Source: a virus
Lineage: Duplodnaviria; Caudoviricetes
IMG/VR virus record: IMGVR_UViG_3300023174_000037
Length of the DNA stretch: 64,000 bases
Reading direction: 5' to 3' (one strand)
Shown here piece after piece: positions 1-64,000 of the stretch. The notes beneath the pieces were generated by a model. That model did not search any database, was not told where the DNA came from, and worked only from the letters and a program-made list of their open reading frames with translations. The translations under genes were made by a program, and so were the position numbers. Within the stretch, counting starts at the first letter, position 1. Each line of letters opens with the position of its first letter.

Positions 1-306
1 GTTAATTTTTAAATTGTGTAGCTTGCCGTGATAGGTAATTTCGTTATCACCGTTAAACTCATCTAATTTAACACCATATTTGTAGATGGCGCCAGTGGTT
101 CTCATAAATGCTCGATCGTCTTTAAATCCTAACAAATTTTTAAGGTTGTACGGGCCATCAAATGCCATGGCCTCACCGACTTGAAGTTTAGGAATCTTAG
201 AACTGCCTACAATAGTAATTTTAATGCCTGGGACATTTTGTAACAGTGACAAGGCTGTATACCATCCACTAAAGCCAGCTCCAGCAATGACTATTTTTTG
301 AATCAT
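1..306 (-). CDS. FAD-dependent tryptophan-halogenase-like flavoprotein, N-terminal part (runs off the window)
   Basis: Manual translation MIQKIVIAGAGFSGWYTALSL...KLQVGEAM shows a GxGxxG Rossmann motif and a VGEA motif; ATGA overlap with the upstream ORF. Confidence 0.7.
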   Translation of the reverse strand, partial: MIQKIVIAGAGFSGWYTALSLLQNVPGIKITIVGSSKIPKLQVGEAMAFDGPYNLKNLLGFKDDRAFMRTTGAIYKYGVKLDEFNGDNEITYHGKLHNLKIN

Positions 307-758
307 GAAAAAATCCTTCCTGTAATAGAAAATCTAATTTTACCAGGCTCTGTGTTAACGACTTGGTGGGCAGTATCGGCTTTAAAAATATGCCAACGAC
401 GAGGTTCAATACGATATGATGCTAACTTGGTAGCATAGTCATCATCAAAGAATTCAGTCAACACATTGTCGCCACCACAGTCCAATACATAAGTTAGTTT
501 AATTTTTGTAGCATAATCTTTGTGTAGGCGTAAATCTCCAACGGCAGCCTGGAATCCAAAATACATGTCGGCACAGATATTTTGTTGGCACCATTGATTA
601 ATTTCTTCATTGAAACTATCACTCCACCAATAGGTATCAGGGTTAGCTACGTTACCTGGTTGTTTACAATATTGATCGAAGTCGCGGTTAATACGGTCTA
701 ACATTTCCGTGGGAATTTGTGGAAAGTTAACGTATTGTATGTACCTTGGAGTATACAT
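303..758 (-). CDS. Putative 2OG-Fe(II) oxygenase/cupin-fold protein
   Basis: HKD...distal H (AHQV) facial-triad pattern. Confidence 0.5.
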   Translation of the reverse strand: MYTPRYIQYVNFPQIPTEMLDRINRDFDQYCKQPGNVANPDTYWWSDSFNEEINQWCQQNICADMYFGFQAAVGDLRLHKDYATKIKLTYVLDCGGDNVLTEFFDDDYATKLASYRIEPRRWHIFKADTAHQVVNTEPGKIRFSITGRIFS

Positions 759-922
759 TATCTGCCTCGACCAGCACTTTTTGTAGGAGGCTTTTTACTA
801 ACAGGTGGCGCAGTTTTAATTTTTTTTACTTTGGTATCAGTGATGCCACTATCGTTTTCTATATGACGAATACCTTTTTTCTTGTCCAGTGCAGCCTTAA
901 TTGTATCGCTTAGTTTGCTCAT
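758..922 (-). CDS. Small basic hypothetical protein (54 aa, MSKLSDTIKAALDKKK...)
   Basis: Manual translation; fills the gap between tRNA-Thr and the next ORF, with stop/start abutting. Confidence 0.55.
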   Translation of the reverse strand: MSKLSDTIKAALDKKKGIRHIENDSGITDTKVKKIKTAPPVSKKPPTKSAGRGR

Positions 923-946
923 CACAGTTCCTTATTGTATTAATAA

Positions 947-1022
947 TGGTGCCCCTTGTCCGACTCGAACAGACCACCTACGGATTACAAATCCGTTGCT
1001 CTACCGGATGAGCTAAAGGGGC
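947..1022 (-). tRNA. tRNA-Thr(TGT)
   Basis: Cloverleaf, stem ACGGA/TCCGT, loop TT-TGT-AA, encoded CCA. Confidence 0.95.
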
Positions 1023-1083
1023 GCACTACTACTTATTTGTCAAAAAACGCATACATAAATATCATGTGATTTAAAGGCTCTCA

Positions 1084-1230
1084 ATGAAAATTCAACAAGA
1101 CGATATAGGATTCTACCTTGAATTCAAGTATGCCCGTTATATCGAGCACCCGGGCTGGTACCTTATGGCAATAACATTACTCGGTGTCTTTGCATTTAAT
1201 TTAGGATTTTTAATAGGGTCAATTTATTAG
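1084..1230 (+). CDS. Small membrane protein (48 aa)
   Basis: Manual translation MKIQQDDIGFYLEF...LLGVFAFNLGFLIGSIY with a C-terminal hydrophobic helix; TAAATA motif upstream. Confidence 0.45.
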   Translation: MKIQQDDIGFYLEFKYARYIEHPGWYLMAITLLGVFAFNLGFLIGSIY

Positions 1231-1234
1231 GACC

Positions 1235-1324
1235 TGGCGGAGAGTGTGGGATTCGAACCCACGATAGTGTTGCCACTATGACGGTTTAGTAGACCGTTGG
1301 TTTCAGCCGCTCACCCAACTCTCC
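1235..1324 (-). tRNA. tRNA-Ser(ACT), unusual A34 anticodon
   Basis: Class II cloverleaf GGAGAGT acceptor, G73, long variable arm, stem ACGGT/ACCGT, loop CT-ACT-AA. Confidence 0.9.
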
Positions 1325-1385
1325 GTTATTTTACTGTCATATACAATTTGATAAATAATTTTATACAAAATAAACGGCGTATATA

Positions 1386-1817
1386 ATGTTACACACAATT
1401 ACCACTATCTCAGACGATCTTGCTACCCTTATCAAGGACGATCCTGTGCGCCCAGAAATACCCTTGTGTGATCGTGTAAACTCAAACAGTCGAATCTACA
1501 TGTTGAAAGATGGCGATCAAACATTGGCTGTTACTTGTGTTAAATTTTTAGAAACAATTCCTTCAGCAGTTGATGATTTGGTTGTAATGATCGGCAGCGC
1601 AACTACCGCGGTATTTTATACCATCTGGAGTTACACAGCTGGTGCCGGTCGAGAACTCATTGTTGAAGCTCAAAAGTCAATTGAATCAGAGTTTCCAGAG
1701 ATTCAAACTTATGTGACATTGAGTCCTAAGACCGAAATGGCTCGACGTTTTCACTTGAAAAACGGTGCTCGCGAACTACGCGAGAACGTCGACACCATCA
1801 ACTACATCTACAAATAA
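1386..1817 (+). CDS. Hypothetical protein, possibly GNAT-like fold
   Basis: ORF track; YTIWSYTAGAGRELI and RFHLKNGA resemble acetyl-CoA-binding motifs A and B. Confidence 0.5.
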   Translation: MLHTITTISDDLATLIKDDPVRPEIPLCDRVNSNSRIYMLKDGDQTLAVTCVKFLETIPSAVDDLVVMIGSATTAVFYTIWSYTAGAGRELIVEAQKSIESEFPEIQTYVTLSPKTEMARRFHLKNGARELRENVDTINYIYK

Positions 1818-1819
1818 CA

Positions 1820-1981
1820 TCACTTGTTTAAAATTTGTGTTTGTTTGAAAGCCTTGATTTTAGCATGAGCACTGGCTCGGCTGGCAGTAATTTGTCTACT
1901 GGCCTCAGATCTTTTTTCGGTCTTGGTCCATTGCCCTGCCAAGGTACGACTCAATTCAGTTGCTGTTTGTTGTTTTGCCAT
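1820..1981 (-). CDS. Small basic hypothetical protein (53 aa, MAKQQTATELSRTLAGQW...)
   Basis: Manual translation; AGGA RBS upstream. Confidence 0.55.
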   Translation of the reverse strand: MAKQQTATELSRTLAGQWTKTEKRSEASRQITASRASAHAKIKAFKQTQILNK

Positions 1982-2009
1982 TTGTATTCCTATCTAGAAA
2001 ATTTTGTTG

Positions 2010-2231
2010 TTATTTTACTTTGGACATATACTGAAGCATGTCAATTTTGCCTTGTTGCATTTCTAGCAAGGCATCAACAGGAGTAACATACGCACCAGTT
2101 TCTCGTGCCCGACGTTTGAGTTCACGTAGTCGTTGCGACACAGCAACGATCATGTCATACCGAGAACCAGCAAGGCTCACACATTTTTCAAGATCAACCT
2201 GGCTACTACGACTGTCAACGATTGGTTTCAT
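2010..2231 (-). CDS. rpoZ: RNA polymerase omega subunit-like protein
   Basis: SRYDMIVAVSQRLREL and VDALLEMQQGKI match the RpoZ motifs NRFxLVxxAxxRARQL and xALxEIxxGxI; 73 aa. Confidence 0.75.
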   Translation of the reverse strand: MKPIVDSRSSQVDLEKCVSLAGSRYDMIVAVSQRLRELKRRARETGAYVTPVDALLEMQQGKIDMLQYMSKVK

Positions 2232-2254
2232 ATCTTCTCCTGTTGTAAATGTAT

Positions 2255-2283
2255 ATTATACACGAAAACAATCTACTAGTCAA
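2255..2283 (-). promoter_or_regulatory. sigma70-type promoter for the rpoZ-like gene
   Basis: TTGACT-17 nt-TATAAT. Confidence 0.75.
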
Positions 2284-2981
2284 GCAATGATTTTTAATTC
2301 GTTAAACAATGGAACTATTTGTCGTTCAAAATACAATCGATGTCCATCATTGTTGATATGGCTATCAGCGCATTCGTATTGTTGATTAAATTTTAAATCC
2401 TTAATGCCCGAATAATCAAAATCCTGCACATTCTTAATTTGAGAAGCATGTAATACATCTTCTAATAGATCGAATGTGATATTATCTTCTGGTTCAAATT
2501 CTGGTAAACTCCAAAGAAACCGGGCACCTTGAATTGATGCTTGTCCATATGCCGCTAATATATTTGAAGTTGAAATATTTTTGTCTATGGCAATGTTTGA
2601 AAGATATTGGAGCTGGTATTTCTGTGCAGTTTGATAGTCGTCTGGCCCAGGTATTTCCCAACCAGGTACCCATGAGATTATTTTATCAGAATAGTAAGGA
2701 TGTGCAATTTGTTTTCTTTCTATATAGCTTCCTGCAAACACAATTAAATCAAACGTGTTTTCGGCGCAGGCATTTAATATATTAACAAGTATAGAAGTAT
2801 TATCAAGCCCAGGCAATGATTTATTCATCACAGTTAACGTAGGATATTGTTGTTGTAATAATGATGCCCAGCAAAATTCACTAGGACCATCTGTATCTTC
2901 CCATTTTGGTGGAGGACCGTCACCACGGTCACTGCATCCTTGCCCAAACGCAAAACTATCACCGGCAATTAAAATTTTCAT
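2280..2981 (-). CDS. SGNH/GDSL hydrolase-like protein
   Basis: N-terminal AGDSF and C-terminal DSH..DGH motifs. Confidence 0.6.
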   Translation of the reverse strand: MKILIAGDSFAFGQGCSDRGDGPPPKWEDTDGPSEFCWASLLQQQYPTLTVMNKSLPGLDNTSILVNILNACAENTFDLIVFAGSYIERKQIAHPYYSDKIISWVPGWEIPGPDDYQTAQKYQLQYLSNIAIDKNISTSNILAAYGQASIQGARFLWSLPEFEPEDNITFDLLEDVLHASQIKNVQDFDYSGIKDLKFNQQYECADSHINNDGHRLYFERQIVPLFNELKIIA

Positions 2982-3001
2982 ACAGTATTTAATACAACAT
3001 A

Positions 3002-3078
3002 TGGTGCCCCGAGAAAGATTCGAACCTTCAACAGCTCCCTTTTGAGGAGAGTGCGTCTACCAATTGCGCCACCGGGGC
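3002..3078 (-). tRNA. tRNA-Leu(CAA), short variable region
   Basis: Cloverleaf, loop CT-CAA-AA, A73, CCA; variable region about 5 nt. Confidence 0.9.
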
Positions 3079-3092
3079 GTGTAAAGTGCTTA

Positions 3093-3803
3093 TTATACAA
3101 CAACAGAAGTATTCCATTGTTGTGAGATAGCAGGTATTAATATGTTGTCGGCCCAGCTTACATAACTTTCTTTTGCAGGATGCCACTTATCCTCGGCTAG
3201 TGCAAAATTATTAGAGTTAACATATCCAAGAAGATTTTGAGTGTAAGGAACAAATGCTATTTGTTTGTTTGCAAAAAATTCTTGCATTTGATCAACTATA
3301 AGTTGATCTATATCATCAATACCAAAAAATACCAGCATGTGATCAGCCAATTGATTTACTAACCATATAGTGCATAGCAATTGGCTAATATCATTGTTTA
3401 TGTTGGAATAAAAAAAGTCTTGATTTTTTAACACATAAGTGTCATGTAAAATATCTACATGACGTTGGCCATCAATATAATTCTTAGTTGGTGATTGTTG
3501 AGAGTAAGTAAATCCGTTATCATGTTTTGGCATATATTTTTTACCAACAACATCTGGATGGTCTGGCGGCAAACGCATATTGCCGGTCCTAGTTGGAAAA
3601 GTTATTTGCCAAACTATATCAAAGGGTTCGTAAGGTGACAACACAAAATCATTTATTCTATTGATTTGTGTGCGATTAGTTCCGCCGCCAATGGCTAAAT
3701 TTATCAATTTGTTGTAGGCAAAATAGTCTTTGACATAATCGGCCCAGCCCGGTTGTTGAGTGAAACTACACCCACAAGTGACTAGCGTTTTAGGTGAATT
3801 CAT
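3093..3803 (-). CDS. SGNH hydrolase-like protein
   Basis: TCGCSFT, NLAIGGGTN and DKWHP motifs; TATAAATA upstream. Confidence 0.55.
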   Translation of the reverse strand: MNSPKTLVTCGCSFTQQPGWADYVKDYFAYNKLINLAIGGGTNRTQINRINDFVLSPYEPFDIVWQITFPTRTGNMRLPPDHPDVVGKKYMPKHDNGFTYSQQSPTKNYIDGQRHVDILHDTYVLKNQDFFYSNINNDISQLLCTIWLVNQLADHMLVFFGIDDIDQLIVDQMQEFFANKQIAFVPYTQNLLGYVNSNNFALAEDKWHPAKESYVSWADNILIPAISQQWNTSVVV

Positions 3804-3830
3804 TGTGCAATATTTATAGATTTAAATCAA

Positions 3831-3906
3831 TGGGGTAACCAATGGGAATCGAACCCATATTAACGGAATCACAATCCGTGGTGTTGACCGTTACACTATG
3901 ATCACC
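3831..3906 (-). tRNA. tRNA-His(GTG)
   Basis: G-1:C73 eight-pair acceptor, loop TT-GTG-AT. Confidence 0.95.
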
Positions 3907-3912
3907 ATTGTT

Positions 3913-3987
3913 TGGTCCGCCCTGCAGGAATCGAACCCACATTCTAGAGGTAGAAGCTCTATGTTCTATCCATTGAACTAAGGGCAG
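3913..3987 (-). tRNA. tRNA-Arg(TCT)
   Basis: Cloverleaf, loop CT-TCT-AC, CCA. Confidence 0.93.
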
Positions 3988-3994
3988 AATAATT

Positions 3995-4068
3995 TGGCAG
4001 AGGGTACTGGGATCGAACCAGTGATGACAGAGTCAAAGTCTGTAGTGTTACCGCTACACTAACCCCCA
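3995..4068 (-). tRNA. tRNA-Gln(TTG)
   Basis: Cloverleaf, loop CT-TTG-AC, G73. Confidence 0.93.
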
Positions 4069-4078
4069 ACAAAAAACT

Positions 4079-4153
4079 TGGTGCCCTGTAATAGAATCGA
4101 ACTACTACACCCGGACTACAAAACCGGACCTCTACCATTAAGGATAACAGGGC
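4079..4153 (-). tRNA. tRNA-Thr(TGT), second atypical copy
   Basis: Acceptor GCCCTGT/ACAGGGC, loop TT-TGT-AG, T-T mismatch at 31-39, weak D stem. Confidence 0.75.
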
Positions 4154-4158
4154 ATGTA

Positions 4159-4234
4159 TGGTGGTGCCTCCAGGAATTGAACCTGGTTCAACGGCTCTTC
4201 AGACCGCCGCTATGACCACATCAGCTAAAGCACC
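4159..4234 (-). tRNA. tRNA-Phe(GAA)
   Basis: Cloverleaf, loop CT-GAA-GA, CCA. Confidence 0.93.
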
Positions 4235-4300
4235 ATATAGAAGCACACTCACGTTTCTGATGTCTCTGTATACTGTGTGTATACCGAGTATGCTTTTATA
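4235..4300 (-). repeat. Structured spacer motif, copy 1 (similar to the tmRNA intervening segment and the 9337-9404 element)
   Basis: Outer stem AAGCATACTC/GAGTGTGCTT, inner hairpin GTATAC-ACACA-GTATAC, tail AGAGACATCAGAAACGT. Confidence 0.7.
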
Positions 4301-4472
4301 TGGTAGGACCGCCCGGATTCGAACCGGGGATTGGCAGATTAAAAGTCTGCTGTGATACCGCTTCACCACGATCCCTTACTTTTTGTAAACGTCTAAGAGC
4401 TTTGGTACTCTTGCGGTGCGAGCCCGCCTTCCGTTTACTTGCCAATACAGCAAATATATTTCTTGGTTTCAT
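4296..4472 (-). CDS. Small Lys/Arg-rich ORF (MKPRNIFAVLASKRKAGSHRKS...) reading through tRNA-Lys
   Basis: Strong RBS AAGGAG; no in-frame stop before the tRNA. Confidence 0.4.
   Translation of the reverse strand: MKPRNIFAVLASKRKAGSHRKSTKALRRLQKVRDRGEAVSQQTFNLPIPGSNPGGPTI
4301..4375 (-). tRNA. tRNA-Lys(TTT)
   Basis: Cloverleaf, loop CT-TTT-AA, CCA. Confidence 0.95.
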
Positions 4473-4493
4473 TTCGCTTCTCCTTTTAAAAAT

Positions 4494-4570
4494 TGGTGGG
4501 TCTTGAGAGACTCGAACTCCCAACCGCTGGTTTCGAAGACCAGAACTCTAATCCATTGAGCTAAAGACCC
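4494..4570 (-). tRNA. tRNA-Arg(TCG)
   Basis: Cloverleaf, loop CT-TCG-AA. Confidence 0.93.
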
Positions 4571-4576
4571 GTATAC

Positions 4577-4668
4577 TGGTACCCCCGGCGGGAATCGAAC
4601 CCACATGAACCAATTATCTGTTGCTTACGGGATATAAATCCGCCGTTTTACCGTTAAACTACAGGGGC
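4577..4668 (-). tRNA. tRNA-Ile(TAT)-like with about 22-nt extra/variable region
   Basis: Acceptor GCCCCTG/CGGGGGT, A73 and CCA, loop TT-TAT-AT, insert AAGCAACAGATAATTGGTTCAT before the T arm. Confidence 0.75.
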
Positions 4669-4673
4669 AAATT

Positions 4674-4747
4674 TGGTGCTCTAACGTAGAATCGAACTAC
4701 GATTACTGTCATACCAAGACAGAGTTCTGCCATTAAACTATAAGAGC
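4674..4747 (-). tRNA. tRNA-Thr(GGT)
   Basis: Stem CTGTC/GACAG, loop TT-GGT-AT. Confidence 0.92.
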
Positions 4748-4752
4748 AAACA

Positions 4753-4827
4753 TGGAGCAGGATATCGGGGTCGAACCGATGACCTACACGTTGGCAACGT
4801 GTCGTTCTTCCACTGAACTAATCCTGC
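4753..4827 (-). tRNA. tRNA-Gly(GCC)
   Basis: Loop TT-GCC-AA, U73. Confidence 0.95.
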
Positions 4828-4832
4828 ATGAT

Positions 4833-4920
4833 TGGCGGAGAGTATCAGATTCGAACTGATGCGCCTCTTTCGAAACGACAGTTTAGCAAACTGCTGGTTT
4901 AACCACTCACCCAACTCTCC
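4833..4920 (-). tRNA. tRNA-Ser(GCT)
   Basis: Class II cloverleaf, loop TT-GCT-AA. Confidence 0.95.
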
Positions 4921-4927
4921 GTTATCT

Positions 4928-5002
4928 TGGTAGCCACGGTTGGGAACGATCCAACGGCCTAACGCTTATCAAGCGTTTGCTCTACCACTGAGCTACGCGG
5001 CT
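4928..5002 (-). tRNA. tRNA-Ile(GAT)
   Basis: Loop TT-GAT-AA, CCA. Confidence 0.93.
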
Positions 5003-5010
5003 ATATTGAA

Positions 5011-5230
5011 TTTGTTAAAGTAGCAGCACCACATTATTGCTGCCATTCACCCGAATTAACAAGCTCGAGCGGGAGTCGGTAAGTTACTTGGGATACCGGT
5101 CCAGTTTAGTCGCCTCAATGGACCCCTGCAGTTTCCCGCAGGGTGGGTGTCGAACCCATCACCTTCTACTGCGTTGGTCCTTCGAAGAAACCTAGACAGC
5201 GTGACTTTCTCTTGCTAACACTCTAACAAA
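5011..5230 (-). ncRNA. Unassigned structured RNA of about 220 nt (weak RNase P RNA-like elements)
   Basis: Terminal stem TTTGTTAGAGT/ACTTTAACAAA with G-U pairs favouring the minus strand, several internal hairpins, no ORF. Confidence 0.6.
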
Positions 5231-5233
5231 ACT

Positions 5234-5309
5234 TGGTACCTGAGACTGGACTCGAACCAGTATCGCTCTCCTTGTAAGGGAGACGTATAACCTCTCTACG
5301 CACTCAGGC
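5234..5309 (-). tRNA. tRNA-Val(TAC)
   Basis: Loop CT-TAC-AA. Confidence 0.93.
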
Positions 5310-5337
5310 TTTATATTCTCTAAGAACGACCCATGTA

Positions 5338-5416
5338 TGGTCCGAGTAGAAGGATTCGAACCTTCGATCTCCTGCTCCCAAAGCAGGCGGATTAAACCAG
5401 ACTTTCCTACACTCGG
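5338..5416 (-). tRNA. tRNA-Pro(TGG)
   Basis: Stem CCTGC/GCAGG, loop TT-TGG-GA, C1-G72, A73. Confidence 0.93.
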
Positions 5417-5419
5417 AGA

Positions 5420-5463
5420 AAAGAAAAACCACCAAGCTGTCCCCGAAGGCAACAGAAGGTGGC
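5420..5463 (-). terminator. UUCG-capped hairpin followed by a U-tract (terminator or processing site)
   Basis: CCACC..CTGT..CC-TTCG-GG..ACAG..GGTGG then TTTTTCTTTT. Confidence 0.5.
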
Positions 5464-5475
5464 CGTATTAAAAAG

Positions 5476-5596
5476 GTGAACAAGTCGTTATCACTGCCAC
5501 GCCCGGATATAATTACTCGCTCGGCAAGGGTACGTCACTAGACGGTTAGGAAAGGTAACCCGTGTGCATTTAACACTGCTCAAACAACTTGTTCAT
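5476..5596 (-). ncRNA. Unassigned structured RNA of about 120 nt
   Basis: 13-bp closing stem TGAACAAGTTGTT/AACGACTTGTTCA and internal hairpins. Confidence 0.55.
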
Positions 5597-5599
5597 AGT

Positions 5600-5674
5600 T
5601 GGTGGAAATAAGTAGATTCGAACTACTGACCTGCGCCGTATGAAGGCGATGCACTACCGCTGTGCTATATTTCC
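5600..5674 (-). tRNA. tRNA(CAT), elongator Met or Ile2
   Basis: G1-C72 paired (not an initiator), loop TT-CAT-AC. Confidence 0.88.
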
Positions 5675-5678
5675 AAAT

Positions 5679-5753
5679 TGGCGGTCTGTGGGGGAATCGA
5701 ACCCCCGTAAGTGGATAGACAATCCACAGTAATAACCTCTATACGAACAGACC
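5679..5753 (-). tRNA. tRNA-Asp(GTC)
   Basis: Loop TT-GTC-TA, G73. Confidence 0.93.
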
Positions 5754-5759
5754 TAAAAT

Positions 5760-5837
5760 TGGAGCAACGGGCGTGATTTGAACACGCGGTTTTACGGATT
5801 TGCAATCCGTTGCATTGGACCACTCTGCCACCGTTGC
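5760..5837 (-). tRNA. tRNA-Cys(GCA)
   Basis: Loop TT-GCA-AA, U73. Confidence 0.92.
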
Positions 5838-5844
5838 ATAAAAT

Positions 5845-5921
5845 TGGCTCCCCGTCGTGGGCTCGAACCACGGACATCGACATTAACAGTGTCGCGCAAC
5901 TACCAACTGTGCTAACGGGGA
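5845..5921 (-). tRNA. tRNA-Asn(GTT)
   Basis: Loop CT-GTT-AA, G73. Confidence 0.95.
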
Positions 5922-5929
5922 ATAAAAAC

Positions 5930-6003
5930 TGGAGCGGAGTGAGAGAATCGAACTCTCGACCGAAGATTGGAAATCTGCTGTTTTGCCATTAAACTAACCC
6001 CGC
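5930..6003 (-). tRNA. tRNA-Gly(TCC)
   Basis: Loop TT-TCC-AA, U73. Confidence 0.95.
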
Positions 6004-6011
6004 AAAATGCT

Positions 6012-6114
6012 TTCTGTCCGTCGTGGTAATTATAGTGTATCAGAAATTTGGTCAGGCTTTACCCCAATTAATCTTTCATCACTTACACCCTCCACCCACT
6101 CGCCACGGACAGAA
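6012..6114 (-). ncRNA. Unassigned rod-like structured RNA of about 100 nt
   Basis: 10-bp closing stem TTCTGTCCGT/ACGGACAGAA plus further nested helices. Confidence 0.5.
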
Positions 6115-6117
6115 CTC

Positions 6118-6252
6118 TCGTGTTGCCAACGCTGGTTTGGTCGACCCCATGGATGAACCCATGTCCTCTAATTTAATAGAGAAGAACCACCCTACTGAGG
6201 ACAACTCAGTTTCATTTCCTCTGGGTCAGAGTAGCAGTTGTGAAGCTGCATG
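6118..6252 (-). ncRNA. Unassigned multi-hairpin RNA directly downstream of its own promoter
   Basis: Five to six consecutive short hairpins (GCAG/CTGC, CTCTG/CAGAG, ACTGAG/CTCAGT, CTCTA/TAGAG, CATGG/CCATG). Confidence 0.45.
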
Positions 6253-6264
6253 TTCAATAATACA

Positions 6265-6293
6265 ATTATACTTGATTATGGTTACAATGTCAA
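6265..6293 (-). promoter_or_regulatory. Consensus sigma70 promoter inside the tRNA array
   Basis: TTGACA-17 nt-TATAAT. Confidence 0.85.
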
Positions 6294-6304
6294 GCATACT
6301 TTTT

Positions 6305-6389
6305 TGGTGCGACTGGCCGGAATCGAACCGGCACACCCGAAAGCGAGAGATTTTAAGTCTCTTGTGTCTACCTATTTCACCACAGTCGC
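6305..6389 (-). tRNA. tRNA-Leu(TAA)
   Basis: Class II with long arm, loop CT-TAA-AA. Confidence 0.95.
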
Positions 6390-6399
6390 ATTTTATCAC

Positions 6400-6476
6400 T
6401 GGTGCCCAAGGAGAGACTCGAACTCTCAAAATACGGCTTCTAAGACCGGCATGTATACCAATTCCATCACCTGGGC
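6400..6476 (-). tRNA. tRNA-Leu(TAG), short variable region
   Basis: Loop CT-TAG-AA, A73; no long arm. Confidence 0.88.
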
Positions 6477-6500
6477 CTGAATTTTTAAAGAACAAGCGCA

Positions 6501-6529
6501 ATTGTAGCGTTTATTCTTTATGTTGTCAA
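6501..6529 (-). promoter_or_regulatory. sigma70 promoter for the downstream tRNAs
   Basis: TTGACA-17 nt-TACAAT. Confidence 0.8.
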
Positions 6530-6999
6530 CCGTTAACTATCTTAAGGCCTCTTATTCTGTCTGCTGCATAGCTGGCCGCAAATGCCTGTGGCTTTACTAA
6601 CGGAACAACATTACAGGTGCCTTTGATGTAGCCAATCGCTTGTGCGACTACATTACTGCTGGCATGATGATCATCTGGATTGATATCCAGGTGAACTTCA
6701 ACTGCTCTATCTTCCAGCACTTCGGCAAGTTTCAAGTATAGTTCGCTTACTTTATACACTTCGATCATTAGTCTTGTGTTAGGTTTGTTTACACGATCGT
6801 AATCACGTTCACGTGTAACTTCGCCAAACAATTTACAACCATTGTTACCGTTGATATGAACCACAATGGCCGCAGTATAAATGCCATACCATTGCTTATC
6901 GTGACCTCTGACACGCTCGCTATCCACACCAATATAGATACGTGTGTCTGGGCCTTGCGCTTCTATAAATTGTTTAATGTGTGGGATATCAAACTTCAT
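6526..6999 (-). CDS. RNase H-like fold protein (YkuK/DUF458 family)
   Basis: IYIGVDS, RLMxE, EVHLDIN and ASYAAD motifs. Confidence 0.7.
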   Translation of the reverse strand: MKFDIPHIKQFIEAQGPDTRIYIGVDSERVRGHDKQWYGIYTAAIVVHINGNNGCKLFGEVTRERDYDRVNKPNTRLMIEVYKVSELYLKLAEVLEDRAVEVHLDINPDDHHASSNVVAQAIGYIKGTCNVVPLVKPQAFAASYAADRIRGLKIVNG

Positions 7000-7027
7000 T
7001 ATTATCTTTCTATATATTAACTACATC

Positions 7028-7119
7028 TGGCGGAAAGCAGAGGAGTCGAACCCCATCCCATTTCTGAGAACCTGGTTTTCAAGGCCAGTCGCAGGACCAT
7101 CCCCGCTGCATTACTTTCC
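7028..7119 (-). tRNA. tRNA-Ser(TGA)
   Basis: Class II, loop CT-TGA-AA. Confidence 0.93.
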
Positions 7120-7124
7120 ATATT

Positions 7125-7198
7125 TGGCATACCCCCAGGGACTCGAACCCCGACTAATAGTTTTGGAGACTAGTGTGCTGCCATTACACTAGGGGCAT
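7125..7198 (-). tRNA. tRNA-Trp(CCA)
   Basis: Loop CT-CCA-AA, G73. Confidence 0.93.
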
Positions 7199-7205
7199 AT
7201 TAAAC

Positions 7206-7280
7206 TGGTACTCGGAAGGGGAATCGAACCCCTCTTCCCGCCGTGAAAGGGCGGTGTCCTAACCGATAGACGACCCGAGC
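7206..7280 (-). tRNA. tRNA-Glu(TTC)
   Basis: Stem CCGCC/GGCGG, loop CT-TTC-AC. Confidence 0.95.
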
Positions 7281-7287
7281 AAAAACT

Positions 7288-7376
7288 TGGTGGAAGTGGT
7301 TGGATTCGAACCAACAATGTTTCTTATGTGGCGGATTTACAGTCCGTTGCCTTCAACCAATTCAGCGCACACTTCC
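7288..7376 (-). tRNA. tRNA-Tyr(GTA)
   Basis: Class II, loop CT-GTA-AA. Confidence 0.95.
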
Positions 7377-7381
7377 CAACT

Positions 7382-7457
7382 TGGTGGAGGATATCGGACT
7401 CGAACCGATCACCCCTAGCTTGCAAAGCTAGTGCTCTCCCAGATGAGCTAAACCCCC
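7382..7457 (-). tRNA. tRNA-Ala(TGC)
   Basis: G3-U70, loop TT-TGC-AA. Confidence 0.95.
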
Positions 7458-7459
7458 AA

Positions 7460-7657
7460 TTATTTCTTATCTAGCTTTGGTTCTTCATAAACCATTGCTT
7501 CTTTTTCTACATAGACTGGAAAAAATTTCCAACCAAAACTTTTCCAATACTTGTGAATGATATTGTTGATAACAACTGCTGTTACTACAACAACAATAAA
7601 CCCAAGTCCTGTCAAAATTGAACCTGCTAAAAATACTGCTGCTTGATCAATGTCCAT
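7460..7657 (-). CDS. Small membrane protein (65 aa, MDIDQAAVFLAGS...)
   Basis: AAGGAG RBS; the longer ORF-track start overlaps tRNA-fMet. Confidence 0.65.
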   Translation of the reverse strand: MDIDQAAVFLAGSILTGLGFIVVVVTAVVINNIIHKYWKSFGWKFFPVYVEKEAMVYEEPKLDKK

Positions 7658-7671
7658 GCTTACTCCTTTAA

Positions 7672-7746
7672 TGGTTGCGGGGGAAGGAATCGAACCTCCG
7701 GCTTCCAGGTTATGAGCCTGGCGGTCTACCGCTGACGTACCCCGCG
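7672..7746 (-). tRNA. Initiator tRNA-fMet(CAT)
   Basis: C1-A72 mismatch, loop CT-CAT-AA. Confidence 0.9.
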
Positions 7747-7812
7747 ATATTAGGTGTAGGGCTTCCACCTACTCCCACCTCGTTTTAAAGTCCGCGTGTC
7801 CAGGACTTGATC

Positions 7813-8397
7813 TTACATGGTAGGACCATTTCCGTTCTTAAATCCCACCACACCGCCTTCTGCCTCAATACGTTTGATAACGTCTTCAAACAGGATAGGT
7901 GCAAAGTCAGTTTGTTCTACACAAACACAGTGATACCTAGTATCAACAATGTCAGTGATCTTGCCATTGAATCCTGGCAACATGACACGATTGGCATGCA
8001 AGTGTCCGTGGATGTTGACGCCAAAACGACCCAGACTTTCCGAGTGGATAGGAATGTGACTCAGGATCATTCCATTCATAACATGGTAAGCACGAAGTTC
8101 ACGAAAGTGTTCACGGTATTCACTGTCTCTGAAGATATCATGGTTACCACGGATCAACACCTTGTCACCGTTTAACCTGCGCATGATGCCTAAGGCTTTA
8201 CGGTTGATAACAACGTCACCTAAATGATAGACCTTGTCAGTGGGTTTTACCCGTTCGTTCCACGCCTTGACCATAGCTTCGTCCATCTCCTCTGCGGAAT
8301 CCCATGGACGAAGTTTTGTAACACCATCGTTACGTGTGAAGCGGCATACACCTGTGTGTCCAAAGTGCGTGTCGCTTACTAAAAATACACTAGGCAT
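7813..8397 (-). CDS. Calcineurin-like metallophosphoesterase
   Basis: SDTHFGH, LGDV, GNHD, SH and HGHLH motifs. Confidence 0.9.
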   Translation of the reverse strand: MPSVFLVSDTHFGHTGVCRFTRNDGVTKLRPWDSAEEMDEAMVKAWNERVKPTDKVYHLGDVVINRKALGIMRRLNGDKVLIRGNHDIFRDSEYREHFRELRAYHVMNGMILSHIPIHSESLGRFGVNIHGHLHANRVMLPGFNGKITDIVDTRYHCVCVEQTDFAPILFEDVIKRIEAEGGVVGFKNGNGPTM

Positions 8398-8908
8398 CTT
8401 GCCCTCCTTTCTTATCTGTTAAATGCTGTCTATAATCGGCTCTCCAACTGTGAGTCGAATCCTCACTATCGTAAGTCCACCCCAACAAGCGCATCATTTT
8501 ATGCTTGACCAACAAGTTAGGACTACGAAATCTTTCACAATCTCCAAATCCCATCATTACACCTATCTCGCACACTGCACCCGACCTGCAAATGCCAGCA
8601 TGACAGTGAACAACCACATTCATCCGATTTTCCCAGGCATGTTGCAACAATCGGACAAGTTGTTCTGCTTGCTCATCTGTGATGGCAAATTCACTGAGGT
8701 CAATTGTTCGACCGTCACCGGTGGTTGTTACACCTTCTTCTTCTTCTATATCCAAAAACGTAAATTGATGAATTTCTTTAAACGTATGCTTGGGTGTAGG
8801 GAACGCCATGTCGTGGTCTGAAATCTGTATCAGCATACTGTTGGCACCACAATCGTGATGCCTTCCTGTTGCTACATTTTCTAAAGGTATATTTTCAATC
8901 CACGGCAT
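8390..8908 (-). CDS. Protein-tyrosine/dual-specificity phosphatase-like protein
   Basis: VHCHAGICRS CX5R P-loop. Confidence 0.8.
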   Translation of the reverse strand: MPWIENIPLENVATGRHHDCGANSMLIQISDHDMAFPTPKHTFKEIHQFTFLDIEEEEGVTTTGDGRTIDLSEFAITDEQAEQLVRLLQHAWENRMNVVVHCHAGICRSGAVCEIGVMMGFGDCERFRSPNLLVKHKMMRLLGWTYDSEDSTHSWRADYRQHLTDKKGGQDA

Positions 8909-8928
8909 AATTGTCTCTTTCTAACTGT

Positions 8929-8957
8929 ATTATAGCTGATTGGCTATTTTGGGTCAA
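8929..8957 (-). promoter_or_regulatory. sigma70 promoter
   Basis: TTGACC-17 nt-TATAAT. Confidence 0.75.
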
Positions 8958-8988
8958 CCAACTAATTTGTAATACGTTTGTATTACGA

Positions 8989-9315
8989 TCATGCAGTCAT
9001 CCAGCGTTCCTCTGATTCGAGCACCAAACTTTCTGAACCATCATACTCGTCTATGCGGAACCTGGCACCCACTGGCACCCATTCTACTTGTAAATCTTCT
9101 GCCCCTCCGCAGTATGCTTCAGGATATTTTAACTCCATGTAGGTAAGAATTTTATCAAGTTCTTTGTTTTCAATCCAGGTCACAACACAAGGATCGTAGA
9201 CTAGTTCTTCGATATGGTGCCAAGTATACCAACCAGCACCGTATCCTGGACTTACCAACACAGCTACTCGACCATCACGAATTAATTTATTTGGCAATGA
9301 CATGATTTTCTCCAT
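8989..9315 (-). CDS. Conserved phage hypothetical protein
   Basis: ORF track, AVLVSPGYGAGW motif, RBS. Confidence 0.7.
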   Translation of the reverse strand: MEKIMSLPNKLIRDGRVAVLVSPGYGAGWYTWHHIEELVYDPCVVTWIENKELDKILTYMELKYPEAYCGGAEDLQVEWVPVGARFRIDEYDGSESLVLESEERWMTA

Positions 9316-9336
9316 AACACACTCTTATGAATGTGT

Positions 9337-9404
9337 GTATTAAAGCACACTCACCCGAATGGACCTTGTCACCTCCGCCTACTGTCGGAAGTGTGCTTTA
9401 ATAC
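9337..9404 (-). repeat. 15-bp perfect inverted repeat enclosing a hairpin (spacer motif copy 3)
   Basis: GTATTAAAGCACACT...AGTGTGCTTTAATAC; inner TCCG-ACAGTAGG-CGGA. Confidence 0.7.
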
Positions 9405-9510
9405 GCTGTGATTTTTCGCTCCACAAAAGGAGTTTCATCCCACAGGCCGCCCGTTTGTGCTTGTTTATAGTGTAGCACAGGACCTCGTTTCCTGCAACCA
9501 CTTTGTGCTG

Positions 9511-9675
9511 TTAGTTTACACTAAACGTTGGTGCTTTTGCTAACGCTTGGTGATACACTCTGGCACGTTCGAACTTATCTTGAATAAGTTTCTGAAGTTG
9601 TTCTTTATTCAAAACAGCTTCATAAGCCTGTTCAATGACACGTTCATTTAATTTTGTATGATCTATCTTTTCCAT
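9511..9675 (-). CDS. Small hypothetical protein (54 aa, MEKIDHTKLNERV...)
   Basis: Manual translation; AAGGA RBS right after the attenuator hairpin. Confidence 0.6.
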   Translation of the reverse strand: MEKIDHTKLNERVIEQAYEAVLNKEQLQKLIQDKFERARVYHQALAKAPTFSVN

Positions 9676-9689
9676 TTTTCCTTTTCTAA

Positions 9690-9785
9690 AAACAAAAAAC
9701 CCCAGGGTTTTTAATCCTAGGGTTCTTTAAGTTTGAGTAGTATCTGCTATTTAAGCGTACCCACTTCCCTTCAAGAACCCTGAGC
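9690..9785 (-). terminator. Attenuator: terminator hairpin with competing antiterminator
   Basis: AACCCTAGG/CCTGGGGTT stem plus U-tract; AGGGTTCTT (9773-9782) can pair with AAGAACCCT instead. Confidence 0.7.
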
Positions 9786-9906
9786 TAATATAGCCCTCTG
9801 GTGTGCGATCTAATGATAGACTATTGTTCGCAAACCAAGAGGTCAGCGTCAAGCATACCTGTTTGGCTATGGAACTAAATTGTCTATGTAAAGATAGCGA
9901 TTTCAT
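9751..9906 (-). CDS. Putative leader peptide (51 aa, MKSLSLHRQF...GFLKGSGYA)
   Basis: Lies between a consensus promoter and the attenuator; its 3' end overlaps the antiterminator arm. Confidence 0.55.
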   Translation of the reverse strand: MKSLSLHRQFSSIAKQVCLTLTSWFANNSLSLDRTPEGYISSGFLKGSGYA

Positions 9907-9962
9907 TTTTGTTTCTGGTTTCCTAAAATTTTACAAACAGCATCATTGCTGTCTATGTGTTT

Positions 9963-9991
9963 ATTATACAGTTATTTAGTCTCGTTGTCAA
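9963..9991 (-). promoter_or_regulatory. Consensus sigma70 promoter with embedded CTAAATA late-type motif
   Basis: TTGACA-ACGAGACTAAATAACTG-TATAAT. Confidence 0.85.
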
Positions 9992-10083
9992 CCTCTAAGT
10001 TTGTTTTTTTATCTTTTTCTTAAAAATATTTTTCAACTAAGTGTCAAGTATACACTGGATGTCATTCAAGGTCAACCAGCCGT

Positions 10084-10110
10084 AAAAAAAGACACCTAGG
10101 TGTCTTTTTA
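10084..10110. terminator. Palindromic, probably bidirectional terminator
   Basis: AAAAAGACAC-CTAG-GTGTCTTTTT. Confidence 0.65.
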
Positions 10111-10129
10111 TTTCTAGTAGAGTTAACTA

Positions 10130-10855
10130 TTAGAATGCTTTGCCTACTGAAAAGACTGCGGCATTGCGATATAGCTTTTGACCATTCACGGTGTTGGCTG
10201 TGTTGAATGTGCTAGTCTTGTCGCCGTTGGTGTAATACTTAGCGGCCAAGTTCCAACCTTGTAGGTTGTAACCTACACCAAAATTGTAATCATTGTAGTC
10301 CAATGAAGAACTGTTAGCAACATTAGTCTTACCTGCGTGAGCAAGCAAACTGATCTTTGATCCAGCGATTGGATATGCTACATCAGCTTGGTAGTATGCT
10401 GTGCCTTGTGCATTGGCTGTACCAAAATAACCATTGCCTAGTGTACGATTATACTTGACACTAACTGGACCATAACCTAGACCAACATAACCTTCGTATG
10501 TGTCAAAGTTTGAACCTGTCTTAGCTGAAGTAGTAGAACGTGGATAAAAATAGTTATAAGAACCAACATCAAGTGTTAGGCCTTTATAAATGTCTTTCTT
10601 CCAACCCGCATATACATCAGACTCAACACCCGAACCGTTTGTGTAAACTTGTGAGCTTACTGAACTGTTCCAGTTACCGATATAGAAACCGCTGGAGTGA
10701 TTGTAGTCAATGCCGCCTTGGACAGCAGGAGCATTTTGGGATTGACTGATGCCGCGGAAACGGTAGTCACTTGTCAAGCCTAAATTGCCAGATACTTGAG
10801 CATGAGCAGAAGTAATGCCAGCCAATACGAATAATGCTAATAGTAATTTCTTCAT
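10130..10855 (-). CDS. TorF-family putative outer-membrane porin (TIGR02001-like)
   Basis: Signal peptide; SDYRFRGISQS..PAVQGGIDY motif; C-terminal Phe. Confidence 0.85.
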   Translation of the reverse strand: MKKLLLALFVLAGITSAHAQVSGNLGLTSDYRFRGISQSQNAPAVQGGIDYNHSSGFYIGNWNSSVSSQVYTNGSGVESDVYAGWKKDIYKGLTLDVGSYNYFYPRSTTSAKTGSNFDTYEGYVGLGYGPVSVKYNRTLGNGYFGTANAQGTAYYQADVAYPIAGSKISLLAHAGKTNVANSSSLDYNDYNFGVGYNLQGWNLAAKYYTNGDKTSTFNTANTVNGQKLYRNAAVFSVGKAF

Positions 10856-10974
10856 TTGTTTTATTTCCTTTTAAAAGTAATGCTTAGAATAATATTTAGT
10901 GGGTTTCACGAGTGGCCTGTAATTTTTGCACACTTTCCTACCACTTTTATAGTTAACGGCATAGTTAACTGGCT

Positions 10975-11003
10975 AAAAAAGAGCCCACCGAAGCGGGCTC
11001 TTG
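10975..11003 (-). terminator. Rho-independent terminator after the tmRNA
   Basis: GAGCCCGC-TTCG-GTGGGCTC followed by TTTTTT. Confidence 0.85.
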
Positions 11004-11009
11004 TTATTT

Positions 11010-11345
11010 TCTGTTACGAGGTATAACTACCCTATCGCGGTGATTAAACTGCGAAAGATGTGGCTTTCACTGTACGAGCAGAGAACTTGACGTTCTTACC
11101 TGAAACAGTTACTTCGCCTGTAGATGTTTTTGCATTTACATTATTTGCTTGATTTACAGTCATCGCCTACTGTGTTGCCGTCTCTATTATCTCACCCTGT
11201 CGAAACCATGGCAGGCCCATTATGAAGTATACTCACGTTTCTTATGTCTCTGTTGGCTATGTGCCAACCGAATATACTTTATGGTGGACCTGGCGGGAGT
11301 CGAACCCGCGTCCAGAATGCCTTCACTTTGAAGGGATTACAACAA
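11010..11345 (-). ncRNA. ssrA: Circularly permuted (two-piece) tmRNA
   Basis: Acceptor piece ...GGACGCGGGTTCGACTCCCGCCAGGTCCACCA (ends 11282) precedes the coding piece GGGCCTGCCATGGTTTCGAC (starts 11218); G3-U70; tag ORF 11133-11044. Confidence 0.9.
11219..11281 (-). repeat. tmRNA intervening segment = spacer motif copy 2
   Basis: Outer stem AAGTATATTC/GAGTATACTT, inner GTTGGC-ACATA-GCCAAC, tail AGAGACATAAGAAACGT. Confidence 0.75.
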
Positions 11346-11349
11346 TTCT

Positions 11350-11589
11350 TTAATACACTGCAACAGGTATTGCGGGACTAAATCCTGCTAGTAGCGACTG
11401 ATAACCGTTTGCGCTTTCGGTGCTACTCCACATTCTAACATTTGTTGTAGTATCAGCAGTGTTGCTCCATATGTATACCTGTCCGTTGGTTGTTCCTGCA
11501 GTTGTTTGTGCGCTGATATAGCTAGCTAACTGGGAAGTTTCAGCCTCAGTGAGCACTCGAGGTACAGTTATTTCTGTAAAATATGCCAT
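11350..11589 (-). CDS. Hypothetical protein
   Basis: ORF track; AGGAG RBS. Confidence 0.65.
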   Translation of the reverse strand: MAYFTEITVPRVLTEAETSQLASYISAQTTAGTTNGQVYIWSNTADTTTNVRMWSSTESANGYQSLLAGFSPAIPVAVY

Positions 11590-11644
11590 TTAAAAACTCC
11601 TTTTTTAGTATGTGCTATCAAATACAAATAGCACTATTAACTAC

Positions 11645-11848
11645 TTATGCCGGCACAATATTTGATGCCTGCTTGCCTTTTGGGCCCTGAACCAAGTCAA
11701 ATTTTACCACTTGGTTTTCTTTTAATGTTTTAAATCCATTAATATTAATTGCTGAAAAATGTGCAAATACATCCTCGCCGCCGTCATCTGGTGTAATGAA
11801 TCCAAAACCTTTTGCATCATTAAACCATTTTACTTTACCTACTACCAT
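11645..11848 (-). CDS. cspA: Cold-shock protein
   Basis: [16 protein letters not shown] (RNP1) and VFAHFSAI (RNP2). Confidence 0.97.
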
Positions 11849-11882
11849 ATATTACTACTTCCTTTTAAATTAAACATGAGTG

Positions 11883-12062
11883 CTAATTATAGCCTTTTAC
11901 AACATTTTTGTCAACCTTGGGATTACCTTTTGCATGGGCATCTTGATGTGATTGCCTCATGCGATCACGTTCGGTTGGCAACTTTCCACAACCCAACCGA
12001 TCCCATTCTTTTTCAGAATAGTAATACTGGTCAACGGGTTTTTTCTGCTGCTTCACGATCAT
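11883..12062 (-). CDS. Small hypothetical protein (59 aa, MIVKQQKKPVDQYYYSEKEW...)
   Basis: Manual translation. Confidence 0.5.
   Translation of the reverse strand: MIVKQQKKPVDQYYYSEKEWDRLGCGKLPTERDRMRQSHQDAHAKGNPKVDKNVVKGYN
11886..11914 (-). promoter_or_regulatory. Consensus sigma70 promoter for the csp gene
   Basis: TTGACA-17 nt-TATAAT. Confidence 0.85.
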
Positions 12063-12077
12063 ACTATTTAGCTTGTT

Positions 12078-12154
12078 TGGTGGGCCAGGTGGGATTCTAA
12101 CCCACGATCAATGCTTTATGAGAACACTGCTTTAGGACACTAAGCTACTGGCCC
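12078..12154 (-). tRNA. tRNA(CAT), probably Ile2
   Basis: GGGCCAG acceptor, loop CT-CAT-AA, G1-C72. Confidence 0.85.
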
Positions 12155-12171
12155 GGATACGTAGTATAGCA

Positions 12172-12543
12172 CTAAGGCTCGTAGTTGTCAAGGAATTGTT
12201 TGAGATTTCCGTATAAATTTACCATAACTGCTTCTCGGCTGCCAAAAAATACAATCTTTTTAGGTATGCCTTTGACAGCATGAATGTAGTAAGGCATTTG
12301 CATTTTACGGTCTAATTTTAGAATCAATTGTTTATTAAACGTATGTGGATCGTCGATACTGTATGAGTAATGTTCTAGATCTAGGTCTTCTGAAAGTGTT
12401 TGATAACCAGTGCCGGTCAATCTCATGCCACCGTTACGCCGCAAATTAAACCACCAACTGGGAACGGCACTTTCTACACTAATCCGTTGTTCGTCAGGTA
12501 ATAGTGCAATTAGCTCTTCTGTGAGTTTTCTTTTATCACGCAC
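12172..12543 (-). CDS. Hypothetical protein
   Basis: ORF track; in operon. Confidence 0.7.
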   Translation of the reverse strand: MRDKRKLTEELIALLPDEQRISVESAVPSWWFNLRRNGGMRLTGTGYQTLSEDLDLEHYSYSIDDPHTFNKQLILKLDRKMQMPYYIHAVKGIPKKIVFFGSREAVMVNLYGNLKQFLDNYEP

Positions 12544-12544
12544 A

Positions 12545-12832
12545 TCAAGGATAAACCTGATTGCCTGCAGTCAACAAAACCACAGTGAACTTTTCAGTTT
12601 TAAATTGTGTGTTTAATTTTTTTGCCAAGTTCTTGGCATGCCCAGGATTACTAAATGAAACTTTTTTGTATTTGGGGCCTGGATATTGGACCAGTAAGTT
12701 TGACGTTTTGAGATTGATAGGTTTAGCATCATAGAACACAGCCCATACACCTTCCGAAGCCAAAACCTGCTCACTCTTATAGGTGGCCTTGTTTGTGTGC
12801 TCGATCAATACATTGGGTTTTGGACGACTCAT
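12545..12832 (-). CDS. Hypothetical protein
   Basis: ORF track; AGGAG RBS. Confidence 0.75.
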   Translation of the reverse strand: MSRPKPNVLIEHTNKATYKSEQVLASEGVWAVFYDAKPINLKTSNLLVQYPGPKYKKVSFSNPGHAKNLAKKLNTQFKTEKFTVVLLTAGNQVYP

Positions 12833-12877
12833 ATCATTAAACTCCTATATTTTATTTATCTAGAAATATAGGTAGTT

Positions 12878-13093
12878 TTAGAATGTGCCACCATCCATTT
12901 TTACGGTAATTGTTTCTGTGTCTTTTTGGAGGGTTTTAACTGTGTGTTCACGTAAAGCCTGAAGTTCTAGTAGTAGTCTAGTGATATCGGCGTGTAGGTC
13001 CTGGGCATCTTTCAAACTCATAATAAAGTCTCGGGCTCCACGAGCTTGCTGACCTTGAACTCGCTCAATAAATTTACTTAGATGAATTGTCAT
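12878..13093 (-). CDS. Hypothetical protein (start probably MTIHLSKF)
   Basis: ORF track; overlaps the upstream stop. Confidence 0.6.
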   Translation of the reverse strand: MTIHLSKFIERVQGQQARGARDFIMSLKDAQDLHADITRLLLELQALREHTVKTLQKDTETITVKMDGGTF

Positions 13094-13532
13094 GAGCTTC
13101 TTGTTCTGAGTAATACGGGCCTTGATATGGATAGCGTTGCAACACAATTAATTTTGGCGCCAGCACTGTTCGCCAATGACGGCCTTTACGCACATTATAC
13201 CATCCGGCTGAGAACCACGATTTACTTTTATTGGTCTTGGTGTAAACTGGTAACTGTTGACTAACGTCCCACATGGGATTGTATACTCGGCCTGCCACCG
13301 GATAGCCATGAACATGAGCCACGGTTGTCTTGGGACGGGTAACGGTTACCGCTGGTTCAAATATAATATTAGCATTTCGAGCCGCTAACTTTATGGTCTT
13401 GTATTGTGCAATCTGATTATTGATCTTTACTTGATAACCACCTGCACAGGCTTCTATGTTTCCGACCTTTTGATTATTTTCTTGTAATATCCAAAATTGT
13501 TTGTCTATTACGGGTTTTGCTATTAATGTCAT
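13074..13532 (-). CDS. Hypothetical protein
   Basis: ORF track; ATGA coupling. Confidence 0.7.
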   Translation of the reverse strand: MTLIAKPVIDKQFWILQENNQKVGNIEACAGGYQVKINNQIAQYKTIKLAARNANIIFEPAVTVTRPKTTVAHVHGYPVAGRVYNPMWDVSQQLPVYTKTNKSKSWFSAGWYNVRKGRHWRTVLAPKLIVLQRYPYQGPYYSEQEAHDNSSK

Positions 13533-13720
13533 TTGTTACTCCTTTTTCTACATTCTTCTTGTACCTTAACAGGTACATCAGGATGCCATCCCCCGATGAG
13601 AATCCTGCAATCGTACTGCACAACAACTACATTGCCTTTACTGCTGGGCCAAAATGCCAAGACCAATGACCCAATTGCAATACTAACTACTACTGCGGCC
13701 CAGACAATATCCTTAGCCAT
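13529..13720 (-). CDS. Small membrane-anchored protein
   Basis: N-terminal hydrophobic helix; coupled to its neighbours. Confidence 0.6.
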   Translation of the reverse strand: MAKDIVWAAVVVSIAIGSLVLAFWPSSKGNVVVVQYDCRILIGGWHPDVPVKVQEECRKRSNK

Positions 13721-14714
13721 TTAACACACCTTTGTATGTTTCGTTCATCCAACGACCAAACGAGTCGGCACTTTCACTACATTTGTTCAATTCATACTTG
13801 CCACAGAACTGCATAAAACGCACACCAACTTGGCCAATGTCTTTGTGACTGATCTGCTCACGTATGGCAGCATCTACTGTATCTTTAATAGATTGTGGTT
13901 GTGCTGTCAGATCAATCAGTTCTCGATTACGTTCGTAATCATCTAACACTCTATGCTCTACACCATCTGGATCACTCCAGCGTTGCAGCATCATGTTGTT
14001 CCAATTATATCCTCGAGTCTTGCGATCTTTAAACGCCTCTTGGAGACCAACTTTATTTTTTGTTCCTTTAGTTCGAACACCTGGATAAGCCGAAAACACA
14101 TTGTCACTGCTGTCTCCTCGCATACACTTTTCAAAAAGTAGCCACTCCGGATTGGGAATTGTTTTTGGTTCTTTGGTTTTTTTATCAATGACGGCCTTTC
14201 CTTTGGCATCAAAGATTCCATCTATAGTGATTAGTTCGTCTGTGATACCATTATATTGTTTGACATTGGGTGCTACCAATTGAACAAAGTCTGTGTCACT
14301 GCTGATAACAATATGTTCATCTTGGGGGTGTAGTGCAATCCAGCGAGCGATGATATCGTCGCCTTCTGCTGTAGGACATCTTACAACTGAGCAGTTGGTT
14401 CTTTCACTCAAGTATTTAGTCAAACTATCATAAGTTTCCCAAAACATTTTATCTTCATCTGCTTGTGCTTCTGTCAGCGCAGCCCGGGCTACAGCACGGT
14501 TGTTTTTGTAGGGTTTATAGTAGTCTTTGCGCCAACTGCGTCCTTCCAAGGCAAATACCACATGATCAGCTTCAAAACGTCTAGCGACCTTGTTGGCACT
14601 CATTAGGGTTACATGGAGGGCAAATCCAATTTTCTCCCACGTGTCAGCGGCACGAAAAGCACCGTGTCTAGCACGAAAGAACATATTAGCCGTATCTATA
14701 AGAACATATTTCAT
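13713..14714 (-). CDS. rnh: T4-like RNase H / 5'-3' exonuclease (FEN1/PIN family)
   Basis: LIDTAN, EGDDII, SSDTDFVQL and GDSSDNV acidic motifs. Confidence 0.9.
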   Translation of the reverse strand: MKYVLIDTANMFFRARHGAFRAADTWEKIGFALHVTLMSANKVARRFEADHVVFALEGRSWRKDYYKPYKNNRAVARAALTEAQADEDKMFWETYDSLTKYLSERTNCSVVRCPTAEGDDIIARWIALHPQDEHIVISSDTDFVQLVAPNVKQYNGITDELITIDGIFDAKGKAVIDKKTKEPKTIPNPEWLLFEKCMRGDSSDNVFSAYPGVRTKGTKNKVGLQEAFKDRKTRGYNWNNMMLQRWSDPDGVEHRVLDDYERNRELIDLTAQPQSIKDTVDAAIREQISHKDIGQVGVRFMQFCGKYELNKCSESADSFGRWMNETYKGVLNG

Positions 14715-14720
14715 ACTGCT

Positions 14721-14749
14721 AGTATAACAGAAGTTATCTATTATGTCAA
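14721..14749 (-). promoter_or_regulatory. sigma70 promoter
   Basis: TTGACA-17 nt-TATACT. Confidence 0.8.
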
Positions 14750-15450
14750 ACGAATTTATTGGTCATTAGGTAATTGAGTAGATGTTTAAACCACCAACTA
14801 TGCCCATCGCGCCCATAATGGTATGAATCGGGCATGACCGTTTCAATTCCAGCGGCTTGTAATTGAGCATGATAGGTGCCGGCTGGATCGTATGGTCCAA
14901 TGTAATTAACGCCCCAATCTTTTTGGTCTGTAACGGAACTAAAGTCATTGTTACCATTAAAGAACACATGCGGAATATTCTGGTCTAGAAGTTCTTGGTG
15001 AAATGCCCAAATATCGTTGTGGGCTTGTTGAGTTTTGGCTCGCCAATCAAGACCGATTATATAGTTACGATATCTTTCTTGAGCTTCGACCGGAACTTGA
15101 TCAATGCCGCTGCCATTGACTTGGTAAGTAACACCATTGTATTCCCATTCTTCACGCTCCCAGGTACTCCATTGAATAACAACTAAAATATTTTGCAGGT
15201 TATTTTTTTGTTTTGCAATCCAAGCCCGGGTAGTTCTTAATATTCTAGCATTTGAGCTAGCACTTTCAGCTTCGCAATGAAATCCGGCACTAAGAGCAAG
15301 ACTCAACAGTTTTCCCCAAGTGACTTGGAGATTCTCTGGATGCGGTAGTCGTCCTAAATAATATAACGCAGGATCGTCTTCGGCAAATGCATGAGAGTTT
15401 ACTGCTTCTGCGCCGGCGGTGTGACTGTCGCCATTAACATACAAAATCAT
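14746..15450 (-). CDS. SGNH hydrolase-like protein
   Basis: YVNGDSHTAG, ASSN and DSYHY..GH motifs. Confidence 0.6.
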   Translation of the reverse strand: MILYVNGDSHTAGAEAVNSHAFAEDDPALYYLGRLPHPENLQVTWGKLLSLALSAGFHCEAESASSNARILRTTRAWIAKQKNNLQNILVVIQWSTWEREEWEYNGVTYQVNGSGIDQVPVEAQERYRNYIIGLDWRAKTQQAHNDIWAFHQELLDQNIPHVFFNGNNDFSSVTDQKDWGVNYIGPYDPAGTYHAQLQAAGIETVMPDSYHYGRDGHSWWFKHLLNYLMTNKFV

Positions 15451-16097
15451 AATACATTTTCTTTGGTATAGCGACTCAGTTCAATACCCCACGCCGCTTG
15501 AGCATCGGCACCATAATGGTATGGGTCGCCTTCGTTGGCCGAAATATAATTTGATTCAAACCATTTGGCCATGCATCCGTTAGGGTCGTAGGGCTTGTAA
15601 AAATTTCCATGCCAATCATGTTGATCGGTAATGGTGTTAAAATTATTATAGGTAGTCCAAAACAAATGTGGGATCCCACGTTCACGTAATTTTAAATGCA
15701 TGGCATAAATTCTGTCGTGCCACAACTGTGTCATTTTACGATAGTATTCACCAGTTAACGTTTTTTTCCATTCATTAAATCTAGCCTTCATTGGCTCGGG
15801 CATACCAAAGTCTGGTCCGCCACATACACTAATATTATTATAGAGCCAAGGCCATTCTTCTCGTTCAAAACTGGTCCAGCCAACAAACAACATTGTACCA
15901 GGGTCCCAACGATTGTCGGCTAAGAAATAGTCTATATGATTCTCAATCCAATAATTACTAGCACCATTTTTAGCCCAACAACTGAATGACTCACTAAATT
16001 GCCGGCTAAACACCACAATCATGTTGTCAATGTCTACTGGCTGTTCAGATTCAGTGCAAGCCGGATATAAGTTACTGTCACCAATGGCCAGGATCAT
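15447..16097 (-). CDS. SGNH hydrolase-like protein (paralog of 14746-15450)
   Basis: AIGDSN, GASN, WTSFEREEW and DPYHY motifs. Confidence 0.6.
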   Translation of the reverse strand: MILAIGDSNLYPACTESEQPVDIDNMIVVFSRQFSESFSCWAKNGASNYWIENHIDYFLADNRWDPGTMLFVGWTSFEREEWPWLYNNISVCGGPDFGMPEPMKARFNEWKKTLTGEYYRKMTQLWHDRIYAMHLKLRERGIPHLFWTTYNNFNTITDQHDWHGNFYKPYDPNGCMAKWFESNYISANEGDPYHYGADAQAAWGIELSRYTKENVL

Positions 16098-16480
16098 GAC
16101 ACTTCGGACCTTCCATCACCAATGTTACGTGACTTGACTACTCGATCACGTTCTGGATCCATAGCCTTGTATTGCTCGTATGTTTCCAACACAACGTTAC
16201 GACACACCGCAGTAAACCAACGATCTACAATGTCACTGTCGGTATCTTTTGGATTCATTTGATAACCAGCACGAACAAGATTGGCCACAAACTTATCATT
16301 CCAGTCAAGCTCGAATGCACCATTTTGCATATTCTCAGGATCAACCTCCATACTGAGAATATTCACATAAGGTTCGCCTTTTTCAGTAGCCAACTCCTTG
16401 GCAGTTTTTTCTGCCTTCTTGGGTCGGGGTTCAGCCTTGACTTCTGGCGGTTTCTTTTTAAAGCGATCAAATAATCCCAT
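16094..16480 (-). CDS. Hypothetical protein
   Basis: ORF track; coupled. Confidence 0.75.
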   Translation of the reverse strand: MGLFDRFKKKPPEVKAEPRPKKAEKTAKELATEKGEPYVNILSMEVDPENMQNGAFELDWNDKFVANLVRAGYQMNPKDTDSDIVDRWFTAVCRNVVLETYEQYKAMDPERDRVVKSRNIGDGRSEVS

Positions 16481-16488
16481 ACTGTCCT

Positions 16489-17727
16489 TTAGGTTCTTGT
16501 ATTGCCGTAATGCAACACAGCAATGCCGGGCATGTCAAATGGTAACTTGCGCCATGGATCAACAATGATACTGCCGGATTGAATTTCGCAGTATGGTTGT
16601 GTGTCAGGAGTGTTACCGGTATATTCGTAAGTGATCTTGCGATTGTGTGCCCATAAAAATATTGCAGGACCATCTACGGTATCCAAGCAACGATCTCGAT
16701 CATCAGCCAGTGGATCAACGTAGACCACAGGCAATCCAGCTTCTCGAACGTAGAATCCCACCAAGGTGCTGTAACTACCGATACAATATTCAACATCAGG
16801 CTTGTAGGCCTTGCCGTGAATCACAATGGGTAAACTGTATCTTTGTGCCTGATCAACTAAGAACAGGGCCAAGTTCTTGGCCTGAATTTCTCTGGCATGC
16901 ATTACTGTGTCAAACAAATCGTAACCAATGTTGTATTCTTCTGCTAACCAACGCAGGGCAATGTTATCTCTTGGATGGCAAGCACCAGCATCGCCCATGC
17001 CTGCTGTCATGTATTTAGGACCCATGATACGCATTGTGCTTCGTGCTAGAGCATTTGTAACTACGTCAACGTTGATGTGGCCAATCTTCATAGCAAAGTC
17101 TTGAATCATGTTTACAAGACCAACCTTGGCTGAAATAAATGTGTTGTAGAAAATTTTAATGGCTTCGCATTCATCCCATGTGCCAATTTCATAACGTGGA
17201 TTGTTCTGCATGATTGTTTCGTACAAGTCTCGCAGCTCACCAGCTACTCCAGTTAGGTTGCCATCTTCGGTACCTAACATGATCATTTCTGGATTGACCA
17301 TGTCCCACTTGACTGACCCCATGGCAATCAAATAAGGATTGTAAACAAACTGATGTTTTTTATCCAGCAACGGAACAAACTTGTTACGAGTCGTTCCGGG
17401 TAGCACTGTTGAAATTAGCACTACTTTTTTAGGTGTAATGGCGTGTTGGTTTACTTTGTTGATAGCATCAATCACTGCATCATGCCCAAAATCTTTGGGG
17501 GTCATGTGGCTTGACGGAACTGATCCATCGTAACCTTCAGCGTGTGGAGTAGGCACGGCAATAAAAATCCATTCGCTTTCGTTGACTACTTCACTGATGT
17601 CACATACTTTTACCGTATTGCTAACCCGTGGATGAATATCGTAACCACGAACTTCGTGCTTTTCAGCAAACACTTCTGCACAGTCTAGGCCTAATTTTCC
17701 AATTCCAACAAATCCAATTTTTTTCAT
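16489..17727 (-). CDS. UDP-glucose/GDP-mannose dehydrogenase family protein
   Basis: GIGKLG, IAVPTP, STVLPGT, E.IK.FYN and GGxC-like (GACHPRD) motifs. Confidence 0.9.
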   Translation of the reverse strand: MKKIGFVGIGKLGLDCAEVFAEKHEVRGYDIHPRVSNTVKVCDISEVVNESEWIFIAVPTPHAEGYDGSVPSSHMTPKDFGHDAVIDAINKVNQHAITPKKVVLISTVLPGTTRNKFVPLLDKKHQFVYNPYLIAMGSVKWDMVNPEMIMLGTEDGNLTGVAGELRDLYETIMQNNPRYEIGTWDECEAIKIFYNTFISAKVGLVNMIQDFAMKIGHINVDVVTNALARSTMRIMGPKYMTAGMGDAGACHPRDNIALRWLAEEYNIGYDLFDTVMHAREIQAKNLALFLVDQAQRYSLPIVIHGKAYKPDVEYCIGSYSTLVGFYVREAGLPVVYVDPLADDRDRCLDTVDGPAIFLWAHNRKITYEYTGNTPDTQPYCEIQSGSIIVDPWRKLPFDMPGIAVLHYGNTRT

Positions 17728-17780
17728 GTAAGTCCTTAAAGATAAATGATATAATAATTTATCCGTGTTTTGACCGGTGA

Positions 17781-18572
17781 TTAAGATTTCTTGAACACAG
17801 GAATAGGATTCATTTTGTGTAGGCTACGGGCACGGATAGCACGATATTTTTTTAAGATATCTTGCATAGATGGACTGTCGGTTATTAGTTCACCAGTGTC
17901 CATACGCATAGCGGCTTCTAACTCAACATATTTAAGTCCGCCTAGTTGATCTTGATCTGTGCGACCGTCATCCCATAGTCCATCTGTAGGAGCCGCATCA
18001 ATAATATCTTGTAGTATTCCCAACTCACGACCCATTTGCCATACTTCAGTTTTGTAACAGTCAGCAATGGGACTGATATCTACACCACCGTCACCGTATT
18101 TGGTATAAAATCCCACACCAAAGTCTTCTACTTTGTTACCGGTACCTACTACAATACCTTGAACCGTTTGAGCAATTTGATATAGTGTAACCATACGCAG
18201 GCGACTACGGCTATTGGCCAATCCTAGCAAGTTTGGATAGGTAGCAAGACGCTGTTCAAACTCATCAAAGGTTGAAGTTAAATCAATGATATCATGACGC
18301 ACGTTGTCAAAGCGTTCGGTTAACCAAGCACCTTGACGCATACTAAGATCATGCAAGTCTGGACGTTGACGGATCGGCATGGTCACTGCCACGGTGTTTA
18401 ATCCAGTTCTAGCACATAGCGCACTGACCACAGCACTGTCAATGCCTCCACTAATACCTACTACCAAACTTTTCATACCAGCCTGTTGGGCATAGTCTTT
18501 GATCCAGGCAGTGATACGATCCTGTAATGATTCTGTTGCTGATACTCGATCTTCAGTTGTAAATGTTGTCAT
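17781..18572 (-). CDS. nadE: NH3-dependent NAD+ synthetase
   Basis: SGGIDS, GTGNKVE, GFYTKYGDGG and PTDGLW motifs. Confidence 0.95.
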   Translation of the reverse strand: MTTFTTEDRVSATESLQDRITAWIKDYAQQAGMKSLVVGISGGIDSAVVSALCARTGLNTVAVTMPIRQRPDLHDLSMRQGAWLTERFDNVRHDIIDLTSTFDEFEQRLATYPNLLGLANSRSRLRMVTLYQIAQTVQGIVVGTGNKVEDFGVGFYTKYGDGGVDISPIADCYKTEVWQMGRELGILQDIIDAAPTDGLWDDGRTDQDQLGGLKYVELEAAMRMDTGELITDSPSMQDILKKYRAIRARSLHKMNPIPVFKKS

Positions 18573-18574
18573 TT

Positions 18575-18928
18575 TTACTTAACCAAATGTTGTGCTAGTA
18601 CCATCAGGCTCAACCATACCCACATGGTATTAAAACCCACTAACGTTGGTAAGAACTTTTTGTTACTGGCCCAGATAAGTGTTAGGCTGGTAGCCAAGGT
18701 TAAAAAATACAACCACCATAGTTGAATACCGAACACCAATCCCGGAATAATGATAATGGCCTTGGCCAACCAACTGACAAACTCTACTGTATTGTAGTCA
18801 GTCCAGTATGCACGGGTGAACCACATGCCGTAGCACTCTTTGACTTTATCCCAGCCAATGTGTGTGTAACTAACACCGATTAATATTGCCCATACACCTA
18901 CTGCCGCTACAATTTGTATTGTTGTCAT
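18575..18928 (-). CDS. Small multi-pass membrane protein
   Basis: Three to four hydrophobic segments; directly upstream of nadE. Confidence 0.7.
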   Translation of the reverse strand: MTTIQIVAAVGVWAILIGVSYTHIGWDKVKECYGMWFTRAYWTDYNTVEFVSWLAKAIIIIPGLVFGIQLWWLYFLTLATSLTLIWASNKKFLPTLVGFNTMWVWLSLMVLAQHLVK

Positions 18929-18940
18929 TTTGTTTCCTTT

Positions 18941-19147
18941 TTAAGTTTTTAACTTGACCCATATTTCGTAATATGGATCGTACCGCCATCCTGTTGGAGG
19001 ATCTAATGGATTATAAAATTCTGGATGTGTTTGTGGAGTCATTTTAGGAGCATACCTTTGTTGATACTCTCGAACAATCATTGATCTGGTATTTTCATCA
19101 GTATACTGATCAGCATACATGCTTTCTATCAATTTTTCAAATTCCAT
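18941..19147 (-). CDS. Hypothetical protein
   Basis: ORF track. Confidence 0.65.
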   Translation of the reverse strand: MEFEKLIESMYADQYTDENTRSMIVREYQQRYAPKMTPQTHPEFYNPLDPPTGWRYDPYYEIWVKLKT

Positions 19148-19365
19148 ATTAAATGTTCCTTTGATTCGTGATATCTAAATTCAAACACAGTCTCACCGGG
19201 TCCTGTATACATTGCGGTTCCTTCGTAAACTGTGCGTAACCATAACCAACGTCCTGTTATAGCACTACGCTTGGGCCACCAAATAAACTTTAGCCGCCAT
19301 ACCGCTTTGTGATAAAAATGATCATATGTATCCACACCGGGATTATAATAACCAGTGCCCATCAA
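19129..19365 (-). CDS. Hypothetical Trp-rich protein
   Basis: ORF track. Confidence 0.6.
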   Translation of the reverse strand: MMGTGYYNPGVDTYDHFYHKAVWRLKFIWWPKRSAITGRWLWLRTVYEGTAMYTGPGETVFEFRYHESKEHLIWNLKN

Positions 19366-20223
19366 TCAAGTGCCCCACTCATTTTTAAATAATGGCACTT
19401 GTAAGCGATCGCTGTAACGAAGTCCGTGTTTCATTGCCAACAATGCTACATTACGATTGTTTAGTGCATAAACACTTTCAACACCGCCTACTGGCATTAG
19501 ATAAACATGTCCGTTAAATCCTGCTCGACGATATGCAGCAACGGCACACTCAGCATCGGCAAAGTCTTGTTCAGTAGCAATAACAAACTTCAAATATGCT
19601 GTGCCATATTCTTCATAGTCACAAACTACTGTGGGTAGGATGGCTTCTTCCCACTTCTCACCACTGCATGGCAGTTTGGCACTGACACTAAATGTAATCT
19701 CTCGCCAAAAGTCTCGGTCATGATGTGATTTCCAAGTGTGCAAATACGAAGAAAATTCTGGGGTAAGTTTCTGAGTACCGTTGGTTTCGAAGGTAATTTC
19801 TTTTAGTCCGGCCATCTTGGGATGATTCAGCAAGTCTGGATAAGCACGTTGCCAACCCAGCAATGGCTCGCCACCAGTGATGACCAAGTGTTCATCACGC
19901 CATTCACCGTGCGGAAGTATTTCCATAATGCGTTCCACAATGGCGTCTGTTGTGAGCACTGGACTTAAATTCTTAAAACTAGGATGCCAACTAGCATAGC
20001 TGTCACAACCAGTGCTGACTAATGGCAATTCTTCATATCGGTTATATAGGTGTGCAACCTCACTGAGCTCTTCGGCTTCTGCACTCAACTCACCACGTGG
20101 CATGCCAAAGCCAGCACATTTAAAGTTACAACCAAATGTGCGTAGGAACACAGAAGGAACGCCCATATAGCGTCCTTCGCCTTGCACTGAATAGAATAAT
20201 TCTGCTATTTTTAATTTACTCAT
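19366..20223 (-). CDS. queE: 7-carboxy-7-deazaguanine synthase (radical SAM)
   Basis: ELFYSVQGEG..G.PSVFLRTFGCNFKC...CDS, ITGGEPLL and ETNGT motifs. Confidence 0.92.
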   Translation of the reverse strand: MSKLKIAELFYSVQGEGRYMGVPSVFLRTFGCNFKCAGFGMPRGELSAEAEELSEVAHLYNRYEELPLVSTGCDSYASWHPSFKNLSPVLTTDAIVERIMEILPHGEWRDEHLVITGGEPLLGWQRAYPDLLNHPKMAGLKEITFETNGTQKLTPEFSSYLHTWKSHHDRDFWREITFSVSAKLPCSGEKWEEAILPTVVCDYEEYGTAYLKFVIATEQDFADAECAVAAYRRAGFNGHVYLMPVGGVESVYALNNRNVALLAMKHGLRYSDRLQVPLFKNEWGT

Positions 20224-20416
20224 TGTTGACCTTTAATGGAATGCCTCTAAACATGTATTGCACGGAATTGTCTCGTTGAAATGCTTTATCAAAACTACTA
20301 AAGTGTTGATTAAATTCTTCGGGTGTCAGTTCAAAATGATCAATGGGTTCTTTGCTGTCAGCAATGGCCTTTTTCATTTCTTCTAATAAATCGGGTTTTC
20401 TATAATGTATTTTCAT
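20216..20416 (-). CDS. Hypothetical protein (start MKIHY)
   Basis: ORF track; ATGA coupling. Confidence 0.6.
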   Translation of the reverse strand: MKIHYRKPDLLEEMKKAIADSKEPIDHFELTPEEFNQHFSSFDKAFQRDNSVQYMFRGIPLKVNNE

Positions 20417-20946
20417 CGCCACCAATCCTCCCAAGGAAAAACAATCCACACATCTTCTTCGGCTTTATTTAGATCAACTGCACTATAACTAATTTTTAAT
20501 TCACTCTTACTTGCTTCATTATCTACTAATGCCGCAACACGAACATTATTACCCCACACTTCTGCCCAGCGTTCATCATCGGGTAAGCAACCTGATTGCC
20601 AATCTTGTTTGATCCAGTTTAGTGTAGCACCTGAGTCGTTAATATCGTCAACAATAAGAATACGTTTACGACCATTGCCAGAGCACATGGCATCATAAAC
20701 AGGGTATCCGAATGCATCCTCGGCCATCCACAAGTTACTTTCTGGTCCGTGTTCACTATCACGTAAACTTACTTTAAGGCATTCCATTGGAATTTCTAAG
20801 TATTGGCTAATAAGATTAGCCGGCACCAATCCACCACGTGTAAGACCTACTACATAATCGGGTAGCCATGCATCACGTTGTAGTTGACGTAGAATTTCTT
20901 GTGTTTGATTTTCGATATCTTGCCAAGAGTAGTATATTTTCTTCAT
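20413..20946 (-). CDS. Type I phosphoribosyltransferase (xanthine/hypoxanthine PRT-like)
   Basis: GLTRGGLVPA, LIVDDINDSGATL PRPP loop and WIVFPWE. Confidence 0.88.
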   Translation of the reverse strand: MKKIYYSWQDIENQTQEILRQLQRDAWLPDYVVGLTRGGLVPANLISQYLEIPMECLKVSLRDSEHGPESNLWMAEDAFGYPVYDAMCSGNGRKRILIVDDINDSGATLNWIKQDWQSGCLPDDERWAEVWGNNVRVAALVDNEASKSELKISYSAVDLNKAEEDVWIVFPWEDWWR

Positions 20947-20951
20947 ATGCT

Positions 20952-20981
20952 ATTATACAGTAGTTCACTGCTGTCTGTCAA
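20952..20981 (-). promoter_or_regulatory. sigma70 promoter
   Basis: TTGACA-18 nt-TATAAT. Confidence 0.75.
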
Positions 20982-21920
20982 CTATCTTGTAAGCCATTCA
21001 GGGTTATTGATATACCAATTGACCGTTTGATTTAACCGTTGTTCATAGGAGTCGGGTGCTTGCCAGCCTAGCGTGTATAATCGGCTAGGATCAACACTAA
21101 AGCACAAGTCGTGTCCAGGACGATCAACTGGAACCAAACGATAAGATAATTCACGACCCATTATCTGAGCAATGTTCTGAGCAAATTCAAGATTATTGAT
21201 AAACCTATCTCCAGCACTGTTCCATTTTTCACAACGGGTCAATTGTGTTTTCAATACAAATCGAGTATGGCTGGCTACATCTCCAGCATAGAACCAACGA
21301 CGTCCACCAATCCGATCACTGGGCCCCACATGTATGTCCAAGGTTTCGTTGTTGAGTAATTTGCGTATGATAATCACGGGCAAACGATTACTTTGGCAAC
21401 GTGGACCAAAGGTATTGTTAATATGTATAATGCTTGTAGAAACATCAAACGAGTTGGCATAGGCAAGGCACAGTTCTTCACCGGCGGCTTTGCTGGCCGC
21501 ATAAGGACTATTGCTGTTGTAGGCATCAGTTGTTTGACTGTCTTGACCAATTGGAACAGGACCATATACTTCTCCTGAACTATAGTAGACAAATCGATCA
21601 ACACCGGTATGGCGGGCATATTCTAGTAAGTTTAGTGTGCCCAACACATTGTCCATAACGGAGGCAGTAGGGTCGCTCAAGCTATCAGCGGCGCTGGGAT
21701 TAGCTCCTGCATGTAATACGATATCAGCTTTTGGAAGATTATCACAAGGATTTTTAATATCGTGTTCAATGATTTCAATGTCATTGACAAATTCTTCTAG
21801 TCTAATCATGTTGGTAGATCCAGGACGGACCACACAAATCACACGATAATCTTTAAGAAATTCCTCCACTAGGTAGTGTCCAATAAATCCATTGGCACCA
21901 GTGATTAAAACTGTTTTCAT
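20982..21920 (-). CDS. NAD-dependent nucleotide-sugar epimerase/dehydratase
   Basis: TGANGFIG and YAASK (YxxxK) motifs. Confidence 0.9.
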   Translation of the reverse strand: MKTVLITGANGFIGHYLVEEFLKDYRVICVVRPGSTNMIRLEEFVNDIEIIEHDIKNPCDNLPKADIVLHAGANPSAADSLSDPTASVMDNVLGTLNLLEYARHTGVDRFVYYSSGEVYGPVPIGQDSQTTDAYNSNSPYAASKAAGEELCLAYANSFDVSTSIIHINNTFGPRCQSNRLPVIIIRKLLNNETLDIHVGPSDRIGGRRWFYAGDVASHTRFVLKTQLTRCEKWNSAGDRFINNLEFAQNIAQIMGRELSYRLVPVDRPGHDLCFSVDPSRLYTLGWQAPDSYEQRLNQTVNWYINNPEWLTR

Positions 21921-22597
21921 GGTTGGTATTTGTAAACAGTATCAGAATGTTCGTGCATAATTTCTTGATAGCCTCGATCACTGAGAAACTTGTTAAACGT
22001 AGTTTTATCGATTCCGTATCTAGCAGACCATGCATCAAACCACTCTACTATGATCACAGGATGATATTGTTCAATAGTACCAACAGCACCTTGTAAAGCA
22101 AAATACTCATAGCCTTCTATGTCCAATTGAATAAGATCGCACCCGGGCAGATTCAGGTCATCAATACGCACAGTGGGTATATTTCCTTTTTGTCCCACAT
22201 GCATACCACCTGCTTCTAAACCATCGTCACTGACGTGCCCGTCTAATTCTATAAAGATTTTTTCCTTACCTAGGCATGCTTGAGTCTTTATTACATTCCT
22301 AGGACTGTTCAATGTAAGGCACAGAAAGTTTATTGGATCTGGTTCAAATGTATACACTGTGTTAAACCACTTTGCGTATTCTCGAACGTATTGTCCACAA
22401 TTTCCTCCTGCTTGAATCATGATATTACGATTGGGAATATGATCCATTAATGTTTTTAAAAACGCTGGTGTCACTGGGAAGTCATGCATGGCCCTCCAAG
22501 TTCCTCGATCATATTTAGGCCAAAACAACGGATCAACTTCCGGTAACCGCTCGGACGTTCTAACTTCAACAATGTTATTTAATTCTTCATTGGTCAT
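21917..22597 (-). CDS. FkbM-family methyltransferase
   Basis: QAGGNCG, FEP and LDIEGYE motifs. Confidence 0.85.
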   Translation of the reverse strand: MTNEELNNIVEVRTSERLPEVDPLFWPKYDRGTWRAMHDFPVTPAFLKTLMDHIPNRNIMIQAGGNCGQYVREYAKWFNTVYTFEPDPINFLCLTLNSPRNVIKTQACLGKEKIFIELDGHVSDDGLEAGGMHVGQKGNIPTVRIDDLNLPGCDLIQLDIEGYEYFALQGAVGTIEQYHPVIIVEWFDAWSARYGIDKTTFNKFLSDRGYQEIMHEHSDTVYKYQP

Positions 22598-23073
22598 GTT
22601 CTTCTCACATTTAAATACGTTGGCTGGTTGCTATATAAAAACTCCGGCCACATGGATTCTAGTTCAGCTATACTATTGGGCTGATAGATCTTGATGTTGG
22701 GAAATACCGCAACAGCATGAGCAGCATCTTCGGCCCAATGACTAAAACCCAAATGTCCATAATCCTGATCACGCCCTACACCTACCAACTTAACTGGAGC
22801 CAGCTCATGATCTAGATAATTGCGTAGCCACTCATACGGACGAAAGATTACAAACGGAGTAATGCTGTAGCAAACAGGTATCTTGCCACAGTGTGTAAGT
22901 CCTACAGCGGTGCCCAACATCAGCTGTTCTGCAGCACCTACATTAAGAGCACGATCGGGTGCCACTTCTCTTGATCGGTTAAGCACACCAAAGCCAAGGT
23001 CGCCTGACAACAACCATACATTAGTATCTTTGGCCAACGAGTCAGCCATGAGTTCACCAAATCTATTTCTCAT
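22594..23073 (-). CDS. Transketolase-like, C-terminal (pyrimidine-binding) subunit
   Basis: GDLGFG, NVGAAEQ and SH motifs. Confidence 0.88.
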   Translation of the reverse strand: MRNRFGELMADSLAKDTNVWLLSGDLGFGVLNRSREVAPDRALNVGAAEQLMLGTAVGLTHCGKIPVCYSITPFVIFRPYEWLRNYLDHELAPVKLVGVGRDQDYGHLGFSHWAEDAAHAVAVFPNIKIYQPNSIAELESMWPEFLYSNQPTYLNVRRT

Positions 23074-23678
23074 AGTTGATCCAAATCTTCTGGTTTTAAC
23101 ACATAGTAATGCGTGAGTATTCCTTGGGCAAACGGCCAGTTGGGTGGTGCGGTTTCACGTATATTGATTCTTGGCAAAAATGCCTGTAACCTACGAATGA
23201 TATATTCTTTATCAATAAAGTCATAAGCAATCATGCCGTTGACGTTTACATATACTTCTAGGTTGTCTAATTTAGCTTCGTAAATAAAACGCAGTGCTTC
23301 CCATATGCTACCTTCGCCACACTCACCGTCACTGATTAAACAATGAACTCTACGACTGCGATCAGCCAAGGCATATCCACAAGCCACTGTAAGTCCCATG
23401 CCTAGGCTACCAGAACTACAAGGCAAGCCGTCTTCAATATTTCTATGTGGATGAACTCCGTGTTTGTGGAACAGGTGTTCAGCATCCTTGCCTAGGTATT
23501 TTTCCAATACTACATACCAAGCCAAGGCCGCATGACCTGAGCTTAAAATAAACGGCTCGTTGGGCTGACGATTTTTGTAAATTTCTTCAATGATATTAAC
23601 TGCGTTAAGATTAGAACTTAGATGTCCAATCTTTTCGCGATAGCTGATATCAATGATTCTTTGTTCAACATCGTTCAT
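23070..23678 (-). CDS. Transketolase-like, N-terminal ThDP-binding subunit
   Basis: GHLSS, LSSGHA, GSLGMGL and SDGE..EG..WEA motifs. Confidence 0.88.
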   Translation of the reverse strand: MNDVEQRIIDISYREKIGHLSSNLNAVNIIEEIYKNRQPNEPFILSSGHAALAWYVVLEKYLGKDAEHLFHKHGVHPHRNIEDGLPCSSGSLGMGLTVACGYALADRSRRVHCLISDGECGEGSIWEALRFIYEAKLDNLEVYVNVNGMIAYDFIDKEYIIRRLQAFLPRINIRETAPPNWPFAQGILTHYYVLKPEDLDQL

Positions 23679-24994
23679 AGATATAAGCTCATGAATCCAT
23701 CAACCTTTTCGCCAATATAGGCAATTTGTTCTGGAGTGATAACTGGACTACATCCATGGAAGTAGGTGTTCTTCATGGTAAATGTGGCCACAGGATAGTT
23801 GTCACGTGCTGTTGCAGGATTCATCAAATGACTATATGCAGGTTGCAACATGATATTGCCAGCAAAGTAAGGGCGTGTTTGTATCAAGTTTTCTTCTAAA
23901 TAGTCAACAATGTCCATGCGAGAGAACGGAGCATCTGCACGTATGGTCAATGGAAATGCAAACCAACTGACATCGGCCTTGTCTCTAGCACGTGGCAAGT
24001 GGAAGAACTCCTCGTACTTTTCATAGATGGCAAACAATAGATTGTAGTTGCGTTGACGTAAAGCATGTATCTCTGGCAATTTTTTAAGTTGTTCAAGTCC
24101 CATTGCGGCTTGTAGTTCTATAGGTTTCAAGTTGTAACCAATTTCATCATACACATATTTGTGATCAAAAATCTGATCCGGCATCTCAGGAATCCACTCA
24201 TTGAATCGTTTGCCGCACGTGCCGCATTTTAACTTGTTGGCTTCGGGCCCTACACAATAGCAACCACGTCCCCATTCACGTAGGCTACGCACAATGATTT
24301 CTTGCTGTGGATCGTTCATGGCCACAAAGCCACCTTCGCCCATGGTCATGTGGTGTGCTGGATAAAAACTACACGACGCCATTAAACCAAAGCTACCCAA
24401 AGGTTTACCATCATAGTTGGTGCCAAGACCATCACAACAATCTTCAAGCAATACAAGATTATGTCGATTAACCAATTCCATCACACGATCCATATTGGGC
24501 GGATTACCTAACACATGTGCAAAGGTTATAATTTTGATTTCTGGATCATTGGCAAGTATTTGTTCTGCTTGATCTAGATCGATGTTTAAAGTATCAATTT
24601 CAATGTCGCAGAACACTGGTGTAAATCCATTTTGTAAGGTTGGATTAAGTGTGGTCGGGAAGCCGGCAATGGGCATCAACACTTTAGTGCCCGGTGGAAA
24701 GTTATAACCACGCTTGCTTTTCATTGCCGTCATCATCAGCAGGTTAGCACTGCTACCCGAGTTGGTTAACACTCCGCGAGTCTTGCCAAATTCTTGAGGG
24801 AACTTTTGTTCAAAGCGCAGGCTCTTGTTGCCCATAACCAACCACCCATTCAGCAAGGCTTCAGCGGCTGCCACATACTCACTAGAATCAAAATGTGGAC
24901 CTGCATAGTTAACAAAATCTTTACCAGCTACCCAGGTTTTGTCTGCTTGTTTAGCATCGATGTATTTTTTAATATCTTCTAATATTTGTTTCAT
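23675..24994 (-). CDS. rfbH: CDP-4-keto-6-deoxyglucose 3-dehydratase (RfbH/DdhC type)
   Basis: NSGSSANL, EDCCD, SFYPAHHMTMGEGG (His in place of the PLP Lys) and GRGCYC motifs. Confidence 0.88.
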   Translation of the reverse strand: MKQILEDIKKYIDAKQADKTWVAGKDFVNYAGPHFDSSEYVAAAEALLNGWLVMGNKSLRFEQKFPQEFGKTRGVLTNSGSSANLLMMTAMKSKRGYNFPPGTKVLMPIAGFPTTLNPTLQNGFTPVFCDIEIDTLNIDLDQAEQILANDPEIKIITFAHVLGNPPNMDRVMELVNRHNLVLLEDCCDGLGTNYDGKPLGSFGLMASCSFYPAHHMTMGEGGFVAMNDPQQEIIVRSLREWGRGCYCVGPEANKLKCGTCGKRFNEWIPEMPDQIFDHKYVYDEIGYNLKPIELQAAMGLEQLKKLPEIHALRQRNYNLLFAIYEKYEEFFHLPRARDKADVSWFAFPLTIRADAPFSRMDIVDYLEENLIQTRPYFAGNIMLQPAYSHLMNPATARDNYPVATFTMKNTYFHGCSPVITPEQIAYIGEKVDGFMSLYL

Positions 24995-25716
24995 AGTTGA
25001 ATACCTAGTTGATTACAAAGTTCTTTCATGATTTTTATTACTGCCTGGCTTCCACGACTACCATGAAAATGTAATATATGTGCTTGATCCATAGATAATC
25101 CGTTCCATTGATTATGCCACTCTATACTGCCTTGATCTAATGTTCTGAGATTCATAGCTTGATAAGCCATCTCTGGATGCAGTCTATCAGACTCATCAAT
25201 ATCTTGACTCCAGAACATAGCATTATGTCTTAGCTGATCAAATCCCCAATTACGGTCTGGATGAGTTTCTCTTTGAGTCAACCACTCTTCTCCAAGGTTC
25301 CATACATCGTCTGACATGGTATGTGGATAATATTGTATGTCATCGTTGAAATGATGTGCAAAATCTTTATAACTTCGTGGATCAGTATAATTGAACAATC
25401 GGTATTCCGGAAACCTACTGGAAAACAATTCTGTAGGTTTAATCATAAGCGTATCGGCACCTGCCCAAAATATGTTACAAGGTTCTTTGTGCCATAATTC
25501 TTTGATATCCAACCAATTTTGATAAGTGCAAGTATCGCTATTGGTGGCAGGATCTGTCCATACTACTGCTTCAAACGGTTCTTTTACAAAGTGTTGAAAA
25601 CTGGCCAATCTTAAACGATACATTTCTTGATAGTCCAAGTGCAGTTGTGAACTGTTTTGATTCATCCAATTTTCTGAAATAGGACGCACCGAACACACCA
25701 AATAGTTTTTTACCAT
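24991..25716 (-). CDS. Putative glycosyltransferase (GT-A-like)
   Basis: GADTL (DxD-like) and LHFHG motifs; sugar-cluster context. Confidence 0.55.
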   Translation of the reverse strand: MVKNYLVCSVRPISENWMNQNSSQLHLDYQEMYRLRLASFQHFVKEPFEAVVWTDPATNSDTCTYQNWLDIKELWHKEPCNIFWAGADTLMIKPTELFSSRFPEYRLFNYTDPRSYKDFAHHFNDDIQYYPHTMSDDVWNLGEEWLTQRETHPDRNWGFDQLRHNAMFWSQDIDESDRLHPEMAYQAMNLRTLDQGSIEWHNQWNGLSMDQAHILHFHGSRGSQAVIKIMKELCNQLGIQL

Positions 25717-26660
25717 ACAAAATTATTCCTATAGTAGTTGACTATCTGTTCTAGTTCTTGATCAAAATTGGCTGTAGGTAACCACCCTAGTTTTTTTAAT
25801 TTGCTGTCATCAATTGCGTAGCGAACATCTTGCCCTTGTCTGGCACTGAAAGTAGTAAATGTTTCCCAATTGTCGTTGTGCTCGACTCCGTAATATAAAT
25901 GTAATATTTTTTTAATCACTTCGCGGTTGGGCAATTCAGTATTGCCACTGATATTATATATTTCATTGGCACACCCAGCATCGATGATAGACATTACAGC
26001 CCTGGCAGTATCTGCGGCATGCAACCAAGTTCGTACCGGATTACCGTGATTGTGCAAATCAATTAATTTTCCTAATTCAAGGAACTTAATACTTTTAGGT
26101 ATAAGTTTTTCAACATATTGACCAATGCCATAGTTGTTGGTAGGACGCACAATTACATATTTAATGCCATAAGTTCTTGCCCAGGCCATGACCAACATGT
26201 CGGCAGCGGCTTTTGATGCTGAATAAGGATTGCTAGGTTTTAAAAGATCGGTTTCAGTGTGGGCTCCGGACTCGATATCTCCATAGACCTCGTCGGTTGA
26301 AAAATGCAACAGGATTGGTTGCCGTTGAACCGGTTGTTGTTTGATCAATTCCAACAAGCGATGCACACCATTGATATTACTACGCAGGAACACTTCAGAA
26401 CTCATGATTGAATTGTCTACATGAGTTTCGGCAGCTGTGTTAATTATATAATCACAGTCATGCAGTCGATCAAGATCGTTGATGTCTTTGTGTATAAATT
26501 TAAATGTATTGTATTTTTGAAACTCGTCTAGAAAATCAAAATTACTAGCATAAGTGCCCTTGTCCACACCAATAACATGCCACCCACGTTCTAGACATTG
26601 TCTTGTGACATGCACTCCTATAAACCCTAAACACCCAGTCACATATACAATTTTTTTCAT
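25710..26660 (-). CDS. rfbB: dTDP-glucose 4,6-dehydratase-like protein
   Basis: TGCLGFIG, AAETHVD, STDEVYG and YSASK motifs. Confidence 0.9.
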   Translation of the reverse strand: MKKIVYVTGCLGFIGVHVTRQCLERGWHVIGVDKGTYASNFDFLDEFQKYNTFKFIHKDINDLDRLHDCDYIINTAAETHVDNSIMSSEVFLRSNINGVHRLLELIKQQPVQRQPILLHFSTDEVYGDIESGAHTETDLLKPSNPYSASKAAADMLVMAWARTYGIKYVIVRPTNNYGIGQYVEKLIPKSIKFLELGKLIDLHNHGNPVRTWLHAADTARAVMSIIDAGCANEIYNISGNTELPNREVIKKILHLYYGVEHNDNWETFTTFSARQGQDVRYAIDDSKLKKLGWLPTANFDQELEQIVNYYRNNFVW

Positions 26661-26663
26661 TGA

Positions 26664-27485
26664 TTATTTGACCTTTAGTGTAAATTGACGCATTTGACTA
26701 TTAGGATCGTTGTTTCGCAAATGTTCCCATGGATCTTGTTTGCCTGCCTTGACACGATCCCACCAGTCTGACGCCACTCCTATACTTTTCAAGTATACAT
26801 GAATCATTTCAACTTCGTTCATGCGAAGAACTGACATGTTGGGATTATGAAAATCTCTAGGGTTGCTAGGATTACCTTCTAGTAATTCTCTTTCTTTAAA
26901 AGTGGCATCTAAATTGTTACCAGTTAGGTCAGCACGATCGTGCAACACGTTGATGTCAATGCGTTCCCAGATATCTAGTAGATAGGCGATCTGACTTAAC
27001 CAAGCATCAGTCATACTGTGTAAACTTAAATGACCTACAAGATCCAACCACCGCCTGGGCACTATGGGAAATATACTATAAGGATGATCGTTATGGGTAT
27101 GCACAGCCAACAACTTAAACTCGCCTGTGTGCTTGACTATTTCTAAATCCCAATTGTTGCTTTCCATTATGGCATCATCGTTCCAGAAAAATATCCAGTC
27201 TGCATCTGAATTTTTACTTAAAGTGTTAATGTATTCGTTAAGACGGCTGTATCCCAGCGGTTCAAATGTCATAGCAGTGTATGACACTCCTATCTCATCT
27301 AGCTGAGGCTGTAAGGATTCTTGAAAATGGGCAATGCCCACGGTGTCGTCGGTGTCTAATCCCAACAACACTTGTATCGTGTCTAGATCTGCGGCTTTTT
27401 CAAGCAGGCCAATAAGACTACGTGTCAGGGCTTTTGTTCGACCTCGGGTGGGCAATACGATTGCTATTTTGTATTCATGTGGCAT
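26664..27485 (-). CDS. Glycosyltransferase family 2-like protein
   Basis: LPTRGR, GLDTDD and WNDD motifs. Confidence 0.7.
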   Translation of the reverse strand: MPHEYKIAIVLPTRGRTKALTRSLIGLLEKAADLDTIQVLLGLDTDDTVGIAHFQESLQPQLDEIGVSYTAMTFEPLGYSRLNEYINTLSKNSDADWIFFWNDDAIMESNNWDLEIVKHTGEFKLLAVHTHNDHPYSIFPIVPRRWLDLVGHLSLHSMTDAWLSQIAYLLDIWERIDINVLHDRADLTGNNLDATFKERELLEGNPSNPRDFHNPNMSVLRMNEVEMIHVYLKSIGVASDWWDRVKAGKQDPWEHLRNNDPNSQMRQFTLKVK

Positions 27486-27535
27486 AGTGCGAATATTTAT
27501 ATACGTATATTATTACGCAAATAAATCTGTGTTGA

Positions 27536-27736
27536 TTACCAATGACGTATAACGCCGGCTACAATAAAACAGTTAGTGATAATGTATGTTAATAAAACTA
27601 CGGTGCGAATGTAGGCAACACGATCTGCGTCCAAATCAGTATTGCCTGCTTTATCACCTAGTGCTTTGGCCCATAAGCGCCAGAATTGTTTAACCTTCGT
27701 ACGTAGCCGAATTAGCACCATGTTCGAATACTTCAA
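27536..27736 (-). CDS. Small membrane protein
   Basis: LWAKALG..D.VA.IRT...NCFIVAGVIRHW. Confidence 0.55.
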   Translation of the reverse strand: MKYSNMVLIRLRTKVKQFWRLWAKALGDKAGNTDLDADRVAYIRTVVLLTYIITNCFIVAGVIRHW

Positions 27737-28175
27737 CTGATTTAACTCTTACTGTGGGATTGATTGGATAGCGCATGTCACCACTAGCTAAAAGTTCTGC
27801 CATTTTGTCGTAACACATTTTGGCAAACATTTCACAGCCTACACCTGGCACAATACGTAGATCGCAAATGCCACTGTCGTTGAATCCACCTTTGATTTGG
27901 TTCATTTCTTTAAAAAACTCAATTTGAGGATCATCCTCAGCAACAACCAATGTGTGATCAAACATCGAGTCTGCCCATGTTTTAAATTCTTTAAGACCGC
28001 CAAAGTCCATACACCAGTTTTTGTCATCCAGTGTGTCGCATTCAAAGATTAGTTTGATGCCAATTGAGTAACCATGCAGTGTTGAACAGTGGCTATGAGT
28101 GGCACGCCATTGTCTAAAACAGCATGACAGTCCTCTGTCGTTTCCGTAAGTTTTTGTTGAATAATACTTTGCCAT
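27690..28175 (-). CDS. queD: 6-carboxy-tetrahydropterin synthase
   Basis: SHCSTLHGY, MDFGGLK, FDHTLVV and E motifs. Confidence 0.9.
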   Translation of the reverse strand: MAKYYSTKTYGNDRGLSCCFRQWRATHSHCSTLHGYSIGIKLIFECDTLDDKNWCMDFGGLKEFKTWADSMFDHTLVVAEDDPQIEFFKEMNQIKGGFNDSGICDLRIVPGVGCEMFAKMCYDKMAELLASGDMRYPINPTVRVKSVEVFEHGANSATYEG

Positions 28176-28193
28176 TTGTTTCTCCTATGTTAG

Positions 28194-28222
28194 ATTATAG
28201 CATAGGCGGCAGAATTTGTAAA
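28194..28222 (-). promoter_or_regulatory. sigma70 promoter for queD
   Basis: TTTACA-17 nt-TATAAT. Confidence 0.7.
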
Positions 28223-28250
28223 GCGGGATGAACGCCAGAGACCGCTGGGT

Positions 28251-28490
28251 TTATTTTTTCTTGGCTGGCGCTGATTTTCTAGCTGACTTGGTTTCTGTGG
28301 TATCAGCAGTTGAATTAATCAATTGTTCTAATGTATCAAGAGCCTCTGTGGTAACAAACATCTGCCAGAGTTGATTTCCGGTAGCAGAAATGGGTGAGAA
28401 CTTAAATTCGATCACTGAATCATTTTTTAATTGTATTTGGAAGGTACGTTCTTGCGGCGTATTTAAGTTTACTGTGCGGAGGTTAGTCAT
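28251..28490 (-). CDS. Hypothetical protein
   Basis: ORF track. Confidence 0.65.
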   Translation of the reverse strand: MTNLRTVNLNTPQERTFQIQLKNDSVIEFKFSPISATGNQLWQMFVTTEALDTLEQLINSTADTTETKSARKSAPAKKK

Positions 28491-28514
28491 GTTGTGTCTT
28501 TCGTTATGATGAAT

Positions 28515-28673
28515 TTATTTATTGTCTTTATTTGCGGTGTTAGTGTTTGTAGGCTGTACCTCAGCCTTGTCAAACACAGGGTTGATATAGGGTTCCACTA
28601 CTGTTTTTTGTGCAACTCCCCAGCCCACCGCTGAAAAGAAACCAACTACTATCCATGTTGCAACTAATACCAT
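28515..28673 (-). CDS. Small membrane protein (52 aa)
   Basis: Manual translation MVLVATWIVVGFFSAVGWGVAQK... Confidence 0.5.
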   Translation of the reverse strand: MVLVATWIVVGFFSAVGWGVAQKTVVEPYINPVFDKAEVQPTNTNTANKDNK

Positions 28674-28686
28674 TTTATCATTGCCC

Positions 28687-31302
28687 TTATTGAAACGTGT
28701 ATCTATATTCGGCCATTGCTCGATACTGTCCTGTTTGTGTAGTCATTCCTGACAATCTATAACTGTTATGTCGATCAATAACTCCAGTGTATAGCGCACG
28801 AATATACGGAGTGGTCTGACTTACTACACCCATCTTAGTATTAGTATATACTATATTGCCAGCATTGTCAACACCGGTTGGTATAGTAGCGGTTATACTA
28901 CCGCTTAATACTACCGGTTTCACACCCACATAAACACCAAGATCTCCAAATCCTACCTCATTGTATCGGTAACCGGTTTCAGCCCATGCCGCCATAATTG
29001 GACTTACATCAGTTACAATGCCGGATTTAAAATTAGTAGTGGTCATCATAAGTGCGCCTTGCATACTAAATCCATTCTTTCTATAGGTCATCACTTGTTC
29101 TACGGTGCTACTATTATTAACCGAACCAAACGATCCAGTGAAGTTTAACCATGGATTGGTATTCAAACTGGTAAACTGTGTTCCGGTAGAGAAGTTGCCA
29201 CTTTTATAAATTTCTGGTAAACCAAAACTCCATTGTGTTGGTCTAGGCACACCTATATACATACCTTGAGTTGATTGATCGCCAAATTCTTTTGGTAGTG
29301 GAGGAGGGCCGATAGTGTTGAATTGATTACGAGTTTCAGCTCCTAATCTCATGGCCATTCCTTGCTGGTTATACACAGTGTTGGTGTTGCCATTCAACAT
29401 ATACTCAGTATGGCTGGTAAGATTATGTTGGTCAATGTGTTCTGTATTAAATGTAAAACCATTGGGACCAACTGAGCTGCTGGTTCCAAAGTTCAAACTG
29501 TAATTGCGTCCTATCGAATCAAATGCCTGCATCTGGTTTAGTCCTGACATATTAACGCCAGAAACACTGCCGGTCAATCCGCTCAATGGTATCGCACCTG
29601 ACTTGGTAGCAATACTCAGTGCGCCTACTGGACTTAACAGTTTGTCCGGATTTAACACTAGGCCTGCGCCAGCATCAGTCATATAACTGCTGGAAGTTTG
29701 TGCCAGAACCTGATTTACTTGTGCTGGACTCATCCAGGGCCATGTTGCCTTGACTGCATTGAATGCGGCCTGTGCTGTAGTGGTGTTTAGATTTGTACCC
29801 ACAAGACTCAAATATGTGGCCATTCTTACTGGACTTGTGGCATCAGTCTGATATTGCAAGGTGGTCACAAGATAAAGATTTTTACTAGCATCTGTAACTA
29901 CAGCTACTTGATTGCCTCTATTGCCAGTGCCAGCAATCAAGTTGGCCTGACTTGCAAAATCAGTGATAATATTTTGAAATGCCGCCACATAAGGTCCAGT
30001 AGCACTTTGTTTAATTAAGAATTGTGTGCTACTATTTGTTCCAGACCAATCAGTTCCGCTTACAATCATGCTCTTAAAGCCGTTACCAAGATCTACAAAC
30101 TGTGGACGGTAAGTGCCGTGAGTATTGGTGTTATAACCTTTTAACATAGTAGCGGTTACATCAGTAAAATTACCCGCACCATCATTTTGTAAAAATTGTA
30201 TAGCTGATTGTTTCACACCACCACTGGTACCAGGCGAGCTGAACAAAATTAAACTTTGATTGCCACTGGCATTAAAGTCATAATTTATGACCAAATAATT
30301 GTGACTGCTATTGCCCAGGATCGGAGCCGGTAAATCTTTTGCCCAATTGATACTGAGTTTATTAGTAGTTGAATCTATCGCCCAGGTATACATTTTAGTA
30401 GTGCTACTACCACATCCATTCCACCCGGTGTCGCCAACACATGCTCTACTGTCGGTGGCTACCAACTGAGTCTTTCCATTATTTAAAAAGTCAGCGGCCG
30501 CAATACTAGACGTACCCCAAAATAGATCGTTGTTGCCTCGGGCTTGATATACTGTAAAACCGTTTACACGATTATTCATTAAGAATGTAGTGTTTGGGCC
30601 ATAGTCAGTGATAATAGCATCTATCCAACCTGTTTTGGTCAAGTCAGCCATCGTGGTGCCGTGCCCCCATACCTGAGCACCAAGTTCTATAGTGCTACGA
30701 GTAAATTGGCTTCCGTTGTTTCGAAACAACCAGGCTTGGCTGGATCCAGTTGGACCATAGTAGTTCATGTCAGTGGACGCACTGACCAACATATCAGTTC
30801 GTCCAGACTTAAAAAAGTCAGCAAACTGAATATTAGGATCTGTTCCTAAAATTGAGTTACTACCAGCAGTGAACCATGTGGCGGTGTCGTTGACAAAACT
30901 TCCGTTTTTCCAAGTGAATAATTGTATGCTACTGTTAACCCACTCGCTACTAGTAGCTGGCTGACTCATACGCCCGGCTACAATCATACTGTCGGTGCCA
31001 TTGCCGGTCAAGTCGTTTACTACATATTGTTGACTAACCGCAGTTTTAGTAGAATCACTGGTGTAAGGATTAAATGTGCTGACCTGAGCAGGAGTAGCAT
31101 AAGGAACTGTGGTTCGAGTCCCAGGAGTAAAACCGTAACCGGCCAATGTTCCAGAACTATAATATGGATTGTCTGGTTTAATATACGGATTGCCACCTCC
31201 GCCACCACCACCACCGCCACCTCCACCACAGGCTGTGAGTAAGAAAACAACCGACACAGCAACGGCTATAGACGTCTGTCTAATCACACGCTGTTTTTTC
31301 AT
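28687..31302 (-). CDS. Lipoprotein with FG-GAP-like repeats and a probable C-terminal beta-barrel (autotransporter-like)
   Basis: Lipobox LTAC followed by poly-Gly; repeated D(F/L)xxxGxxD motifs; alternating C-terminus ending YRYTFQ. Confidence 0.7.
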   Translation of the reverse strand: MKKQRVIRQTSIAVAVSVVFLLTACGGGGGGGGGGGGNPYIKPDNPYYSSGTLAGYGFTPGTRTTVPYATPAQVSTFNPYTSDSTKTAVSQQYVVNDLTGNGTDSMIVAGRMSQPATSSEWVNSSIQLFTWKNGSFVNDTATWFTAGSNSILGTDPNIQFADFFKSGRTDMLVSASTDMNYYGPTGSSQAWLFRNNGSQFTRSTIELGAQVWGHGTTMADLTKTGWIDAIITDYGPNTTFLMNNRVNGFTVYQARGNNDLFWGTSSIAAADFLNNGKTQLVATDSRACVGDTGWNGCGSSTTKMYTWAIDSTTNKLSINWAKDLPAPILGNSSHNYLVINYDFNASGNQSLILFSSPGTSGGVKQSAIQFLQNDGAGNFTDVTATMLKGYNTNTHGTYRPQFVDLGNGFKSMIVSGTDWSGTNSSTQFLIKQSATGPYVAAFQNIITDFASQANLIAGTGNRGNQVAVVTDASKNLYLVTTLQYQTDATSPVRMATYLSLVGTNLNTTTAQAAFNAVKATWPWMSPAQVNQVLAQTSSSYMTDAGAGLVLNPDKLLSPVGALSIATKSGAIPLSGLTGSVSGVNMSGLNQMQAFDSIGRNYSLNFGTSSSVGPNGFTFNTEHIDQHNLTSHTEYMLNGNTNTVYNQQGMAMRLGAETRNQFNTIGPPPLPKEFGDQSTQGMYIGVPRPTQWSFGLPEIYKSGNFSTGTQFTSLNTNPWLNFTGSFGSVNNSSTVEQVMTYRKNGFSMQGALMMTTTNFKSGIVTDVSPIMAAWAETGYRYNEVGFGDLGVYVGVKPVVLSGSITATIPTGVDNAGNIVYTNTKMGVVSQTTPYIRALYTGVIDRHNSYRLSGMTTQTGQYRAMAEYRYTFQ

Positions 31303-31335
31303 ATAGTTACTCTAAGAATAATTGATCGTACAACT

Positions 31336-31364
31336 ATTATAGCAGATAACTATTTTTGGGTCAA
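31336..31364 (-). promoter_or_regulatory. sigma70 promoter
   Basis: TTGACC-17 nt-TATAAT. Confidence 0.75.
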
Positions 31365-31687
31365 TCTCGTTTTAGATACTGTAGTTTATTAGCAACACCG
31401 GTCCATTTTTCATGTTCGGGCATGGCGTCTTTGGATTTGGTAAGAGGCTTCCATAGTCGAGCTAATTCGGCATTGATCTCAACAAACTGTTTTTGGTCTT
31501 CTGGAACATCATCAAGAGCATAGATAGCATCTTCTGGACATTCTGGAACGCACACAGCACAGTCAATACATCCGTCAGGATCAATGGCTAGAAAGTTTGG
31601 ACCTTCTACAAAACAATCCACTGGACAAACATCTACACAATCGGTATGCTTACAAAGAATACATCCTTCTGTTACAACATAGGTCAT
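31361..31687 (-). CDS. fdxA: 7Fe ferredoxin (FdxA type)
   Basis: MTYVVTEGCILCKHTDCVDVCPVDCF...CIDCAVCVPECP. Confidence 0.93.
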   Translation of the reverse strand: MTYVVTEGCILCKHTDCVDVCPVDCFVEGPNFLAIDPDGCIDCAVCVPECPEDAIYALDDVPEDQKQFVEINAELARLWKPLTKSKDAMPEHEKWTGVANKLQYLKRD

Positions 31688-31908
31688 GCTCGCTGGCCTT
31701 CGAGCCATTCATTAACACGTTGTTCGGCCTCTTCCTGACTAATAGCCGGAACAGTGATTTCTACTGGTCCGCCCATGGCGTGGTTCATCGTGTATGGAAT
31801 TGGATTACCATTAAAAATAATTTCTTCCATGTCTCGAAATACCAAAAACTCTTGTAGGTTTTTGGCACGTTCAATAGCCTGGTTGGCCATTATTTGTGGA
31901 TTGTTCAT
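31684..31908 (-). CDS. Hypothetical protein
   Basis: ORF track; coupled. Confidence 0.6.
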   Translation of the reverse strand: MNNPQIMANQAIERAKNLQEFLVFRDMEEIIFNGNPIPYTMNHAMGGPVEITVPAISQEEAEQRVNEWLEGQRA

Positions 31909-32053
31909 TGTTTGCCTTTCTCTCTTTGTGTTTTGCCAATGCGTCTGCGCTACGTTGTTGAAAGTCTACCATATTGTGATAGCCCATTTGATAGCATGGA
32001 CAATGTTTGCCCAATATCCAGCGGGCTAATCGGATTCTTAATTGTTGTATCAT
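31871..32053 (-). CDS. Hypothetical protein
   Basis: ORF track; coupled. Confidence 0.5.
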   Translation of the reverse strand: MIQQLRIRLARWILGKHCPCYQMGYHNMVDFQQRSADALAKHKERKANNEQSTNNGQPGY

Positions 32054-32475
32054 GCAAACACTTCCTCTTCTAAATAGCGTTTAAGTTCTTTGTCAGTAGG
32101 GTCAACGGTGTAATTGTTTTTGAAGAATATCTCATAACTGTCACTACCGTACTTGCCAATACCATATAACTCAGTAGCATCTTCCCCGTCCCACCGCCCA
32201 AAATCATAGCTCATCTCAACCAACCTTTTATAACGCACATTTACCATGCCCAGGCTCCATATCACATCCTTGATCTCTTGTTCATGTGCCCTTACAAACT
32301 TGCTGGGACTAGGCCAATAGTGCATGAAGATGGGGAATACTGTTTTGACAGGTTTGCGACCAGTCTGGTTCAACATGATCACTGCCACCATGTGTTGCCA
32401 GGCCGCTATCCGGCCCTCTAGGCCATCCGGCAACTGCTGTTGCACCATGAGATCATCACGCAAGGGTTGGATCAT
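32050..32475 (-). CDS. MBD4-like HhH-GPD DNA glycosylase
   Basis: IMLNQT, WPSP, LG...R and LYGIGKYGSDSY.IF motifs. Confidence 0.8.
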   Translation of the reverse strand: MIQPLRDDLMVQQQLPDGLEGRIAAWQHMVAVIMLNQTGRKPVKTVFPIFMHYWPSPSKFVRAHEQEIKDVIWSLGMVNVRYKRLVEMSYDFGRWDGEDATELYGIGKYGSDSYEIFFKNNYTVDPTDKELKRYLEEEVFA

Positions 32476-32651
32476 TGCGTTTTTTCACCTTGTATCAGCT
32501 CACCGGTGACCGCATTAACTCGTGCCCCAGATTCATTAATGTAGTAAGGCTGGCACATTTTGACACCATCCCAACGTTGTCCACACCAACACTCACCCGC
32601 TTCGTTTATAATACAAGTGCCACTATCGCAACATCTAGGATCTACATTCAT
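32472..32651 (-). CDS. Small Cys-rich protein (59 aa, MNVDPRCCDSGTC...CWCG...C)
   Basis: Manual translation; ATGA overlaps at both ends. Confidence 0.6.
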   Translation of the reverse strand: MNVDPRCCDSGTCIINEAGECWCGQRWDGVKMCQPYYINESGARVNAVTGELIQGEKTQ

Positions 32652-33457
32652 CTTGGGGCAAAGTCCTGTTGTAGTTTGATATTGTCCATGAACTCTTTCT
32701 TGGTTCCAGAGTCTGTGGCGAAGCTACCTTTTAATACTGTGGTCTGTGTCAGACTCGAGTGCGCCATAATACCGCGATTCTCACAACAACCATGCGTGGC
32801 CTGTATATACACACCTACATTCTCTGAGTCCGTGGCTCGCATTATTTCTCTTGCGATGTCGTTGCATAGTTCTTCTTGAAGTGTGCCACGACGAGCACAC
32901 CACTGAGCGATCCTAGTATATTTAGACAGGCCAATAAGTTTATTAGCGGCGATGATTCCGATGTAAGCAACACCAGACACAGGCTGGTGATGATGACTGC
33001 ACATAGAACGCAGTTCGCTACGAACAACAAGCATGCCTTCATATCTATCCGCTGAATCATTTGGAAAAGCTGTTGCATCTGGTGCTGGATCATATCGACC
33101 TCCCATAATTTCGTTGTAATACATCTTGGCCAATCGCTTGGCTGTTCCTCGACTATTAGGATCTGTTTCACGATCAATTAATAAGGTGTCTAAGACCTTC
33201 TCAAATGCTTCGGTGGCTTCGTTGATTAGGATTTCCTTATCACCTTCGTGCAAGTAGTCGCTAATGTTGTCACCAGCCCAGAAACGTTTGTTATCACGCT
33301 TCATCTTAAAGCGGATAGCATCTGCTAAGTTAGCTTCTTCGTAGCCTTTATCGCCGATTACAGCATCTTCGTAGCCGGGATGGTATGGTGCTTCTACAAC
33401 CAATTGATCTGCTTTCAATCTATCGAATGTATCTTGGCTTGTATTTTTATCTGTCAA
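32648..33457 (-). CDS. folE: GTP cyclohydrolase I
   Basis: SMCSHH, IGLSK..R, QE.L and HGC...RG motifs. Confidence 0.95.
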   Translation of the reverse strand: MTDKNTSQDTFDRLKADQLVVEAPYHPGYEDAVIGDKGYEEANLADAIRFKMKRDNKRFWAGDNISDYLHEGDKEILINEATEAFEKVLDTLLIDRETDPNSRGTAKRLAKMYYNEIMGGRYDPAPDATAFPNDSADRYEGMLVVRSELRSMCSHHHQPVSGVAYIGIIAANKLIGLSKYTRIAQWCARRGTLQEELCNDIAREIMRATDSENVGVYIQATHGCCENRGIMAHSSLTQTTVLKGSFATDSGTKKEFMDNIKLQQDFAPR

Positions 33458-33501
33458 TTATATTCTCCGAGTTATAGTCGTGGATGACCAGTATTGTTAC
33501 T

Positions 33502-33530
33502 ATTGTAACAGTTATTTAGATTTAAATCAA
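33502..33530 (-). promoter_or_regulatory. sigma70-like promoter with embedded CTAAATA
   Basis: TTGATT-17 nt-TACAAT. Confidence 0.6.
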
Positions 33531-34105
33531 CACTTAAATGGAATTTTTCTAAGATCAGGATAAACTCCAGGCTGTGCTTTTGGCTCAATGGTAGGTAATA
33601 GCTCTAGCCCTTTGATACACAGTTCTAAGGTAGGGCAATAATGGTAACCCAAGATCAATTCGGTTTCTTCCTGCCACGGTATATTTAGATCTCTACCATC
33701 CGACCGTTGTCGGCTAAACAGCCGGTATGCATCTGGGTTATCTAGTAAGATAGCACCCACCTTGCCTAACTGTAATGGTTTGGTCCAACCAAAACTAAGA
33801 CACTGCATTGCGCCCGGCCGGTACATTCCTGGTTCAAGTCTGCGAGCACTATCCCAAATCCTTGTGTTCTTAAACTGATATTCACCGACCCAGGCTTCAT
33901 CAAGCATTTCATAATCTATATCCAGATGCGTCAACGTCATTGGAACACTTAGATATGTATATGCTGGAAACTGACATTCTTTGACCTGTTCGTACCGCAT
34001 ACACAACTCAATGGCGTGTGTGCAACCGTCAGTTAAAACCACATATGGAGCACCTGTGTATTCAGCTAAGGCTTGCTCAAATTCAAATAATTTTTGAAAA
34101 CTCAT
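33527..34105 (-). CDS. Truncated DegT/DnrJ-like PLP-dependent aminotransferase-fold protein
   Basis: FEQALAEY.GAPY, DSA and SF..TK motifs; only 192 aa. Confidence 0.7.
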   Translation of the reverse strand: MSFQKLFEFEQALAEYTGAPYVVLTDGCTHAIELCMRYEQVKECQFPAYTYLSVPMTLTHLDIDYEMLDEAWVGEYQFKNTRIWDSARRLEPGMYRPGAMQCLSFGWTKPLQLGKVGAILLDNPDAYRLFSRQRSDGRDLNIPWQEETELILGYHYCPTLELCIKGLELLPTIEPKAQPGVYPDLRKIPFKC

Positions 34106-34461
34106 TCTGACAGGTGATCTTTCTTGATTTCACGTACCGGACAACTTAATTTTTCTGCCATTAAATTTTTAAGTGCCACACGCTTATTATTATGATCTCG
34201 AATAGCAATAGCACGGCGTCCTATTTCTTCCAATGCAAGTTCTGCCTCTCGACCTGTTTTAAGTTCTGCCTCTAGGTTCCATATTTCGTTGTGTATGCGT
34301 TTAAGATCTTCGTACTCGTTGGCAATTTTTTCAAGGTTAATATGAAGAGCTTGATACTTGTACCATGCTAATTCTTCGTTGTTAGCGCCGGTACGTTGGA
34401 ATTTAATCTCAGCGATGGCTAGTCTATCAACTAATTCAATAATGGGAAATTTTAGATTCAT
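34102..34461 (-). CDS. Hypothetical coiled-coil protein
   Basis: ORF track; coupled. Confidence 0.7.
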   Translation of the reverse strand: MNLKFPIIELVDRLAIAEIKFQRTGANNEELAWYKYQALHINLEKIANEYEDLKRIHNEIWNLEAELKTGREAELALEEIGRRAIAIRDHNNKRVALKNLMAEKLSCPVREIKKDHLSE

Positions 34462-35111
34462 AGTTTAATTTGCTTGATTAAATGATCCGTCCACATTTGA
34501 TGCCCTATTGCATTTATGTGTTGATCTGTTTTGCTCAGTGCTACTTTATTTTCTACAATAAATTCTAACATAAAATTGTCATTTTGCCTGATAATTTGGT
34601 CAACACTTTCTTTGCTAAAATAAAATGGCAAGTATTGGCATGGCACTTTGAGGGCAACACTATCCATACAGGCTTCAAAATTACAGCGTTGTTCGTATTC
34701 CGAATAGTAGTTGTTAAACCAGGAATCATAAAATTCTACTGTAGAATTTTTAGGTTTTGCAGACCAAACCCATCCATCATTCTGTTTAGCATTAAAACTT
34801 CTAAATAAAGTTTTTGTTTCTGTTTGGTAAACTAACCCTGTTTTGGCTGTAGTAACATGAATTGGATTATTTGGATCAAAAACAAATGATTTTCTTGACG
34901 GATGACTCCATCCAATTATGATTATGTCATCATGATTGATTTTTTTATAATTTTCTAAAAAAGAATGATAGATAAAAAAATTGTCTGCTCCTTCTTGAGC
35001 AAAATTGACATATTCACAATCTAATTTTTTAGATAATAAAAATGGCCAAGACTGTTGTTCTTCTAGACCATGCGCCAAACACATACTATGGCCAAAGATC
35101 CATAATTTCAT
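34458..35111 (-). CDS. SGNH hydrolase-like protein
   Basis: IFGHS, NFAQEGADN and DQHIN..GH motifs. Confidence 0.55.
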   Translation of the reverse strand: MKLWIFGHSMCLAHGLEEQQSWPFLLSKKLDCEYVNFAQEGADNFFIYHSFLENYKKINHDDIIIIGWSHPSRKSFVFDPNNPIHVTTAKTGLVYQTETKTLFRSFNAKQNDGWVWSAKPKNSTVEFYDSWFNNYYSEYEQRCNFEACMDSVALKVPCQYLPFYFSKESVDQIIRQNDNFMLEFIVENKVALSKTDQHINAIGHQMWTDHLIKQIKL

Positions 35112-36136
35112 AGATATAATCCTTCAATTTCTTTGGGATTATTCAATATATTTTGTATTTTAATGTTACTAATATTTGGTCTACATGGAGCACAAAATTC
35201 TACACGAGTTTTATTATATATTTCATAATGTCTTTCGTTCAACCAACTATTTCGGAAGTCCCCGGAATCCCAGTCAGCCAATTCAAATTGTGGATTTCCT
35301 TTGCCTTCACAACAAATGTATATTTTGCCGTCGGCACAAAATACAGGAAAGTGAAACATCTGATGACACTTTTTATAATTACGCGGCAGTGTTTTATTTT
35401 GATTGGCGTAGTAGGGCAACTTGTATTCTTGACTATATTTGTCTAACCTAGAAATAGTCTCTTCGGTAATAGGATAGGCTTGGTTGTTAATAATTACCGG
35501 ACGAAAATACAGCATACGTCCACCTAGTTGTTTAACCAACTTAAACAGATCGTTCATTGCTTCGTCAGTGTCGTTTAACGGATTAATTAATGCCTTAAAA
35601 TCAACATTGACTCCGGCTTGGATTAGGCCACGTGCATTGTCGCATACCTTAGTAAACAAACTTTTAGCAGTTAGGCTCCGACGTATTTTTTCATACAATG
35701 GTTGGGTTCCAGCATCAATATCAACACCAATCCAGGCCAACTTACGCAATTTATCCACGTGAACATTATCTAACAAACGATCTAAATTGCTGCCATTGGT
35801 AGTGATACTTCCAAGGAATCCTAGATCTATTGTGTGTTCAATGACTTGTTCGTAGTTGACCAATACAGTAGGCTCTCCTCCACCCGGATATGTTATAGTA
35901 TGCGTTGTTCCGTAACTGTTGGGAGTATGCGCTCTCCAACCGGCTAATTTATCTAGCAAGGAAATGTATTCTGTATATTTTTTTTGCACAGGCATTGCTG
36001 CTCTAAAGTCTGCACTGTTGCAGTAATAGCAGTCTTGATTGCATACATTAGTTAAATCAATGTCTACTTGTGCGGGCAATATTTTCATTGTGCCCTGATT
36101 TTTCATCCAATGAACTAGTTCGGCATATTGATACAT
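35108..36136 (-). CDS. Radical SAM protein with SPASM/twitch domain
   Basis: CNQDCYYC, GGGEP and C-terminal CH...C...CC...CAPC. Confidence 0.88.
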   Translation of the reverse strand: MYQYAELVHWMKNQGTMKILPAQVDIDLTNVCNQDCYYCNSADFRAAMPVQKKYTEYISLLDKLAGWRAHTPNSYGTTHTITYPGGGEPTVLVNYEQVIEHTIDLGFLGSITTNGSNLDRLLDNVHVDKLRKLAWIGVDIDAGTQPLYEKIRRSLTAKSLFTKVCDNARGLIQAGVNVDFKALINPLNDTDEAMNDLFKLVKQLGGRMLYFRPVIINNQAYPITEETISRLDKYSQEYKLPYYANQNKTLPRNYKKCHQMFHFPVFCADGKIYICCEGKGNPQFELADWDSGDFRNSWLNERHYEIYNKTRVEFCAPCRPNISNIKIQNILNNPKEIEGLYL

Positions 36137-36139
36137 CAG

Positions 36140-37093
36140 TTACTTATTGTACCAAGTCCATGCGTGTTGGATAACATCAGTTAACCCAAATTTTGGTTGC
36201 CACGAACTTGCACTCATAAATTTAGTAGGATCGGCAACAAGTTGAGCTGGATCTCCACTGCGTCTTGGACCATGCAAGTAGGCTATGTCTTTACTCAGCA
36301 CAGCAGATGCCGCCTGCAATACTTGTAGATTGCTATGACCTTGGTTGGTACCTAAATTATAAATGTTGGATTTAACGGAAGGATCAATTGCGGCAATATG
36401 AGCCTCGGCTAAATCCTCTACGTGGATATAATCACGAACGCAGGTGCCATCTGGGGTTTCATAGTCGGTGCCATACATAGTAAAGTCTTTGCCATCGCGA
36501 ACACTTTCTAAAAGTCTAGCAACAATATGTGTAGCACCTGGTGCTTGTCCATGACGACCTTGACTATCAGCACCACAGGCATTAAAATAACGGAATGAAA
36601 CAAAGTCCAAACCATATGCACGTTGGTAACTTCGCAACATCCAGTCAATCATCAATTTGCTTTCACCATATGGGCTAATTGGCTCAGTAGGATCAACTTC
36701 CTGCACAGGAGTCATAATAGGATTGCCATAGGTTGCGGCACTGCTACTAAAAATAATCCTAACTTGTTTGTCGTGATTTTTAACCAGATAGTCTAATAAA
36801 ATTTTAGTCTTGACAAAATTGTTATTGTAGTATTCTTCTGGATCCTGCACACTAGGACCAACCAGACTAGTACCAGCACAATGAACAATGGCATCAGGAC
36901 AAAATCTTTTAATAGAATCCAGTCCTATCTCACCAGAGTAATCCCCAGTGTGCCATTGACACGGAACAGGAATCAAATTCCCAGGTGGCATTACTCGATC
37001 AATAGCCAGCACATCGTGACCAGCATCTACTAATTTTAATAAAGTCTCGCCACCAATAAATCCTGCGGCACCAGTAACTACAACTTTGCTCAT
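36140..37093 (-). CDS. galE: UDP-glucose 4-epimerase
   Basis: TGAAGFIG, SSSAATYG, YGESK, RYFN and RDYIHV motifs. Confidence 0.92.
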   Translation of the reverse strand: MSKVVVTGAAGFIGGETLLKLVDAGHDVLAIDRVMPPGNLIPVPCQWHTGDYSGEIGLDSIKRFCPDAIVHCAGTSLVGPSVQDPEEYYNNNFVKTKILLDYLVKNHDKQVRIIFSSSAATYGNPIMTPVQEVDPTEPISPYGESKLMIDWMLRSYQRAYGLDFVSFRYFNACGADSQGRHGQAPGATHIVARLLESVRDGKDFTMYGTDYETPDGTCVRDYIHVEDLAEAHIAAIDPSVKSNIYNLGTNQGHSNLQVLQAASAVLSKDIAYLHGPRRSGDPAQLVADPTKFMSASSWQPKFGLTDVIQHAWTWYNK

Positions 37094-38295
37094 CCTTCAA
37101 TTTTCCTTACGTGGTATTTGGCTTGACTCACATGATCTCGATATCTATTGCCTGCACGATTCCATACCTCGCCTTGGCCTTCTAAGATATCCACAATACG
37201 ATCTACTGTGCCATCTGTCCAATTTGAGATTAACCCCATGTTGTGATGTGGTGTTTGTAACAAGTTTTCTAACTTGTGGTATGCATCGTCGATACTCCAG
37301 GGCACATATAATCGGTTGGGGTCGTTAGCAAAAGTTTCAGGAAAGCTACGGTAAGCAGGATAGAGAACGTTACAGCCCAAAGTGTCTGCTTCAGAGACTG
37401 TGTTAGAGACCCAGTCTTGTAATGCACAATTAAAAAGAACACGAGTATCATTAAGCAAATTATAATAGTCATTTTTCTTCAAGTTCTCATAAATTACGAG
37501 TTTGCCCTCACGTTCTAACTGACGGGCACGATTGATATATTCAGGATTGTTACTGCGTAATGGGCCACCTTGGAACACAGCAAACTCAACGTTTTTAACA
37601 CGACCCTGTGCGTGATACATTTCAATCAAGTCCATAAAGAATCCAGGTTGCTTCTCTTGATCAAAGCGGGCGGCAAAACCCACACGCATTCGACGTTGGT
37701 CAAACGGTTTGATATTTTGTGAGCCACCTATACGCTCTAGCACTTCCGCTTTGCCAAATGCCAATCCACTAATATTGTAGATCGGTGCTTCCCAACCTGC
37801 AATACGCATATGAGCAACCATTTCTTCATTAGTTGCCAATACACCAGTGGCAAATTCATTAACCATTTTTTCATAGATGCCCATCCACTTTGCCATACCC
37901 CACACATGAACAAAGTCATCTGGATCAATGGCCTGAGCAAGACAGCGAACATAAATCCTAGGACGCTGGTTAGGATCCACTTGATCGAGAATATAAGGTA
38001 AGCTCTCGATACCGGGTTGAAACATGTCTTCAAAATAGATGACATCTTCACTGGTAACTTCTCCATTACGCATCATTTGAACTAGATTCATCATCTGGCT
38101 CATGCTGAAATAGGACCTGCCGTGTGCGTCTAGAACCTGACCTACACTAATACTTTGTGTGTTGTCAATAGTGATGCCAGGAACATAGACTACATCTAAG
38201 CCGCGTCGGTCAAACACACGACGGTTCCATTCTGTGAGTTGTAGTGTATAACGGGCCTCGTAACTCTCAAGACCCATATAAAATAACTTACGCAC
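37090..38295 (-). CDS. GT-B fold glycosyltransferase, probably DNA-modifying (GTG start VRKLFYMGLE)
   Basis: ARFDQEKQP, QDWVSNT..EA and P.Y.SFPE motifs; adjacent to galE and the dpdA block. Confidence 0.7.
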   Translation of the reverse strand: MRKLFYMGLESYEARYTLQLTEWNRRVFDRRGLDVVYVPGITIDNTQSISVGQVLDAHGRSYFSMSQMMNLVQMMRNGEVTSEDVIYFEDMFQPGIESLPYILDQVDPNQRPRIYVRCLAQAIDPDDFVHVWGMAKWMGIYEKMVNEFATGVLATNEEMVAHMRIAGWEAPIYNISGLAFGKAEVLERIGGSQNIKPFDQRRMRVGFAARFDQEKQPGFFMDLIEMYHAQGRVKNVEFAVFQGGPLRSNNPEYINRARQLEREGKLVIYENLKKNDYYNLLNDTRVLFNCALQDWVSNTVSEADTLGCNVLYPAYRSFPETFANDPNRLYVPWSIDDAYHKLENLLQTPHHNMGLISNWTDGTVDRIVDILEGQGEVWNRAGNRYRDHVSQAKYHVRKIEG

Positions 38296-38515
38296 GGCGG
38301 TGTCCTGAGAATCTACGGCTATCTTCGTCCCACATGTTCTTGGCATTCTTGCCTTGGGTGAACTTGTTATACTGTTGCCAAGCATAACTGCGGAAGTTAT
38401 ACAAGTCTTCCTCTCGATATCTGTAGCCATAATCTTTACAGAATTCCAAGTAGTTTGACAAATCTTCTAATGCTTGAAGTGCTCTTGGATTTGCACGAAA
38501 TTGGGTTTTGCCCAT
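38288..38515 (-). CDS. Hypothetical protein
   Basis: ORF track; AAGGA RBS. Confidence 0.7.
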   Translation of the reverse strand: MGKTQFRANPRALQALEDLSNYLEFCKDYGYRYREEDLYNFRSYAWQQYNKFTQGKNAKNMWDEDSRRFSGHRRA

Positions 38516-38526
38516 GATATTTCCTT

Positions 38527-38976
38527 TTAAATTACAATTGAATGACTTGGACGGGTGAGGTTATAATTAATTGAGCATCCGTTTTCACCGTCCTCGGACA
38601 CTTCAATTGTAACACAACGATTGGGATAACGTGCAGCAATTTGGAGATATAAGTCATCGGCAATCATTTCGCAAGACTTAAAGTCTAATTCTAAAACGGT
38701 ATTCGCACCGCTATACAACGCTTCGAGCCATCGTTTGAACTGGATAAACTCGATGTCTCGGTCATTGTGCCACACATCGATTGACACCCTGAAATGAAAT
38801 ATATGGCGATGAGGATTAGCAAGGAACGCAACATTGTATTCATCGCTAGTATTTAACTGTGGATCTGTTGCGGCTGCTGGATAACAATGGATTCCTTCCT
38901 TACGGAATGTAACCCAAATCTGTCGACCTGCGGCTTCTTTGATGCGCTCAACTGTTTCTCTTTCTGCTTGTATCAT
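38527..38976 (-). CDS. QueD-like T-fold protein
   Basis: GIH.YP, HRHIFHF, RDIEF, SCEM.A and V.EDGENG motifs. Confidence 0.65.
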   Translation of the reverse strand: MIQAERETVERIKEAAGRQIWVTFRKEGIHCYPAAATDPQLNTSDEYNVAFLANPHRHIFHFRVSIDVWHNDRDIEFIQFKRWLEALYSGANTVLELDFKSCEMIADDLYLQIAARYPNRCVTIEVSEDGENGCSINYNLTRPSHSIVI

Positions 38977-39299
38977 TTTTGTAATAACTCCATAGTTACA
39001 ATTTTGCCGATTGATTCTGACAAGTCTTGGTCAGAAGTGACGATATGTAATTTGACCCGTTGCTCATCTTTTTTGTAGTCGTACCATCTGGTCTCTATCA
39101 GTGTGCCGCCATTGACGGCCTGCACACTAAACCTAATAGGGTCTGGCAGCTCTATACCATTTGAAATGTCGTCGTCAATTATTGAAAGAGAATTAGATAT
39201 GGCACGACCTTTTCGGCGTACCTTAATCTCATCCTCTCTAATATCACGATTGAAATCCCAACCCCATTTCATTAAGTTTGACCATAACCATCTAATCAT
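38973..39299 (-). CDS. Hypothetical protein
   Basis: ORF track; coupled. Confidence 0.65.
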   Translation of the reverse strand: MIRWLWSNLMKWGWDFNRDIREDEIKVRRKGRAISNSLSIIDDDISNGIELPDPIRFSVQAVNGGTLIETRWYDYKKDEQRVKLHIVTSDQDLSESIGKIVTMELLQK

Positions 39300-39835
39300 T
39301 GTATTACTTCGTCCTTGGTATATTTAGACCAGTCAGTAAACACTGATCTTTTTTGTAAGTCGTGTAGACTGTGACACCACACTCCGGGATTGGTTGCGGC
39401 AAAATCCTTGTCATCCAGTTTGAGTGTAGCATTATAACCCAATTGATTGATGTAGGGCAACTTTACTGAAATCATAGGAATAAAGTTGTGATTCTCTGTT
39501 AGGCCACTTTCCAACAGGCCTTCTACACAAGTGCTATCAATGTCCAAGGTACATAGAATGTTCCGTTCCAACACTGAATGAATCATGGTCTCCCAAGGTG
39601 CCCAGCCTGCTCCATCGTTTACAGCCAGCTGAGGAAAACTCATATTGGCTCCAAAATACACATGTTCAATGTGTTGACTAGAATCCAGTAGCGACCGAGA
39701 ATCATTTACTATTTCAAGAATTTTATGATAGTCTTGAATACCGACCACAAACAGAGTTTTCTTGCCGTAAGCAGGGGTATGTTCAACTTCAGTTCCTATA
39801 AAGAAACTAACGTCACTGTGTCCATCTCTGTTCAT
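39296..39835 (-). CDS. Hypothetical protein coupled to dpdA
   Basis: ORF track; overlaps dpdA stop. Confidence 0.7.
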   Translation of the reverse strand: MNRDGHSDVSFFIGTEVEHTPAYGKKTLFVVGIQDYHKILEIVNDSRSLLDSSQHIEHVYFGANMSFPQLAVNDGAGWAPWETMIHSVLERNILCTLDIDSTCVEGLLESGLTENHNFIPMISVKLPYINQLGYNATLKLDDKDFAATNPGVWCHSLHDLQKRSVFTDWSKYTKDEVIQ

Positions 39836-41559
39836 TATACTTGATCTTGTTCTAATTGATCTAATCGGGCCAGTTGGTCCGGGCTAAAGTCTTCGTCTAA
39901 TTGTATACTATCTTCATCGGTGTTGTCAACATCAACTTCTTCAAATAAGGCATTAAATTGACTGTGTGCATTTTTGGCTTTCTTACCTTTGAATCCACGA
40001 GTACCTACAATGTCCATCCAATAACGATCATAGTGCTCAATGATAGCTTCGGCTTCAGCACGATCGGGTGTGGCAAATATAGCATCCACAATGTCTTTGA
40101 ATCGAGCATGGTCGCCATTTTGATTCCACATCATAGCAGGCCACGATCCGTTATCATATTCACGATTGGCACGTTGTACCGCTTCAAGATGCATCCAAAC
40201 ATTATGACCCATCAGCAATGCATAACTGAAACTGTCCCAGCTTGTTTTACCTTCTTTGCCAATTTTGTTTAGCATACCAGGTTGGTAGTAACAAACATCT
40301 TTCATTTGCAGTTGTAGACTAATTGGGCTTTCATCAAAGTGATCAACCAACCCATCTGCTACCACAGCTTGACCGTACGGACGAGTGTCAGTGCTATACT
40401 TTTTGTCATCGGCAATAGGACTCATACGATAGCACCACTTGTCATTATGTGGCAAATCAATGTGGTGATAAACCTGTCCGTTGGCAGTGGCCAAGAACGG
40501 ACTGGCACAGTCAAACGAGATTGTAAATGCTGGATTAACATACTTACGCACAGCACGTTGGATGTCTGTTAGTAATACTGCCCACTCTAGTTTGCTGGTG
40601 CCCAAGAAGTGCATCCAATCGTGAACACCTTCTTTGAGTAATCCATCGTGGCGTAGTGCCACAAGTCTACGCAATACCAAATGAACATCACACATGTTCT
40701 GTCCGCCCATACTCCATCCATCGAAATGTGTGTCTGGATATAAGTTAGGGTCACAATAGTGTTTCATTGTGTCATACCAACGATCAGCGTCGGCATGATT
40801 GGCGCCTTGTAGAACATTCAGCACTTTCATGCCACCATTCTTAGCACCTTTACGATGGCGCATATAGTAATCATTGTTATACTTGGTGGCCGCTACTGCT
40901 TCTTCTAATGTTGTGATACCACATTTGTCGCTGGCATTTTTATCATGTATGACCCAGGTCGGAATATCAAGTGTCATGCCATAATCTGAAACACCATCCA
41001 ACCATTTAACTACCGCCTCTCGTTTCTTCTGTGCAGCATCTAACAAGTTCTGGTAGTTCTTAACATGATCAATCTTGACATACTTTTTGTTGCCATTCTT
41101 ATCGTGCTTGGGCGTTCCGTCTGGTTTAAGATCTAATACGTGTTCAACACCTTTGGCCTTGAGTTCGGCCATCTTAGCCACGACCTCGGGACTAGTTGGG
41201 TCACGCCATTCACCTTCCCATAAGCCTTTGGCAATTTGGAATCCACCCGAGTCGCCTAACATAAGAGTACCTGGCTCACGATTACGAACCATGTCTTCAG
41301 ACCAGTCCTGCTTGGTAAGATCCAAGTTGGCATGTCCACCCGAGTAAAGCGACCATCGGTACGGAAACAGACCTTTGGCGCTGTTAAGCCAGTTCATCTG
41401 TTCCATGTCTTTTATTGCAGCAGGCATACGTGCCGGATCCACATAAGGACCATTAACCGGATCACGTTGTTTGCCTATGTAAGTGGCATAGAAGCCACTG
41501 ATAGCCGGCAGGAATACAGCGTAATCGTTTTGCTTGGCGGTTAAGTTATCTTGGGTCAC
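39835..41559 (-). CDS. dpdA: TGT-like deazaguanine DNA transglycosylase (DpdA-like)
   Basis: GDSGGFQ, MTLDIP, VLQG, HFLG and SFD motifs of the TGT TIM barrel; queE/queD/folE nearby. Confidence 0.75.
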   Translation of the reverse strand: MTQDNLTAKQNDYAVFLPAISGFYATYIGKQRDPVNGPYVDPARMPAAIKDMEQMNWLNSAKGLFPYRWSLYSGGHANLDLTKQDWSEDMVRNREPGTLMLGDSGGFQIAKGLWEGEWRDPTSPEVVAKMAELKAKGVEHVLDLKPDGTPKHDKNGNKKYVKIDHVKNYQNLLDAAQKKREAVVKWLDGVSDYGMTLDIPTWVIHDKNASDKCGITTLEEAVAATKYNNDYYMRHRKGAKNGGMKVLNVLQGANHADADRWYDTMKHYCDPNLYPDTHFDGWSMGGQNMCDVHLVLRRLVALRHDGLLKEGVHDWMHFLGTSKLEWAVLLTDIQRAVRKYVNPAFTISFDCASPFLATANGQVYHHIDLPHNDKWCYRMSPIADDKKYSTDTRPYGQAVVADGLVDHFDESPISLQLQMKDVCYYQPGMLNKIGKEGKTSWDSFSYALLMGHNVWMHLEAVQRANREYDNGSWPAMMWNQNGDHARFKDIVDAIFATPDRAEAEAIIEHYDRYWMDIVGTRGFKGKKAKNAHSQFNALFEEVDVDNTDEDSIQLDEDFSPDQLARLDQLEQDQV

Positions 41560-42278
41560 TTGCTTTGTGCTGGAATAATGTAGGTGTAAACAGCAACTCC
41601 GGAATCAACTGTGATTTGAGCTGCACCATCATCACTGATACGCATGACTTTATCGCCGGTCAAATCAAGAATACTGATCACAGTCTTAATCGGCCATGAC
41701 CATGTGCGTTTAAGTGTTCCTGTTACTCCTGGTTGGAATACAAAGTTGCCAGCGTGTGTGCTGTGGTCACCAAAGAAAAACTTTAGATCACCGTTTTCAG
41801 TTTTGGCTTGAAAATTGACTTCTTCAGCATTGGCCTGTGCCTGCATCTTAAGTCGCTGAATAGAGGCCACTGTGGGTTCAAACTCGATGTGCCAGTTGAC
41901 ACCTTTGAATTTAACTGTCTTGGCTTTTTCAGTTACAATTTCACTGGCCATAAAACGATAGGTATTTTTAAAGTCTTTAGTGGCATTTTGAAAACTGATA
42001 CCATCGGGCTCACCGGTGGTTTTCTTTGTAACACTGAGTTCAGCGCCTTCTTTATACTCCGGCAAATTCAAAAGAATATTAAGTTTTGCCAAGTTTGGCA
42101 TACCAAACAGTCCAATAAATTCTGGCACCGGGTTAGCATACTTGCCCTCTACCACTACGCTACGATCCTCGGCTACACCAAAGATATCAGTTGACTTGTC
42201 GTCACCGGTAATTTTAACCAGGTCAATGCAACCTAATTTTAATGTATGTTCTACTAAGTCTAGTAAATGATCTTTCAT
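41556..42278 (-). CDS. Putative sliding clamp (gp45-like)
   Basis: About 240 aa, beta-rich; AGGAG RBS at MKDHLLD; two genes from the DNA polymerase. Confidence 0.6.
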   Translation of the reverse strand: MKDHLLDLVEHTLKLGCIDLVKITGDDKSTDIFGVAEDRSVVVEGKYANPVPEFIGLFGMPNLAKLNILLNLPEYKEGAELSVTKKTTGEPDGISFQNATKDFKNTYRFMASEIVTEKAKTVKFKGVNWHIEFEPTVASIQRLKMQAQANAEEVNFQAKTENGDLKFFFGDHSTHAGNFVFQPGVTGTLKRTWSWPIKTVISILDLTGDKVMRISDDGAAQITVDSGVAVYTYIIPAQSK

Positions 42279-42309
42279 ATATTTCTCCTTGTGTTTGATT
42301 ATACGTGGT

Positions 42310-43287
42310 TTATTTAGATTTTGCAACAGGTTTAGGTAATATTTTTGCTAAACTTTGGCCGCCACGCAACGAAGTTAACTTTCCGGGTTTTCGAAGTTCT
42401 ACCCATACACTAGGCGAATCGGACTGATGACAAAATATTTCTTCAAATCCTAAATAGTTTGCCCAACCTCTAACCAATGATCCAGGAGTGTAACCAGTAA
42501 TTCCTTGTTCAACTGCCTGCATGGCCATGTAACGATCACAATCATTAAAAGTCATGGCCAACACCCCGCCTGGCAATAATTTTTGATAAATTTCTTCAAG
42601 ATATATTTTTACCATAGCAAACGGACGGTAATCTAAATAATTATAGGCCAAACAAAACCCAATCTGTTGATCAGGTAATCGATTTAAGATTGGATGATTA
42701 AACGATTCGTTGATTACGTAGGGCCGCAACCTATTTTGATACACTGGATTAAATTGTGACAGTGTAGGTTCTAACAAATAATGACTTTCGTCTACTAGAT
42801 ACAACGGATCACTAGCTGTCATTTCGTGTACGAACGGCTCCAACATTGGATGTATGATCATGGCCGGATGTTTCCAATCGCAGTAATTAGCAACTCGGCT
42901 TTTTAATGCTGATTCTGTTTCTGCATCTCTTCGAACTGGTTTATTACGATGTAACCCTAGGTAATTTTCTGTTTGTGCGTAGTTGGTTTCAAGATATTTT
43001 TCATATTCAGTGTAATTTCGATGCAACCATCCTTGCCCTTGTTCAGAAATTAATCGTTGCACTTCAGATTTTAATTCTAGTAATTCTTCTTCAATGCTGA
43101 TAAACACTGATTGCAATGCATGATTCTTTTCTTTTAATTCTTGTTGGAAACCAGCGTCAACACCGGCTTCTGGTACGTCAATGCGTTCAATAATCAACTC
43201 AAATCTGCTACGAGATTCCCGTTGAAGATCTTGCATAGTGAGTTCTTCTAAGCGGTTATTTAAGCGTATTAATTCAACTAAATTCAT
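42310..43287 (-). CDS. Coiled-coil plus class I SAM methyltransferase-like protein
   Basis: YLEEIYQKLLPGGVLAMTFND motif. Confidence 0.55.
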   Translation of the reverse strand: MNLVELIRLNNRLEELTMQDLQRESRSRFELIIERIDVPEAGVDAGFQQELKEKNHALQSVFISIEEELLELKSEVQRLISEQGQGWLHRNYTEYEKYLETNYAQTENYLGLHRNKPVRRDAETESALKSRVANYCDWKHPAMIIHPMLEPFVHEMTASDPLYLVDESHYLLEPTLSQFNPVYQNRLRPYVINESFNHPILNRLPDQQIGFCLAYNYLDYRPFAMVKIYLEEIYQKLLPGGVLAMTFNDCDRYMAMQAVEQGITGYTPGSLVRGWANYLGFEEIFCHQSDSPSVWVELRKPGKLTSLRGGQSLAKILPKPVAKSK

Positions 43288-43288
43288 A

Positions 43289-45946
43289 TTACCATTCAAA
43301 CAATGTTTGGAAAGTATTTTCTGTGTTAGTAGCACTGGCCAAGTCCCACTCCAACACACCTAACAAGTTATCTAATTTTTGATCTACAACCGTGGCTTCC
43401 ATTTCAGAATGATCAAAAGGTAGATCTTTAAACCATTGCGGTATATGAGTTTCGTCTGTGGGATAACCTATGCTGGTCCATCCTAGTGGATTACTTTTGA
43501 GTTTGCATACAATGGTTTTCATTCCATCCACGATCTGCATTGAATATTTGTCGCCGTTCATCCTACGCAAATTATTCCAATTAAGTGCAGCTCGCACATG
43601 CCCAGGCATGTTGGCTTTGCCTAGTCGTTCTTCTTCCTTGCCATACTTGGTCAAGTTGTTGACACGTTTAGGACTGCCTTTTTCCCAGCCTGGACGTTCT
43701 TTAAAAATGTATTTGAACTCTCGAATTTTTTCAATAATCTGGTCACGACTTGCGCCTACCAACACTTCGTTAAGAATTTCGCTTAAGAAATCTTGAATGA
43801 CCTTGGGAGTGTCACTGCGTTTTAGATCAAGACCCATGGCTTTTACTTTACCAGGACTTCCGTGTGTGTCTACACGTTTGTTCTCTTTGTCATAATACAT
43901 GACAGCATAACGCTTTTTAGTAATAAACAAGCCCTTGCTGGCCACAATCTCTCGCCCACCTTTGATCACTGACCCCATTTCACGTGGCACGTGGAATGCA
44001 GTTTCCATAAAGCCAGGAAAGCTATCGTTGACTTGGTCAGCAATACTGTTATACAGTTGAACAGCAATTTCTCTGTTCCAGGTCATTTCACCTTTGTCAA
44101 TTGATTCTTTAAGCACAGGATAGGCAGTAAAGTAACACGAGTCTGTGTCACCATAGATAATACTTTCACCTACGTGATCGTACTTGCCAGTGATACATTC
44201 GTTTACATAGGCATCCATGTGCCGGGCAATGGCACGACCTGTCAAAGTAGTTGACTGTCCAATACGTTTATCAAAGAATCTACAACCGGGATTAAGAATA
44301 GCACCATACAACGAATTCAAGTTAATTTTCTTAACTAGTTGTCGCTTGTCCCAATATTCCTCGTCTTCTGGCGTCTTTGCTTCTTTTAGTTTGGCCTGCA
44401 TGTCTTTACGTTCGGCGTACCAACGTTTTAACAAGCCTGGGATAACTGCTTCCTTTTCAAAAGTAAAGATTGTGCCATTGGCACTGAGCATCCATGGCCG
44501 GTTACTATCAAATATGATTTTCCATACATCAGCGGCACTGTGAACCGATTCTTCTCCGTCTTTCCAATCAATGGTAATTTCTGTTCCAGGCTCAGTATTT
44601 ATAACTGCGGAATATTCTAAGCTACCAAATAATCCCTCCCATGCCGCAGCAAAACTTGATCCACTACGCATTTTGTCTTGAATATAATGGTCAGTCATTA
44701 CGGGACGTAACTGTCCAACAATAGTTTCTGGTCCCATGTTAAGCGCACGAATGGCACTTGGATACAATGAGTTGATGTCTATTGATCCTACATATTCGTG
44801 GATGCCTTTGCGAGGATAAGCAACATAGGCACCTGCCGCTTGTGTGTCTTCGTCTGAGTAACGTTCTTTACGGTTCGGCACAACCATGCCACGTTCGTGC
44901 GCTTCATTGATAATGGCCTGTTCGGTTACGGCTACAGCACCCATTGTGGTCTGTAGTAGCACAGTATTTTCATGTGCCAGTGTATTAGCTAGATCCAAGA
45001 ACTTTAGTTTCTTGTCCAGCTTGGCAAGAATCATTGTGTCTTGACGGTTGTATTCAATAAACTTTTTGAAATTTTGATTATACAGTTGATCCAATGTGCC
45101 TTCGAACACTGTCTTGGTTTCTTGCAGTTCGTATTCAGCAATGGCATCCAAGCTATAACTATGACGTTCTTCATAAGTATATTTGCGATACAGTTGCATA
45201 TAGTCCATATGCACACGACCAATCAAGTCATATGTTTCGTTTTCTGCACCAAAGCGTTCAAACATACGTTTCTTGGGATATTGATTCCACAGACAAAATC
45301 TGCGGGTGTCGTCCTTGCTGAGCACACGAGTGACACGATTTACTGTGTAGGGTATATCATAGCCCTCACTGTTCCATCCAGACAATGCGTCAGCATCTTC
45401 GATGAGATCTAAAAATGTTTTTAACATCTCATCTTCACGTTCAAACACAATGCAGTTTTCAAATTCTCGAGCAATTTCATCTGCGGTTTCGCGACTCATG
45501 TGTTTGGGCGGAACAACTAGTGTAACCATTTGCTCTAGCCATTGCAAATAGACACTAATAGCAGTAATAGCATTGAATGGGTCTGTGGTTGGCGAAAATC
45601 CACGTTCTGGATCAAAGTCCACTTCAATGTCAAAAAACGCTACATTCAGTTTTGGGCCATCTTGGCCTTTGTAGTTGTCTTCTAGGCAACGAAAAATTGG
45701 ATTAATATCGGATTCATACAGTTGTTTGCCACTCTGTATACGAATTTCTTTACGAAACTCTTTGTTGTTACGAGTGCTGAATCTGCTAACAGGTGTGCCG
45801 AATAGGCTTTGGAATTTACCACGAGGATCCTCGTAATAAAAAATGTAGTTGGCCGGATATTCCTGATAGACTCTGCGGCCATCCTTCCGTTCAACCACAT
45901 GAATACGATCGTGTTCACGATCAAATAGTGCATCTACGTAACTCAA
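43289..45946 (-). CDS. Family B DNA polymerase (T4 gp43-like)
   Basis: FDIEV exonuclease motif, DINSLYPS, KINLNSLYG, YGDTDS and KKRYA. Confidence 0.97.
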   Translation of the reverse strand: MSYVDALFDREHDRIHVVERKDGRRVYQEYPANYIFYYEDPRGKFQSLFGTPVSRFSTRNNKEFRKEIRIQSGKQLYESDINPIFRCLEDNYKGQDGPKLNVAFFDIEVDFDPERGFSPTTDPFNAITAISVYLQWLEQMVTLVVPPKHMSRETADEIAREFENCIVFEREDEMLKTFLDLIEDADALSGWNSEGYDIPYTVNRVTRVLSKDDTRRFCLWNQYPKKRMFERFGAENETYDLIGRVHMDYMQLYRKYTYEERHSYSLDAIAEYELQETKTVFEGTLDQLYNQNFKKFIEYNRQDTMILAKLDKKLKFLDLANTLAHENTVLLQTTMGAVAVTEQAIINEAHERGMVVPNRKERYSDEDTQAAGAYVAYPRKGIHEYVGSIDINSLYPSAIRALNMGPETIVGQLRPVMTDHYIQDKMRSGSSFAAAWEGLFGSLEYSAVINTEPGTEITIDWKDGEESVHSAADVWKIIFDSNRPWMLSANGTIFTFEKEAVIPGLLKRWYAERKDMQAKLKEAKTPEDEEYWDKRQLVKKINLNSLYGAILNPGCRFFDKRIGQSTTLTGRAIARHMDAYVNECITGKYDHVGESIIYGDTDSCYFTAYPVLKESIDKGEMTWNREIAVQLYNSIADQVNDSFPGFMETAFHVPREMGSVIKGGREIVASKGLFITKKRYAVMYYDKENKRVDTHGSPGKVKAMGLDLKRSDTPKVIQDFLSEILNEVLVGASRDQIIEKIREFKYIFKERPGWEKGSPKRVNNLTKYGKEEERLGKANMPGHVRAALNWNNLRRMNGDKYSMQIVDGMKTIVCKLKSNPLGWTSIGYPTDETHIPQWFKDLPFDHSEMEATVVDQKLDNLLGVLEWDLASATNTENTFQTLFEW

Positions 45947-46024
45947 ATTTTTCTCCGTTTATGACCGGTTAGCCATGATTCATGTTCGTAACGTGAACGA
46001 CTCGATTGTTGTTGAAAACAATAT

Positions 46025-46288
46025 TTATAGTGTCTTGCCCACGCTGGTTAGAATTGTTTCTAACAATTCATGGTCCTGTTGTTCTCGGCCAAATTCAGCC
46101 TTGTGTGCCAGTTTGATAGCTTTCTTAAGGATATTGGGTTTGATATCCATTTCTTCGGCAATGGCCTTGACTGTGTCGTTGAGTCCGCCGGTTAAGGTTT
46201 CAATTTCCATCATGACCTGCATGCCTTCGTTGATCACTTGGGTAAGTTTGGCCTGTTCGGTACCGCTAAAAGTTCTGCTGTTAGACAT
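46025..46288 (-). CDS. Small helical DNA-binding-like protein (DsbA/DUF2312-like)
   Basis: AIAEEMDIKPNILKKAIKLAH helix pattern. Confidence 0.55.
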   Translation of the reverse strand: MSNSRTFSGTEQAKLTQVINEGMQVMMEIETLTGGLNDTVKAIAEEMDIKPNILKKAIKLAHKAEFGREQQDHELLETILTSVGKTL

Positions 46289-47062
46289 TTAAATCTCCTT
46301 TGAATGTTGATTATATACTAATTTTACACTGTGGTCAATAAAAAATTCATCAAATGATTGCCAAATTTGATCTAACGGTACGGCGTAACCTTGATCATAA
46401 TTTTTTACGTTGTAGGTTATTGGAATAACATTATTCTTATTCAACTGTGAAATTAAGTTTGGAAAGAACTTTTGGACAATATCCCGATTACAAATTGGTG
46501 GACTACATAAATTTTGATATTTAATTCCGCAATCAAGCGAGGTAATAATGTCAGTGGCTAGTCTATTTAATGGATACCACTGTATATAAGAATCTAAACA
46601 AATTTTGTCTAACCAAATTTGTGCCTTAAGATCGTAAAGTATATTTTTGTTCATTAACCGGTCTGACAAACTAGATAATCGTGTTATATAACTGTTAGGC
46701 ATGGCACTGATAGCCTGCTCTAACAACCAACGATTGCGACCATAACTGGCAACAGGGTAAACTAAATGCGGGTTAGCATCTGTGCTGGTTCTGGTTGAAT
46801 AAACATCCAGGGTGCTGATATACACTACTTGATTATACTTGCATTGTTCTAGTAATTTGATAATCTGTTGACAGTCATTTAAGTCTTTAGATGGGTCTTC
46901 TGTAACTGAGATTCTATTGCCTGTTGGTGCAGCAACAATTACAACATCTGATGGCTGTTCTATCAGGGCATTAGATTCATTTCGATTGTAGATAATGCTA
47001 TTGGGCAATTGTCGATGTAACGCCTGGCCAACTAGTCCCGAACCAATAATAGAATATTTCAT
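46289..47062 (-). CDS. NAD(P)-binding epimerase-like protein
   Basis: IGSGLVG, IST.DVY and YG.NR motifs. Confidence 0.7.
   Translation of the reverse strand: MKYSIIGSGLVGQALHRQLPNSIIYNRNESNALIEQPSDVVIVAAPTGNRISVTEDPSKDLNDCQQIIKLLEQCKYNQVVYISTLDVYSTRTSTDANPHLVYPVASYGRNRWLLEQAISAMPNSYITRLSSLSDRLMNKNILYDLKAQIWLDKICLDSYIQWYPLNRLATDIITSLDCGIKYQNLCSPPICNRDIVQKFFPNLISQLNKNNVIPITYNVKNYDQGYAVPLDQIWQSFDEFFIDHSVKLVYNQHSKEI
46310..46338 (-). promoter_or_regulatory. sigma70 promoter upstream of the replication genes
   Basis: TTGACC-17 nt-TATAAT. Confidence 0.75.
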
Positions 47063-47616
47063 AGGTAAGCTACTAGTATATCATCTATAGGATTCACCAC
47101 TCCAAAACTTGTACCACCGTCTAAGTATGTAATTTTATAGTTTGGATTAATTTCAAGTATTCGATCCACAATTGATTGCTTAGAAAGAAAGTTCCATGAC
47201 TCTGTATCAAACAAACGACAATCATCAATAAAAATAACATGATCCTTCCTAGGCGATAACGCAATAGCATCTAGCTCTTGAATCAATGGATTAGGCCCGT
47301 ATACATTGCTACCGGGTGTGTGTAAAGAAAAGCTACGATGTGCATCTAACCAAAATGTGCATCTTGCTGTTATTTTCTGTAAAATTTTTTGTAATACATC
47401 AGGACTGTCCCCGCAATGTATTTTTATGCAATCATTGTGTTTAAATCGTTGCTGGCACTGTTTAAATAACTGATAATTTATTTCAATGCTATGTATTGTC
47501 TGGAATCCAAAATCCATTGCAACTGCTACAGTATCGCCATGATATGTTCCTGTTTCTATAAACACGGTAGTTGAGCCTGAATATGTGTTGAGATAAAAAG
47601 TATTTAACTGTCCCAT
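47059..47616 (-). CDS. Class I SAM-dependent methyltransferase-like protein
   Basis: FIETGTYHGDT, SIE, GDS, FWLDAH and IDD motifs. Confidence 0.75.
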   Translation of the reverse strand: MGQLNTFYLNTYSGSTTVFIETGTYHGDTVAVAMDFGFQTIHSIEINYQLFKQCQQRFKHNDCIKIHCGDSPDVLQKILQKITARCTFWLDAHRSFSLHTPGSNVYGPNPLIQELDAIALSPRKDHVIFIDDCRLFDTESWNFLSKQSIVDRILEINPNYKITYLDGGTSFGVVNPIDDILVAYL

Positions 47617-48731
47617 TAGATAAATCTTTGTAGTATTATTTCTGCTGTGTGTTGATTATGCTCCTTACACCGACGCTCAAACTCGCCAGACCATATTATG
47701 TCGGCATTATGTTTTGAACTTTCTTGTGTCATGTCATTGATGTCAGATATTGAATAATTTTTTAAATCAATTATTGTATCAATCATACTGGATAAGCGAG
47801 ACAAGTTTCCAGGATCTTGGTCCCAAGACAGATCAATACTGCCGTAGTCAAACTTTAGACCAAGTTTAGTAAGTTGTCCGTAGAAATCAAACTGCCCTAC
47901 TGATATAAAAGGGGTTTGAGACAATAGACATTTAAAAGTTTTTTCACTGACATGCGGCCCAGGGCGAATAGAAGTAATTCCATTGTGAGACATTTGGCTA
48001 TAAGGATAACTTTCGTTGTTTAAATGTATAGCAGAATCTAAATAAAATGGTTGCCATGGGATGCTGTTTCTTCTTTGATAATTATGCGTATTATTAGTGA
48101 ACTCATCAACTAGTATTTCGTGCCCGTAATACTTTTCAAAAAAGATTTTAGACAAATTGTCTAATTTTTCTACTCCAGTTGGTTGCCCGTGATGAATATT
48201 TTTTTCCTCCATCCAGGTTCCTAATTTAACCAATAGATCTTCACGATCAAAGTTTTCTAACAAGGCGGTAGTTACTAGTAATTTACTTTGTGTGATACGA
48301 TTACAAATAGCACTTATTTTATATTTTAAATTTCTATTTTGTCTGTTAGGAAACCAATCCATCATTTGACGCAGATGTATATGCCAACTGTAAAAATTAA
48401 AAAAATGCACATTGTCGGGCCACGGAAAATCATAATCAGATCCATCAGCCAAAACAATAATAGGTTGTGTTATTTTTTTACATTGATCGAGCAACCAAAC
48501 ACAGTCTACTGCTTCGGAATGAAAAGACACAACATAAAGATTGTGTCCAGTAGGCAACTCTATTGAGTCAACATTGGCACTGGGCCACCTTACCCATAGT
48601 GCAAAGTAAGTGTCTTTTGGTAAATCTTGAAACCACTGGTAATCTTTCCAAAGTGTTGGAAAGGGCTGTGTTCCTATCAATGTTCCGGGTGCAATTTCCT
48701 CTTTTTCTGGAGGCAACGTACGATATGTCAT
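47616..48731 (-). CDS. Hypothetical protein (possible glycosyltransferase-like C-terminus)
   Basis: ORF track; NNES..SEKTFK motif. Confidence 0.6.
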   Translation of the reverse strand: MTYRTLPPEKEEIAPGTLIGTQPFPTLWKDYQWFQDLPKDTYFALWVRWPSANVDSIELPTGHNLYVVSFHSEAVDCVWLLDQCKKITQPIIVLADGSDYDFPWPDNVHFFNFYSWHIHLRQMMDWFPNRQNRNLKYKISAICNRITQSKLLVTTALLENFDREDLLVKLGTWMEEKNIHHGQPTGVEKLDNLSKIFFEKYYGHEILVDEFTNNTHNYQRRNSIPWQPFYLDSAIHLNNESYPYSQMSHNGITSIRPGPHVSEKTFKCLLSQTPFISVGQFDFYGQLTKLGLKFDYGSIDLSWDQDPGNLSRLSSMIDTIIDLKNYSISDINDMTQESSKHNADIIWSGEFERRCKEHNQHTAEIILQRFI

Positions 48732-49048
48732 ATGTTTTATATATCATTAAACTTTGACGGGTGGTATTAAATGCTCACTTCAAGATACCATTCCGGGGCA
48801 CGACTCCCATAATATCTAGCCCAGCAGCCGGGCACACCTGAAGTAACGCTAACGTTCCTAAGGTAGGTGTTCTATTCTTTTGGAGGACAACAGTAAGATG
48901 GATCACACCAATCAGTTTGAGCGATGTATCCAGCGTAGGCCACGCCACAAACATACATAGCCAATGCACAAATAATATTTTTATACAGGGCTGTAGGGGT
49001 TCTTTGTAGTGTCATAACCATCGTCCTCTGGGTATACTGGATAAGGGT

Positions 49049-49681
49049 TCATTTTCCATCCACGTGTAATTGACTGCCTTTGTTGAAGCTGGGGCTAAAT
49101 GGACTCTGTGCCACACGCCCACCTTTGCTTTGACTCCATGCATAACCAGCACGATGACCTGAACAGTCTTTGGTGCAGGTTGATCCTAAGAAACTGAGTT
49201 CGTTTAGATCATCTTTTAAAAATGTATCAGCAAAGGCTTTGCATAATTTTTCAATTTTGGGATTGCGAGTAATTTCTATGTGATACTGTTTACGTATGCG
49301 TTCCTGGCTAGGATCTTGATAGCCGGCATAAACTTTATGAACACCAACATCGTCAACAAGATCACTACAGTTAATGCCCGCACGTTCGTCCATGTCCTGA
49401 GTGCATGGGCTACAAGTTGTGATAATAATGCTACCAGCAGGAATCTCGCCAAAGCGGGCATAGTAACTGTCTATGGCTGCACGTTCACCGTGAACACGCT
49501 TGCCATCTTTGGTAGGATAATTGATGCCTACTACACAATTGTTATCAGGATCTAACACTGCGGCTGCTACCATACCTAGGTCTTGATCTTTTTGTTGGCC
49601 TTGAATGACCATTTCGCAAAGACGCACTAGAATTTGATCTAGCTTGTTGTGATTGCTAATTTGAAAATCTGATATCTTCAT
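49049..49681 (-). CDS. Zn-dependent cytidine/dCMP-deaminase-like domain plus small Cys module
   Basis: HGE and SPC...C motifs; C-terminal CTKDCSGH after an LNE linker. Confidence 0.7.
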   Translation of the reverse strand: MKISDFQISNHNKLDQILVRLCEMVIQGQQKDQDLGMVAAAVLDPDNNCVVGINYPTKDGKRVHGERAAIDSYYARFGEIPAGSIIITTCSPCTQDMDERAGINCSDLVDDVGVHKVYAGYQDPSQERIRKQYHIEITRNPKIEKLCKAFADTFLKDDLNELSFLGSTCTKDCSGHRAGYAWSQSKGGRVAQSPFSPSFNKGSQLHVDGK

Positions 49682-52600
49682 TAGGCACCAAGAATTTGTC
49701 GAACTTGATTGACATAAGCACTGACATCACTGGTGCCAATTTCATCTACGTCACCCACATTGTAGGCCACTTCCTCTGCGGCCTGCATGACCTTGTCGGG
49801 ACCAAACTTCATCAACAGGTCTGTGTGTGCAACCATGATACGATTTAAGATAGCACGTTCAACTGCTTCACTGGCAGTGCTGGATTCTTCTCTAACAGGA
49901 TCTTTTAGCTTGCCGTAACGTGCTTCTAAATCTTTAAGAGCTTGTTTAATAATTTGTTTGTTGGCTGGATTAGAATCAACTGCCATCATACGGAATAACT
50001 TGTCGCGTTGATCCAAATACTCTTTGCGTGTAGTGGGTTCTTTCATCAAGCCTTCCGCCACACCTTGGTCTTTGTGTTTCTTAACGTCATTGGCAAATTG
50101 TTTTTTGGTTGCCTTTATGATTCCTGCAAAACGTTTGTCACCACGCTCAAAGTTGCCTGCTTTGTCGGCAGCACCAGCATCAAGTGCTGCGGCCTGTTTG
50201 TATTGACTTAATTTTTCATTGCTTAATTCATTTACAGTAGGGTTAGCACCGGTCAAGCTCACAGTCCACTTCTTACCGCTTGTAGCAGATTTCTTTTCTG
50301 CCCAACGACGCATGCCGTTTAGGTAAGCACGTTCTTCGGCACTGTCGGCGTAGCCTTTGCCTGGCACAACTTTCCAAACTTTACCGTTGATGGCAATGGC
50401 AATGTTGTTTCGCTCGTGACCTAGTTCGTGTTGCAGTTCTTTGCGTTTGAACTCACGACGCTCGTGATCACCTAGGCCTTCGCCCATTTCCATGTCCTTA
50501 CGATCTTTAGCACGTTTACGAGCATAGTCAGTCTGTGGATTCTTGGGTACGGGTTTAACCGGACGGCCAGCATCTACGTCACGCTCGCGTTGACGACGTT
50601 TTTGATAATCTGTCTGTGCTTCCGCCATACCTTTTGGTTTTTTGTGATGCTTCTTCATGTTGATAGCAATGGCCGCCTGCTGTGCTGGATTGGCAGCTTC
50701 GTCCAGTTGATCATCTGAGAAAGCCATAAAGTCATATGGTCCCCAGGGTTGGCCTGTGCGACCGTCATTGCCATCTAGATCACCATGCTCATAGTAGTCG
50801 TCACTGTAGATTTCTACACCGTCAAAGTCACTATTGTAATCAATATGTAGTTTACGTGTGACACCGTCGGGACAAACAATGCCACGATTCAGCAGGCGCT
50901 CTACGTCTTCTTTGCTCTTGATTCCTTTTTGCAAACTGCCAGTGTTGAATGTGCCATTGTACCAAGCACTGGCTAAAGCCTGGAAGTAATTGCCTGAGCC
51001 ACTTCCACCTGCAGGGGCAAATTCTTTTAAAGAGTTGCTTTTTGCTTTGGCAGCCGCTTCACGCTTCTTGCGGAAGATCTCACGGAAGTAATCATCATCT
51101 TCTTCCGGGCTGTAAGGATATGGATTGTGGTCACTACTGGGTCGTTTACGAGGTATATCTCCAGGACGGTCGTAATCAATGCCCGGCAAATCTTCCGGTC
51201 TAGCTTCTTCAACTTTGCCGGCGTTACGAGCTTTCCATGCAGTGGCATAGGCAATAGCTTTATCTTTGTCACTTAACCGGCCGTCTTTGCTCAAACTCTT
51301 TTTAATATGCTTGACCATACGTTCAGCTTTGGCACCAGGAGGAGCCACTTCTGTTACACCTTTGGCCTTGGCTTCTCGATCCAAATCTAGTCTACGTTGT
51401 AGGACAGCCGCTTGGTCAACATCTTTGTTCATTGACAAATCTTGTAAGGCTTTGCGTTTGGCCGCATAATCACCTTGAGGATCCTTTGAATTTAGTGCTG
51501 TTTCGGCTACCCGGTGGTTTATGCTCTCACCACCACCGTCTCCGCCGCCGTCACCTGATTCGCCGCCTCCATAATATGCATAGCCAGGAAAGAAATAACC
51601 TCCCATTGCTTTTGAAGATTTTTTCTTTTTCTTTTTCTTGCCTTCTGCTACACCTTCATCATACCAATCATTTTCTTCCTCTTGGTCAGCGTAATCATTA
51701 TAAGCAACATCACTTAGGTGCATACTGTGTTTGCCGTGATTGTATAAGTCCACAATAACAAATGAGCCACTTGGACTGAAATCATATATCTCACCAGTCT
51801 TGCCTTCAAACTCATTGGGTGCTATTACCACAACTGGATCGCCACGTTGTAGGCGTTGGCCTTCGTTTATAGCTTCTGCTGCTCGTTTTAAACTCTGAAC
51901 AGGCGGTTGTGTTTCTGCATCGTTGTCTGGAAATAAGTCAACCACATTACCACCTCTCATGCTAGCGGGTGCTGGATTATTGTTAATACCTTGAACTTGT
52001 CTTGGTTGTGACAAACTCCGAGCCATTTGACTCATCGCATTGGATTTTGATTTAAATTGTTGCACAGGCTCAGCTGGTTCAGCTTTGGCTGCAGGTTGGG
52101 CTTGGGGTTCTGCATCTGCAGGAGCATTTGGAATTAAATTAATTGCTCGAGATTGCGATCTATCAGTAGTATCAGTGCCGTCGGACTGACCTTGTCCGCT
52201 CATTTGGCCAATGGTCTGTGCTAGTTTTGCATTGGTTTGTTCTACATTTGCTAGTTGTTGTTCCAGACGGTCGTTTTCATTATCTAAACTGCCAATTTCT
52301 TTGCCTTGTTTTCGATCCAGAGCCACTAGCTGTTGTAGCAGTCGATCTTGTTCGGTGTTGGCACCTTTGATAGCCGACAATTGTTGTTGGCTTCGCTCGT
52401 TGGAATCTATTTCACTTTTGGCCACAGCTTCCACATCGCTTCGCGCCGCAGGATATTGAGCACGAAGTTTTTGTAACTCTCTAGCAACTTTAACATCGCC
52501 AGCGGCTACATCCGAATTGGAGTTAAACTTTTTTTTTTCTTGTAGTGGCAGTTCGCCCTGGGTAGGAATGCCTGGAAGTTCGGGCTGGACTGCACTATGC

Positions 52601-53376
52601 CAACCTAATCGTTTCAAAGTGGTCACGACTTCATCTGCGCTGGGCAATACACGATAGATAAAATGATTTTTCATTTGATCATTTTCTAAGCCATCGTAAT
52701 AGTCGCTGATCAAGTCAAGGCCTTTTTTATCTAAATGAATGTTGTCTTTGGGGTTAGGAAATTCTAATGTAACACTAGGAATATTACCCATGTTGGCTTT
52801 AAGTAATCGTTGGAAGTTGCCTACACCAAATGCTCTAGGCGACTGTGGGTAATCTCCATATGGGCTTTTTTCTTCACGAAATGCTTCTGGTGGGTTTTCT
52901 TTGAGCATACGCTCAACTTGTGCAACATAAGCACTGACATCACTTGAACCAATTTCGTCAACATCGCCCACATAGTCGGCCACATTGTCAATGGCTGCAC
53001 CTACCAGTTCAGGACCGTATTGTTTTAATAAATCGTGACGTTGCATCAAAATACGACGAGTGATTGCGCTGGCCACTGGACTGTCGTGTTGCTCATCCAA
53101 CTTGCCTTTAGTTGTGCCCAGACTTCCTGTAGGGTCCATACCGGTGGCAGGATTAATTTTAAAGTAGCTGTCACGTTCGGCTTTGATCTTTTGAAATTGT
53201 TTCTTAAGTCCAGCCAATGCCGCAGGATTCTTTTTGTAAGCAGGTTCTTTGGCACTATCTAACAGTTCTAACATTCGCATGTTTAGGTCATCAATGCGGC
53301 GAGCTTCAAGGTTGTCTACTGCACCTTCTTTGAGTTCTCGTTCATATTTTGTGTTGAATAGGTCTAATGCAAACAT
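49681..53376 (-). CDS. Modular 1231-aa putative head-packaged polyprotein
   Basis: About 15 hydrophobic-x-E linkers; internally duplicated VGDVDEIG module; KOW-like and coiled-coil modules. Confidence 0.7.
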   Translation of the reverse strand: MFALDLFNTKYERELKEGAVDNLEARRIDDLNMRMLELLDSAKEPAYKKNPAALAGLKKQFQKIKAERDSYFKINPATGMDPTGSLGTTKGKLDEQHDSPVASAITRRILMQRHDLLKQYGPELVGAAIDNVADYVGDVDEIGSSDVSAYVAQVERMLKENPPEAFREEKSPYGDYPQSPRAFGVGNFQRLLKANMGNIPSVTLEFPNPKDNIHLDKKGLDLISDYYDGLENDQMKNHFIYRVLPSADEVVTTLKRLGWHSAVQPELPGIPTQGELPLQEKKKFNSNSDVAAGDVKVARELQKLRAQYPAARSDVEAVAKSEIDSNERSQQQLSAIKGANTEQDRLLQQLVALDRKQGKEIGSLDNENDRLEQQLANVEQTNAKLAQTIGQMSGQGQSDGTDTTDRSQSRAINLIPNAPADAEPQAQPAAKAEPAEPVQQFKSKSNAMSQMARSLSQPRQVQGINNNPAPASMRGGNVVDLFPDNDAETQPPVQSLKRAAEAINEGQRLQRGDPVVVIAPNEFEGKTGEIYDFSPSGSFVIVDLYNHGKHSMHLSDVAYNDYADQEEENDWYDEGVAEGKKKKKKKSSKAMGGYFFPGYAYYGGGESGDGGGDGGGESINHRVAETALNSKDPQGDYAAKRKALQDLSMNKDVDQAAVLQRRLDLDREAKAKGVTEVAPPGAKAERMVKHIKKSLSKDGRLSDKDKAIAYATAWKARNAGKVEEARPEDLPGIDYDRPGDIPRKRPSSDHNPYPYSPEEDDDYFREIFRKKREAAAKAKSNSLKEFAPAGGSGSGNYFQALASAWYNGTFNTGSLQKGIKSKEDVERLLNRGIVCPDGVTRKLHIDYNSDFDGVEIYSDDYYEHGDLDGNDGRTGQPWGPYDFMAFSDDQLDEAANPAQQAAIAINMKKHHKKPKGMAEAQTDYQKRRQRERDVDAGRPVKPVPKNPQTDYARKRAKDRKDMEMGEGLGDHERREFKRKELQHELGHERNNIAIAINGKVWKVVPGKGYADSAEERAYLNGMRRWAEKKSATSGKKWTVSLTGANPTVNELSNEKLSQYKQAAALDAGAADKAGNFERGDKRFAGIIKATKKQFANDVKKHKDQGVAEGLMKEPTTRKEYLDQRDKLFRMMAVDSNPANKQIIKQALKDLEARYGKLKDPVREESSTASEAVERAILNRIMVAHTDLLMKFGPDKVMQAAEEVAYNVGDVDEIGTSDVSAYVNQVRQILGA

Positions 53377-53386
53377 TTATTTTTCC

Positions 53387-54082
53387 TTATGCTTCGTCAA
53401 TGTAATCTGCTGAGTCGTTGATCTTGCGACGACGTGCCGCGAACATTTCCAAGGCCATCTCAGCCTCATCTAAATTTTTAAAACGTGTGGGCAATCGACG
53501 ATTGCCGTGGCGGATTTCAAAGCCAGTTTTTTCGTTGCCGTGAACTTCAAACATGCCACATTCGTTGGTAATGACTTTAACTGCAGCTGATTCTTTCATA
53601 CTGACACCTTCTTCACCTGGTGGCTGTTGGGCAGGAACAACACCACTCAAGGCCGAGTCTAGTTCGCCTTCGGTTTCTTTGACTTTTTGTTGTTTGGCAA
53701 CAAGAGCACGGTCCACTGTGCTTTTTTCTTTTATATCAGTGTCTTCGTGCTTTTTGTCTTTGAGATCTGAATCTTGGCGAATTTCGTCAGTGACCGTTTT
53801 TAAATAGTCAGCAAATGAAGATTTAACTCGATCCAAAACATCTTCACTGGTAATGGCTTCCTCCAACGGCTCTTCGTCATTTTCGACACTTTCTTCGGCA
53901 CCACCGACTAGTTTGCCAGCCATGGGATTTTTAGGATCTGTTTTGGCTGTGAGCACTGCTACAGTTTTGGGTTTGAATGTAGGGCCAAGTTGGTTTACAC
54001 TTCGTTGATTCGTGTTTAATCCTTCTTCGATAACACGAAGACGTTCAACAATGGTGTATATACTGTTATGGTCGTGTGCCAT
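53387..54082 (-). CDS. Acidic hypothetical protein (possible head/scaffold-associated)
   Basis: ORF track; acidic with x-x-E linkers. Confidence 0.65.
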   Translation of the reverse strand: MAHDHNSIYTIVERLRVIEEGLNTNQRSVNQLGPTFKPKTVAVLTAKTDPKNPMAGKLVGGAEESVENDEEPLEEAITSEDVLDRVKSSFADYLKTVTDEIRQDSDLKDKKHEDTDIKEKSTVDRALVAKQQKVKETEGELDSALSGVVPAQQPPGEEGVSMKESAAVKVITNECGMFEVHGNEKTGFEIRHGNRRLPTRFKNLDEAEMALEMFAARRRKINDSADYIDEA

Positions 54083-54085
54083 AGA

Positions 54086-54526
54086 TCATGCCCTTGCGTC
54101 CTTCAAATAACTCTTTAACTGCCACATGTATTTGCCATGACTGCTTTGGCGTTCTGCGGCAAAGTTTGCAACATCTTCACGACCTTCGGCACTGGCAGCA
54201 TCAAATACTTGCTTGCTCATGTCGACCATGGTCTGTGTATCTGCGAGTAATTCTTGTAACATTAATCGGGCACGAGGAACCTTGATCTGGTCCTGTATTT
54301 GTGATAATTCTTGGAAACGATTTAGGCTTCCTGGGGCATATTCTTCTGTGGTACGGATGTATTCAGCAATGGGATCCACAGCTGAATAAGCGTCTTCGTA
54401 GATTTTTTGGAAAAACTTGTGTAATTGACCAAAGTCTGGACCCTCCACGTTCCAGTGAAACATGTGGGCCTTTAAGTAATAGGCAAATGTTGAGGCCAAG
54501 TAAGTTTTTAACAAATCTGCTAGCAT
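54086..54526 (-). CDS. dps: Dps / ferritin-like protein
   Basis: YLKAHMFHWNVEGPDF.QLH.FF..IYE and D.IAE.IR motifs. Confidence 0.92.
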   Translation of the reverse strand: MLADLLKTYLASTFAYYLKAHMFHWNVEGPDFGQLHKFFQKIYEDAYSAVDPIAEYIRTTEEYAPGSLNRFQELSQIQDQIKVPRARLMLQELLADTQTMVDMSKQVFDAASAEGREDVANFAAERQSSHGKYMWQLKSYLKDARA

Positions 54527-54732
54527 TATTTCTTCCGTTTATACTTTTTATACTCTGCAGGCGTGTTGGGCGTTGCATCGTCAGTAGTGTATTTAGCGCC
54601 AGAAAAGAAAGAACCACCATTTCTTGATAATGTAGTGCCTAACGGCATACTAACTGTGGCTATGCTGCCGCTGGTAGTGCTGGCCGTACTGGCGCCATCT
54701 TCTTGTAAGTTAACAAATTCATGCAATCTCAT
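54526..54732 (-). CDS. Small hypothetical protein (MRLHEF... leader)
   Basis: ORF track; coupled. Confidence 0.6.
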   Translation of the reverse strand: MRLHEFVNLQEDGASTASTTSGSIATVSMPLGTTLSRNGGSFFSGAKYTTDDATPNTPAEYKKYKRKK

Positions 54733-55028
54733 TGGTATGGGGCCTCGTCAATAATTGTTAGAACATTATTTTTTATAGTTCCAGGACCAAAATCCACACG
54801 CATATCTGTTACAGTTAGCCAGGCCAAGTGCGGCAAAACCAATTCATGACGTATTGTGTATTCACCAGGTTCGGCTTCAATTTGTAACAGTTCTTCAAGA
54901 TAATGCTCGGTCCAGCGCCAGGTGCGTTCAGCAAATAATTCATCGTTGACATAGGTACGATAAATGGGTTGAAAACTTTCCCATTCGCAATCAATATTAC
55001 ACAGCACCCGTATGAATTGTTTGGACAT
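54729..55028 (-). CDS. Hypothetical protein
   Basis: ORF track; CTAAATA upstream. Confidence 0.65.
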   Translation of the reverse strand: MSKQFIRVLCNIDCEWESFQPIYRTYVNDELFAERTWRWTEHYLEELLQIEAEPGEYTIRHELVLPHLAWLTVTDMRVDFGPGTIKNNVLTIIDEAPYQ

Positions 55029-55046
55029 GCTGTATTTAGTAGCGTT

Positions 55047-55247
55047 TTATTTGACTTCTTTTACACTGCCAACATGCCATTCTTCTACACCGTATTGTGC
55101 CCGCATTAACCTACGTGCTTCTGTGGCATTGGCGGCGGTTACAGTGACATCAATCCAGCCCACATAGTTGGGTTGTTGTATCCGGACCTGTGCAGTCCAT
55201 AATTTATACTTGGGGTATATGTCTCGGGCTTTCATCGTCCAGTCCAT
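55047..55247 (-). CDS. Small hypothetical protein
   Basis: ORF track. Confidence 0.6.
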   Translation of the reverse strand: MDWTMKARDIYPKYKLWTAQVRIQQPNYVGWIDVTVTAANATEARRLMRAQYGVEEWHVGSVKEVK

Positions 55248-57256
55248 TTAGCTATCATACTAACACGGTTACTGCTATAAATGCCAGTGCCACGTCGTGT
55301 GCTACGCATACTACGTCGACCGGGCTCTACAGGAAATGTGTATCGAGTCCATGTGGCATTTTGATCTACAATTTGATCACCGCGTTTCTGGCGATAATCT
55401 TCAGTGGGCTCCATTGCATAACCCTTGACTTCTACACCCGGAATTGAATTTAACATGAGCCACATGGCTTGTCCAAATTTGGTCTGTGTTTCTCCGGTTT
55501 CAAGCGTGAGTTTAAGGATCGTGAGAGCAATACCATACAATGCTTTGCCCAGCCCGCGCCCACGATAATCAGGATCATTGGCCACAGTTTCTACACGCCA
55601 GGTTTTAAGCGGATCAAGGGTGGCACTAAGATCAAGTTCTGCGACCAATGTATCTCCATCAAAGATCATGATTTCCAAAAACTCAGGATCTTTTCGGTTC
55701 ACCGCATAAGAGAATTGACTACCACCTGGCAAGGGTTTAGTTTTGGGCTTTTTTGCCATGGGCATCAGTGTGTCCTTATCACCAAAGTCGCCTTGTGGTA
55801 TGCGGGCTATTTCATCTAACTCTGTTTCCCATACACGTTTACTACCGCGATTCTTATTCCAAAAATGTTTTCCGGCATCAGTCTGCTCGTGACTGCGTTT
55901 TACTTGATAGCCAAGATCTTTGGCATAATCATACATGACAGCCGCAATACCTTGTCCACGATATGCTTCATCAACTAATAAATCCCGTGCTATTAACGTT
56001 TTGCCCGCAACATCAAATACTACTCGTGCTAGATTACGGCCATGTGTATCTGCATCAATTGTTAATTCATTTCCATATTTGTGTGCTGTTAAATCAAGTC
56101 CATCTCTATATGCTTGTTTAACTGCAGGTTCGGCATCTTCAATGATGCCAGTGCTACGACGTAAGCGTAAATCAAAGTCTACATCAGAAATATAGTTACG
56201 AATAAACTTTTCATAATACTGTTGTGCAAGAGCCGGAGTATCAGCTTCAAAACGATCTACTATCTGTGAGCCGCCAGCAGGACGATCAGCGTGATAAATT
56301 TCATAGCCTTTGTTCAAGCGTTCTCTAGCTTGACTCATACGGTCCATTCTGTTACTGACTTGACGGTCAGCACGACTCAAATAACTTTGTAATCGTTCAT
56401 CGCTGATTTCATTGACATCTTGTTTACGAACTGGCTTCCAATGGAATACTGTCATGCCCATGCTGGGATATTCTTCATGCGCCCACTTTGGTCCTAAAAT
56501 GTTCTGCACCACTGGTACAAAGTATTTGCGATACAGGTTGGCGCGGTTGTCACCTTTGGCAGTAAATGATACGCCAGGCGGGCGAGTCTTGGCAATGTAT
56601 TCAGGCAATTGTTGTTTGATCACGTTGAGCACTGTGCTCAATATTCGAACAGTTGACTTACTAGCACTTGTAGGCTGACTTGGAGCATCATAGTCGCTGT
56701 TTACAGTAAATGTAATGTGTAAGGTACCGTTAAATTCGCTGCGATCAAAGAACACATCCACCCAATGTCCATCCACAGTAGAGTGAAACAAACTGCGTTT
56801 TCTTTTGCGGTTGGGTTTGTAGTCAGCTGGTGCGTTGCCTAATTCTGTAAGTTGTTGAACCGGCGCCCAGGCCTGTATATCTGATCTATTCAACAGGTTG
56901 GCGGCGGCCCAAGCTCTGTGATTGCCATCTATGATCCAACCTTTGGAGTCTACCACAATAGGTCTACGATCCACAAAGTTTGCACTATATTCACCCGCAT
57001 GGTCAGGGTCTACAGTTTGCACTCGATTGTATGGATCTTGTTCGGGCTCTTGTTCTTCGTCATCGTACTCTTGATCAGGTATGTGCAAACTGTTTAATGC
57101 AACACGTCGTAGTTCATACTGCGGATAGCGCAGGATCAATTTTTTTAAAAATCCACCACCCTGTTGGTCTTTGGGGTGTATGCCATCTACATAATTCCAC
57201 ACCTGTTCAGCTGACACAACTTTGGCAGATTCAATGACAAATTCACGGGCTTTCAT
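55232..57256 (-). CDS. Modular protein: ParB/Srx-like domain plus two GNAT-like domains
   Basis: PIVVD..GWIIDGNHR; VDEAYRGQGIA and DPDYRGRGLGKALY motif A. Confidence 0.75.
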   Translation of the reverse strand: MKAREFVIESAKVVSAEQVWNYVDGIHPKDQQGGGFLKKLILRYPQYELRRVALNSLHIPDQEYDDEEQEPEQDPYNRVQTVDPDHAGEYSANFVDRRPIVVDSKGWIIDGNHRAWAAANLLNRSDIQAWAPVQQLTELGNAPADYKPNRKRKRSLFHSTVDGHWVDVFFDRSEFNGTLHITFTVNSDYDAPSQPTSASKSTVRILSTVLNVIKQQLPEYIAKTRPPGVSFTAKGDNRANLYRKYFVPVVQNILGPKWAHEEYPSMGMTVFHWKPVRKQDVNEISDERLQSYLSRADRQVSNRMDRMSQARERLNKGYEIYHADRPAGGSQIVDRFEADTPALAQQYYEKFIRNYISDVDFDLRLRRSTGIIEDAEPAVKQAYRDGLDLTAHKYGNELTIDADTHGRNLARVVFDVAGKTLIARDLLVDEAYRGQGIAAVMYDYAKDLGYQVKRSHEQTDAGKHFWNKNRGSKRVWETELDEIARIPQGDFGDKDTLMPMAKKPKTKPLPGGSQFSYAVNRKDPEFLEIMIFDGDTLVAELDLSATLDPLKTWRVETVANDPDYRGRGLGKALYGIALTILKLTLETGETQTKFGQAMWLMLNSIPGVEVKGYAMEPTEDYRQKRGDQIVDQNATWTRYTFPVEPGRRSMRSTRRGTGIYSSNRVSMIAKWTGR

Positions 57257-58134
57257 CGCATAGCCACCTGATAAGATTTAAATTGGTCCTGTCGTGACTG
57301 TAGACCTTTTGATGCAGGATTGATTTTTTTAGTAACCGCATTAGTATTACTAAAGTCTTTGATTTTTGGAGCAACACGATTTTGCCAATACCATACAGCT
57401 ACCTTGGCGGCAACGTCGGGTCTAGCCGCCAGGTCTGGCTGTTGTGCTAGAGGTAGTCCTAGCGCGGCACCAGCACGAGTGTAATTGTCACGGCCGGTTA
57501 ATTGTATATAACCACGTCCTTTGTAGCGTTCGCCGTCGCCTTTGACTTTGTTGCCTAAGATCTTGGCCTTGCGTGGATTTTGTTCATATTTTTTAGTAAA
57601 GTAAGCTGGGCTACCACGTTCTTCCATGCTGGCAAAGTTTGCACTCTCATGAGCACATTGCGCCAAGAACTGTGCCAGTTCTGTGCCTTGGATGCCACTG
57701 GCCATGGCAACAGATCGTAATTGATTAACTGGACCTGCTTGTTGTGCAGGAGCTTGCACTTGTGCAACAGGCGCCTTTGCTTGTGGAGTTGGTGCGGTCA
57801 TTTTTGCATTGGCTGCGCTGCCACCCAAGGCCATTGCTCCGGCTAAGGCGGCACCACCTAACGCACTCTTCCAACCTTCTTCTAAGTCTTCTAGTTCTTC
57901 AGCTGGCCAACTAATAAAACTGTTACCGTTAACATCGCCAGCGCGAACAACAAATGCGCCGCCGTTGTCATAACCTTCGTCTTGACCAATCTCCCAGCCC
58001 ATTGCAGACAGAGCACGTTCAGCACGTGGATCTTCGTCACCTTGCCACCACTGTGCGGCTAACCGGTGTAGTATTTCTTCTTCATTGGGCTCTCTATCGT
58101 CACCACCTGCGGATGCAAATTCATACAGTCTCAT
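57253..58134 (-). CDS. GH19 (chitinase/lysozyme-like) muramidase with N-terminal module and internal signal-like segment
   Basis: AQFLAQCAHES, YKGRGYIQLTGRDNY, AVWYW and KKIN motifs. Confidence 0.85.
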   Translation of the reverse strand: MRLYEFASAGGDDREPNEEEILHRLAAQWWQGDEDPRAERALSAMGWEIGQDEGYDNGGAFVVRAGDVNGNSFISWPAEELEDLEEGWKSALGGAALAGAMALGGSAANAKMTAPTPQAKAPVAQVQAPAQQAGPVNQLRSVAMASGIQGTELAQFLAQCAHESANFASMEERGSPAYFTKKYEQNPRKAKILGNKVKGDGERYKGRGYIQLTGRDNYTRAGAALGLPLAQQPDLAARPDVAAKVAVWYWQNRVAPKIKDFSNTNAVTKKINPASKGLQSRQDQFKSYQVAMR

Positions 58135-59109
58135 TTAGCAATTCCAACGACGACGTGCCTTGCAAATAGCTTTGTCTGGAGTCTTGGCACATGAAATATT
58201 GTGCATCTTCATTTGTCCACGACTGCGTGAGCAATAACTCTTTCTACGCTTTGACGCTTTGCTACCTTTTTTCAACTTTGAAGGCTTGGTAGTCACTGCT
58301 GTTTGTAGTTTGCTACCAGGATGCTCGCGGCGATATGTTTTAACTGCTTTACGACTCATACCGTCTGTCTTGTCTCGATTGTTGGCTTTTTGCCAGGCTT
58401 CGGATTCCATTAATGGGTCAGAGGTCACAGCAAACACATACAGTTCATCTTCTGTGAGACTTTCTAAATCCGCCCAAACTGCTTCTGCATCAACACCATT
58501 GTGTTCAGCAATGGTTTCAATGATACTCTCAATAAGATCAAATTCTTCATGCAGTTCAGCCCTGGCTTCCATACTTAGGCCTGTGCCCAGTTCAAGAATT
58601 CTGCTGAGTTCATCCATGTTCATCTCCTTGTCTTCATTTTTTACACAGTTTGGCACACGTTTACCAAACAGTTCTTTCATGCCTTCTTTGTGATAGCCTT
58701 TCCAGCAGGCTTCATCTAGATTTTGATTGTGCTCGTGTGTTTCACACATGCCACAGTCTTCACAGACCATTTCCATTTCAACACTTTCATTGTGTTTCTT
58801 TTTGCCTGCACAATGCGCCCGTTGGCTAAAACCTTTGGGATGGCTACAGTTAATACTGCTTTTGTATTTCTGACTCCACTTTTCATCCAGTTGATCTACA
58901 CTCTCACTTTTGTTGCCATAATTGGCCGCGCCTTTTTTACGGCATTGTACCAAGCGTCCTGACGCATAGGCACTGGGCCAAACTTTTGCTGAAGCCTTGA
59001 CCTTGTAATAGCAAGCATCTTTCTTTTCGGCAAGTATTAAATCTGTAAATGCAGGACCGCCGCATTCTGGGCAGGTTTGATGAGATTCAAATAAGTCAGT
59101 TATAATCAT
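58135..59109 (-). CDS. Modular Cys/Lys-rich protein
   Basis: CPECG, CY.KVK..KVWPSAYASG, CWKGY and CSRSRG modules separated by x-x-E. Confidence 0.65.
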   Translation of the reverse strand: MIITDLFESHQTCPECGGPAFTDLILAEKKDACYYKVKASAKVWPSAYASGRLVQCRKKGAANYGNKSESVDQLDEKWSQKYKSSINCSHPKGFSQRAHCAGKKKHNESVEMEMVCEDCGMCETHEHNQNLDEACWKGYHKEGMKELFGKRVPNCVKNEDKEMNMDELSRILELGTGLSMEARAELHEEFDLIESIIETIAEHNGVDAEAVWADLESLTEDELYVFAVTSDPLMESEAWQKANNRDKTDGMSRKAVKTYRREHPGSKLQTAVTTKPSKLKKGSKASKRRKSYCSRSRGQMKMHNISCAKTPDKAICKARRRWNC

Positions 59110-59366
59110 TTTTTCTTAGTGGCCACGTTGATGGCCGCTCCTTTTCTATTGGCGTTAGGATCCTGCCTGCGTTTACGAGCTGCCGCTGATGCACGACCTT
59201 TTTTGCCCAGGGCATGTGCTTTGGCCTGTGGCAAACATTTGGGCTTGCCTTCTTTTTCAGATCCACGGGCACAGTCACCACGAATCTTGCCATCGGGCCC
59301 AAAACGTACCCATTTTTCTTTGAACCAGTCACGTAGATTTTCAGTTACAAACTCACTGGCTCTCAT
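59106..59366 (-). CDS. Small basic protein (MRASEFVTE leader)
   Basis: ORF track; TAAATA upstream. Confidence 0.7.
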   Translation of the reverse strand: MRASEFVTENLRDWFKEKWVRFGPDGKIRGDCARGSEKEGKPKCLPQAKAHALGKKGRASAAARKRRQDPNANRKGAAINVATKKK

Positions 59367-62300
59367 TTTTTCTTTCCTCTACGCATATTTATTTGCCAAC
59401 GTGCCAGCTGGCCTTTACGACCCGGTGCTTTTGCAGCCTTTTCTAATTGAGCCATAGTGGCACCTTTGGGTATGCCGTGACGCTGACTGTCTCCAGGACG
59501 TCCTGGACCTTTACCGTCAGCAAAGTTTTCCGCCACACCCGACGCTTGTTTTGTCAGCGTATAAGTTGCGCCACCTGGCATATCACTTCTTTCCAAATCG
59601 TAACCGCTGCCGCTGATGTAGCGTCGAAGCATTCTATCATACAGTCTAGCTCTACTGCCGGTAGGGTCATCCTCTTTTTCTGCACTGAAATTCAACCGCG
59701 CTGGTTTACGCTTGGCGATGAATTGTTGCATGGCAGCGAGCACAGTGGCAAACACTCGTGACGCATCACCTTCACCGGTGATCTCCATGTTTTCGTCACG
59801 CTCAAACTCCACCATCCAACTGTTGTCGCCTTGAGCCATGAACAGCACAATTAGTTCACTGCCGTCATCCAAGTCAGCAGTGGCATGCCAGTCACCATTT
59901 TGTTTGCGCCATTCAACGGCATAAGGTTGATCAAAGGCTTCGTTTATTGTCTCGGTCGGAGTCCATTCAAAACTAGAAACTGGCACTGAATATTTGTCAC
60001 TGAGTTTTTGTAGCAGTGCATCTAGCGTGGCAACAGGAATATTTTTAGCAACTACACGTTGGCCACGACTGCCTGGAACTGGACGATAGTATACATCAAC
60101 ATGTTCAGGATCAATGATGCGTGATTCTGCTACAGCAAATTGATTGCCCAATTGTTTTGCTAAACTTTTTTGTCTATTGATATTGGCCGGAGTGCCTGTA
60201 CCACTTTGTTTGTGATCAAACACACCATACAGTTTGATCACAGTAGGGTCACGACCATCGACACTGTAGAACAAACTGAGATCTCTGGTTAAATGCACAT
60301 GGCGCAACTTTGGCACTTTGGCCAAAGGACCAGCTGCAACAAACGGTGTGTCTTTGCCCCAAGGACGACCAGGGTTGTCGGTTTTAAATGCTAAAAATTC
60401 CTGTATCTTTGCTGGCAAGTTGGGCAGTTGGTTAGACTTGTCAGCTACTGTTTGATCAAACATACTGCTCTTTCTAATTTCAACATTATTGCCAGACTCT
60501 GACAGCATCCATGCACCTTGATCTATTTCCAGCAACAGGTTGACCAAGGCAGGATCAATACTTTCGATCATGACCGGTACTACTTCAATCTGTGTCATGT
60601 CCGCATCAGCAGGTCCATTTTGTTGCAACCATAAAGAGGCTATTCTGTTAGCATCGGCTTGACTGTTGCCTACGCCACGGAATCTATACAGTTCTTGCCC
60701 GGTATCAGTATCCAAGATTCGCCACTGTCCACTAAAACTGTTGCCTGGTGGTGCCGAACTGGCCTGATTTGTGGCGCCAAACAAGTCTCTGAATGAATAA
60801 TCAATGTTGCGGCCATCGGTTCTGTCCTGCGGGAAGTTCTGTTCTATATCCAAGGGCACTTCGGGAATGGATCCAGTTAATCTAGCCTGTAAGTCTGCGC
60901 TGTCTTGGGCGTTGTCCACAGCCTGGTTAGCATCTGCAGCCTTGGTCATTGTTGGAGCTGAGTCAGTGGTTTTGGGTCTCACGTCAAACAGATCAGGTTG
61001 TTCAGCGCCTACGCTCTTTAACCAATTTTTGCCATCTGTTTTCGCATCAGCAGCAGTGTCGCTTAAGAAGGTATGAACCACATGTCCGGTTTCTTTTTCG
61101 TACACTTCCCAATAAGGAACACCACGTTCGTTTGTGTCCTGTTTGGGTTTTTGTTGTTTAGGGTCTGTAATACGCTTGGCCAACTTGGCACGTGGTGTCA
61201 GTGTTTTAGGATCCACATACGGACGCACATTGAATCCTATGTTTTGATTAAGATACTTGTCAAATACTTTGTCAGCGGCAGCACCTTTGTTTGCAGCTTG
61301 AACTATTTCAAGTGTTGCACCAGTTTTAACATCATACACTTCCCACTGTTGATTGTCACTCATGTTGACCAATTGGTATTCACCCGAGTCCAAGGCTTCA
61401 CGACCGTATTTCATCCATACTCTATTTTTAACTTCGTCTTCTTGGAAGCCACGATATTCAGCACCTGGTACTGCGGTCCAGACGCCGTTGACCTTTTGAT
61501 ACAACTTGAAATACTGATTTATTTTCTTTTCATTACCTAGAGTTTTTTCGGCCCAGAGTTTCTTGAGTTGTTCTTTGTCTAGTTCACCTGCGGCATACTG
61601 ACTAAACAAGGCCAGTTGACTGTCGCCTTCGGGGGCAATTAATTTGTATAATTTTTTAGCATACTCTCTACGATCTGTGCTGGCGCTGGCAGCAATTTGC
61701 ATGGCACGGGCATAACGCAACATGGTACTTTGTAATTTTTCAGGATCAGCTGATTCTTCAGCCAACCAATCGCCTCCGGCACTGCGGAATTCTATGTAGC
61801 CATCTTGTATGTGAGCACTGGTATACTTGCCTTGTCCTACACCCTTTTGAATTTCTCGTTGTGCTAATTCAAGCAAGCCATGTTGCATCAACTTCAAAGC
61901 ACCGGCTGGATCTGCACGACCTGATTTGAGATTTTCACGGAAGCTCTTCATTGCTGACTTGGTGTAAGTGTTGGCTTCGCGGCCAAATTGTTGTAGAACA
62001 TATTCGTCACCTAGGAACAGAATAAGTTTTAGGTAGTCAACATCACCACCTTTGTATGGAACACTAACGCCCATGTGTAGGCCAGTTGAATCGTTAGTGT
62101 AAGCATTGCCTTCTGTGCTGTTGGCCCAGTCTGTGACTTGTTGTAATTTTTCCAAGGCCACTAGTAATGGCATTGGAGGACTTACTATTTCCAAACCGTA
62201 GTCTTCACGATCATCTGGACTCAAACTTGAATCTGGCTCTACAATCCATTGGCCTTCTTTACGTGTGGTACTGTGATAATTTGAACTTACTTTGACTGGC

Positions 62301-64000
62301 ATGTCTACAACACCTTGTAAACTGTTTCCAATATCATCCCAATCACGTGACCCATCATTGCCGCCGCCACCGGTCATGTAGGGCCAGTCTAAACCGTACT
62401 CACTGGCCACATCACTCATGTAGCGTAGGCCCGCATCATCAAAGAAACCAGAGTCGTCATCTATCTGATAATTGTCGCGGAAATCATCCAGTGCGGCATC
62501 CCAGTTTGCACCTTCTTTTCTTACTTCGTCGGCTACTAGATCATCCAATAGGCCTTCGGCTTCGCTTTGTGCATCTAGGTATTTTTCATACAGGGGATTT
62601 TCTTTTGCGTAGGCTTGCTGTTCGCTTGATCGGGTAAATTTAGGAGCAGTTTCTCCAGCTTTGATAATTTCATTTATTTCTTCATCTGACAAGTCCAACA
62701 AGGCCAACTGTTTTTGTATCTCGTCGTCCTCATCCCAATCACCTTCGTCAACCAGCACTTTACGAATCAAATCTTCGGCTTCGTCTCTAAATTCTCGAGT
62801 CATTTGTTCGTCGTACCACTCGTAATAGGCTTCATCCAACTGTTCTTGTAGTCGTGCTTCTTGCCTAGAACTTAGTCCACCATATTCGCCGTTGTTAAAG
62901 AAGTCTATAATCTGACTGATACTGCGAACACGTTCGTCGGCATCATAGTCGGGTTCCATTTCGTAATCACTGTCACCATTGTTGGTGGTGTCACGGAAGA
63001 TCAACTCAGCTTCAAATCCGGCACGTATACCTTCGGCTTCTGGACTAGTGGCCCATTTCATCAGGGCCGACGGTGACATTTTAACTTCGTCCAACTGTTC
63101 ACTTTCGGCCAAGGCAAACAGTTTCTTTTCTGCTACCTGCTTGTTGAACATTGTATAACTACGCAAGAATTCTTTTTCTTGTCGTGTAAGTTCGCGGCCT
63201 TGTTGGACTTTGGCCACTAAAAATTTATAATAGTCTGCTTTGTCACGATTCTTGGATACCGGTGCTTGAATATTTTCTTTAAACTGCGCCAGCTCTAATG
63301 CTAATTTTTCAAACAGGCCATTGGCCTTGGCAATCTGCGGAACGCCTTGCTTGTTTGTTTTGAGATTTAATTTGTTGGCTTCTTTGCCAATTTGTCCCGG
63401 CTTGATGTCCACTGTGAGTGCCATACTATAACGTGGATCCTTGGCCTGTTTCTTTGTGGGAATATAACCCGATGCACCTTCGTTGGTTGGCCCAGACGGC
63501 TTTTGCTGATTTTGTTTTTGTAGTTGATATAGCCGACTTTGATTTTGTGCGTTGACTTCACCGCGCTGAGCACGAATAAAATTGTTTAGTTCTTGAGCAA
63601 CGTCAGCTTGTATTACTGTGCTATTGTATTGTTTGGCATTGTAAAGAACACGAGCCGCATCCATTGGCCGCATGCCTTGTTGAGTAGCACAACCACTGAG
63701 ACTGCCTCCGCCGATGATGCAGGCACTTAATGCGGCCACAGCCGATCCTTTAAGGCCTTCATCAACATCTTCTTCGTGTAGGTTGTTGGCTTGTTTCTTT
63801 GTGGAAATGTAACTTGATGCTGATTCAGTGACAGAAAGTCCATGTTTTTGAATGAACTCTTGCATTTTGTTTTCAATCCATTGATCTTCTTGACCAGCCA
63901 TTCTTATTTTATATAGATTTTTGTCATTGTATTCATAGCGACTTTGGTCTTGAAAGTATTTGGAGATTTGTTCAAATGCAGCAAAAAGCTCTGGAGTCTT
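59363..64000 (-). CDS. Very large modular polyprotein with amidoligase-2-like and RelE-like modules; 5' end beyond the window
   Basis: The frame stays open from 63901 to 64000; DSSL, STGLH and YIEFRS motifs; x-x-E linkers. Confidence 0.75.
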   Translation of the reverse strand, partial: KTPELFAAFEQISKYFQDQSRYEYNDKNLYKIRMAGQEDQWIENKMQEFIQKHGLSVTESASSYISTKKQANNLHEEDVDEGLKGSAVAALSACIIGGGSLSGCATQQGMRPMDAARVLYNAKQYNSTVIQADVAQELNNFIRAQRGEVNAQNQSRLYQLQKQNQQKPSGPTNEGASGYIPTKKQAKDPRYSMALTVDIKPGQIGKEANKLNLKTNKQGVPQIAKANGLFEKLALELAQFKENIQAPVSKNRDKADYYKFLVAKVQQGRELTRQEKEFLRSYTMFNKQVAEKKLFALAESEQLDEVKMSPSALMKWATSPEAEGIRAGFEAELIFRDTTNNGDSDYEMEPDYDADERVRSISQIIDFFNNGEYGGLSSRQEARLQEQLDEAYYEWYDEQMTREFRDEAEDLIRKVLVDEGDWDEDDEIQKQLALLDLSDEEINEIIKAGETAPKFTRSSEQQAYAKENPLYEKYLDAQSEAEGLLDDLVADEVRKEGANWDAALDDFRDNYQIDDDSGFFDDAGLRYMSDVASEYGLDWPYMTGGGGNDGSRDWDDIGNSLQGVVDMPVKVSSNYHSTTRKEGQWIVEPDSSLSPDDREDYGLEIVSPPMPLLVALEKLQQVTDWANSTEGNAYTNDSTGLHMGVSVPYKGGDVDYLKLILFLGDEYVLQQFGREANTYTKSAMKSFRENLKSGRADPAGALKLMQHGLLELAQREIQKGVGQGKYTSAHIQDGYIEFRSAGGDWLAEESADPEKLQSTMLRYARAMQIAASASTDRREYAKKLYKLIAPEGDSQLALFSQYAAGELDKEQLKKLWAEKTLGNEKKINQYFKLYQKVNGVWTAVPGAEYRGFQEDEVKNRVWMKYGREALDSGEYQLVNMSDNQQWEVYDVKTGATLEIVQAANKGAAADKVFDKYLNQNIGFNVRPYVDPKTLTPRAKLAKRITDPKQQKPKQDTNERGVPYWEVYEKETGHVVHTFLSDTAADAKTDGKNWLKSVGAEQPDLFDVRPKTTDSAPTMTKAADANQAVDNAQDSADLQARLTGSIPEVPLDIEQNFPQDRTDGRNIDYSFRDLFGATNQASSAPPGNSFSGQWRILDTDTGQELYRFRGVGNSQADANRIASLWLQQNGPADADMTQIEVVPVMIESIDPALVNLLLEIDQGAWMLSESGNNVEIRKSSMFDQTVADKSNQLPNLPAKIQEFLAFKTDNPGRPWGKDTPFVAAGPLAKVPKLRHVHLTRDLSLFYSVDGRDPTVIKLYGVFDHKQSGTGTPANINRQKSLAKQLGNQFAVAESRIIDPEHVDVYYRPVPGSRGQRVVAKNIPVATLDALLQKLSDKYSVPVSSFEWTPTETINEAFDQPYAVEWRKQNGDWHATADLDDGSELIVLFMAQGDNSWMVEFERDENMEITGEGDASRVFATVLAAMQQFIAKRKPARLNFSAEKEDDPTGSRARLYDRMLRRYISGSGYDLERSDMPGGATYTLTKQASGVAENFADGKGPGRPGDSQRHGIPKGATMAQLEKAAKAPGRKGQLARWQINMRRGKKK

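What the first reader, a model, noticed from the sequence alone, without database searches (positions are those of the whole stretch)
4235..11281. A covarying RNA motif reused as tRNA spacer, tmRNA intervening segment and intergenic element
Copies at 4235-4300 (after tRNA-Lys CCA) and 11219-11281 (after the tmRNA acceptor CCA) share an outer stem (AAG(C/T)ATA(C/T)TC / GAGT(G/A)T(G/A)CTT). Their inner hairpin stems have completely different sequence but keep pairing (GTATAC/GTATAC vs GTTGGC/GCCAAC, loop ACA(C/T)A), and both have the tail AGAGACATnAGAAACGT. A third variant at 9337-9404 keeps the outer stem and ACA loop. Both close copies sit between a CCA end and the 5' end of a tRNA-like domain, so they may be a dedicated processing signal, a small ribozyme or a stable excised sRNA. 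The motif may also explain how the tmRNA became permuted.
Basis: partly seen in the sequence, partly recalled or inferred. Interest (0 to 1): 0.72.

Follow-up and report, generated by a model that had tools for sequence, protein, structure and literature searches.

The report
Stem-clamped phage small RNA cassette
A folded RNA of about 65 bases, carrying a nearly invariant 16-base purine-rich strand, sits exactly between a tRNA or tmRNA CCA end and the next tRNA-type 5' end in some uncultured freshwater giant phages; it is a real, conserved RNA not found in Rfam 15 or the searched papers, it is probably cut out by tRNA-trimming enzymes, and its job is unknown.

Summary
All tRNAs and the permuted tmRNA lie on the minus strand. 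Copy A (4300..4235) fills the tRNA-Lys/tRNA-Phe gap, and copy B (11281..11219) is the tmRNA intervening segment.

Both copies fold as a long closing stem plus a 6-bp hairpin plus an unpaired AGAGACAUNAGAAACG strand. I found 48 distinct copies in phage and metagenome contigs. In the 40 that were aligned, 98.6% of cells pair and 10 of 18 pairs show double changes. The 16-nt strand barely varies.

There is no credible Rfam match, no hit in 185,579 bacterial/archaeal species genomes, and none in T4.

The closing stem is generic: at least 43 different cargo clusters share it. The third element (9337-9404) is one of those other cargoes, not a variant of this motif.

Relatives carry this cargo in different slots: after tRNA-Lys/Glu/Thr/Leu, in the tmRNA gap, or behind a promoter. 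Their tmRNA gaps may instead hold ORFs or plain hairpins. Three complete clamp-bearing genomes lack the cargo altogether.

The best reading is an accessory, trans-acting small RNA released by tRNA-end processing. A ribozyme, a CRISPR-repeat mimic, or a cause of tmRNA permutation are not supported.

This scan had already noted the clamp family on other DNA.

The parts
4235..4300 (-). Copy A: a complete 66-nt cassette between tRNA-Lys(UUU) A76 (4301) and tRNA-Phe G1 (4234)
   Evidence: CM R1 scores 94 bits
4285..4301 (-). Copy A closing stem, 5' arm (A76 + UAUAAAAGCAUACUCG). A76 pairs with U(-1) of tRNA-Phe.
   Evidence: pair counts on A1 and A2
4268..4284 (-). Copy A inner hairpin (GUAUAC / loop ACACA / GUAUAC)
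   Evidence: 4 of its 6 pairs show changes on both sides across homologues
4252..4267 (-). Copy A invariant single strand AGAGACAUCAGAAACG
4235..4251 (-). Copy A closing stem, 3' arm (UGAGUGUGCUUCUAUAU), ending at U(-1) of tRNA-Phe
11219..11281 (-). Copy B: the 63-nt intervening segment of the permuted two-piece tmRNA gene, holding the same cargo in a shorter closing stem
   Evidence: R1 scores 91 bits; ARAGORN tmRNA*
11236..11251 (-). Copy B invariant single strand AGAGACAUAAGAAACG
11252..11268 (-). Copy B inner hairpin (GUUGGC / loop ACAUA / GCCAAC)
9337..9404 (-). A related scaffold with a different cargo: the same type of closing stem (GUAUUAAAGCACACU / AGUGUGCUUUAAUAC) around a cargo beginning UUCCGACAGUAGGCGGA and ending GUCCAUUCGGGUGA. 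This is not the motif.
   Evidence: R1 scores only 25-27 bits, from the stem alone. The cargo family occurs in 8 distinct loci, and in 5 of them it is flush between tRNAs.
9316..9339 (-). A short 'empty' clamp-like hairpin (ACACAUUC-AUAA-GAGUGUGU) just before the ribosome-binding site of ORF 8989-9315
   Evidence: read directly from the sequence
4301..4375 (-). tRNA-Lys(UUU), the upstream neighbour. It is the commonest upstream tRNA of this cargo: 11 of the 17 distinct tRNA-spacer copies.
10953..11394 (-). Permuted beta-type tmRNA gene: acceptor piece, intervening segment, coding piece and terminator

Best explanation
The element is a self-contained small-RNA gene. It is one 'cargo' of a phage-only family of stem-clamped cassettes that live in slots between a CCA 3' end and the next RNase P site.

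It is transcribed as part of the tRNA or tmRNA precursor. RNase P cutting at G1 of the downstream tRNA or tmRNA coding piece sets its 3' end. An endonucleolytic cut at or just after A76 sets its 5' end. That cut could be RNase E-type, as at E. coli proK/L/M. Alternatively RNase III could cut inside the 17-bp stem.

The product would be a hairpin RNA of about 63-66 nt whose two ends are paired with each other, which should make it resistant to exonucleases. The closing stem stacks on a 6-bp hairpin. This displays a nearly invariant, purine-rich, deliberately unpaired 16-nt strand (AGAGACAY-N-RGAAAC-R).

That strand is the working surface. It most likely binds a conserved partner in trans, and a protein is more likely than an RNA. 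The function is accessory, not needed for tRNA or tmRNA maturation itself.

Shown here: the fold, covariation, strand, conservation, flush placement, slot independence, accessory distribution, and absence from bacteria and from Rfam.

Inferred: which enzymes cut, that the product is stable, that it acts in trans, and what it binds.
For: Structure:
- 40 distinct copies show 98.6% paired cells, and 10 of 18 pairs change on both sides.
- G-U pairs lie on the tRNA-sense strand.

Conservation without ascertainment bias:
- A scan using only the 3' half plus stem found one change in the 5' half (U46C, L149).
- A scan using only the hairpin plus the 5' half found 7 further distinct copies (11 loci). 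Changes were seen only at A48G (1 copy) and G54A (3 distinct copies, one tmRNA lineage).

Flush placement: in tRNA contexts the cassette is exactly 66 nt, and A76 pairs with U(-1) of the next tRNA.

Slot independence:
- It follows tRNA-Lys (11 copies), tRNA-Thr (3), tRNA-Glu (2) and tRNA-Leu (1).
- It sits in the gap of at least 5 tmRNA lineages.
- It sits behind a TTGACG-17-TATAAT promoter ahead of tRNA-Tyr.
- G001, G003, G004 and G005 keep one copy elsewhere, while their tmRNA gap holds an ORF or a plain hairpin.

Accessory distribution: complete genomes G409, G410 and G412 carry the clamp but not this cargo. Complete genomes G001 and G002 have one copy each.

The strand is kept free: it pairs less well with neighbouring array RNAs than about 98-99% of its own shuffles.

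The closing stem is a shared scaffold. There are 43 cargo clusters and also empty hairpins. The canonical clamp pattern occurs only once or twice per complete genome, and it misses G001's own motif copy, whose 3' arm differs.

Precedents:
- RNase E removes a hairpin by one cut right after CCA (PMC5291269).
- Permuted tmRNA transcripts are cut by tRNA-processing enzymes, and their gaps can carry passengers such as a tRNA gene (PMC11915505).
Against:
- No partner was identified, and no complementary target of 9 nt or more exists in the window.
- The stem buries the AU-rich sequence after CCA that RNase E would need single-stranded.
- The closing stem is conserved in sequence across cargoes. That could point to a specific stem-binding factor or to recombination, neither of which is part of this model.
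- The cargo's frequent position in tmRNA gaps and after tRNA-Lys could reflect a cis role that I cannot see.
Confidence: 0.5

Rival explanations
1. It is a cis-acting processing or insulating element. The long stem would be an RNase III-type stalk, like rRNA leader-trailer helices or T7 R sites, or a folding insulator that separates neighbouring tRNA-like domains. The conserved strand would recruit or position a nuclease for the neighbours' ends.
For: - The 17-bp stem is stacked on a 6-bp hairpin, giving about 23 bp continuous on the 5' strand.
- It sits flush with both mature ends.
- Empty clamps exist with no cargo.
- Bacterial permuted tmRNA gaps are also hairpins, and one shares the CCA-AAAG...CUUUUGAU-GGGG base with the phage gaps.
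Against: - Most spacers in these arrays are under 20 nt and have no stem.
- The canonical clamp pattern occurs only once or twice per complete genome.
- This cargo is absent from three complete clamp-bearing genomes.
- It is replaced by ORFs, other cargo or plain hairpins in relatives' tmRNA gaps.
- An invariant 16-nt strand is not needed for an RNase III stalk.
- No phage RNase III gene was found in G001 or G002, although the host enzyme could serve.
Confidence: 0.2
2. It is an anti-defence decoy or mimic RNA. It would imitate a host RNA (a CRISPR repeat as in Racr/SRU, a type III antitoxin, or a nuclease substrate) and so soak up a host defence protein.
For: - The distribution is accessory and patchy.
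- A hairpin followed by a ...UNAGAAAC tail loosely resembles repeat-plus-handle layouts (from my own knowledge, not tested).
- Phage solitary repeat units sit behind promoters and inhibit CRISPR-Cas (PMC10651486).
- The neighbouring tRNA arrays are themselves thought to counter anticodon nucleases.
Against: - The 19-nt core has 0 hits in 185,579 bacterial/archaeal species genomes.
- The looser core pattern gives 8 single hits in 401 genomes of the likely host order, against about 25 control hits, and never as an array.
- The CM finds nothing in 151 genomes of that order.
- No CRISPR-DR family of Rfam matches either motif copy at E<=10. The only CRISPR-DR row anywhere is a chance-level one beside the third element (RF01335, 11.4 bits against a gathering score of 50, E 6.4).
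Confidence: 0.12
3. It is a new class of small self-cleaving ribozyme that helps to separate the neighbours.
For: - The size is about 55-66 nt.
- Covarying helices surround an invariant junction strand.
- A metallophosphoesterase and a Cys-phosphatase, which could heal cyclic-phosphate ends, are encoded in the same arrays.
Against: - No hammerhead, twister, twister-sister, pistol, hatchet or HDV-like match at E<=10.
- The conserved strand is about 17 bp from both junctions that must be cut.
- No conserved pseudoknot partner was found.
- Other cargoes in the same scaffold are unrelated in sequence.
- The distribution is accessory.
Confidence: 0.05
4. It is a DNA-level element: a miniature transposon, or a recombination cassette boundary whose inverted repeats matter as DNA.
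For: - The closing stem is conserved in sequence across unrelated cargoes and looks like terminal inverted repeats with TA flanks.
- Cargoes appear to be swapped between slots and between phages.
Against: - Compensatory changes with G-U pairs occur only on the transcribed strand.
- Orientation is sense to the tRNAs for 124 of the 158 clamp matches with nearby tRNAs, and the 34 antisense ones include reverse-strand reads of near-palindromic stems.
- There are 1-2 copies of this cargo per genome.
- Boundaries are exact at A76 and G1.
Confidence: 0.06
5. It is a regulatory sensor in cis: a riboswitch-like aptamer or a put-like RNA polymerase modifier that controls read-through or maturation of downstream RNAs.
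For: - One context is promoter-proximal.
- A compact fold surrounds an invariant purine-rich junction strand.
Against: - No riboswitch family matches.
- No terminator or expression platform follows copy A.
- In the tmRNA gap it would sit upstream of the tmRNA's own terminator.
- The positions vary.
Confidence: 0.05

Closest known systems
Phage T4 stable RNAs species 1 and 2 (rnaC, rnaD) in the T4 tRNA gene cluster
   Same: They are small non-tRNA RNAs of unknown function, co-located with phage tRNA genes on the same strand and directly abutting a tRNA. By general knowledge they are released with the tRNAs.
   Different: There is no sequence or structure relation: CM R1 scores at most 11 bits on the T4 region. 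The T4 RNAs are 119-139 nt. rnaC has a T-arm-like 3' domain. They have no shared closing stem and no AGAGACAU..AGAAAC strand.
Intervening segment of circularly permuted two-piece tmRNA genes (Rfam RF04321, RF01850; Keiler et al. 2000; Sharkady and Williams 2004; PMC11915505)
   Same: Copy B is such a segment. It lies between the acceptor-piece CCA and the coding-piece 5' end and must be removed by tRNA-processing enzymes. Segments carrying passengers (a tRNA gene, a repeat element) are on record (PMC11915505).
   Different: The three bacterial beta-type segments I read are plain 25-53-nt hairpins without the motif. Here the hairpin's tip carries a conserved cargo that also occurs outside tmRNA genes.
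tRNA-precursor-derived small RNAs such as E. coli 3'ETS-leuZ, a sponge RNA from a tRNA external spacer
   Same: Both would be a functional RNA made as a by-product of tRNA precursor processing (general knowledge; papers listed).
   Different: 3'ETS-leuZ acts by base pairing with the sRNAs RyhB and RybB. No target was found here. The phage RNA is an internal, stem-clamped cassette with exact flush ends.
RNase III processing stalks (16S/23S rRNA leader-trailer helices; phage T7 R sites)
   Same: A long helix formed by sequences flanking an RNA that is to be excised. T7 sites also carry an asymmetric internal loop (general knowledge).
   Different: Cleavage is untested. The stem is conserved in sequence as well as in pairing. 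The asymmetric 'loop' is 16 nt on one strand only and is nearly invariant.
RNase E removal of the terminator hairpin immediately after CCA at E. coli proK, proL and proM (PMC5291269)
   Same: A hairpin begins right after the CCA, and one endonucleolytic cut would generate the mature 3' end and release the hairpin as a fragment.
   Different: Those hairpins are terminators that are then degraded. This one is followed by another RNase P substrate and carries a conserved cargo.
GOLLD and ROOL RNAs in phage tRNA islands (PMC12286853)
   Same: They are structured non-coding RNAs of unknown function that cluster with phage tRNA genes. GOLLD occurs in relatives' arrays (L048, L065).
   Different: They are hundreds of nucleotides long, multimeric and in Rfam. 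This RNA is about 65 nt and uncatalogued.
RNA anti-CRISPRs / solitary repeat units (PMC10651486)
   Same: They are small phage non-coding RNAs with a hairpin plus a conserved tail, sometimes right behind a promoter.
   Different: No matching CRISPR repeat was found in bacteria or among the CRISPR-DR families of Rfam.

Membership tests
Known self-cleaving ribozyme classes (hammerhead, twister, twister-sister, pistol, hatchet, HDV-like) | Match to the family covariance model or catalytic core | tested here: not met
   cmscan at E<=10 on 4100-4420 and 11212-11290 lists no ribozyme family.
Known self-cleaving ribozyme classes | Site-specific self-cleavage | not testable with these tools
   This needs an in-vitro transcript assay.
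Permuted two-piece tmRNA intervening segment | Lies between the acceptor-piece CCA and the coding-piece 5' end of a gene matching the permuted tmRNA model | tested here: met
   This holds for copy B only. RF04321 scores 123 bits and RF01850 119 bits; the CCA is at 11284-11282 and G1 at 11218.
RNase III processing stalk | About two turns of dsRNA formed by the flanks of the excised RNA | tested here: met
   The closing stem is 17 bp with one A-C mismatch and stacks on the 6-bp hairpin.
RNase III processing stalk | Cleavage by RNase III | not testable with these tools
   No RNase III gene was found in relatives G001 or G002; the host enzyme would be needed.
CRISPR repeat mimic (Racr / solitary repeat unit) | Sequence and fold similar to a CRISPR repeat of a plausible host | tested here: not met
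   The 19-nt core has 0 hits in 185,579 species genomes. No arrays were found in 401 genomes of the likely host order. No CRISPR-DR family matches either motif copy at E<=10.
T4 rnaC / rnaD | Sequence and structure homology | tested here: not met
   R1 with filters off on T4 69.5-73.5 kb scores at best 11.1 bits, E 0.26.
tRNA-spacer-derived base-pairing sRNA (3'ETS-leuZ type) | Complementarity to a target RNA | tested here: inconclusive
   The window holds no complementary site of 9 nt or more other than the motif's own antisense, three 9-mers scattered on the tRNA-sense strand (near 33287 and 56190), one on the antisense strand (45266), and an 11-nt run on the non-transcribed strand of tRNA-Tyr. 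Duplexes with array RNAs are weaker than for shuffles. Host RNAs could not be searched.
Miniature transposon (MITE) | Many copies, both orientations, inverted repeats conserved as DNA | tested here: not met
   There are 1-2 copies of this cargo per genome. Orientation is mostly sense. Compensatory and G-U changes lie on the RNA strand.
Stem-clamped cassette family of freshwater phage tRNA arrays (uncatalogued; noted earlier by this scan on other DNA) | Closing stem of the type AAARYAYAYUC / GARURURYUUY starting on the preceding CCA end and enclosing a variable cargo | tested here: met
   More than 120 viral contigs carry CCATATAAAAACACAYTC. There are 43 cargo clusters in sense orientation. Copies A and B and element 9337-9404 all have this stem type.

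The most novel reading that the evidence does not exclude
Freshwater giant phages may use the cell's tRNA-trimming machinery as a production line for a swappable library of small, stem-protected RNAs. Under this reading, this cargo, with its invariant displayed purine strand, is a trans-acting aptamer-like RNA that captures a specific host protein, such as a defence nuclease, an RNase or a translation factor. That would be a new class of RNA-based host take-over or counter-defence factor, and the tmRNA gap would be just one more docking slot for it.
Probability: 0.25. Interest if true: 0.85.

Novelty: new variant of a known kind. Interest (0 to 1): 0.62.

Why it matters
Small stable RNAs in phage tRNA clusters have been known since T4 species 1 and 2, and they are still unexplained. 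This one is compact at about 65 nt. It has textbook-quality covariation and a nearly invariant 16-nt strand. It is embedded in a modular scaffold and occurs in defined, interchangeable slots.

That makes the old question testable. The RNA is short enough to synthesise, mutate, pull down and express in trans.

It also shows that the gap of a permuted tmRNA gene can serve as a cargo bay for small RNAs and even for ORFs. And it gives annotators a covariance model for a family that Rfam lacks.

Tried and rejected
- Known families: the Rfam gathering scan of the window, and E<=10 scans of all three elements, gave only chance-level rows.
- Target search: the window holds no complementary site of 9 nt or more beyond the motif's own antisense, three 9-mers scattered on the tRNA-sense strand (near 33287 and 56190), one on the antisense strand (45266), and an 11-nt run on the non-transcribed strand of tRNA-Tyr. 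Duplex energies with tRNAs, tmRNA and other array RNAs are weaker than for shuffled strands.
- Alternative pairing: AGAAAC could pair with GUUUCU in the stem's 3' arm in some copies. The covariation that keeps the closing stem breaks this pairing in copies A and B (read), so I rejected it.
- Promoter idea: the T-loop TTCGAA lies 17 nt before the TATAAA that follows CCA. The sigma-70 scan finds nothing at copy A, and the hexamer is not conserved in copy B. Rejected. The clamp is not a terminator either.
- Phage RNase III: PF14622 is absent from G001 and G002.
- T4 homologue: none.
- CRISPR mimic and bacterial counterpart: none found.
- Diverged variants: among 100 clamp-selected loci (875 kb) the CM finds one full copy, and all other hits score 45 bits or less. 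The cargo is therefore a discrete family, not a continuum.
- No k-turn, loop E, T-loop or GNRA-receptor signature could be fitted to the junction by eye.

Full report
**Setting**

The window carries 30 tRNA genes and a circularly permuted, beta-proteobacterial-type tmRNA gene, all on the minus strand. It has no near relative among deposited phage genomes, and no whole genome is held for it. Earlier notes of this scan call it an uncultured freshwater T4-related jumbo phage. Relatives that I fetched are records of 220-365 kb. A porin-like gene in the window has its closest homologues (45% identity at best) mostly in records named as Betaproteobacteria.

**The observation**

Read on the minus strand, copy A is the 66 nt from 4300 down to 4235. 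It fills exactly the gap between A76 of tRNA-Lys(UUU) and G1 of tRNA-Phe. Copy B is the 63 nt from 11281 down to 11219. It fills exactly the gap between the CCA of the tmRNA acceptor piece and G1 of the coding piece.

Both copies have the same layout:
- a long closing stem;
- a 6-bp hairpin with a 5-nt loop of the form NNAYA;
- a 16-nt unpaired strand, AGAGACAUNAGAAACG, which joins the hairpin back to the stem.

That strand occurs only at these two places in the window, even with 3 mismatches allowed. The two copies and the element at 9337-9404 are the three longest inverted repeats in 11.7 kb. The two copies fold 4.5-4.9 standard deviations better than shuffles, with the strand left free.

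**Homologues and covariation**

An exact scan for 19 specified bases of the strand found the following:
- 16 real copies in IMG/VR, plus 2 loci carrying one chance sequence;
- 48 metagenome loci;
- nothing in 185,579 bacterial and archaeal species genomes.

Forty distinct copies align without gaps. On the core structure, 98.6% of cells form standard pairs. Ten of 18 pairs change on both sides. No shuffle out of 500 reaches the observed covariation score, and sliding the partners destroys the pairing. Several positions use G-U on the tRNA-sense strand, which would be A-C on the other strand, so the fold is that of the transcript.

Because those copies were fished with the strand itself, I repeated the search with baits that leave each half of the strand free:
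- The 3' half plus stem brought only one new variant, U46C.
- The hairpin plus the 5' half brought 7 further distinct copies (11 loci). The 3' half changed only at A48G (one copy) and G54A (3 distinct copies, one tmRNA lineage).

Position 47 takes all four bases. So the strand is AGAGACAY-N-RGAAAC-R, and it is truly conserved while both helices drift and compensate.

**Not a known family**

Rfam 15 gives no credible match to any of the three elements at E<=10. My covariance model finds nothing in the T4 tRNA region or in 151 genomes of the likely host order. The papers I searched describe GOLLD and ROOL in phage tRNA islands, and passengers in tmRNA intervening sequences, but not this RNA.

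**The closing stem is a shared scaffold**

The covariance model also gave weak hits that share only the stem. In these the same stem, starting on a tRNA's CCA end and finishing just before the next tRNA, encloses many unrelated inserts of 3-95 nt as well as empty hairpins.

Clustering gave 43 cargo clusters in sense orientation, 17 of them with two or more distinct sequences. The motif studied here is one of the three largest, although the sample is biased by my baits.

The third element of the finding (9337-9404) belongs to a different cargo family. That family is seen in 8 distinct loci, five of them flush between tRNAs. It is therefore not a variant of the motif.

The canonical stem pattern is not the general spacer of these arrays. 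Most spacers are under 20 nt, and complete genomes carry the pattern only once or twice; G001's own motif copy has a slightly different 3' arm and is missed by it.

This scan had already noted the stem-closed cassette family on other DNA. I reached it independently, and my counts agree with those notes.

**Where this cargo sits**

Three kinds of position were seen:
- After a tRNA. Among the 17 distinct tRNA-spacer copies the upstream tRNA is Lys(UUU) 11 times, Thr 3, Glu 2 and Leu 1. The downstream partner varies (Phe, Ala, Met, His, Arg, Val).
- In the tmRNA gap. At least five tmRNA lineages with different acceptor stems carry it there.
- At the head of a tRNA operon. In another group it is the first element behind a TTGACG-17-TATAAT promoter and is followed by tRNA-Tyr.

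In the tRNA contexts the cassette is exactly 66 nt, and its terminal base pair is A76 with U(-1) of the next tRNA.

**The cargo is a passenger and is accessory**

Relatives G001, G003, G004 and G005 each have one copy in a tRNA or promoter slot. Their permuted tmRNA gaps hold something else: an ORF that I read as about 67 codons in G001, and a plain hairpin in G003. G002 has a longer ORF in what looks like a tmRNA gap, although its tmRNA match falls below Rfam's cut-off. Other loci hold other cargoes.

Three bacterial beta-type permuted tmRNAs have plain 25-53-nt hairpin gaps. One of them shares the CCA-AAAG...CUUUUGAU-GGGG base with the phage gaps. So the phage cargo sits at the tip of an ancestral hairpin and cannot explain the permutation.

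Three complete genomes that carry the stem (364 kb, 364 kb and 223 kb) lack this cargo, while two complete ones have it. It is therefore not needed for tRNA or tmRNA maturation.

The window's two copies are not recent duplicates. Each groups with its own set of orthologues in other phages: the tRNA-Lys type resembles L181, and the tmRNA type resembles L008 and L159.

**How it most likely works**

Both ends of the cassette coincide with ends that the cell must make anyway. RNase P at G1 of the downstream RNA sets the 3' end. This rests on established knowledge; a U at position -1, present here, is the preferred context.

The 5' end needs an endonucleolytic cut at or near A76. There are two candidates:
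- RNase E. In E. coli it removes a hairpin in one step by cutting immediately after CCA at proK, proL and proM (PMC5291269).
- RNase III. It could instead cut within the 17-bp stem and leave short tails for trimming.

Neither relative genome that I checked encodes RNase III, so host enzymes would act.

The released hairpin would have its two ends paired to each other, which should protect it. The 16-nt strand pairs less well with surrounding array RNAs than about 98-99% of its own permutations. That fits selection to stay exposed. No complementary target exists in the window.

I therefore read the strand as a binding surface for a conserved partner in trans, more likely a protein than an RNA. 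All of this paragraph is inference, apart from the geometry.

**Context that may matter**

Three genes are embedded in this array and recur in relatives' arrays: an RNase H-like protein (PF04308), a calcineurin-type phosphoesterase and a Cys-phosphatase. They could take part in RNA end processing or repair. I could not test a link.

**Verdict**

The RNA is a new family within a known kind (small RNAs of phage tRNA clusters), carried by an uncatalogued modular scaffold. Its function remains open.

Noticed in passing
window 4376-4472 (-): A 32-codon, very basic micro-ORF with a strong ribosome-binding site lies directly upstream of tRNA-Lys. tblastn finds it in 10 other phage loci, often next to tRNA-Lys.
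   Followed up: partly
window 6526-6999, 7813-8397, 8390-8908 (-): An RNase H-like protein (PF04308), a calcineurin-type metallophosphoesterase and a dual-specificity/Cys phosphatase are embedded in the tRNA array. They recur in 23, 47 or more, and 18 related loci respectively. They are candidate RNA processing or end-healing enzymes.
   Followed up: partly
window 5003-5233 and 5417-5599 (-): Two further non-tRNA modules sit inside the array, each closed by its own terminal stem (18-nt arms 184 nt apart; 13-nt arms 93 nt apart). No Rfam family matches them at gathering score.
   Followed up: no
L230 (G001 264534-264973) and L233 (G002): In related jumbo phages the tmRNA-type gap contains a protein-coding ORF with its own ribosome-binding site. 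I read about 67 codons in G001 and a longer ORF in G002. G002's tmRNA match is below Rfam's cut-off.
   Followed up: partly
L065 9400-9864, L048 2633-3098: GOLLD RNA (RF02032, more than 200 bits) lies inside the tRNA arrays of related phages.
   Followed up: no
window 10130-10855 (-): A Gcw_chp (PF09694) outer-membrane-type protein gene sits between the tRNA array and the tmRNA gene. Its nearest homologues (45% identity at best) are mostly in records named as Betaproteobacteria, which hints at the host group.
   Followed up: partly
L011 and L190, around the motif: In some phages the cargo lies in rows of cassettes with a variant stem (AUUCUAAARCACAC) that are not separated by tRNAs.
   Followed up: no
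spacers of all fetched loci: A second recurrent spacer start, CCA-AGUUUUAGGAU..., heads another group of stem-closed inter-tRNA modules.
   Followed up: no

Follow-up and report, generated by a model that had tools for sequence, protein, structure and literature searches.

The window, by which we mean the whole stretch of DNA that was analysed, comprises 64,000 nt of an uncultured giant freshwater phage. Its minus strand carries a compact leader unit, followed on the same strand by several protein-coding genes and a large array of tRNA genes. In the direction of transcription, the features are:

9963..9991, minus strand: sigma-70-type promoter TTGACA-17-TATAAT, matching the consensus at 12/12 positions
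9933..9956, minus strand: 5'-terminal stem-loop of the leader RNA, present in the long-UTR class only
9751..9906, minus strand: leader ORF of 51 codons plus TAA, with an A-rich region 5' of the start and without a Shine-Dalgarno sequence
9835..9837, minus strand: the single Trp codon of the leader, within the 3' arm of a local hairpin
9769..9784, minus strand: segment 2, the 5' strand of the antiterminator, with the core AGGGTTCTT (9781-9773) in the last codons of the ORF
9717..9731, minus strand: segment 3, the 3' strand of the antiterminator, with the core AAGAACCCT (9727-9719), overlapping the 5' arm of the terminator
9698..9724, minus strand: intrinsic terminator hairpin of 9 bp with a 9-nt loop, -12.9 kcal/mol
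9688..9699, minus strand: U-tract TTTTTTGTTTTT, directly at the 3' side of the terminator
9511..9675, minus strand: first gene past the terminator, encoding a 54-aa two-helix protein, with a good Shine-Dalgarno sequence (AAGGA); found after the unit in most lineages
9469..9497, minus strand: conserved promoter-like block TTGCAG-17-TACACT, with TTGACA in most relatives and an almost invariant spacer
7813..9315, minus strand: genes between the unit and the tRNAs, namely a 108-aa ORF, a PTP/DSP-like phosphatase and a metallophosphoesterase, with a promoter at 8957-8929
947..7746, minus strand: tRNA array, 29 tRNAs (ARAGORN) and one further candidate
7032-7119, minus strand: tRNA candidate, a sub-threshold Rfam match of the tRNA-Sec type

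The -35 hexamer TTGACA of the promoter occupies positions 9991-9986 and the -10 hexamer TATAAT positions 9968-9963, separated by a 17-nt spacer with a TAAATAA motif that is common to the leader promoters of the family. Transcription is predicted to start at about A9956 and the ATG of the leader follows 56 nt after the -10 box, which leaves a UTR of about 50-56 nt. The arms of the terminator are AACCCTAGG (5', 9724-9716) and CCTGGGGTT (3', 9706-9698), and 32 nt separate the leader stop codon from the hairpin. An earlier, sequence-only reading of this DNA had described a perfect promoter, a 51-aa leader ORF and a 9-bp terminator with a U-tract, and we recovered all three at 9991-9963, 9906-9751 and 9724-9698. 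It had also taken the 5' arm of the terminator to be the exact complement of a segment in the last leader codons. An exact complement does exist, between AGGGTTCTT and AAGAACCCT, and this 9-mer or its complement occurs just twice in the 64-kb window; the arm itself, however, is AACCCTAGG, with which AAGAACCCT shares only the 6 nt AACCCT. The extended antiterminator, which pairs 9784-9769 with 9731-9717, takes up 8 of the 9 nt of the arm, and the two helices are therefore mutually exclusive.

An Rfam cmscan of positions 7000-13000 returned, at E ≤ 1, only tRNA, tmRNA and chance matches, and none of these fell into 9690-9991. At the same threshold, neither the T-box nor the leader families of Rfam (Trp_leader, His_leader, Leu_leader, Thr_leader and others) matched this interval.

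A DNA search against isolate phage genomes yielded no match, so that the relatives of this phage are all metagenomic. We gathered them through the neighbouring 108-aa gene, a conserved downstream 18-mer, the word formed by the terminator loop, and contigs encoding the 54-aa protein. The unit was found in about 60 IMG/VR or metagenome contigs, several of them 320-350 kb long, and its leaders form at least 18 lineages, set apart at less than about 60% peptide similarity. Scanning bacterial genomes with the terminator-loop word produced two unrelated terminators only, and no unit. Across the family, sequence conservation is unusually high in the terminator loop and in the promoter spacer.

Conservation of the antiterminator pairing was a check that had been proposed along with the original reading, and the pairing is present in every related lineage. 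Outside a GGG/CCC core its sequence differs between lineages, with strand pairs such as AGGGTTTTG/CAAAACCCT and GGGTTCTGAGTA/TACTCAGAACCC; in the nearer relatives of the window, AGGGTTCA/TGAACCCT and GGGGTCC/GGACCCC replace AGGGTTCTT/AAGAACCCT. In a sequence-only MAFFT alignment, 11 of the 14 antiterminator pairs show changes on both sides, and the number of compensatory cells is 33, compared to 18.4 +/- 3.7 after shuffling (reached in 0/500 shuffles), with the peak of the signal at the proposed register. Cognate pairs of segments 2 and 3 average -20.7 kcal/mol and non-cognate pairs -15.2 kcal/mol, and none of 100,000 permutations reached the observed mean (p ~1e-5). Out of 18 lineages examined, the duplex between the two segments (2:3 duplex) surpasses dinucleotide shuffles at p ≤ 0.006 in 12, and 16 pass p ≤ 0.05. 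The terminator stem covaries as well: it is 99% paired across relatives, far over shuffled or slid controls, and 5 of its 9 pairs have changed on both sides. By these comparisons, selection maintains both helices, the terminator and the antiterminator.

In the window, the duplex of the leader segment with the terminator flank has a computed energy of -22.3 kcal/mol, whereas dinucleotide shuffles yield -12.6 +/- 2.3 kcal/mol, and it surpasses all 500 of them (p = 0.002). As a whole, the leader RNA has an unusual degree of structure (MFE -77.6 kcal/mol, z -5.4), and the fold of lowest energy contains the antiterminator, without the terminator. When the transcript is cut at the 5' arm of the terminator, the computed fold is the 2:3 helix (-23 kcal/mol, z -3.5). 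The modelled probability of the terminator in the window is 0.28 for the free RNA; a ribosome at the stop codon raises it to 0.93, and one at the Trp codon gives 0.30. Masking a 30-nt ribosome footprint at the stop raises the terminator to probabilities of 0.87-1.0 in 23 of 23 lineages. For the window, 20 nt lie between the core of segment 2 and the stop, which places the end of the core at the footprint's edge. Even when no ribosome is modelled, the terminator prevails at equilibrium in about half of the lineages, where the switch would have to rest on co-transcriptional kinetics.

We also searched across lineages for a conserved protector (1:2) helix and found none that was convincing. An untranslated leader should therefore read through, unlike that of trp. 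Truncated folds of some lineages show weak pairing of segment 2 to the 5' end or the start region; this partner lacks conservation and could be located upstream of the start site.

Every related unit contains a leader ORF, of 20-51 codons. The frame is open in every lineage, whereas composition-matched random frames are open in just 5-35% of cases in all lineages but one. Whatever the size of the ORF, its stop codon lies 27-35 nt ahead of the CCC of the terminator in all lineages. At the other end, the ATG is found 6-7 nt past the -10 box in 19 promoter variants of the relatives, where transcription would be expected to start, which indicates that the leaders of most relatives are probably leaderless mRNAs; these start sites are predicted from the promoters. 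The class to which the window belongs has acquired a UTR of about 50 nt, with a 5' hairpin and an A-rich stretch and without a Shine-Dalgarno sequence, and with a 56-nt UTR of this kind the translation of the window leader is not assured. In the best-sampled class, variable columns are distributed 9/10/17 over the three codon positions, a mild third-position excess, which by itself we rejected as too weak to prove coding.

These properties bear on whether a ribosome is needed at all. A phage or host protein, a tRNA bound in the manner of a T-box, or a metabolite could bind the leader RNA and select one of the two helices. The strong structure of the leader (z -5.4) would agree with such ribosome-free control, and the conserved terminator loop and promoter spacer could mark binding sites. 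On the other hand, no Rfam family, the T-box included, matched at E ≤ 1, and outside the helices the RNA is unconserved, while the lineages do keep an open frame, a start codon where transcription is expected to begin, and the position of the stop. Nor would a single RNA pocket explain why leader alphabets track tRNA sets (see below). We regard this explanation as very improbable.

The alignment of the leader peptides has one prominent feature, a Trp that is invariant throughout the family except in one lineage, whose arrays lack tRNA-Trp. It is preceded by a recurrent KQ/QP motif (K/R-Q or Q-P) and followed, after 8-12 positions, by an acidic residue. Its distance from the start is fairly constant and its distance to the stop variable. 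This raises the question of an arrest peptide, whereby the same attenuator would respond to a small molecule or factor through stalling by the nascent leader peptide, as other sensors of this type do, and not to tRNA supply. The Trp, the motifs around it and its fairly constant spacing from the start are what one would expect of such a sensor, as are, judged by eye, the Arg codons of a D-R motif, which differ synonymously between lineages (CGC vs CGT). We further note that the Trp-to-Pro spacing and an IRG-like motif resemble what we take to be features of known arrest peptides, a resemblance that was not used as evidence. However, the Trp aside, peptide similarity falls to 41-57% even between members of a single class, and the Gly-rich motif at their C-terminus is imposed by the RNA pairing. 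The Trp codon, moreover, lies in a conserved hairpin arm, so that some of its conservation may be owed to the RNA. Stalling by the peptide would also leave unexplained the breadth of amino acids and codons in the leaders, their match to the tRNA set and the loss of Trp where tRNA-Trp is missing. An arrest peptide thus seems to us an unlikely basis for the switch.

Of the genes downstream, the first encodes the 54-aa protein, for which we found no match in Pfam, PHROG, Atlas or Foldseek-PDB; its structure model is a two-helix hairpin and it has hundreds of metagenomic relatives. Relatives that have the promoter-like block carry it past the unit but ahead of the first tRNA. The array of the window covers all 20 amino acids with 28 anticodon kinds, and its first tRNA is 1951 nt from the unit, compared to 492 nt in the closest relative (L001). 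This interval holds the 54-aa gene, the promoter-like block, the 108-aa gene, the strong promoter at 8957-8929 and the two phosphatase genes. As scans found no strong intrinsic terminator between position 9690 and the array, read-through would reach both the phosphatase genes and the tRNAs. Promoters also precede other tRNA blocks of the window (6529, 6293, 12191); with these additional promoters ahead of tRNAs, the tRNA output of the window phage cannot hang on read-through alone.

The tie to a tRNA operon, which had been proposed for the window, is supported by synteny in its relatives: at almost all loci where the sequence extends far enough, the unit is succeeded on its own strand by a tRNA array, usually after 16-500 nt, and few tRNAs lie upstream. 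In the lineages of L055 and of L056-L059/L066/L070, the gap between the terminator and the first tRNA is 16-37 nt, too short for a promoter, and these arrays would thus be transcribable by read-through only.

One could nevertheless see in the unit a self-contained small gene, whose abundant short transcript is the mRNA of a micro-protein or a regulatory RNA, and whose complementary segment just tunes the terminator or the stability of the RNA, independently of ribosomes. The unit does have the appearance of a cassette in several relatives (L030/L037, L047), where a promoter-like block follows it directly, and the terminated RNA would be highly structured; an attenuator-derived RNA that acts in trans is known in rnTrpL of Sinorhizobium (PMC6614838). 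At the end of a plain gene, though, one would not expect compensatory changes to preserve a helix in competition with the terminator of that gene, nor would one expect the stop codon to keep a fixed distance from this terminator. The two lineages with tRNAs 16-37 nt on are likewise at odds with a self-contained transcript, and the peptide is poorly conserved for a functional micro-protein. We therefore consider a small gene or RNA of this kind improbable. Each of the three rival explanations leaves part of the evidence unexplained.

The leader of the window contains all 20 amino acids and, among its 51 codons, 41 different ones. It had been characterized as Ser-rich, without a run of any single amino acid, and this description is accurate: 10 of the 51 residues are Ser and there is no run. 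The codon diversity is significant compared to windows of phage genes (p = 0.0002) and to a Markov model of open frames (p = 0.001). By itself, the presence of 20/20 amino acids is modest (p = 0.04-0.07 in the window), and we rejected it as a rarity in its own right. The signal in the composition is rather its recurrence in diverged leaders, together with the coverage of codons and of anticodons. Of the 28 anticodon kinds encoded downstream, 27 find a codon in the window leader that they can read (null expectation 21.3, p = 0.001) and 22 find an exact Watson-Crick codon (null expectation 16.2, p = 0.008). As to recurrence, five of five diverged leaders of the long class hold 20/20 amino acids, each with p = 0.03-0.065; since these composition tests were picked post hoc and the lineages share ancestry, combined p-values would be overstated.

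Further comparisons come from loci with fewer tRNAs downstream. The leader of L047 lacks D, H, R and Y, and the tRNAs for these amino acids lie upstream of the unit; the downstream array reads 33 of the 35 leader codons (p = 0.005). In L055, the seven downstream tRNAs read 13 of 25 leader codons, with 4.0 expected from the null model (p = 2e-4), and both Arg codons of the leader are AGA, matching the eighth tRNA of the contig, Arg(UCU). In L057, whose leader has 22 residues, 21/21 residues fall within the amino-acid set of the array (p = 5e-4), and it is the lineage of L057 that has the sole Trp-free leader and arrays without tRNA-Trp. The counterexample is L054, a genome that is 93% complete: its leader uses 17 kinds of amino acid, with only 6 kinds of tRNA encoded downstream. 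A strict rule, by which a leader would use no amino acid outside its downstream array, is broken by L054, and complete arrays, or arrays truncated at a locus end, say nothing about it. Where the downstream array is partial, the alphabet of the leader shrinks with it, a consistent direction from which L054 is excepted. In the window phage, one 'all-codon' leader stands ahead of one complete array.

Taken with the anatomy and the conserved, covarying alternative helices, which support the trp/his-type attenuator layout put forward in the sequence-only reading, these results make it likely, in our view, that the unit is a ribosome-mediated, or leader-peptide, attenuator that raises transcription of the tRNA operon when decoding is slow. 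We infer that the ORF is translated, that the position of the ribosome picks the fold and that shortage of tRNA is the natural signal. In this mechanism, a consensus host-type promoter would start the leader RNA with its 51-codon ORF, the last codons of which, segment 2, can pair with segment 3, which spans the flank just 5' of the terminator and runs into its 5' arm. Segment 3 is made before the 3' arm of the terminator, and the 2:3 helix is the stabler of the two, so that a free segment 2 should capture segment 3 and the polymerase would read through. A ribosome that reaches the end of the ORF would instead cover segment 2, upon which the terminator would form, transcription would stop at the U-tract and a short leader RNA would be released. 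With decoding slow or stalled anywhere in the leader, more polymerases would then pass the terminator and transcribe the 54-aa gene, the phosphatase genes and the tRNAs. The additional phage tRNA would speed up decoding and close the loop, amounting to negative feedback on usable tRNA.

With all 20 amino acids represented and with codons for 27 of the 28 anticodon kinds, the leader would act as a broad sentinel of tRNA supply, and its sensing principle would be the breadth of its codons, not their repetition. An earlier suggestion, that the leader may sense general translational stress, can be sharpened accordingly: its codons draw on nearly the full decoding repertoire of the array downstream. 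Host codon mismatch, host shut-off and anticodon nucleases are candidate triggers. A wider interpretation, for which we see the chances as about even, is that of a homeostatic circuit in giant phages, in which a sentinel ORF that samples the repertoire of its own array would gate this array together with the neighbouring candidate RNA-end phosphatases. Such a circuit would boost tRNAs when those of the host are short, mismatched to phage codons or cut by anticodon nucleases, and the alphabet of the leader would co-evolve with the tRNA set.

Leader-peptide attenuators are familiar from enterobacteria, where trpL, hisL, leuL, thrL and pheL are examples and the leaders of ilvGMEDA and thr are multivalent. 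In the case of pheL, a leader-peptide attenuator controls an amino-acid operon (PMC3082878). The phage unit shares with trp/his-type attenuators a promoter-proximal short ORF, an intrinsic terminator and an antiterminator that draws its 5' strand from the end of the ORF. It would also share their logic, in that a ribosome at the stop leads to termination and one stalled upstream to read-through, providing feedback on the supply of charged tRNA. Unlike the enterobacterial leaders, it has no codon run and no conserved 1:2 protector was found; its output is tRNA genes and small proteins, not biosynthetic enzymes; it resides in a phage; and in most of its relatives the mRNA is probably leaderless.

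In this last property it resembles the leaderless polycysteine short ORFs of mycobacteria, which are Cys-responsive attenuators (bioRxiv 10.1101/834739). In both, a short ORF lies at or near the transcription start, without a Shine-Dalgarno sequence, and the behaviour of the ribosome controls, or in the phage would control, the operon. The mycobacterial ORFs, however, sense a single amino acid through runs of Cys codons and precede Cys-related genes, whereas the phage copy in the window has a 56-nt UTR, its relatives appearing leaderless. T-box riboswitches (RF00230) likewise translate the state of the tRNA pool into a choice between terminator and antiterminator ahead of genes for the translation apparatus, but they bind one specific uncharged tRNA and need no ORF, whereas the phage unit conserves an ORF and has no T-box match. 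Antibiotic-responsive attenuators with leader ORFs are known from msrD (PMC10314930) and from yxjB, which is induced by tylosin (PMC6851288). There too, stalling on a leader ORF shifts the RNA from terminator to antiterminator in response to a general impairment of translation; these systems differ in relying on drug-bound ribosomes and specific arrest peptides and in controlling resistance genes.

In our search of the literature, no description of an attenuator ahead of tRNA genes, whether of phages or of bacteria, came to light. It has long been asked why phages encode tRNAs; among the suggestions are codon compensation, substitution for a host pool that has been degraded and evasion of defences that target tRNAs (PMC10264068, PMC11555353, PMC11464382). 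How these genes are regulated has received hardly any attention so far. If the attenuator operates as proposed, the phages that carry it would gauge the speed of decoding and fit their tRNA production to demand. The logic of attenuation would then stretch from amino-acid operons to tRNA genes, with codon breadth taking the place of codon runs as the sensor, and the cassette of roughly 300 bp could double as a compact, tunable reporter of translation stress.

A minor observation concerns the 5'-terminal stem-loop: judged by eye and uncounted, the L007 class has an equivalent hairpin whose arms differ in sequence while their pairing is kept.

Several further elements lie near the attenuator unit or within the tRNA region that follows it, all on the minus strand of the window:

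10130-10855, minus strand: outer-membrane beta-barrel protein of the Gcw_chp family (Pfam E 1e-49)
9511-9675, minus strand: gene for a 54-aa protein; most lineages have it as the first one downstream of the attenuator
9469-9497, minus strand: promoter-like block (TTGCAG-17-TACACT in the window), together with the stretch downstream of it to ~9337
7813-8908, minus strand: PTP/DSP-like phosphatase and calcineurin-like metallophosphoesterase, between the attenuator and the tRNAs
6293-6265, minus strand: second perfect consensus promoter, belonging to an element that spans 6184-6293

In the promoter-like block, the -35 hexamer is TTGACA in most relatives, whereas the window has TTGCAG. The 17-18-nt spacer (GGAAACGAGGTCCTGTGC) is nearly unchanged among relatives, and its exact 18-mer is present in 38 contigs from IMG/VR. 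Some 35 of them carry it downstream of the attenuator unit but ahead of the first tRNA, with a structured non-coding stretch behind it; in the remaining three the match falls within a coding gene. This conservation of a spacer sequence suggests that the block is bound by a factor or acts at the RNA level.

The spacer of the leader promoter (9969-9985, minus strand in the window) has an element of its own, a TAAATAA-like motif that occupies the same position in relatives and occurs in 33 of the 41 leader-promoter variants of the family. None of the window's other strong promoters has this motif, and it may be a site for a regulator of initiation. At two of these other promoters (20952-20981 and 14721-14749, both minus strand) an ATG lies 5-6 nt past the -10 hexamer, so this phage may commonly produce leaderless mRNAs. 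The second perfect consensus promoter is followed by a 19-codon ORF (MQLHNCYSDPEEMKLSCPQ) and then a weak hairpin, ∼180 nt ahead of tRNA-Gly(UCC); its element has no clear terminator/antiterminator pair like that of the main attenuator unit.

The 54-aa protein had no match in Pfam, PHROG or PDB folds. Its family, with more than 377 clusters in metagenomes, shows the invariant pattern L..L...K..R(A), and structure prediction gives a two-helix hairpin (pLDDT 81). The two phosphatases may serve in RNA-end healing and be expressed together with the tRNAs. Directly upstream of the attenuator, the Gcw_chp-family protein carries a signal peptide, and its gene recurs at the equivalent position in the related locus L002.

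The terminator hairpin of the attenuator, loop included (AACCCCGGAACTAAACACTCCGGGGTTTTTTT), is also present at ~7500-7540 of L079, a locus from the betaproteobacterial Usitatibacteraceae MAG JBGATH010000035.1, where it closes an ordinary bacterial gene. This shared hairpin and loop give a hint as to the hosts, or the origin, of the terminator module.

Finally, relatives encode two further kinds of tRNA in or near their arrays (L057 4375-4449, L070 6834-6908; L047 1637-1715, L056 6007-6081): ARAGORN read a four-base anticodon (ttac) in one type, and others have a CUA anticodon and were called Pyl, that is, amber-suppressor-like.

Follow-up and report, generated by a model that had tools for sequence, protein, structure and literature searches.

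Leader-bearing modular proteins joined at hydrophobic-x-Glu motifs in an operon of an uncultured jumbo phage: candidate packaged polyproteins

Why should consecutive phage genes encoding unrelated domains begin with similar leaders and carry the same three-residue motif between their modules? This question is raised by positions 49049-64000 of the window (i.e. the whole stretch of 64,000 nucleotides analysed here), where all genes form a single tight minus-strand operon. The DNA originates from an uncultured jumbo phage (~350 kb) of the T4 superfamily. Judged by DNA polymerase (gene at 43289-45946), its nearest relatives are Phosso and Atu_ph07, both within this superfamily, and the operon adjoins replication genes, not head genes. 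The best explanation, which we consider probable, is that the operon encodes cargo polyproteins that are packaged, cut by a protease and injected, as an earlier note had proposed.

The five leaders quoted in that note were all found at the genes to which it had assigned them, i.e. those of the 674-aa (MKAREFVIE, 57230-57256), 293-aa (MRLYEF; MRLYE at 58120-58134), 68-aa (MRLHEFVNLQE, 54700-54732), 86-aa (MRASEFVTE, 59340-59366) and 324-aa (MIITDLFE, 59086-59109) proteins. Three more leader-type starts were recognized, in the 210-aa protein (MKISDF), the 1231-aa protein (MFALDLF) and the giant ORF (MNITELDSYNLED). The leaders are restricted to this class of genes: starts of the form M-[KR]-x-x-[ED]-F... 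or M-x-I-T-[DE]-L... head 7 of the 12 cluster genes and none of about 80 other genes of the window, and a regex search covering all start codons in six frames returned only the 49-64 kb cluster and one internal chance match. Of 98 called genes, 5 show the strict pattern M[KR]xx[ED]F, against roughly 0.05 expected (a rough estimate from residue frequencies). The same leaders are carried by related IMG/VR jumbo-phage contigs; the complete 367-kb contig G001 contains six exact matches to the leader as a DNA pattern and none to the reversed control pattern, and a leader heads 92 of 113 independently called public homologues. Among cultured relatives, Phosso, Atu_ph07, Vibrio 2.275.O and fHe-Yen9-04 do not have the strict form, and no leader was found in cyanophage homologues. 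Since codons vary synonymously within the leaders, selection appears to act on the leader peptide and not on an RNA-level signal.

The likeness to T4 that the note had drawn holds against the actual T4 sequences (NC_000866), in which IPII and IPIII start with MKTYQEFIAE, IPI with MKTFKEF...ITE and Alt with MELITELFDE, and against the published specificity of the gp21 protease, L/I-X-E (PMC9026906). The leaders described here end in such a motif (VIE9, VTE9, LQE11, LFE8, ITE5, LYE5, LKE17), with V and M also used at the hydrophobic position.

The earlier note had further listed hydrophobic-x-Glu triplets as separators of domains. All of them are present, but only about a third lie at junctions, while most are ordinary occurrences inside domains. 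The motif [ILVM]-x-E is in itself frequent: the six proteins tested contain 85 sites (0.013-0.018 per residue), many of them inside folded domains such as the Dps, GH19 and GNAT cores. Its position is nevertheless beyond chance: it falls on 17 of the 40 clusters of homology breakpoints, where 8.8 +/- 2.4 would be expected (p=0.0014, window permutation). None of the control motifs ([ILVM]xD, [ILVM]xK, [AGST]xE and [KRDEQN]xE) was enriched at the breakpoints of the window ([AGST]xE: 11 junctions observed, 8.8 expected, p=0.24). The predicted enrichment at boundaries relative to the remaining proteome was also observed in the relatives, amounting to 2.18x in the polyprotein set and 0.95x in the rest. 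Among 411 BLAST alignment starts, the most frequent position (57) is the hydrophobic residue of the motif. Eight module families (AFxQPY, NFADG, LGNxPxxYKP, KWSxKYK, MSPxxL, ISDERL, IARIP and FAxAGG) have [ILVM]xE ahead of all their homologous copies, be it a leader or another module that stands upstream, and in the public set the motif precedes module families in 172 of 180 unique contexts (background, 21%). Across diverged orthologues and different upstream modules, the junction triplet varies in its middle residue but never in the hydrophobic residue or the Glu. Conserved junction motifs could, however, persist for reasons other than cleavage.

The shuffling of modules is best seen in the large proteins. 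The giant ORF (2072 aa) is represented in the window by its C-terminal 1545 codons (residues 528-2072; 59363-64000, minus strand); its start lies 1581 nt beyond the window end, and the full ORF corresponds to L001:3529-9747. It combines a nucleotidyltransferase (NTP_transf_2, 4.6e-5), a zincin-like module with an HExxH motif (HELTHRHQHE; Peptidase_M78 match weak, E=0.015, below the Pfam cut-off), a lipobox segment, an amidoligase (Amidoligase_2, 5e-7), several unknown modules, a DUF6934-like module (AFDQPY..., 1e-3) and a basic tail (NFADG...). Like the 1231-aa protein, it shows mosaic homology to relatives. VDE608 is followed by the lipoprotein-signal-like segment GLKGSAVAALSACIIGGGSLSGC (residues 609-633; motif and segment at 63683-63766), detected in a Kyte-Doolittle scan and by direct reading. 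The amidoligase (..MSPSAL..) is preceded by the junction region VAE818/LAE826/LDE832 (63086-63136), and in L019, L013 and G002 the same module opens proteins right behind the leaders MRALEFLNETQVLDE and MRYKELLSEQQLDE. An INE junction (E1881, 59939-59947), conserved in 7/7 cases, stands directly before AFDQPY, which elsewhere follows ILE, VTE (five times), LEE or the leader MRASEFITE. The VAE junction (E2018, 59528-59536) directly before NFADG is conserved in 5/5 spanning alignments, and in six different upstream contexts this module is preceded by MAE, VAE, VWE, VEE or LNE.

The 674-aa polyprotein (55232-57256, minus strand) begins with its leader and a ParB-like module (residues 10-138) containing the motif DGNHRAWAA; this module had no Pfam match and no PDB profile match, and an ESM-Atlas lead points to ParB_N clusters (score 0.92). 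It is followed by an unknown module (139-283) flanked by LTE138 (56843-56851) and VNE283 (56408-56416), a module (284-373) ending in IIE373 (56138-56146), and two GNAT domains (Pfam) with the VWE477/LDE482 junction (55811-55834) between them. Alignment to relatives revealed modules swapped behind a conserved [ILV]xE; for example, LGNAPADYKP follows the internal ..QQLTE in the 674-aa protein and the leader MRAEEFLIE in L013. In a weak AF2 model of this protein the junction motifs fall in segments with pLDDT<50 and the non-junction motifs in helices or strands; both AF2 models obtained are poor (mean pLDDT about 50), with junction motifs in low-confidence linker segments. The 1231-aa polyprotein (49681-53376, minus strand; start MFALDLFNTKYERELKE, 53326-53376) gave almost no Pfam matches. 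Its junctions are LKE160, VEE724, LKE785 (before FAPAGG), LDE893, MGE966 and VNE1050, and the module at about residues 99-160 is repeated at 1165-1231.

The 324-aa protein (58135-59109, minus strand) consists of small Cys/basic modules and DUF6321 (Pfam, 4.5e-8), with junctions LDE76 (58882-58890), MDE167/ILE173 (58591-58617) and LME235 (58405-58413). Its module KWSQKYK stands behind ..DQLDE, and behind the leader MKANEFITE in G003 and G004; in public contexts, KWSxKYK is preceded by [LVI]xE in 55 of 57 cases. The 293-aa protein (57253-58134, minus strand) carries, behind its leader, an acidic FASAGG module, LEE86 (57877-57885), the signal-peptide-like segment GWKSALGGAALAGAMALGGSAANA and a GH19 muramidase/chitinase-type domain (Glyco_hydro_19, 4.3e-14; PHROG endolysin, 3.8e-40). 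FAxAGG modules follow either MRLxE or an internal VDE, LKE or VNE, and the GWKS signal-like module follows [LV]xE in all cases.

The remaining genes of the operon are smaller (all on the minus strand). The 210-aa protein (49049-49681) contains a cytidine/dCMP-deaminase domain (dCMP_cyt_deam_1, 2.2e-8) separated by LNE161 (49199-49207) from a small Cys module (..CTKDCSGH..). In the 86-aa protein (59106-59366) the leader precedes a basic LRDWF module. Cyanophage proteins carry this module at internal positions, behind VSE or VKE(E), and in public homologues [VIL]xE stands ahead of LxxWF in 14/14 contexts. The leader of the 68-aa protein (54526-54732) contains LHE5 and LQE11, the latter conserved in 3/3 cases. 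Genes without a leader encode a Dps/ferritin-like protein of 146 aa (54086-54526; Pfam Ferritin, 2.3e-21; PHROG DNA-binding protein), an acidic 231-aa protein (53387-54082) with IVE13 and VIE19/IEE20 conserved near its N-terminus but no canonical leader, a 99-aa protein (54729-55028; TAAATA 4 nt before its ATG), and a small protein with no clear leader (55047-55247; 66 aa, or 62 aa from the internal start MKARDIY).

The protease and its canonical substrates are present in the relatives, in which the head genes were read, those of the window genome itself lying outside the window. A gp21-family protease (PF03420) scored above the cut-off in four of five large related contigs, one of them being G003, in which the cluster proteins share about 82-85% identity with those of the window. 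The relatives' capsid proteins have LLE, ILE or LxE ahead of the conserved mature start, and their gp22-like scaffolds have a motif density of 0.06-0.08 (proteome, 0.0135). A gp55-like late sigma factor was also found in the relatives. The sequence TAAATA, located 2-14 nt upstream of ATG, is about 13x commoner than chance and precedes the portal gene and the first operon gene in the window, G004 and G001. An indirect link to the virion is provided by ORF29 of cyanophage S-SCSM1, in which the same small modules are joined by VSE, MTE, FNE and VSE; its record bears the label 'virion protein', and virion mass spectrometry of 45 proteins is reported in the accompanying paper (PMC9602691). Moreover, a cytidylyltransferase of S-CREM2 labelled '(virion protein)' starts with MKNFSSFLTE followed by A, while the S-CREM2 homologues of the NTase and Cys modules carry no virion-protein flag in the record.

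What follows on targeting to the head, cleavage, retention there, ejection and module roles is our inference. The cluster would be a late-expressed operon of capsid cargo proteins. Their leader, either M-[KR]-x-x-E-F-[ILV]-x-E or, in the Alt-like form, M-x-I-T-[DE]-L, would act like the T4 capsid-targeting sequence and take the entire chain into the prohead's scaffolding core. Each polypeptide is a string of unrelated modules, neighbours always being linked through [I/L/V/M]-x-Glu. Once activated, the gp21-type prohead protease would strip the leader and cut behind each junction Glu, so that one tagged precursor would yield several small proteins in equal numbers. These would remain in the head beside the DNA, be ejected into the host at infection and act early, in host takeover, cell-wall passage or counter-defence. 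New cargo may be acquired by in-frame shuffling of modules at junctions. From domain content, the anti-defence arsenal envisaged in the earlier note is plausible.

A different and, in our judgement, unlikely reading is that the leaders are removed as capsid tags while the internal [ILV]xE motifs stay uncut and full-length polyvalent proteins are injected; the motif would then be a fusion scar, arising by recombination within the leader-coding DNA of once separate genes, or a favoured linker end. Polyvalent proteins are indeed largely viewed as large multidomain entities (PMC5512222), and because every module somewhere stands first behind a leader, xxE at the joints is expected if leader-bearing genes were fused. 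However, the joints keep only the three-residue protease motif, with no M-[KR]-x-x-E-F remnant, and its hydrophobic residue and Glu are invariant beside a variable middle residue. The motif is kept even in the leaderless cyanophage fusions, and the signal-peptide-like modules right behind junctions make sense only as new N-termini.

Still less probable is that these are unpackaged cytoplasmic multidomain enzymes and lysis proteins, sharing an N-terminus for translation, regulation or turnover. The GH19 protein could serve as a signal-anchored endolysin, its Gly/Ala-rich hydrophobic segment resembling a signal-arrest-release anchor (Kyte-Doolittle scan), and a role in metabolism or DNA protection could fall to the deaminase and Dps; the proximity of replication genes and the leaderless, housekeeping-type Dps inside the operon would fit as well. 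Yet head genes are not the neighbours of the T4 ip and alt genes either, and the leader, which ends in the protease motif, is similar to the T4 capsid-targeting sequence and occurs in phages with the same head machinery as T4. A late-promoter-like TAAATA stands ahead of the operon, a homologue carries a virion-protein label, and the codon variation speaks against an RNA-level signal. Finally, cutting by the zincin-like metallopeptidase of the giant, in line with the processing of polyvalent proteins by embedded zincin metallopeptidases (MPTase) proposed by Iyer et al. (PMC5512222), or by a host protease is very improbable, as the junction motif is the documented gp21 specificity (PMC9026906) and is common to the relatives' capsid propeptide and scaffold, the M78 match is below threshold despite the HExxH motif, and other polyproteins (Pfam search of the 674-, 1231- and 324-aa proteins) and many relatives lack a zincin module and still keep the junction grammar.

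A broader form of the packaged-polyprotein explanation is possible, though we put it forward with considerable reserve: a general grammar for injected effectors, in which one head tag is followed by any number of [ILVM]-x-E modules, some with cryptic Sec or lipoprotein signals re-sorted by the host. Two such signal-like modules follow a junction Glu, GWKSALGGAA...ANA (Sec type) and GLKGSAVAAL...LSGC (lipoprotein type). They would become functional only once the head protease creates a new N-terminus, directing the fragments to the host membrane or periplasm. Were this so, phage polyproteins would be a true counterpart of those of eukaryotic viruses, and thousands of injected effectors would be directly predictable from metagenomes.

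Phage proteins injected with the DNA are known for only a handful of model phages, and they decide the first minutes of infection through counter-defence, host takeover and cell-wall passage. If packaged polyproteins are indeed encoded here, a clade of uncultured jumbo phages that is both large and abundant (for one member protein, public data contain at least 8000 homologues) tags its injected cargo and punctuates it with protease sites. Injected effectors would be predictable from sequence alone, a polyprotein strategy would be shown in tailed phages, and cargo gain would be explained by in-frame insertion of modules at junctions. The T4 targeting and processing system, already in use for packaging foreign proteins, would be extended to multi-protein payloads.

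[quoted passage not shown] In contrast to T4, the leader is one residue shorter before E-F and has its own consensus (M-R/K-A-x-E-F-I/V-x-E), V and M can also occupy the hydrophobic position, and the single small cargo gives way to strings (674, 1231 and 2072 aa) in which up to about 10 modules are joined, each junction bearing the motif. There is no sequence homology to the T4 proteins. To our knowledge, a 230-kDa precursor is far above the size of any natural T4 capsid-targeted cargo.

In the giant phages phiKZ, 201phi2-1 and SPN3US, many packaged proteins are likewise cut after the Glu of a three-residue motif by a diverged gp21 homologue, inner-body and ejection proteins sometimes at several sites (PMC5694885, PMC9026906). 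These phages belong to a different lineage and use S/A/G-x-E instead of I/L/V/M-x-E; their propeptides, mostly >100 residues, are discarded (PMC5694885), whereas here the leaders span 5-17 residues, and each module set apart by the sites looks like functional cargo. The T4-like cyanophage protein (S-SCSM1 ORF29, S-8S53, P-RSM1, S-SRM01), whose gene adjoins that of the small terminase, shares DUF6321 and the small Cys/basic modules, with [VMIL]xE at the joints, but is encoded by a single gene in a structural block, with no M-[KR]-x-x-E-F leader and no large enzyme modules. The polyvalent proteins known from phages and conjugative elements (Iyer, Burroughs, Anand, de Souza and Aravind 2017; PMC5512222) are also giant, rapidly shuffled mosaics, for which packaging and injection have been predicted. 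Two to 15 unrelated effector-type domains are united in one polypeptide, among them NTase, GNAT, lysozyme, zincin-like and ParB-like domains (DdrB-like among the phage-type modules) as well as many unknown ones. A comparable mix occurs here within single polypeptides (NTase, zincin-like, amidoligase and DUF6934 in the giant; ParB-like and two GNAT in the 674-aa protein). The published description of polyvalent proteins includes no T4-like targeting leader at the N-terminus and no prohead-protease motifs between domains (PMC5512222), while here the zincin-like motif is found in only one protein and the junction grammar in all. We therefore read the present system as a variant that joins the T4 capsid-targeting system with polyvalent proteins, and that is new as a combination.

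Twelve abutting or overlapping genes, with gaps of at most 18 nt, run from position 64000 down to 49049 and form a single operon. A metagenome contig that is identical to the window and adds 5 kb (L001) revealed that the first of them is part of a 2072-aa giant ORF (L001:3529-9747) beginning MNITELDSYNLED, with a terminator-like hairpin and, 6 nt from its ATG, a TAAATA element upstream. Also upstream of the operon, this contig carries a 297-aa gene (L001:2568-3461) and a gene for a ClpB-like AAA+ chaperone (758 aa, truncated where the locus ends; L001:1-89).

The earlier note had described similar leaders at the starts of consecutive genes of this cluster, and every leader quoted there is present in the window. 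A six-frame regular-expression search of every possible start revealed that M[KR]xx[ED]F or MxxxDLF is confined to the cluster (seven genes, or eight including the giant ORF), the patterns being absent from the other first-start genes of the window. The same leaders (e.g. MRASEFITE, MRANEFLIE, MKANEFITE, MRAEEFLIE) occur in related IMG/VR contigs. In a set of 120 public homologues to the 324-aa protein, with gene calls made by others, 113 start with Met and 92 of those carry the leader. Contig G001, complete at 367 kb, contains six copies of the strict leader DNA pattern (reversed control, 0); there the crude longest-ORF caller used for the relatives missed two of the leader genes. The pattern was found zero times in Phosso, Atu_ph07, Vibrio phage 2.275.O and fHe-Yen9-04, so these four cultured giant relatives provide no cultured model with the leader. 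The alternative that the leader is a nucleic-acid signal was set aside, since its codons show synonymous variation and it is thus the peptide that is conserved. In T4 (NC_000866) the corresponding sequences are MKTYQEFIAE (internal proteins IPII and IPIII), MKTFKEF...TITE (IPI) and MELITELFDE (Alt), and the window holds counterparts of both the IP-type and the Alt-type leaders.

The window belongs to a jumbo phage whose genome is about 350 kb long (among contigs encoding the 324-aa protein, the longest measures 349,716 bp), and nearly all genes of the window are on the minus strand. The family-B DNA polymerase (43289-45946) is matched at 50% identity by the enzyme of Sinorhizobium phage Phosso and at 47% by that of Agrobacterium phage Atu_ph07, which groups the phage with T4's giant relatives. 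Near-identical or similar DNA was sought in cultured phages and none was found; the 674-aa protein had zero homologues among 50,697 phage records, and cultured phages match the giant ORF through single modules only. At 35108-37093 a radical-SAM-like protein adjoins a nucleotide-sugar epimerase (PHROG matches), a pair possibly involved in sugar modification of DNA or of the virion.

In Pfam and PHROG comparisons the giant ORF showed a nucleotidyltransferase, an amidoligase, DUF6934 and a weak zincin-like HExxH region. The 674-aa protein has two GNAT domains, the 293-aa protein has GH19 and the 324-aa protein has DUF6321; a Dps/ferritin protein was also recognised, as was a cytidine/dCMP deaminase protein in which LNE161 is followed by a C-terminal small Cys module (..CTKDCSGH..; 49052-49198). 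Neither the 1231-aa protein nor most of the other segments gave a match, and most modules had no Pfam family even at relaxed thresholds. Residues 1674-1819 of the giant ORF, a RelE/YafQ-like candidate, matched no Pfam family at E<=0.5, and a PDB profile search with the ParB-like module of the 674-aa protein returned noise only. Within the 1231-aa protein a module of ~60 aa occurs twice, near the N-terminus (~99-160; 52897-53082) and the C-terminus (~1165-1231; 49684-49880), with the pattern ..AI..RI......L....GP......A...VA..VGDVDEIG.SDVSAYV.QV...L, and it is also found at the ends of the relatives' proteins. The operon further includes a Dps/ferritin-like DNA-binding protein (54086-54526), which keeps its place in the relatives and has no leader; the leaderless genes of the operon may not be cargo.

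Hydrophobic-x-E triplets had been listed in the earlier note as separators of unrelated domains. Many of them lie within folded domains, [ILVM]xE being frequent by chance, and the signal that stands is positional. The relatives carry the same modules in a different order, and modules traceable across proteins start right after [ILVM]xE regardless of the upstream neighbour. Thus, with a slash marking the proposed cut, the LGNAPADYKP module follows a leader in the related contig L013 (MRAEEFLIE/LGNAPADYKP) and an internal motif in the window's 674-aa protein (..QQLTE/LGNAPADYKP, E138), and KWSQKYK follows a leader in two related contigs, G003 and G004 (MKANEFITE/KWSQKYK), and an internal motif in the 324-aa protein (..DQLDE/KWSQKYK, E76). 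The AFDQPY module is preceded by INE, VTE, ILE or the leader MRASEFITE, the NFADG module by VAE, VEE, VWE, MAE or LNE, and the FAxAGG module by MRLYE, VDE, LKE or VNE.

An independent public set had the motif at a fixed offset in 172 of 180 unique module-start contexts (background, 21%). Homologue counts here are not independent events, and the module families counted as independent number ~8. In the window alone, motifs were present at 17 of 40 homology-breakpoint clusters (expected 8.8 +/- 2.4; p=0.0014), as located by fuzzy BLAST end points, while four control motifs showed no enrichment at these clusters; the commonest starting point of the alignments is exactly the hydrophobic residue of the motif. 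The enrichment at domain boundaries for which the earlier note proposed a test was borne out, [ILVM]xE reaching 2.18x in the polyprotein set vs 0.95x in the remaining proteome (all contigs). An origin of the motif simply in linkers rich in Glu was set aside, as the corresponding values were 1.29x for xxE, 1.02x for [KRDEQN]xE and 0.64x for [ILVM]xD. Both AF2 models, of poor quality (mean pLDDT 50.6 for the 674-aa and 48.8 for the 324-aa protein), served solely to position low-confidence segments: for the 674-aa protein, segments with pLDDT <50 hold all of the junction motifs (E9, E138, E283, E373, E477 and E482), and the three non-junction motifs lie inside helices or strands.

Two hydrophobic modules directly follow a junction motif. 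One, signal-peptide-like, precedes the GH19 domain (LEE/GWKSALGGAALAGAMALGGSAANA; 57805-57876), and the other, lipobox-like and signal-peptide-like, lies inside the giant ORF (VDE/GLKGSAVAALSACIIGGGSLSGC; 63683-63757). Such segments would export only at a new N-terminus, which is consistent with cleavage; that they are export signals unmasked in this way is speculative. Alternatively, the GH19 protein could be a signal-anchored endolysin. The module of the GWKSALGGAALAGAMALGGSAANA type (GWKS module) is shuffled and always preceded by [LV]xE, and the observation extends to the 1253-aa protein of G004.

The specificity of T4 gp21 is L/I-X-E, and the IPs and Alt have short capsid-targeting propeptides (PMC9026906; PMC5694885). 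A Peptidase_S77 (T4 gp21) protease scored above the Pfam cut-off in four of five large related contigs, within a T4-like head block (portal, small core proteins, protease, scaffold, capsid protein); gp21 homologues lie, for instance, at G003 157658-158302 and G001 62183-62818. No homologue on the 349,716-bp contig was among the best 120 matches. In the relatives' capsid proteins the conserved mature start is preceded by LLE, LLE, ILE and L-x-x-E sites, likewise conserved and comparable to ..FLTE/AEIGG in T4 gp23, and the relatives' scaffold proteins contain 0.06-0.08 motifs per residue vs 0.0135 in the proteome.

TAAATA is ~13-fold over-represented 2-14 nt 5' of start codons: it was located there in 39 of 430 G001 genes vs ~3 expected, among them several leader genes and the one for the portal, and in 6 of the 98 genes of the extended window (e.g. 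55029-55046, L001:3511-3528). It lies upstream of the operon's first gene in the window, G004 and G001, and is probably the core of a T4-type late promoter, from which transcripts would begin with a very short 5' leader or none. Four relatives have a gp55-like late sigma factor.

In T4-like cyanophages, the small Cys/basic modules seen in this cluster and DUF6321 are fused in one structural-block gene and joined by [VMIL]xE. GenBank labels this gene of S-SCSM1 (ORF29; junctions VSE63, MTE198, FNE and VSE436) 'virion protein', and the supplement lists it only as hypothetical; PMC9602691 reports 45 proteins, 13 with unknown function, from mass spectrometry of purified S-SCSM1 virions. The cytidylyltransferase gp154 of S-CREM2, labelled '(virion protein)', begins with a T4-like targeting leader (MKNFSSFLTE/A), and the adjacent NTase-module and Cys-module homologues carry no virion label. 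Enzymes of the cytidylyltransferase kind are reported from virions of both phages. A 257-aa cytidylyltransferase/NMNAT-like gene (L001:1744-2517), with TAAATA 7 nt 5' of its ATG, lies ~3 kb past the window's right end, two genes upstream of the operon, and the order cytidylyltransferase - NTase module - Cys modules is common to L001/window and S-CREM2.

Going beyond the sequence grammar of leaders and junction motifs, we infer that the leader would take each precursor into the prohead core, where a gp21-type protease would strip it and cut after every junction Glu, yielding modules of 5-25 kDa that would remain with the DNA and then be ejected. Cutting would let one tag load many activities and would make the pieces small enough for passage through the tail.

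The domain content resembles that of the polyvalent proteins described by Iyer et al., who proposed embedded zincin peptidases as processors (PMC5512222). Leaders like those of T4, or motifs for a prohead protease where domains join, are mentioned neither in the passages searched of that paper nor in those of a later survey of jumbo phages (PMC7824862). Within the literature searched for a prohead-protease polyprotein, the papers found were those on T4 and SPN3US. In phiKZ-type phages many head proteins are cut at S/A/G-x-E, behind long discarded propeptides, and this motif showed no enrichment in the window. In the proposed reading, the window system would operate like the targeting and processing of the T4 IPs and Alt.
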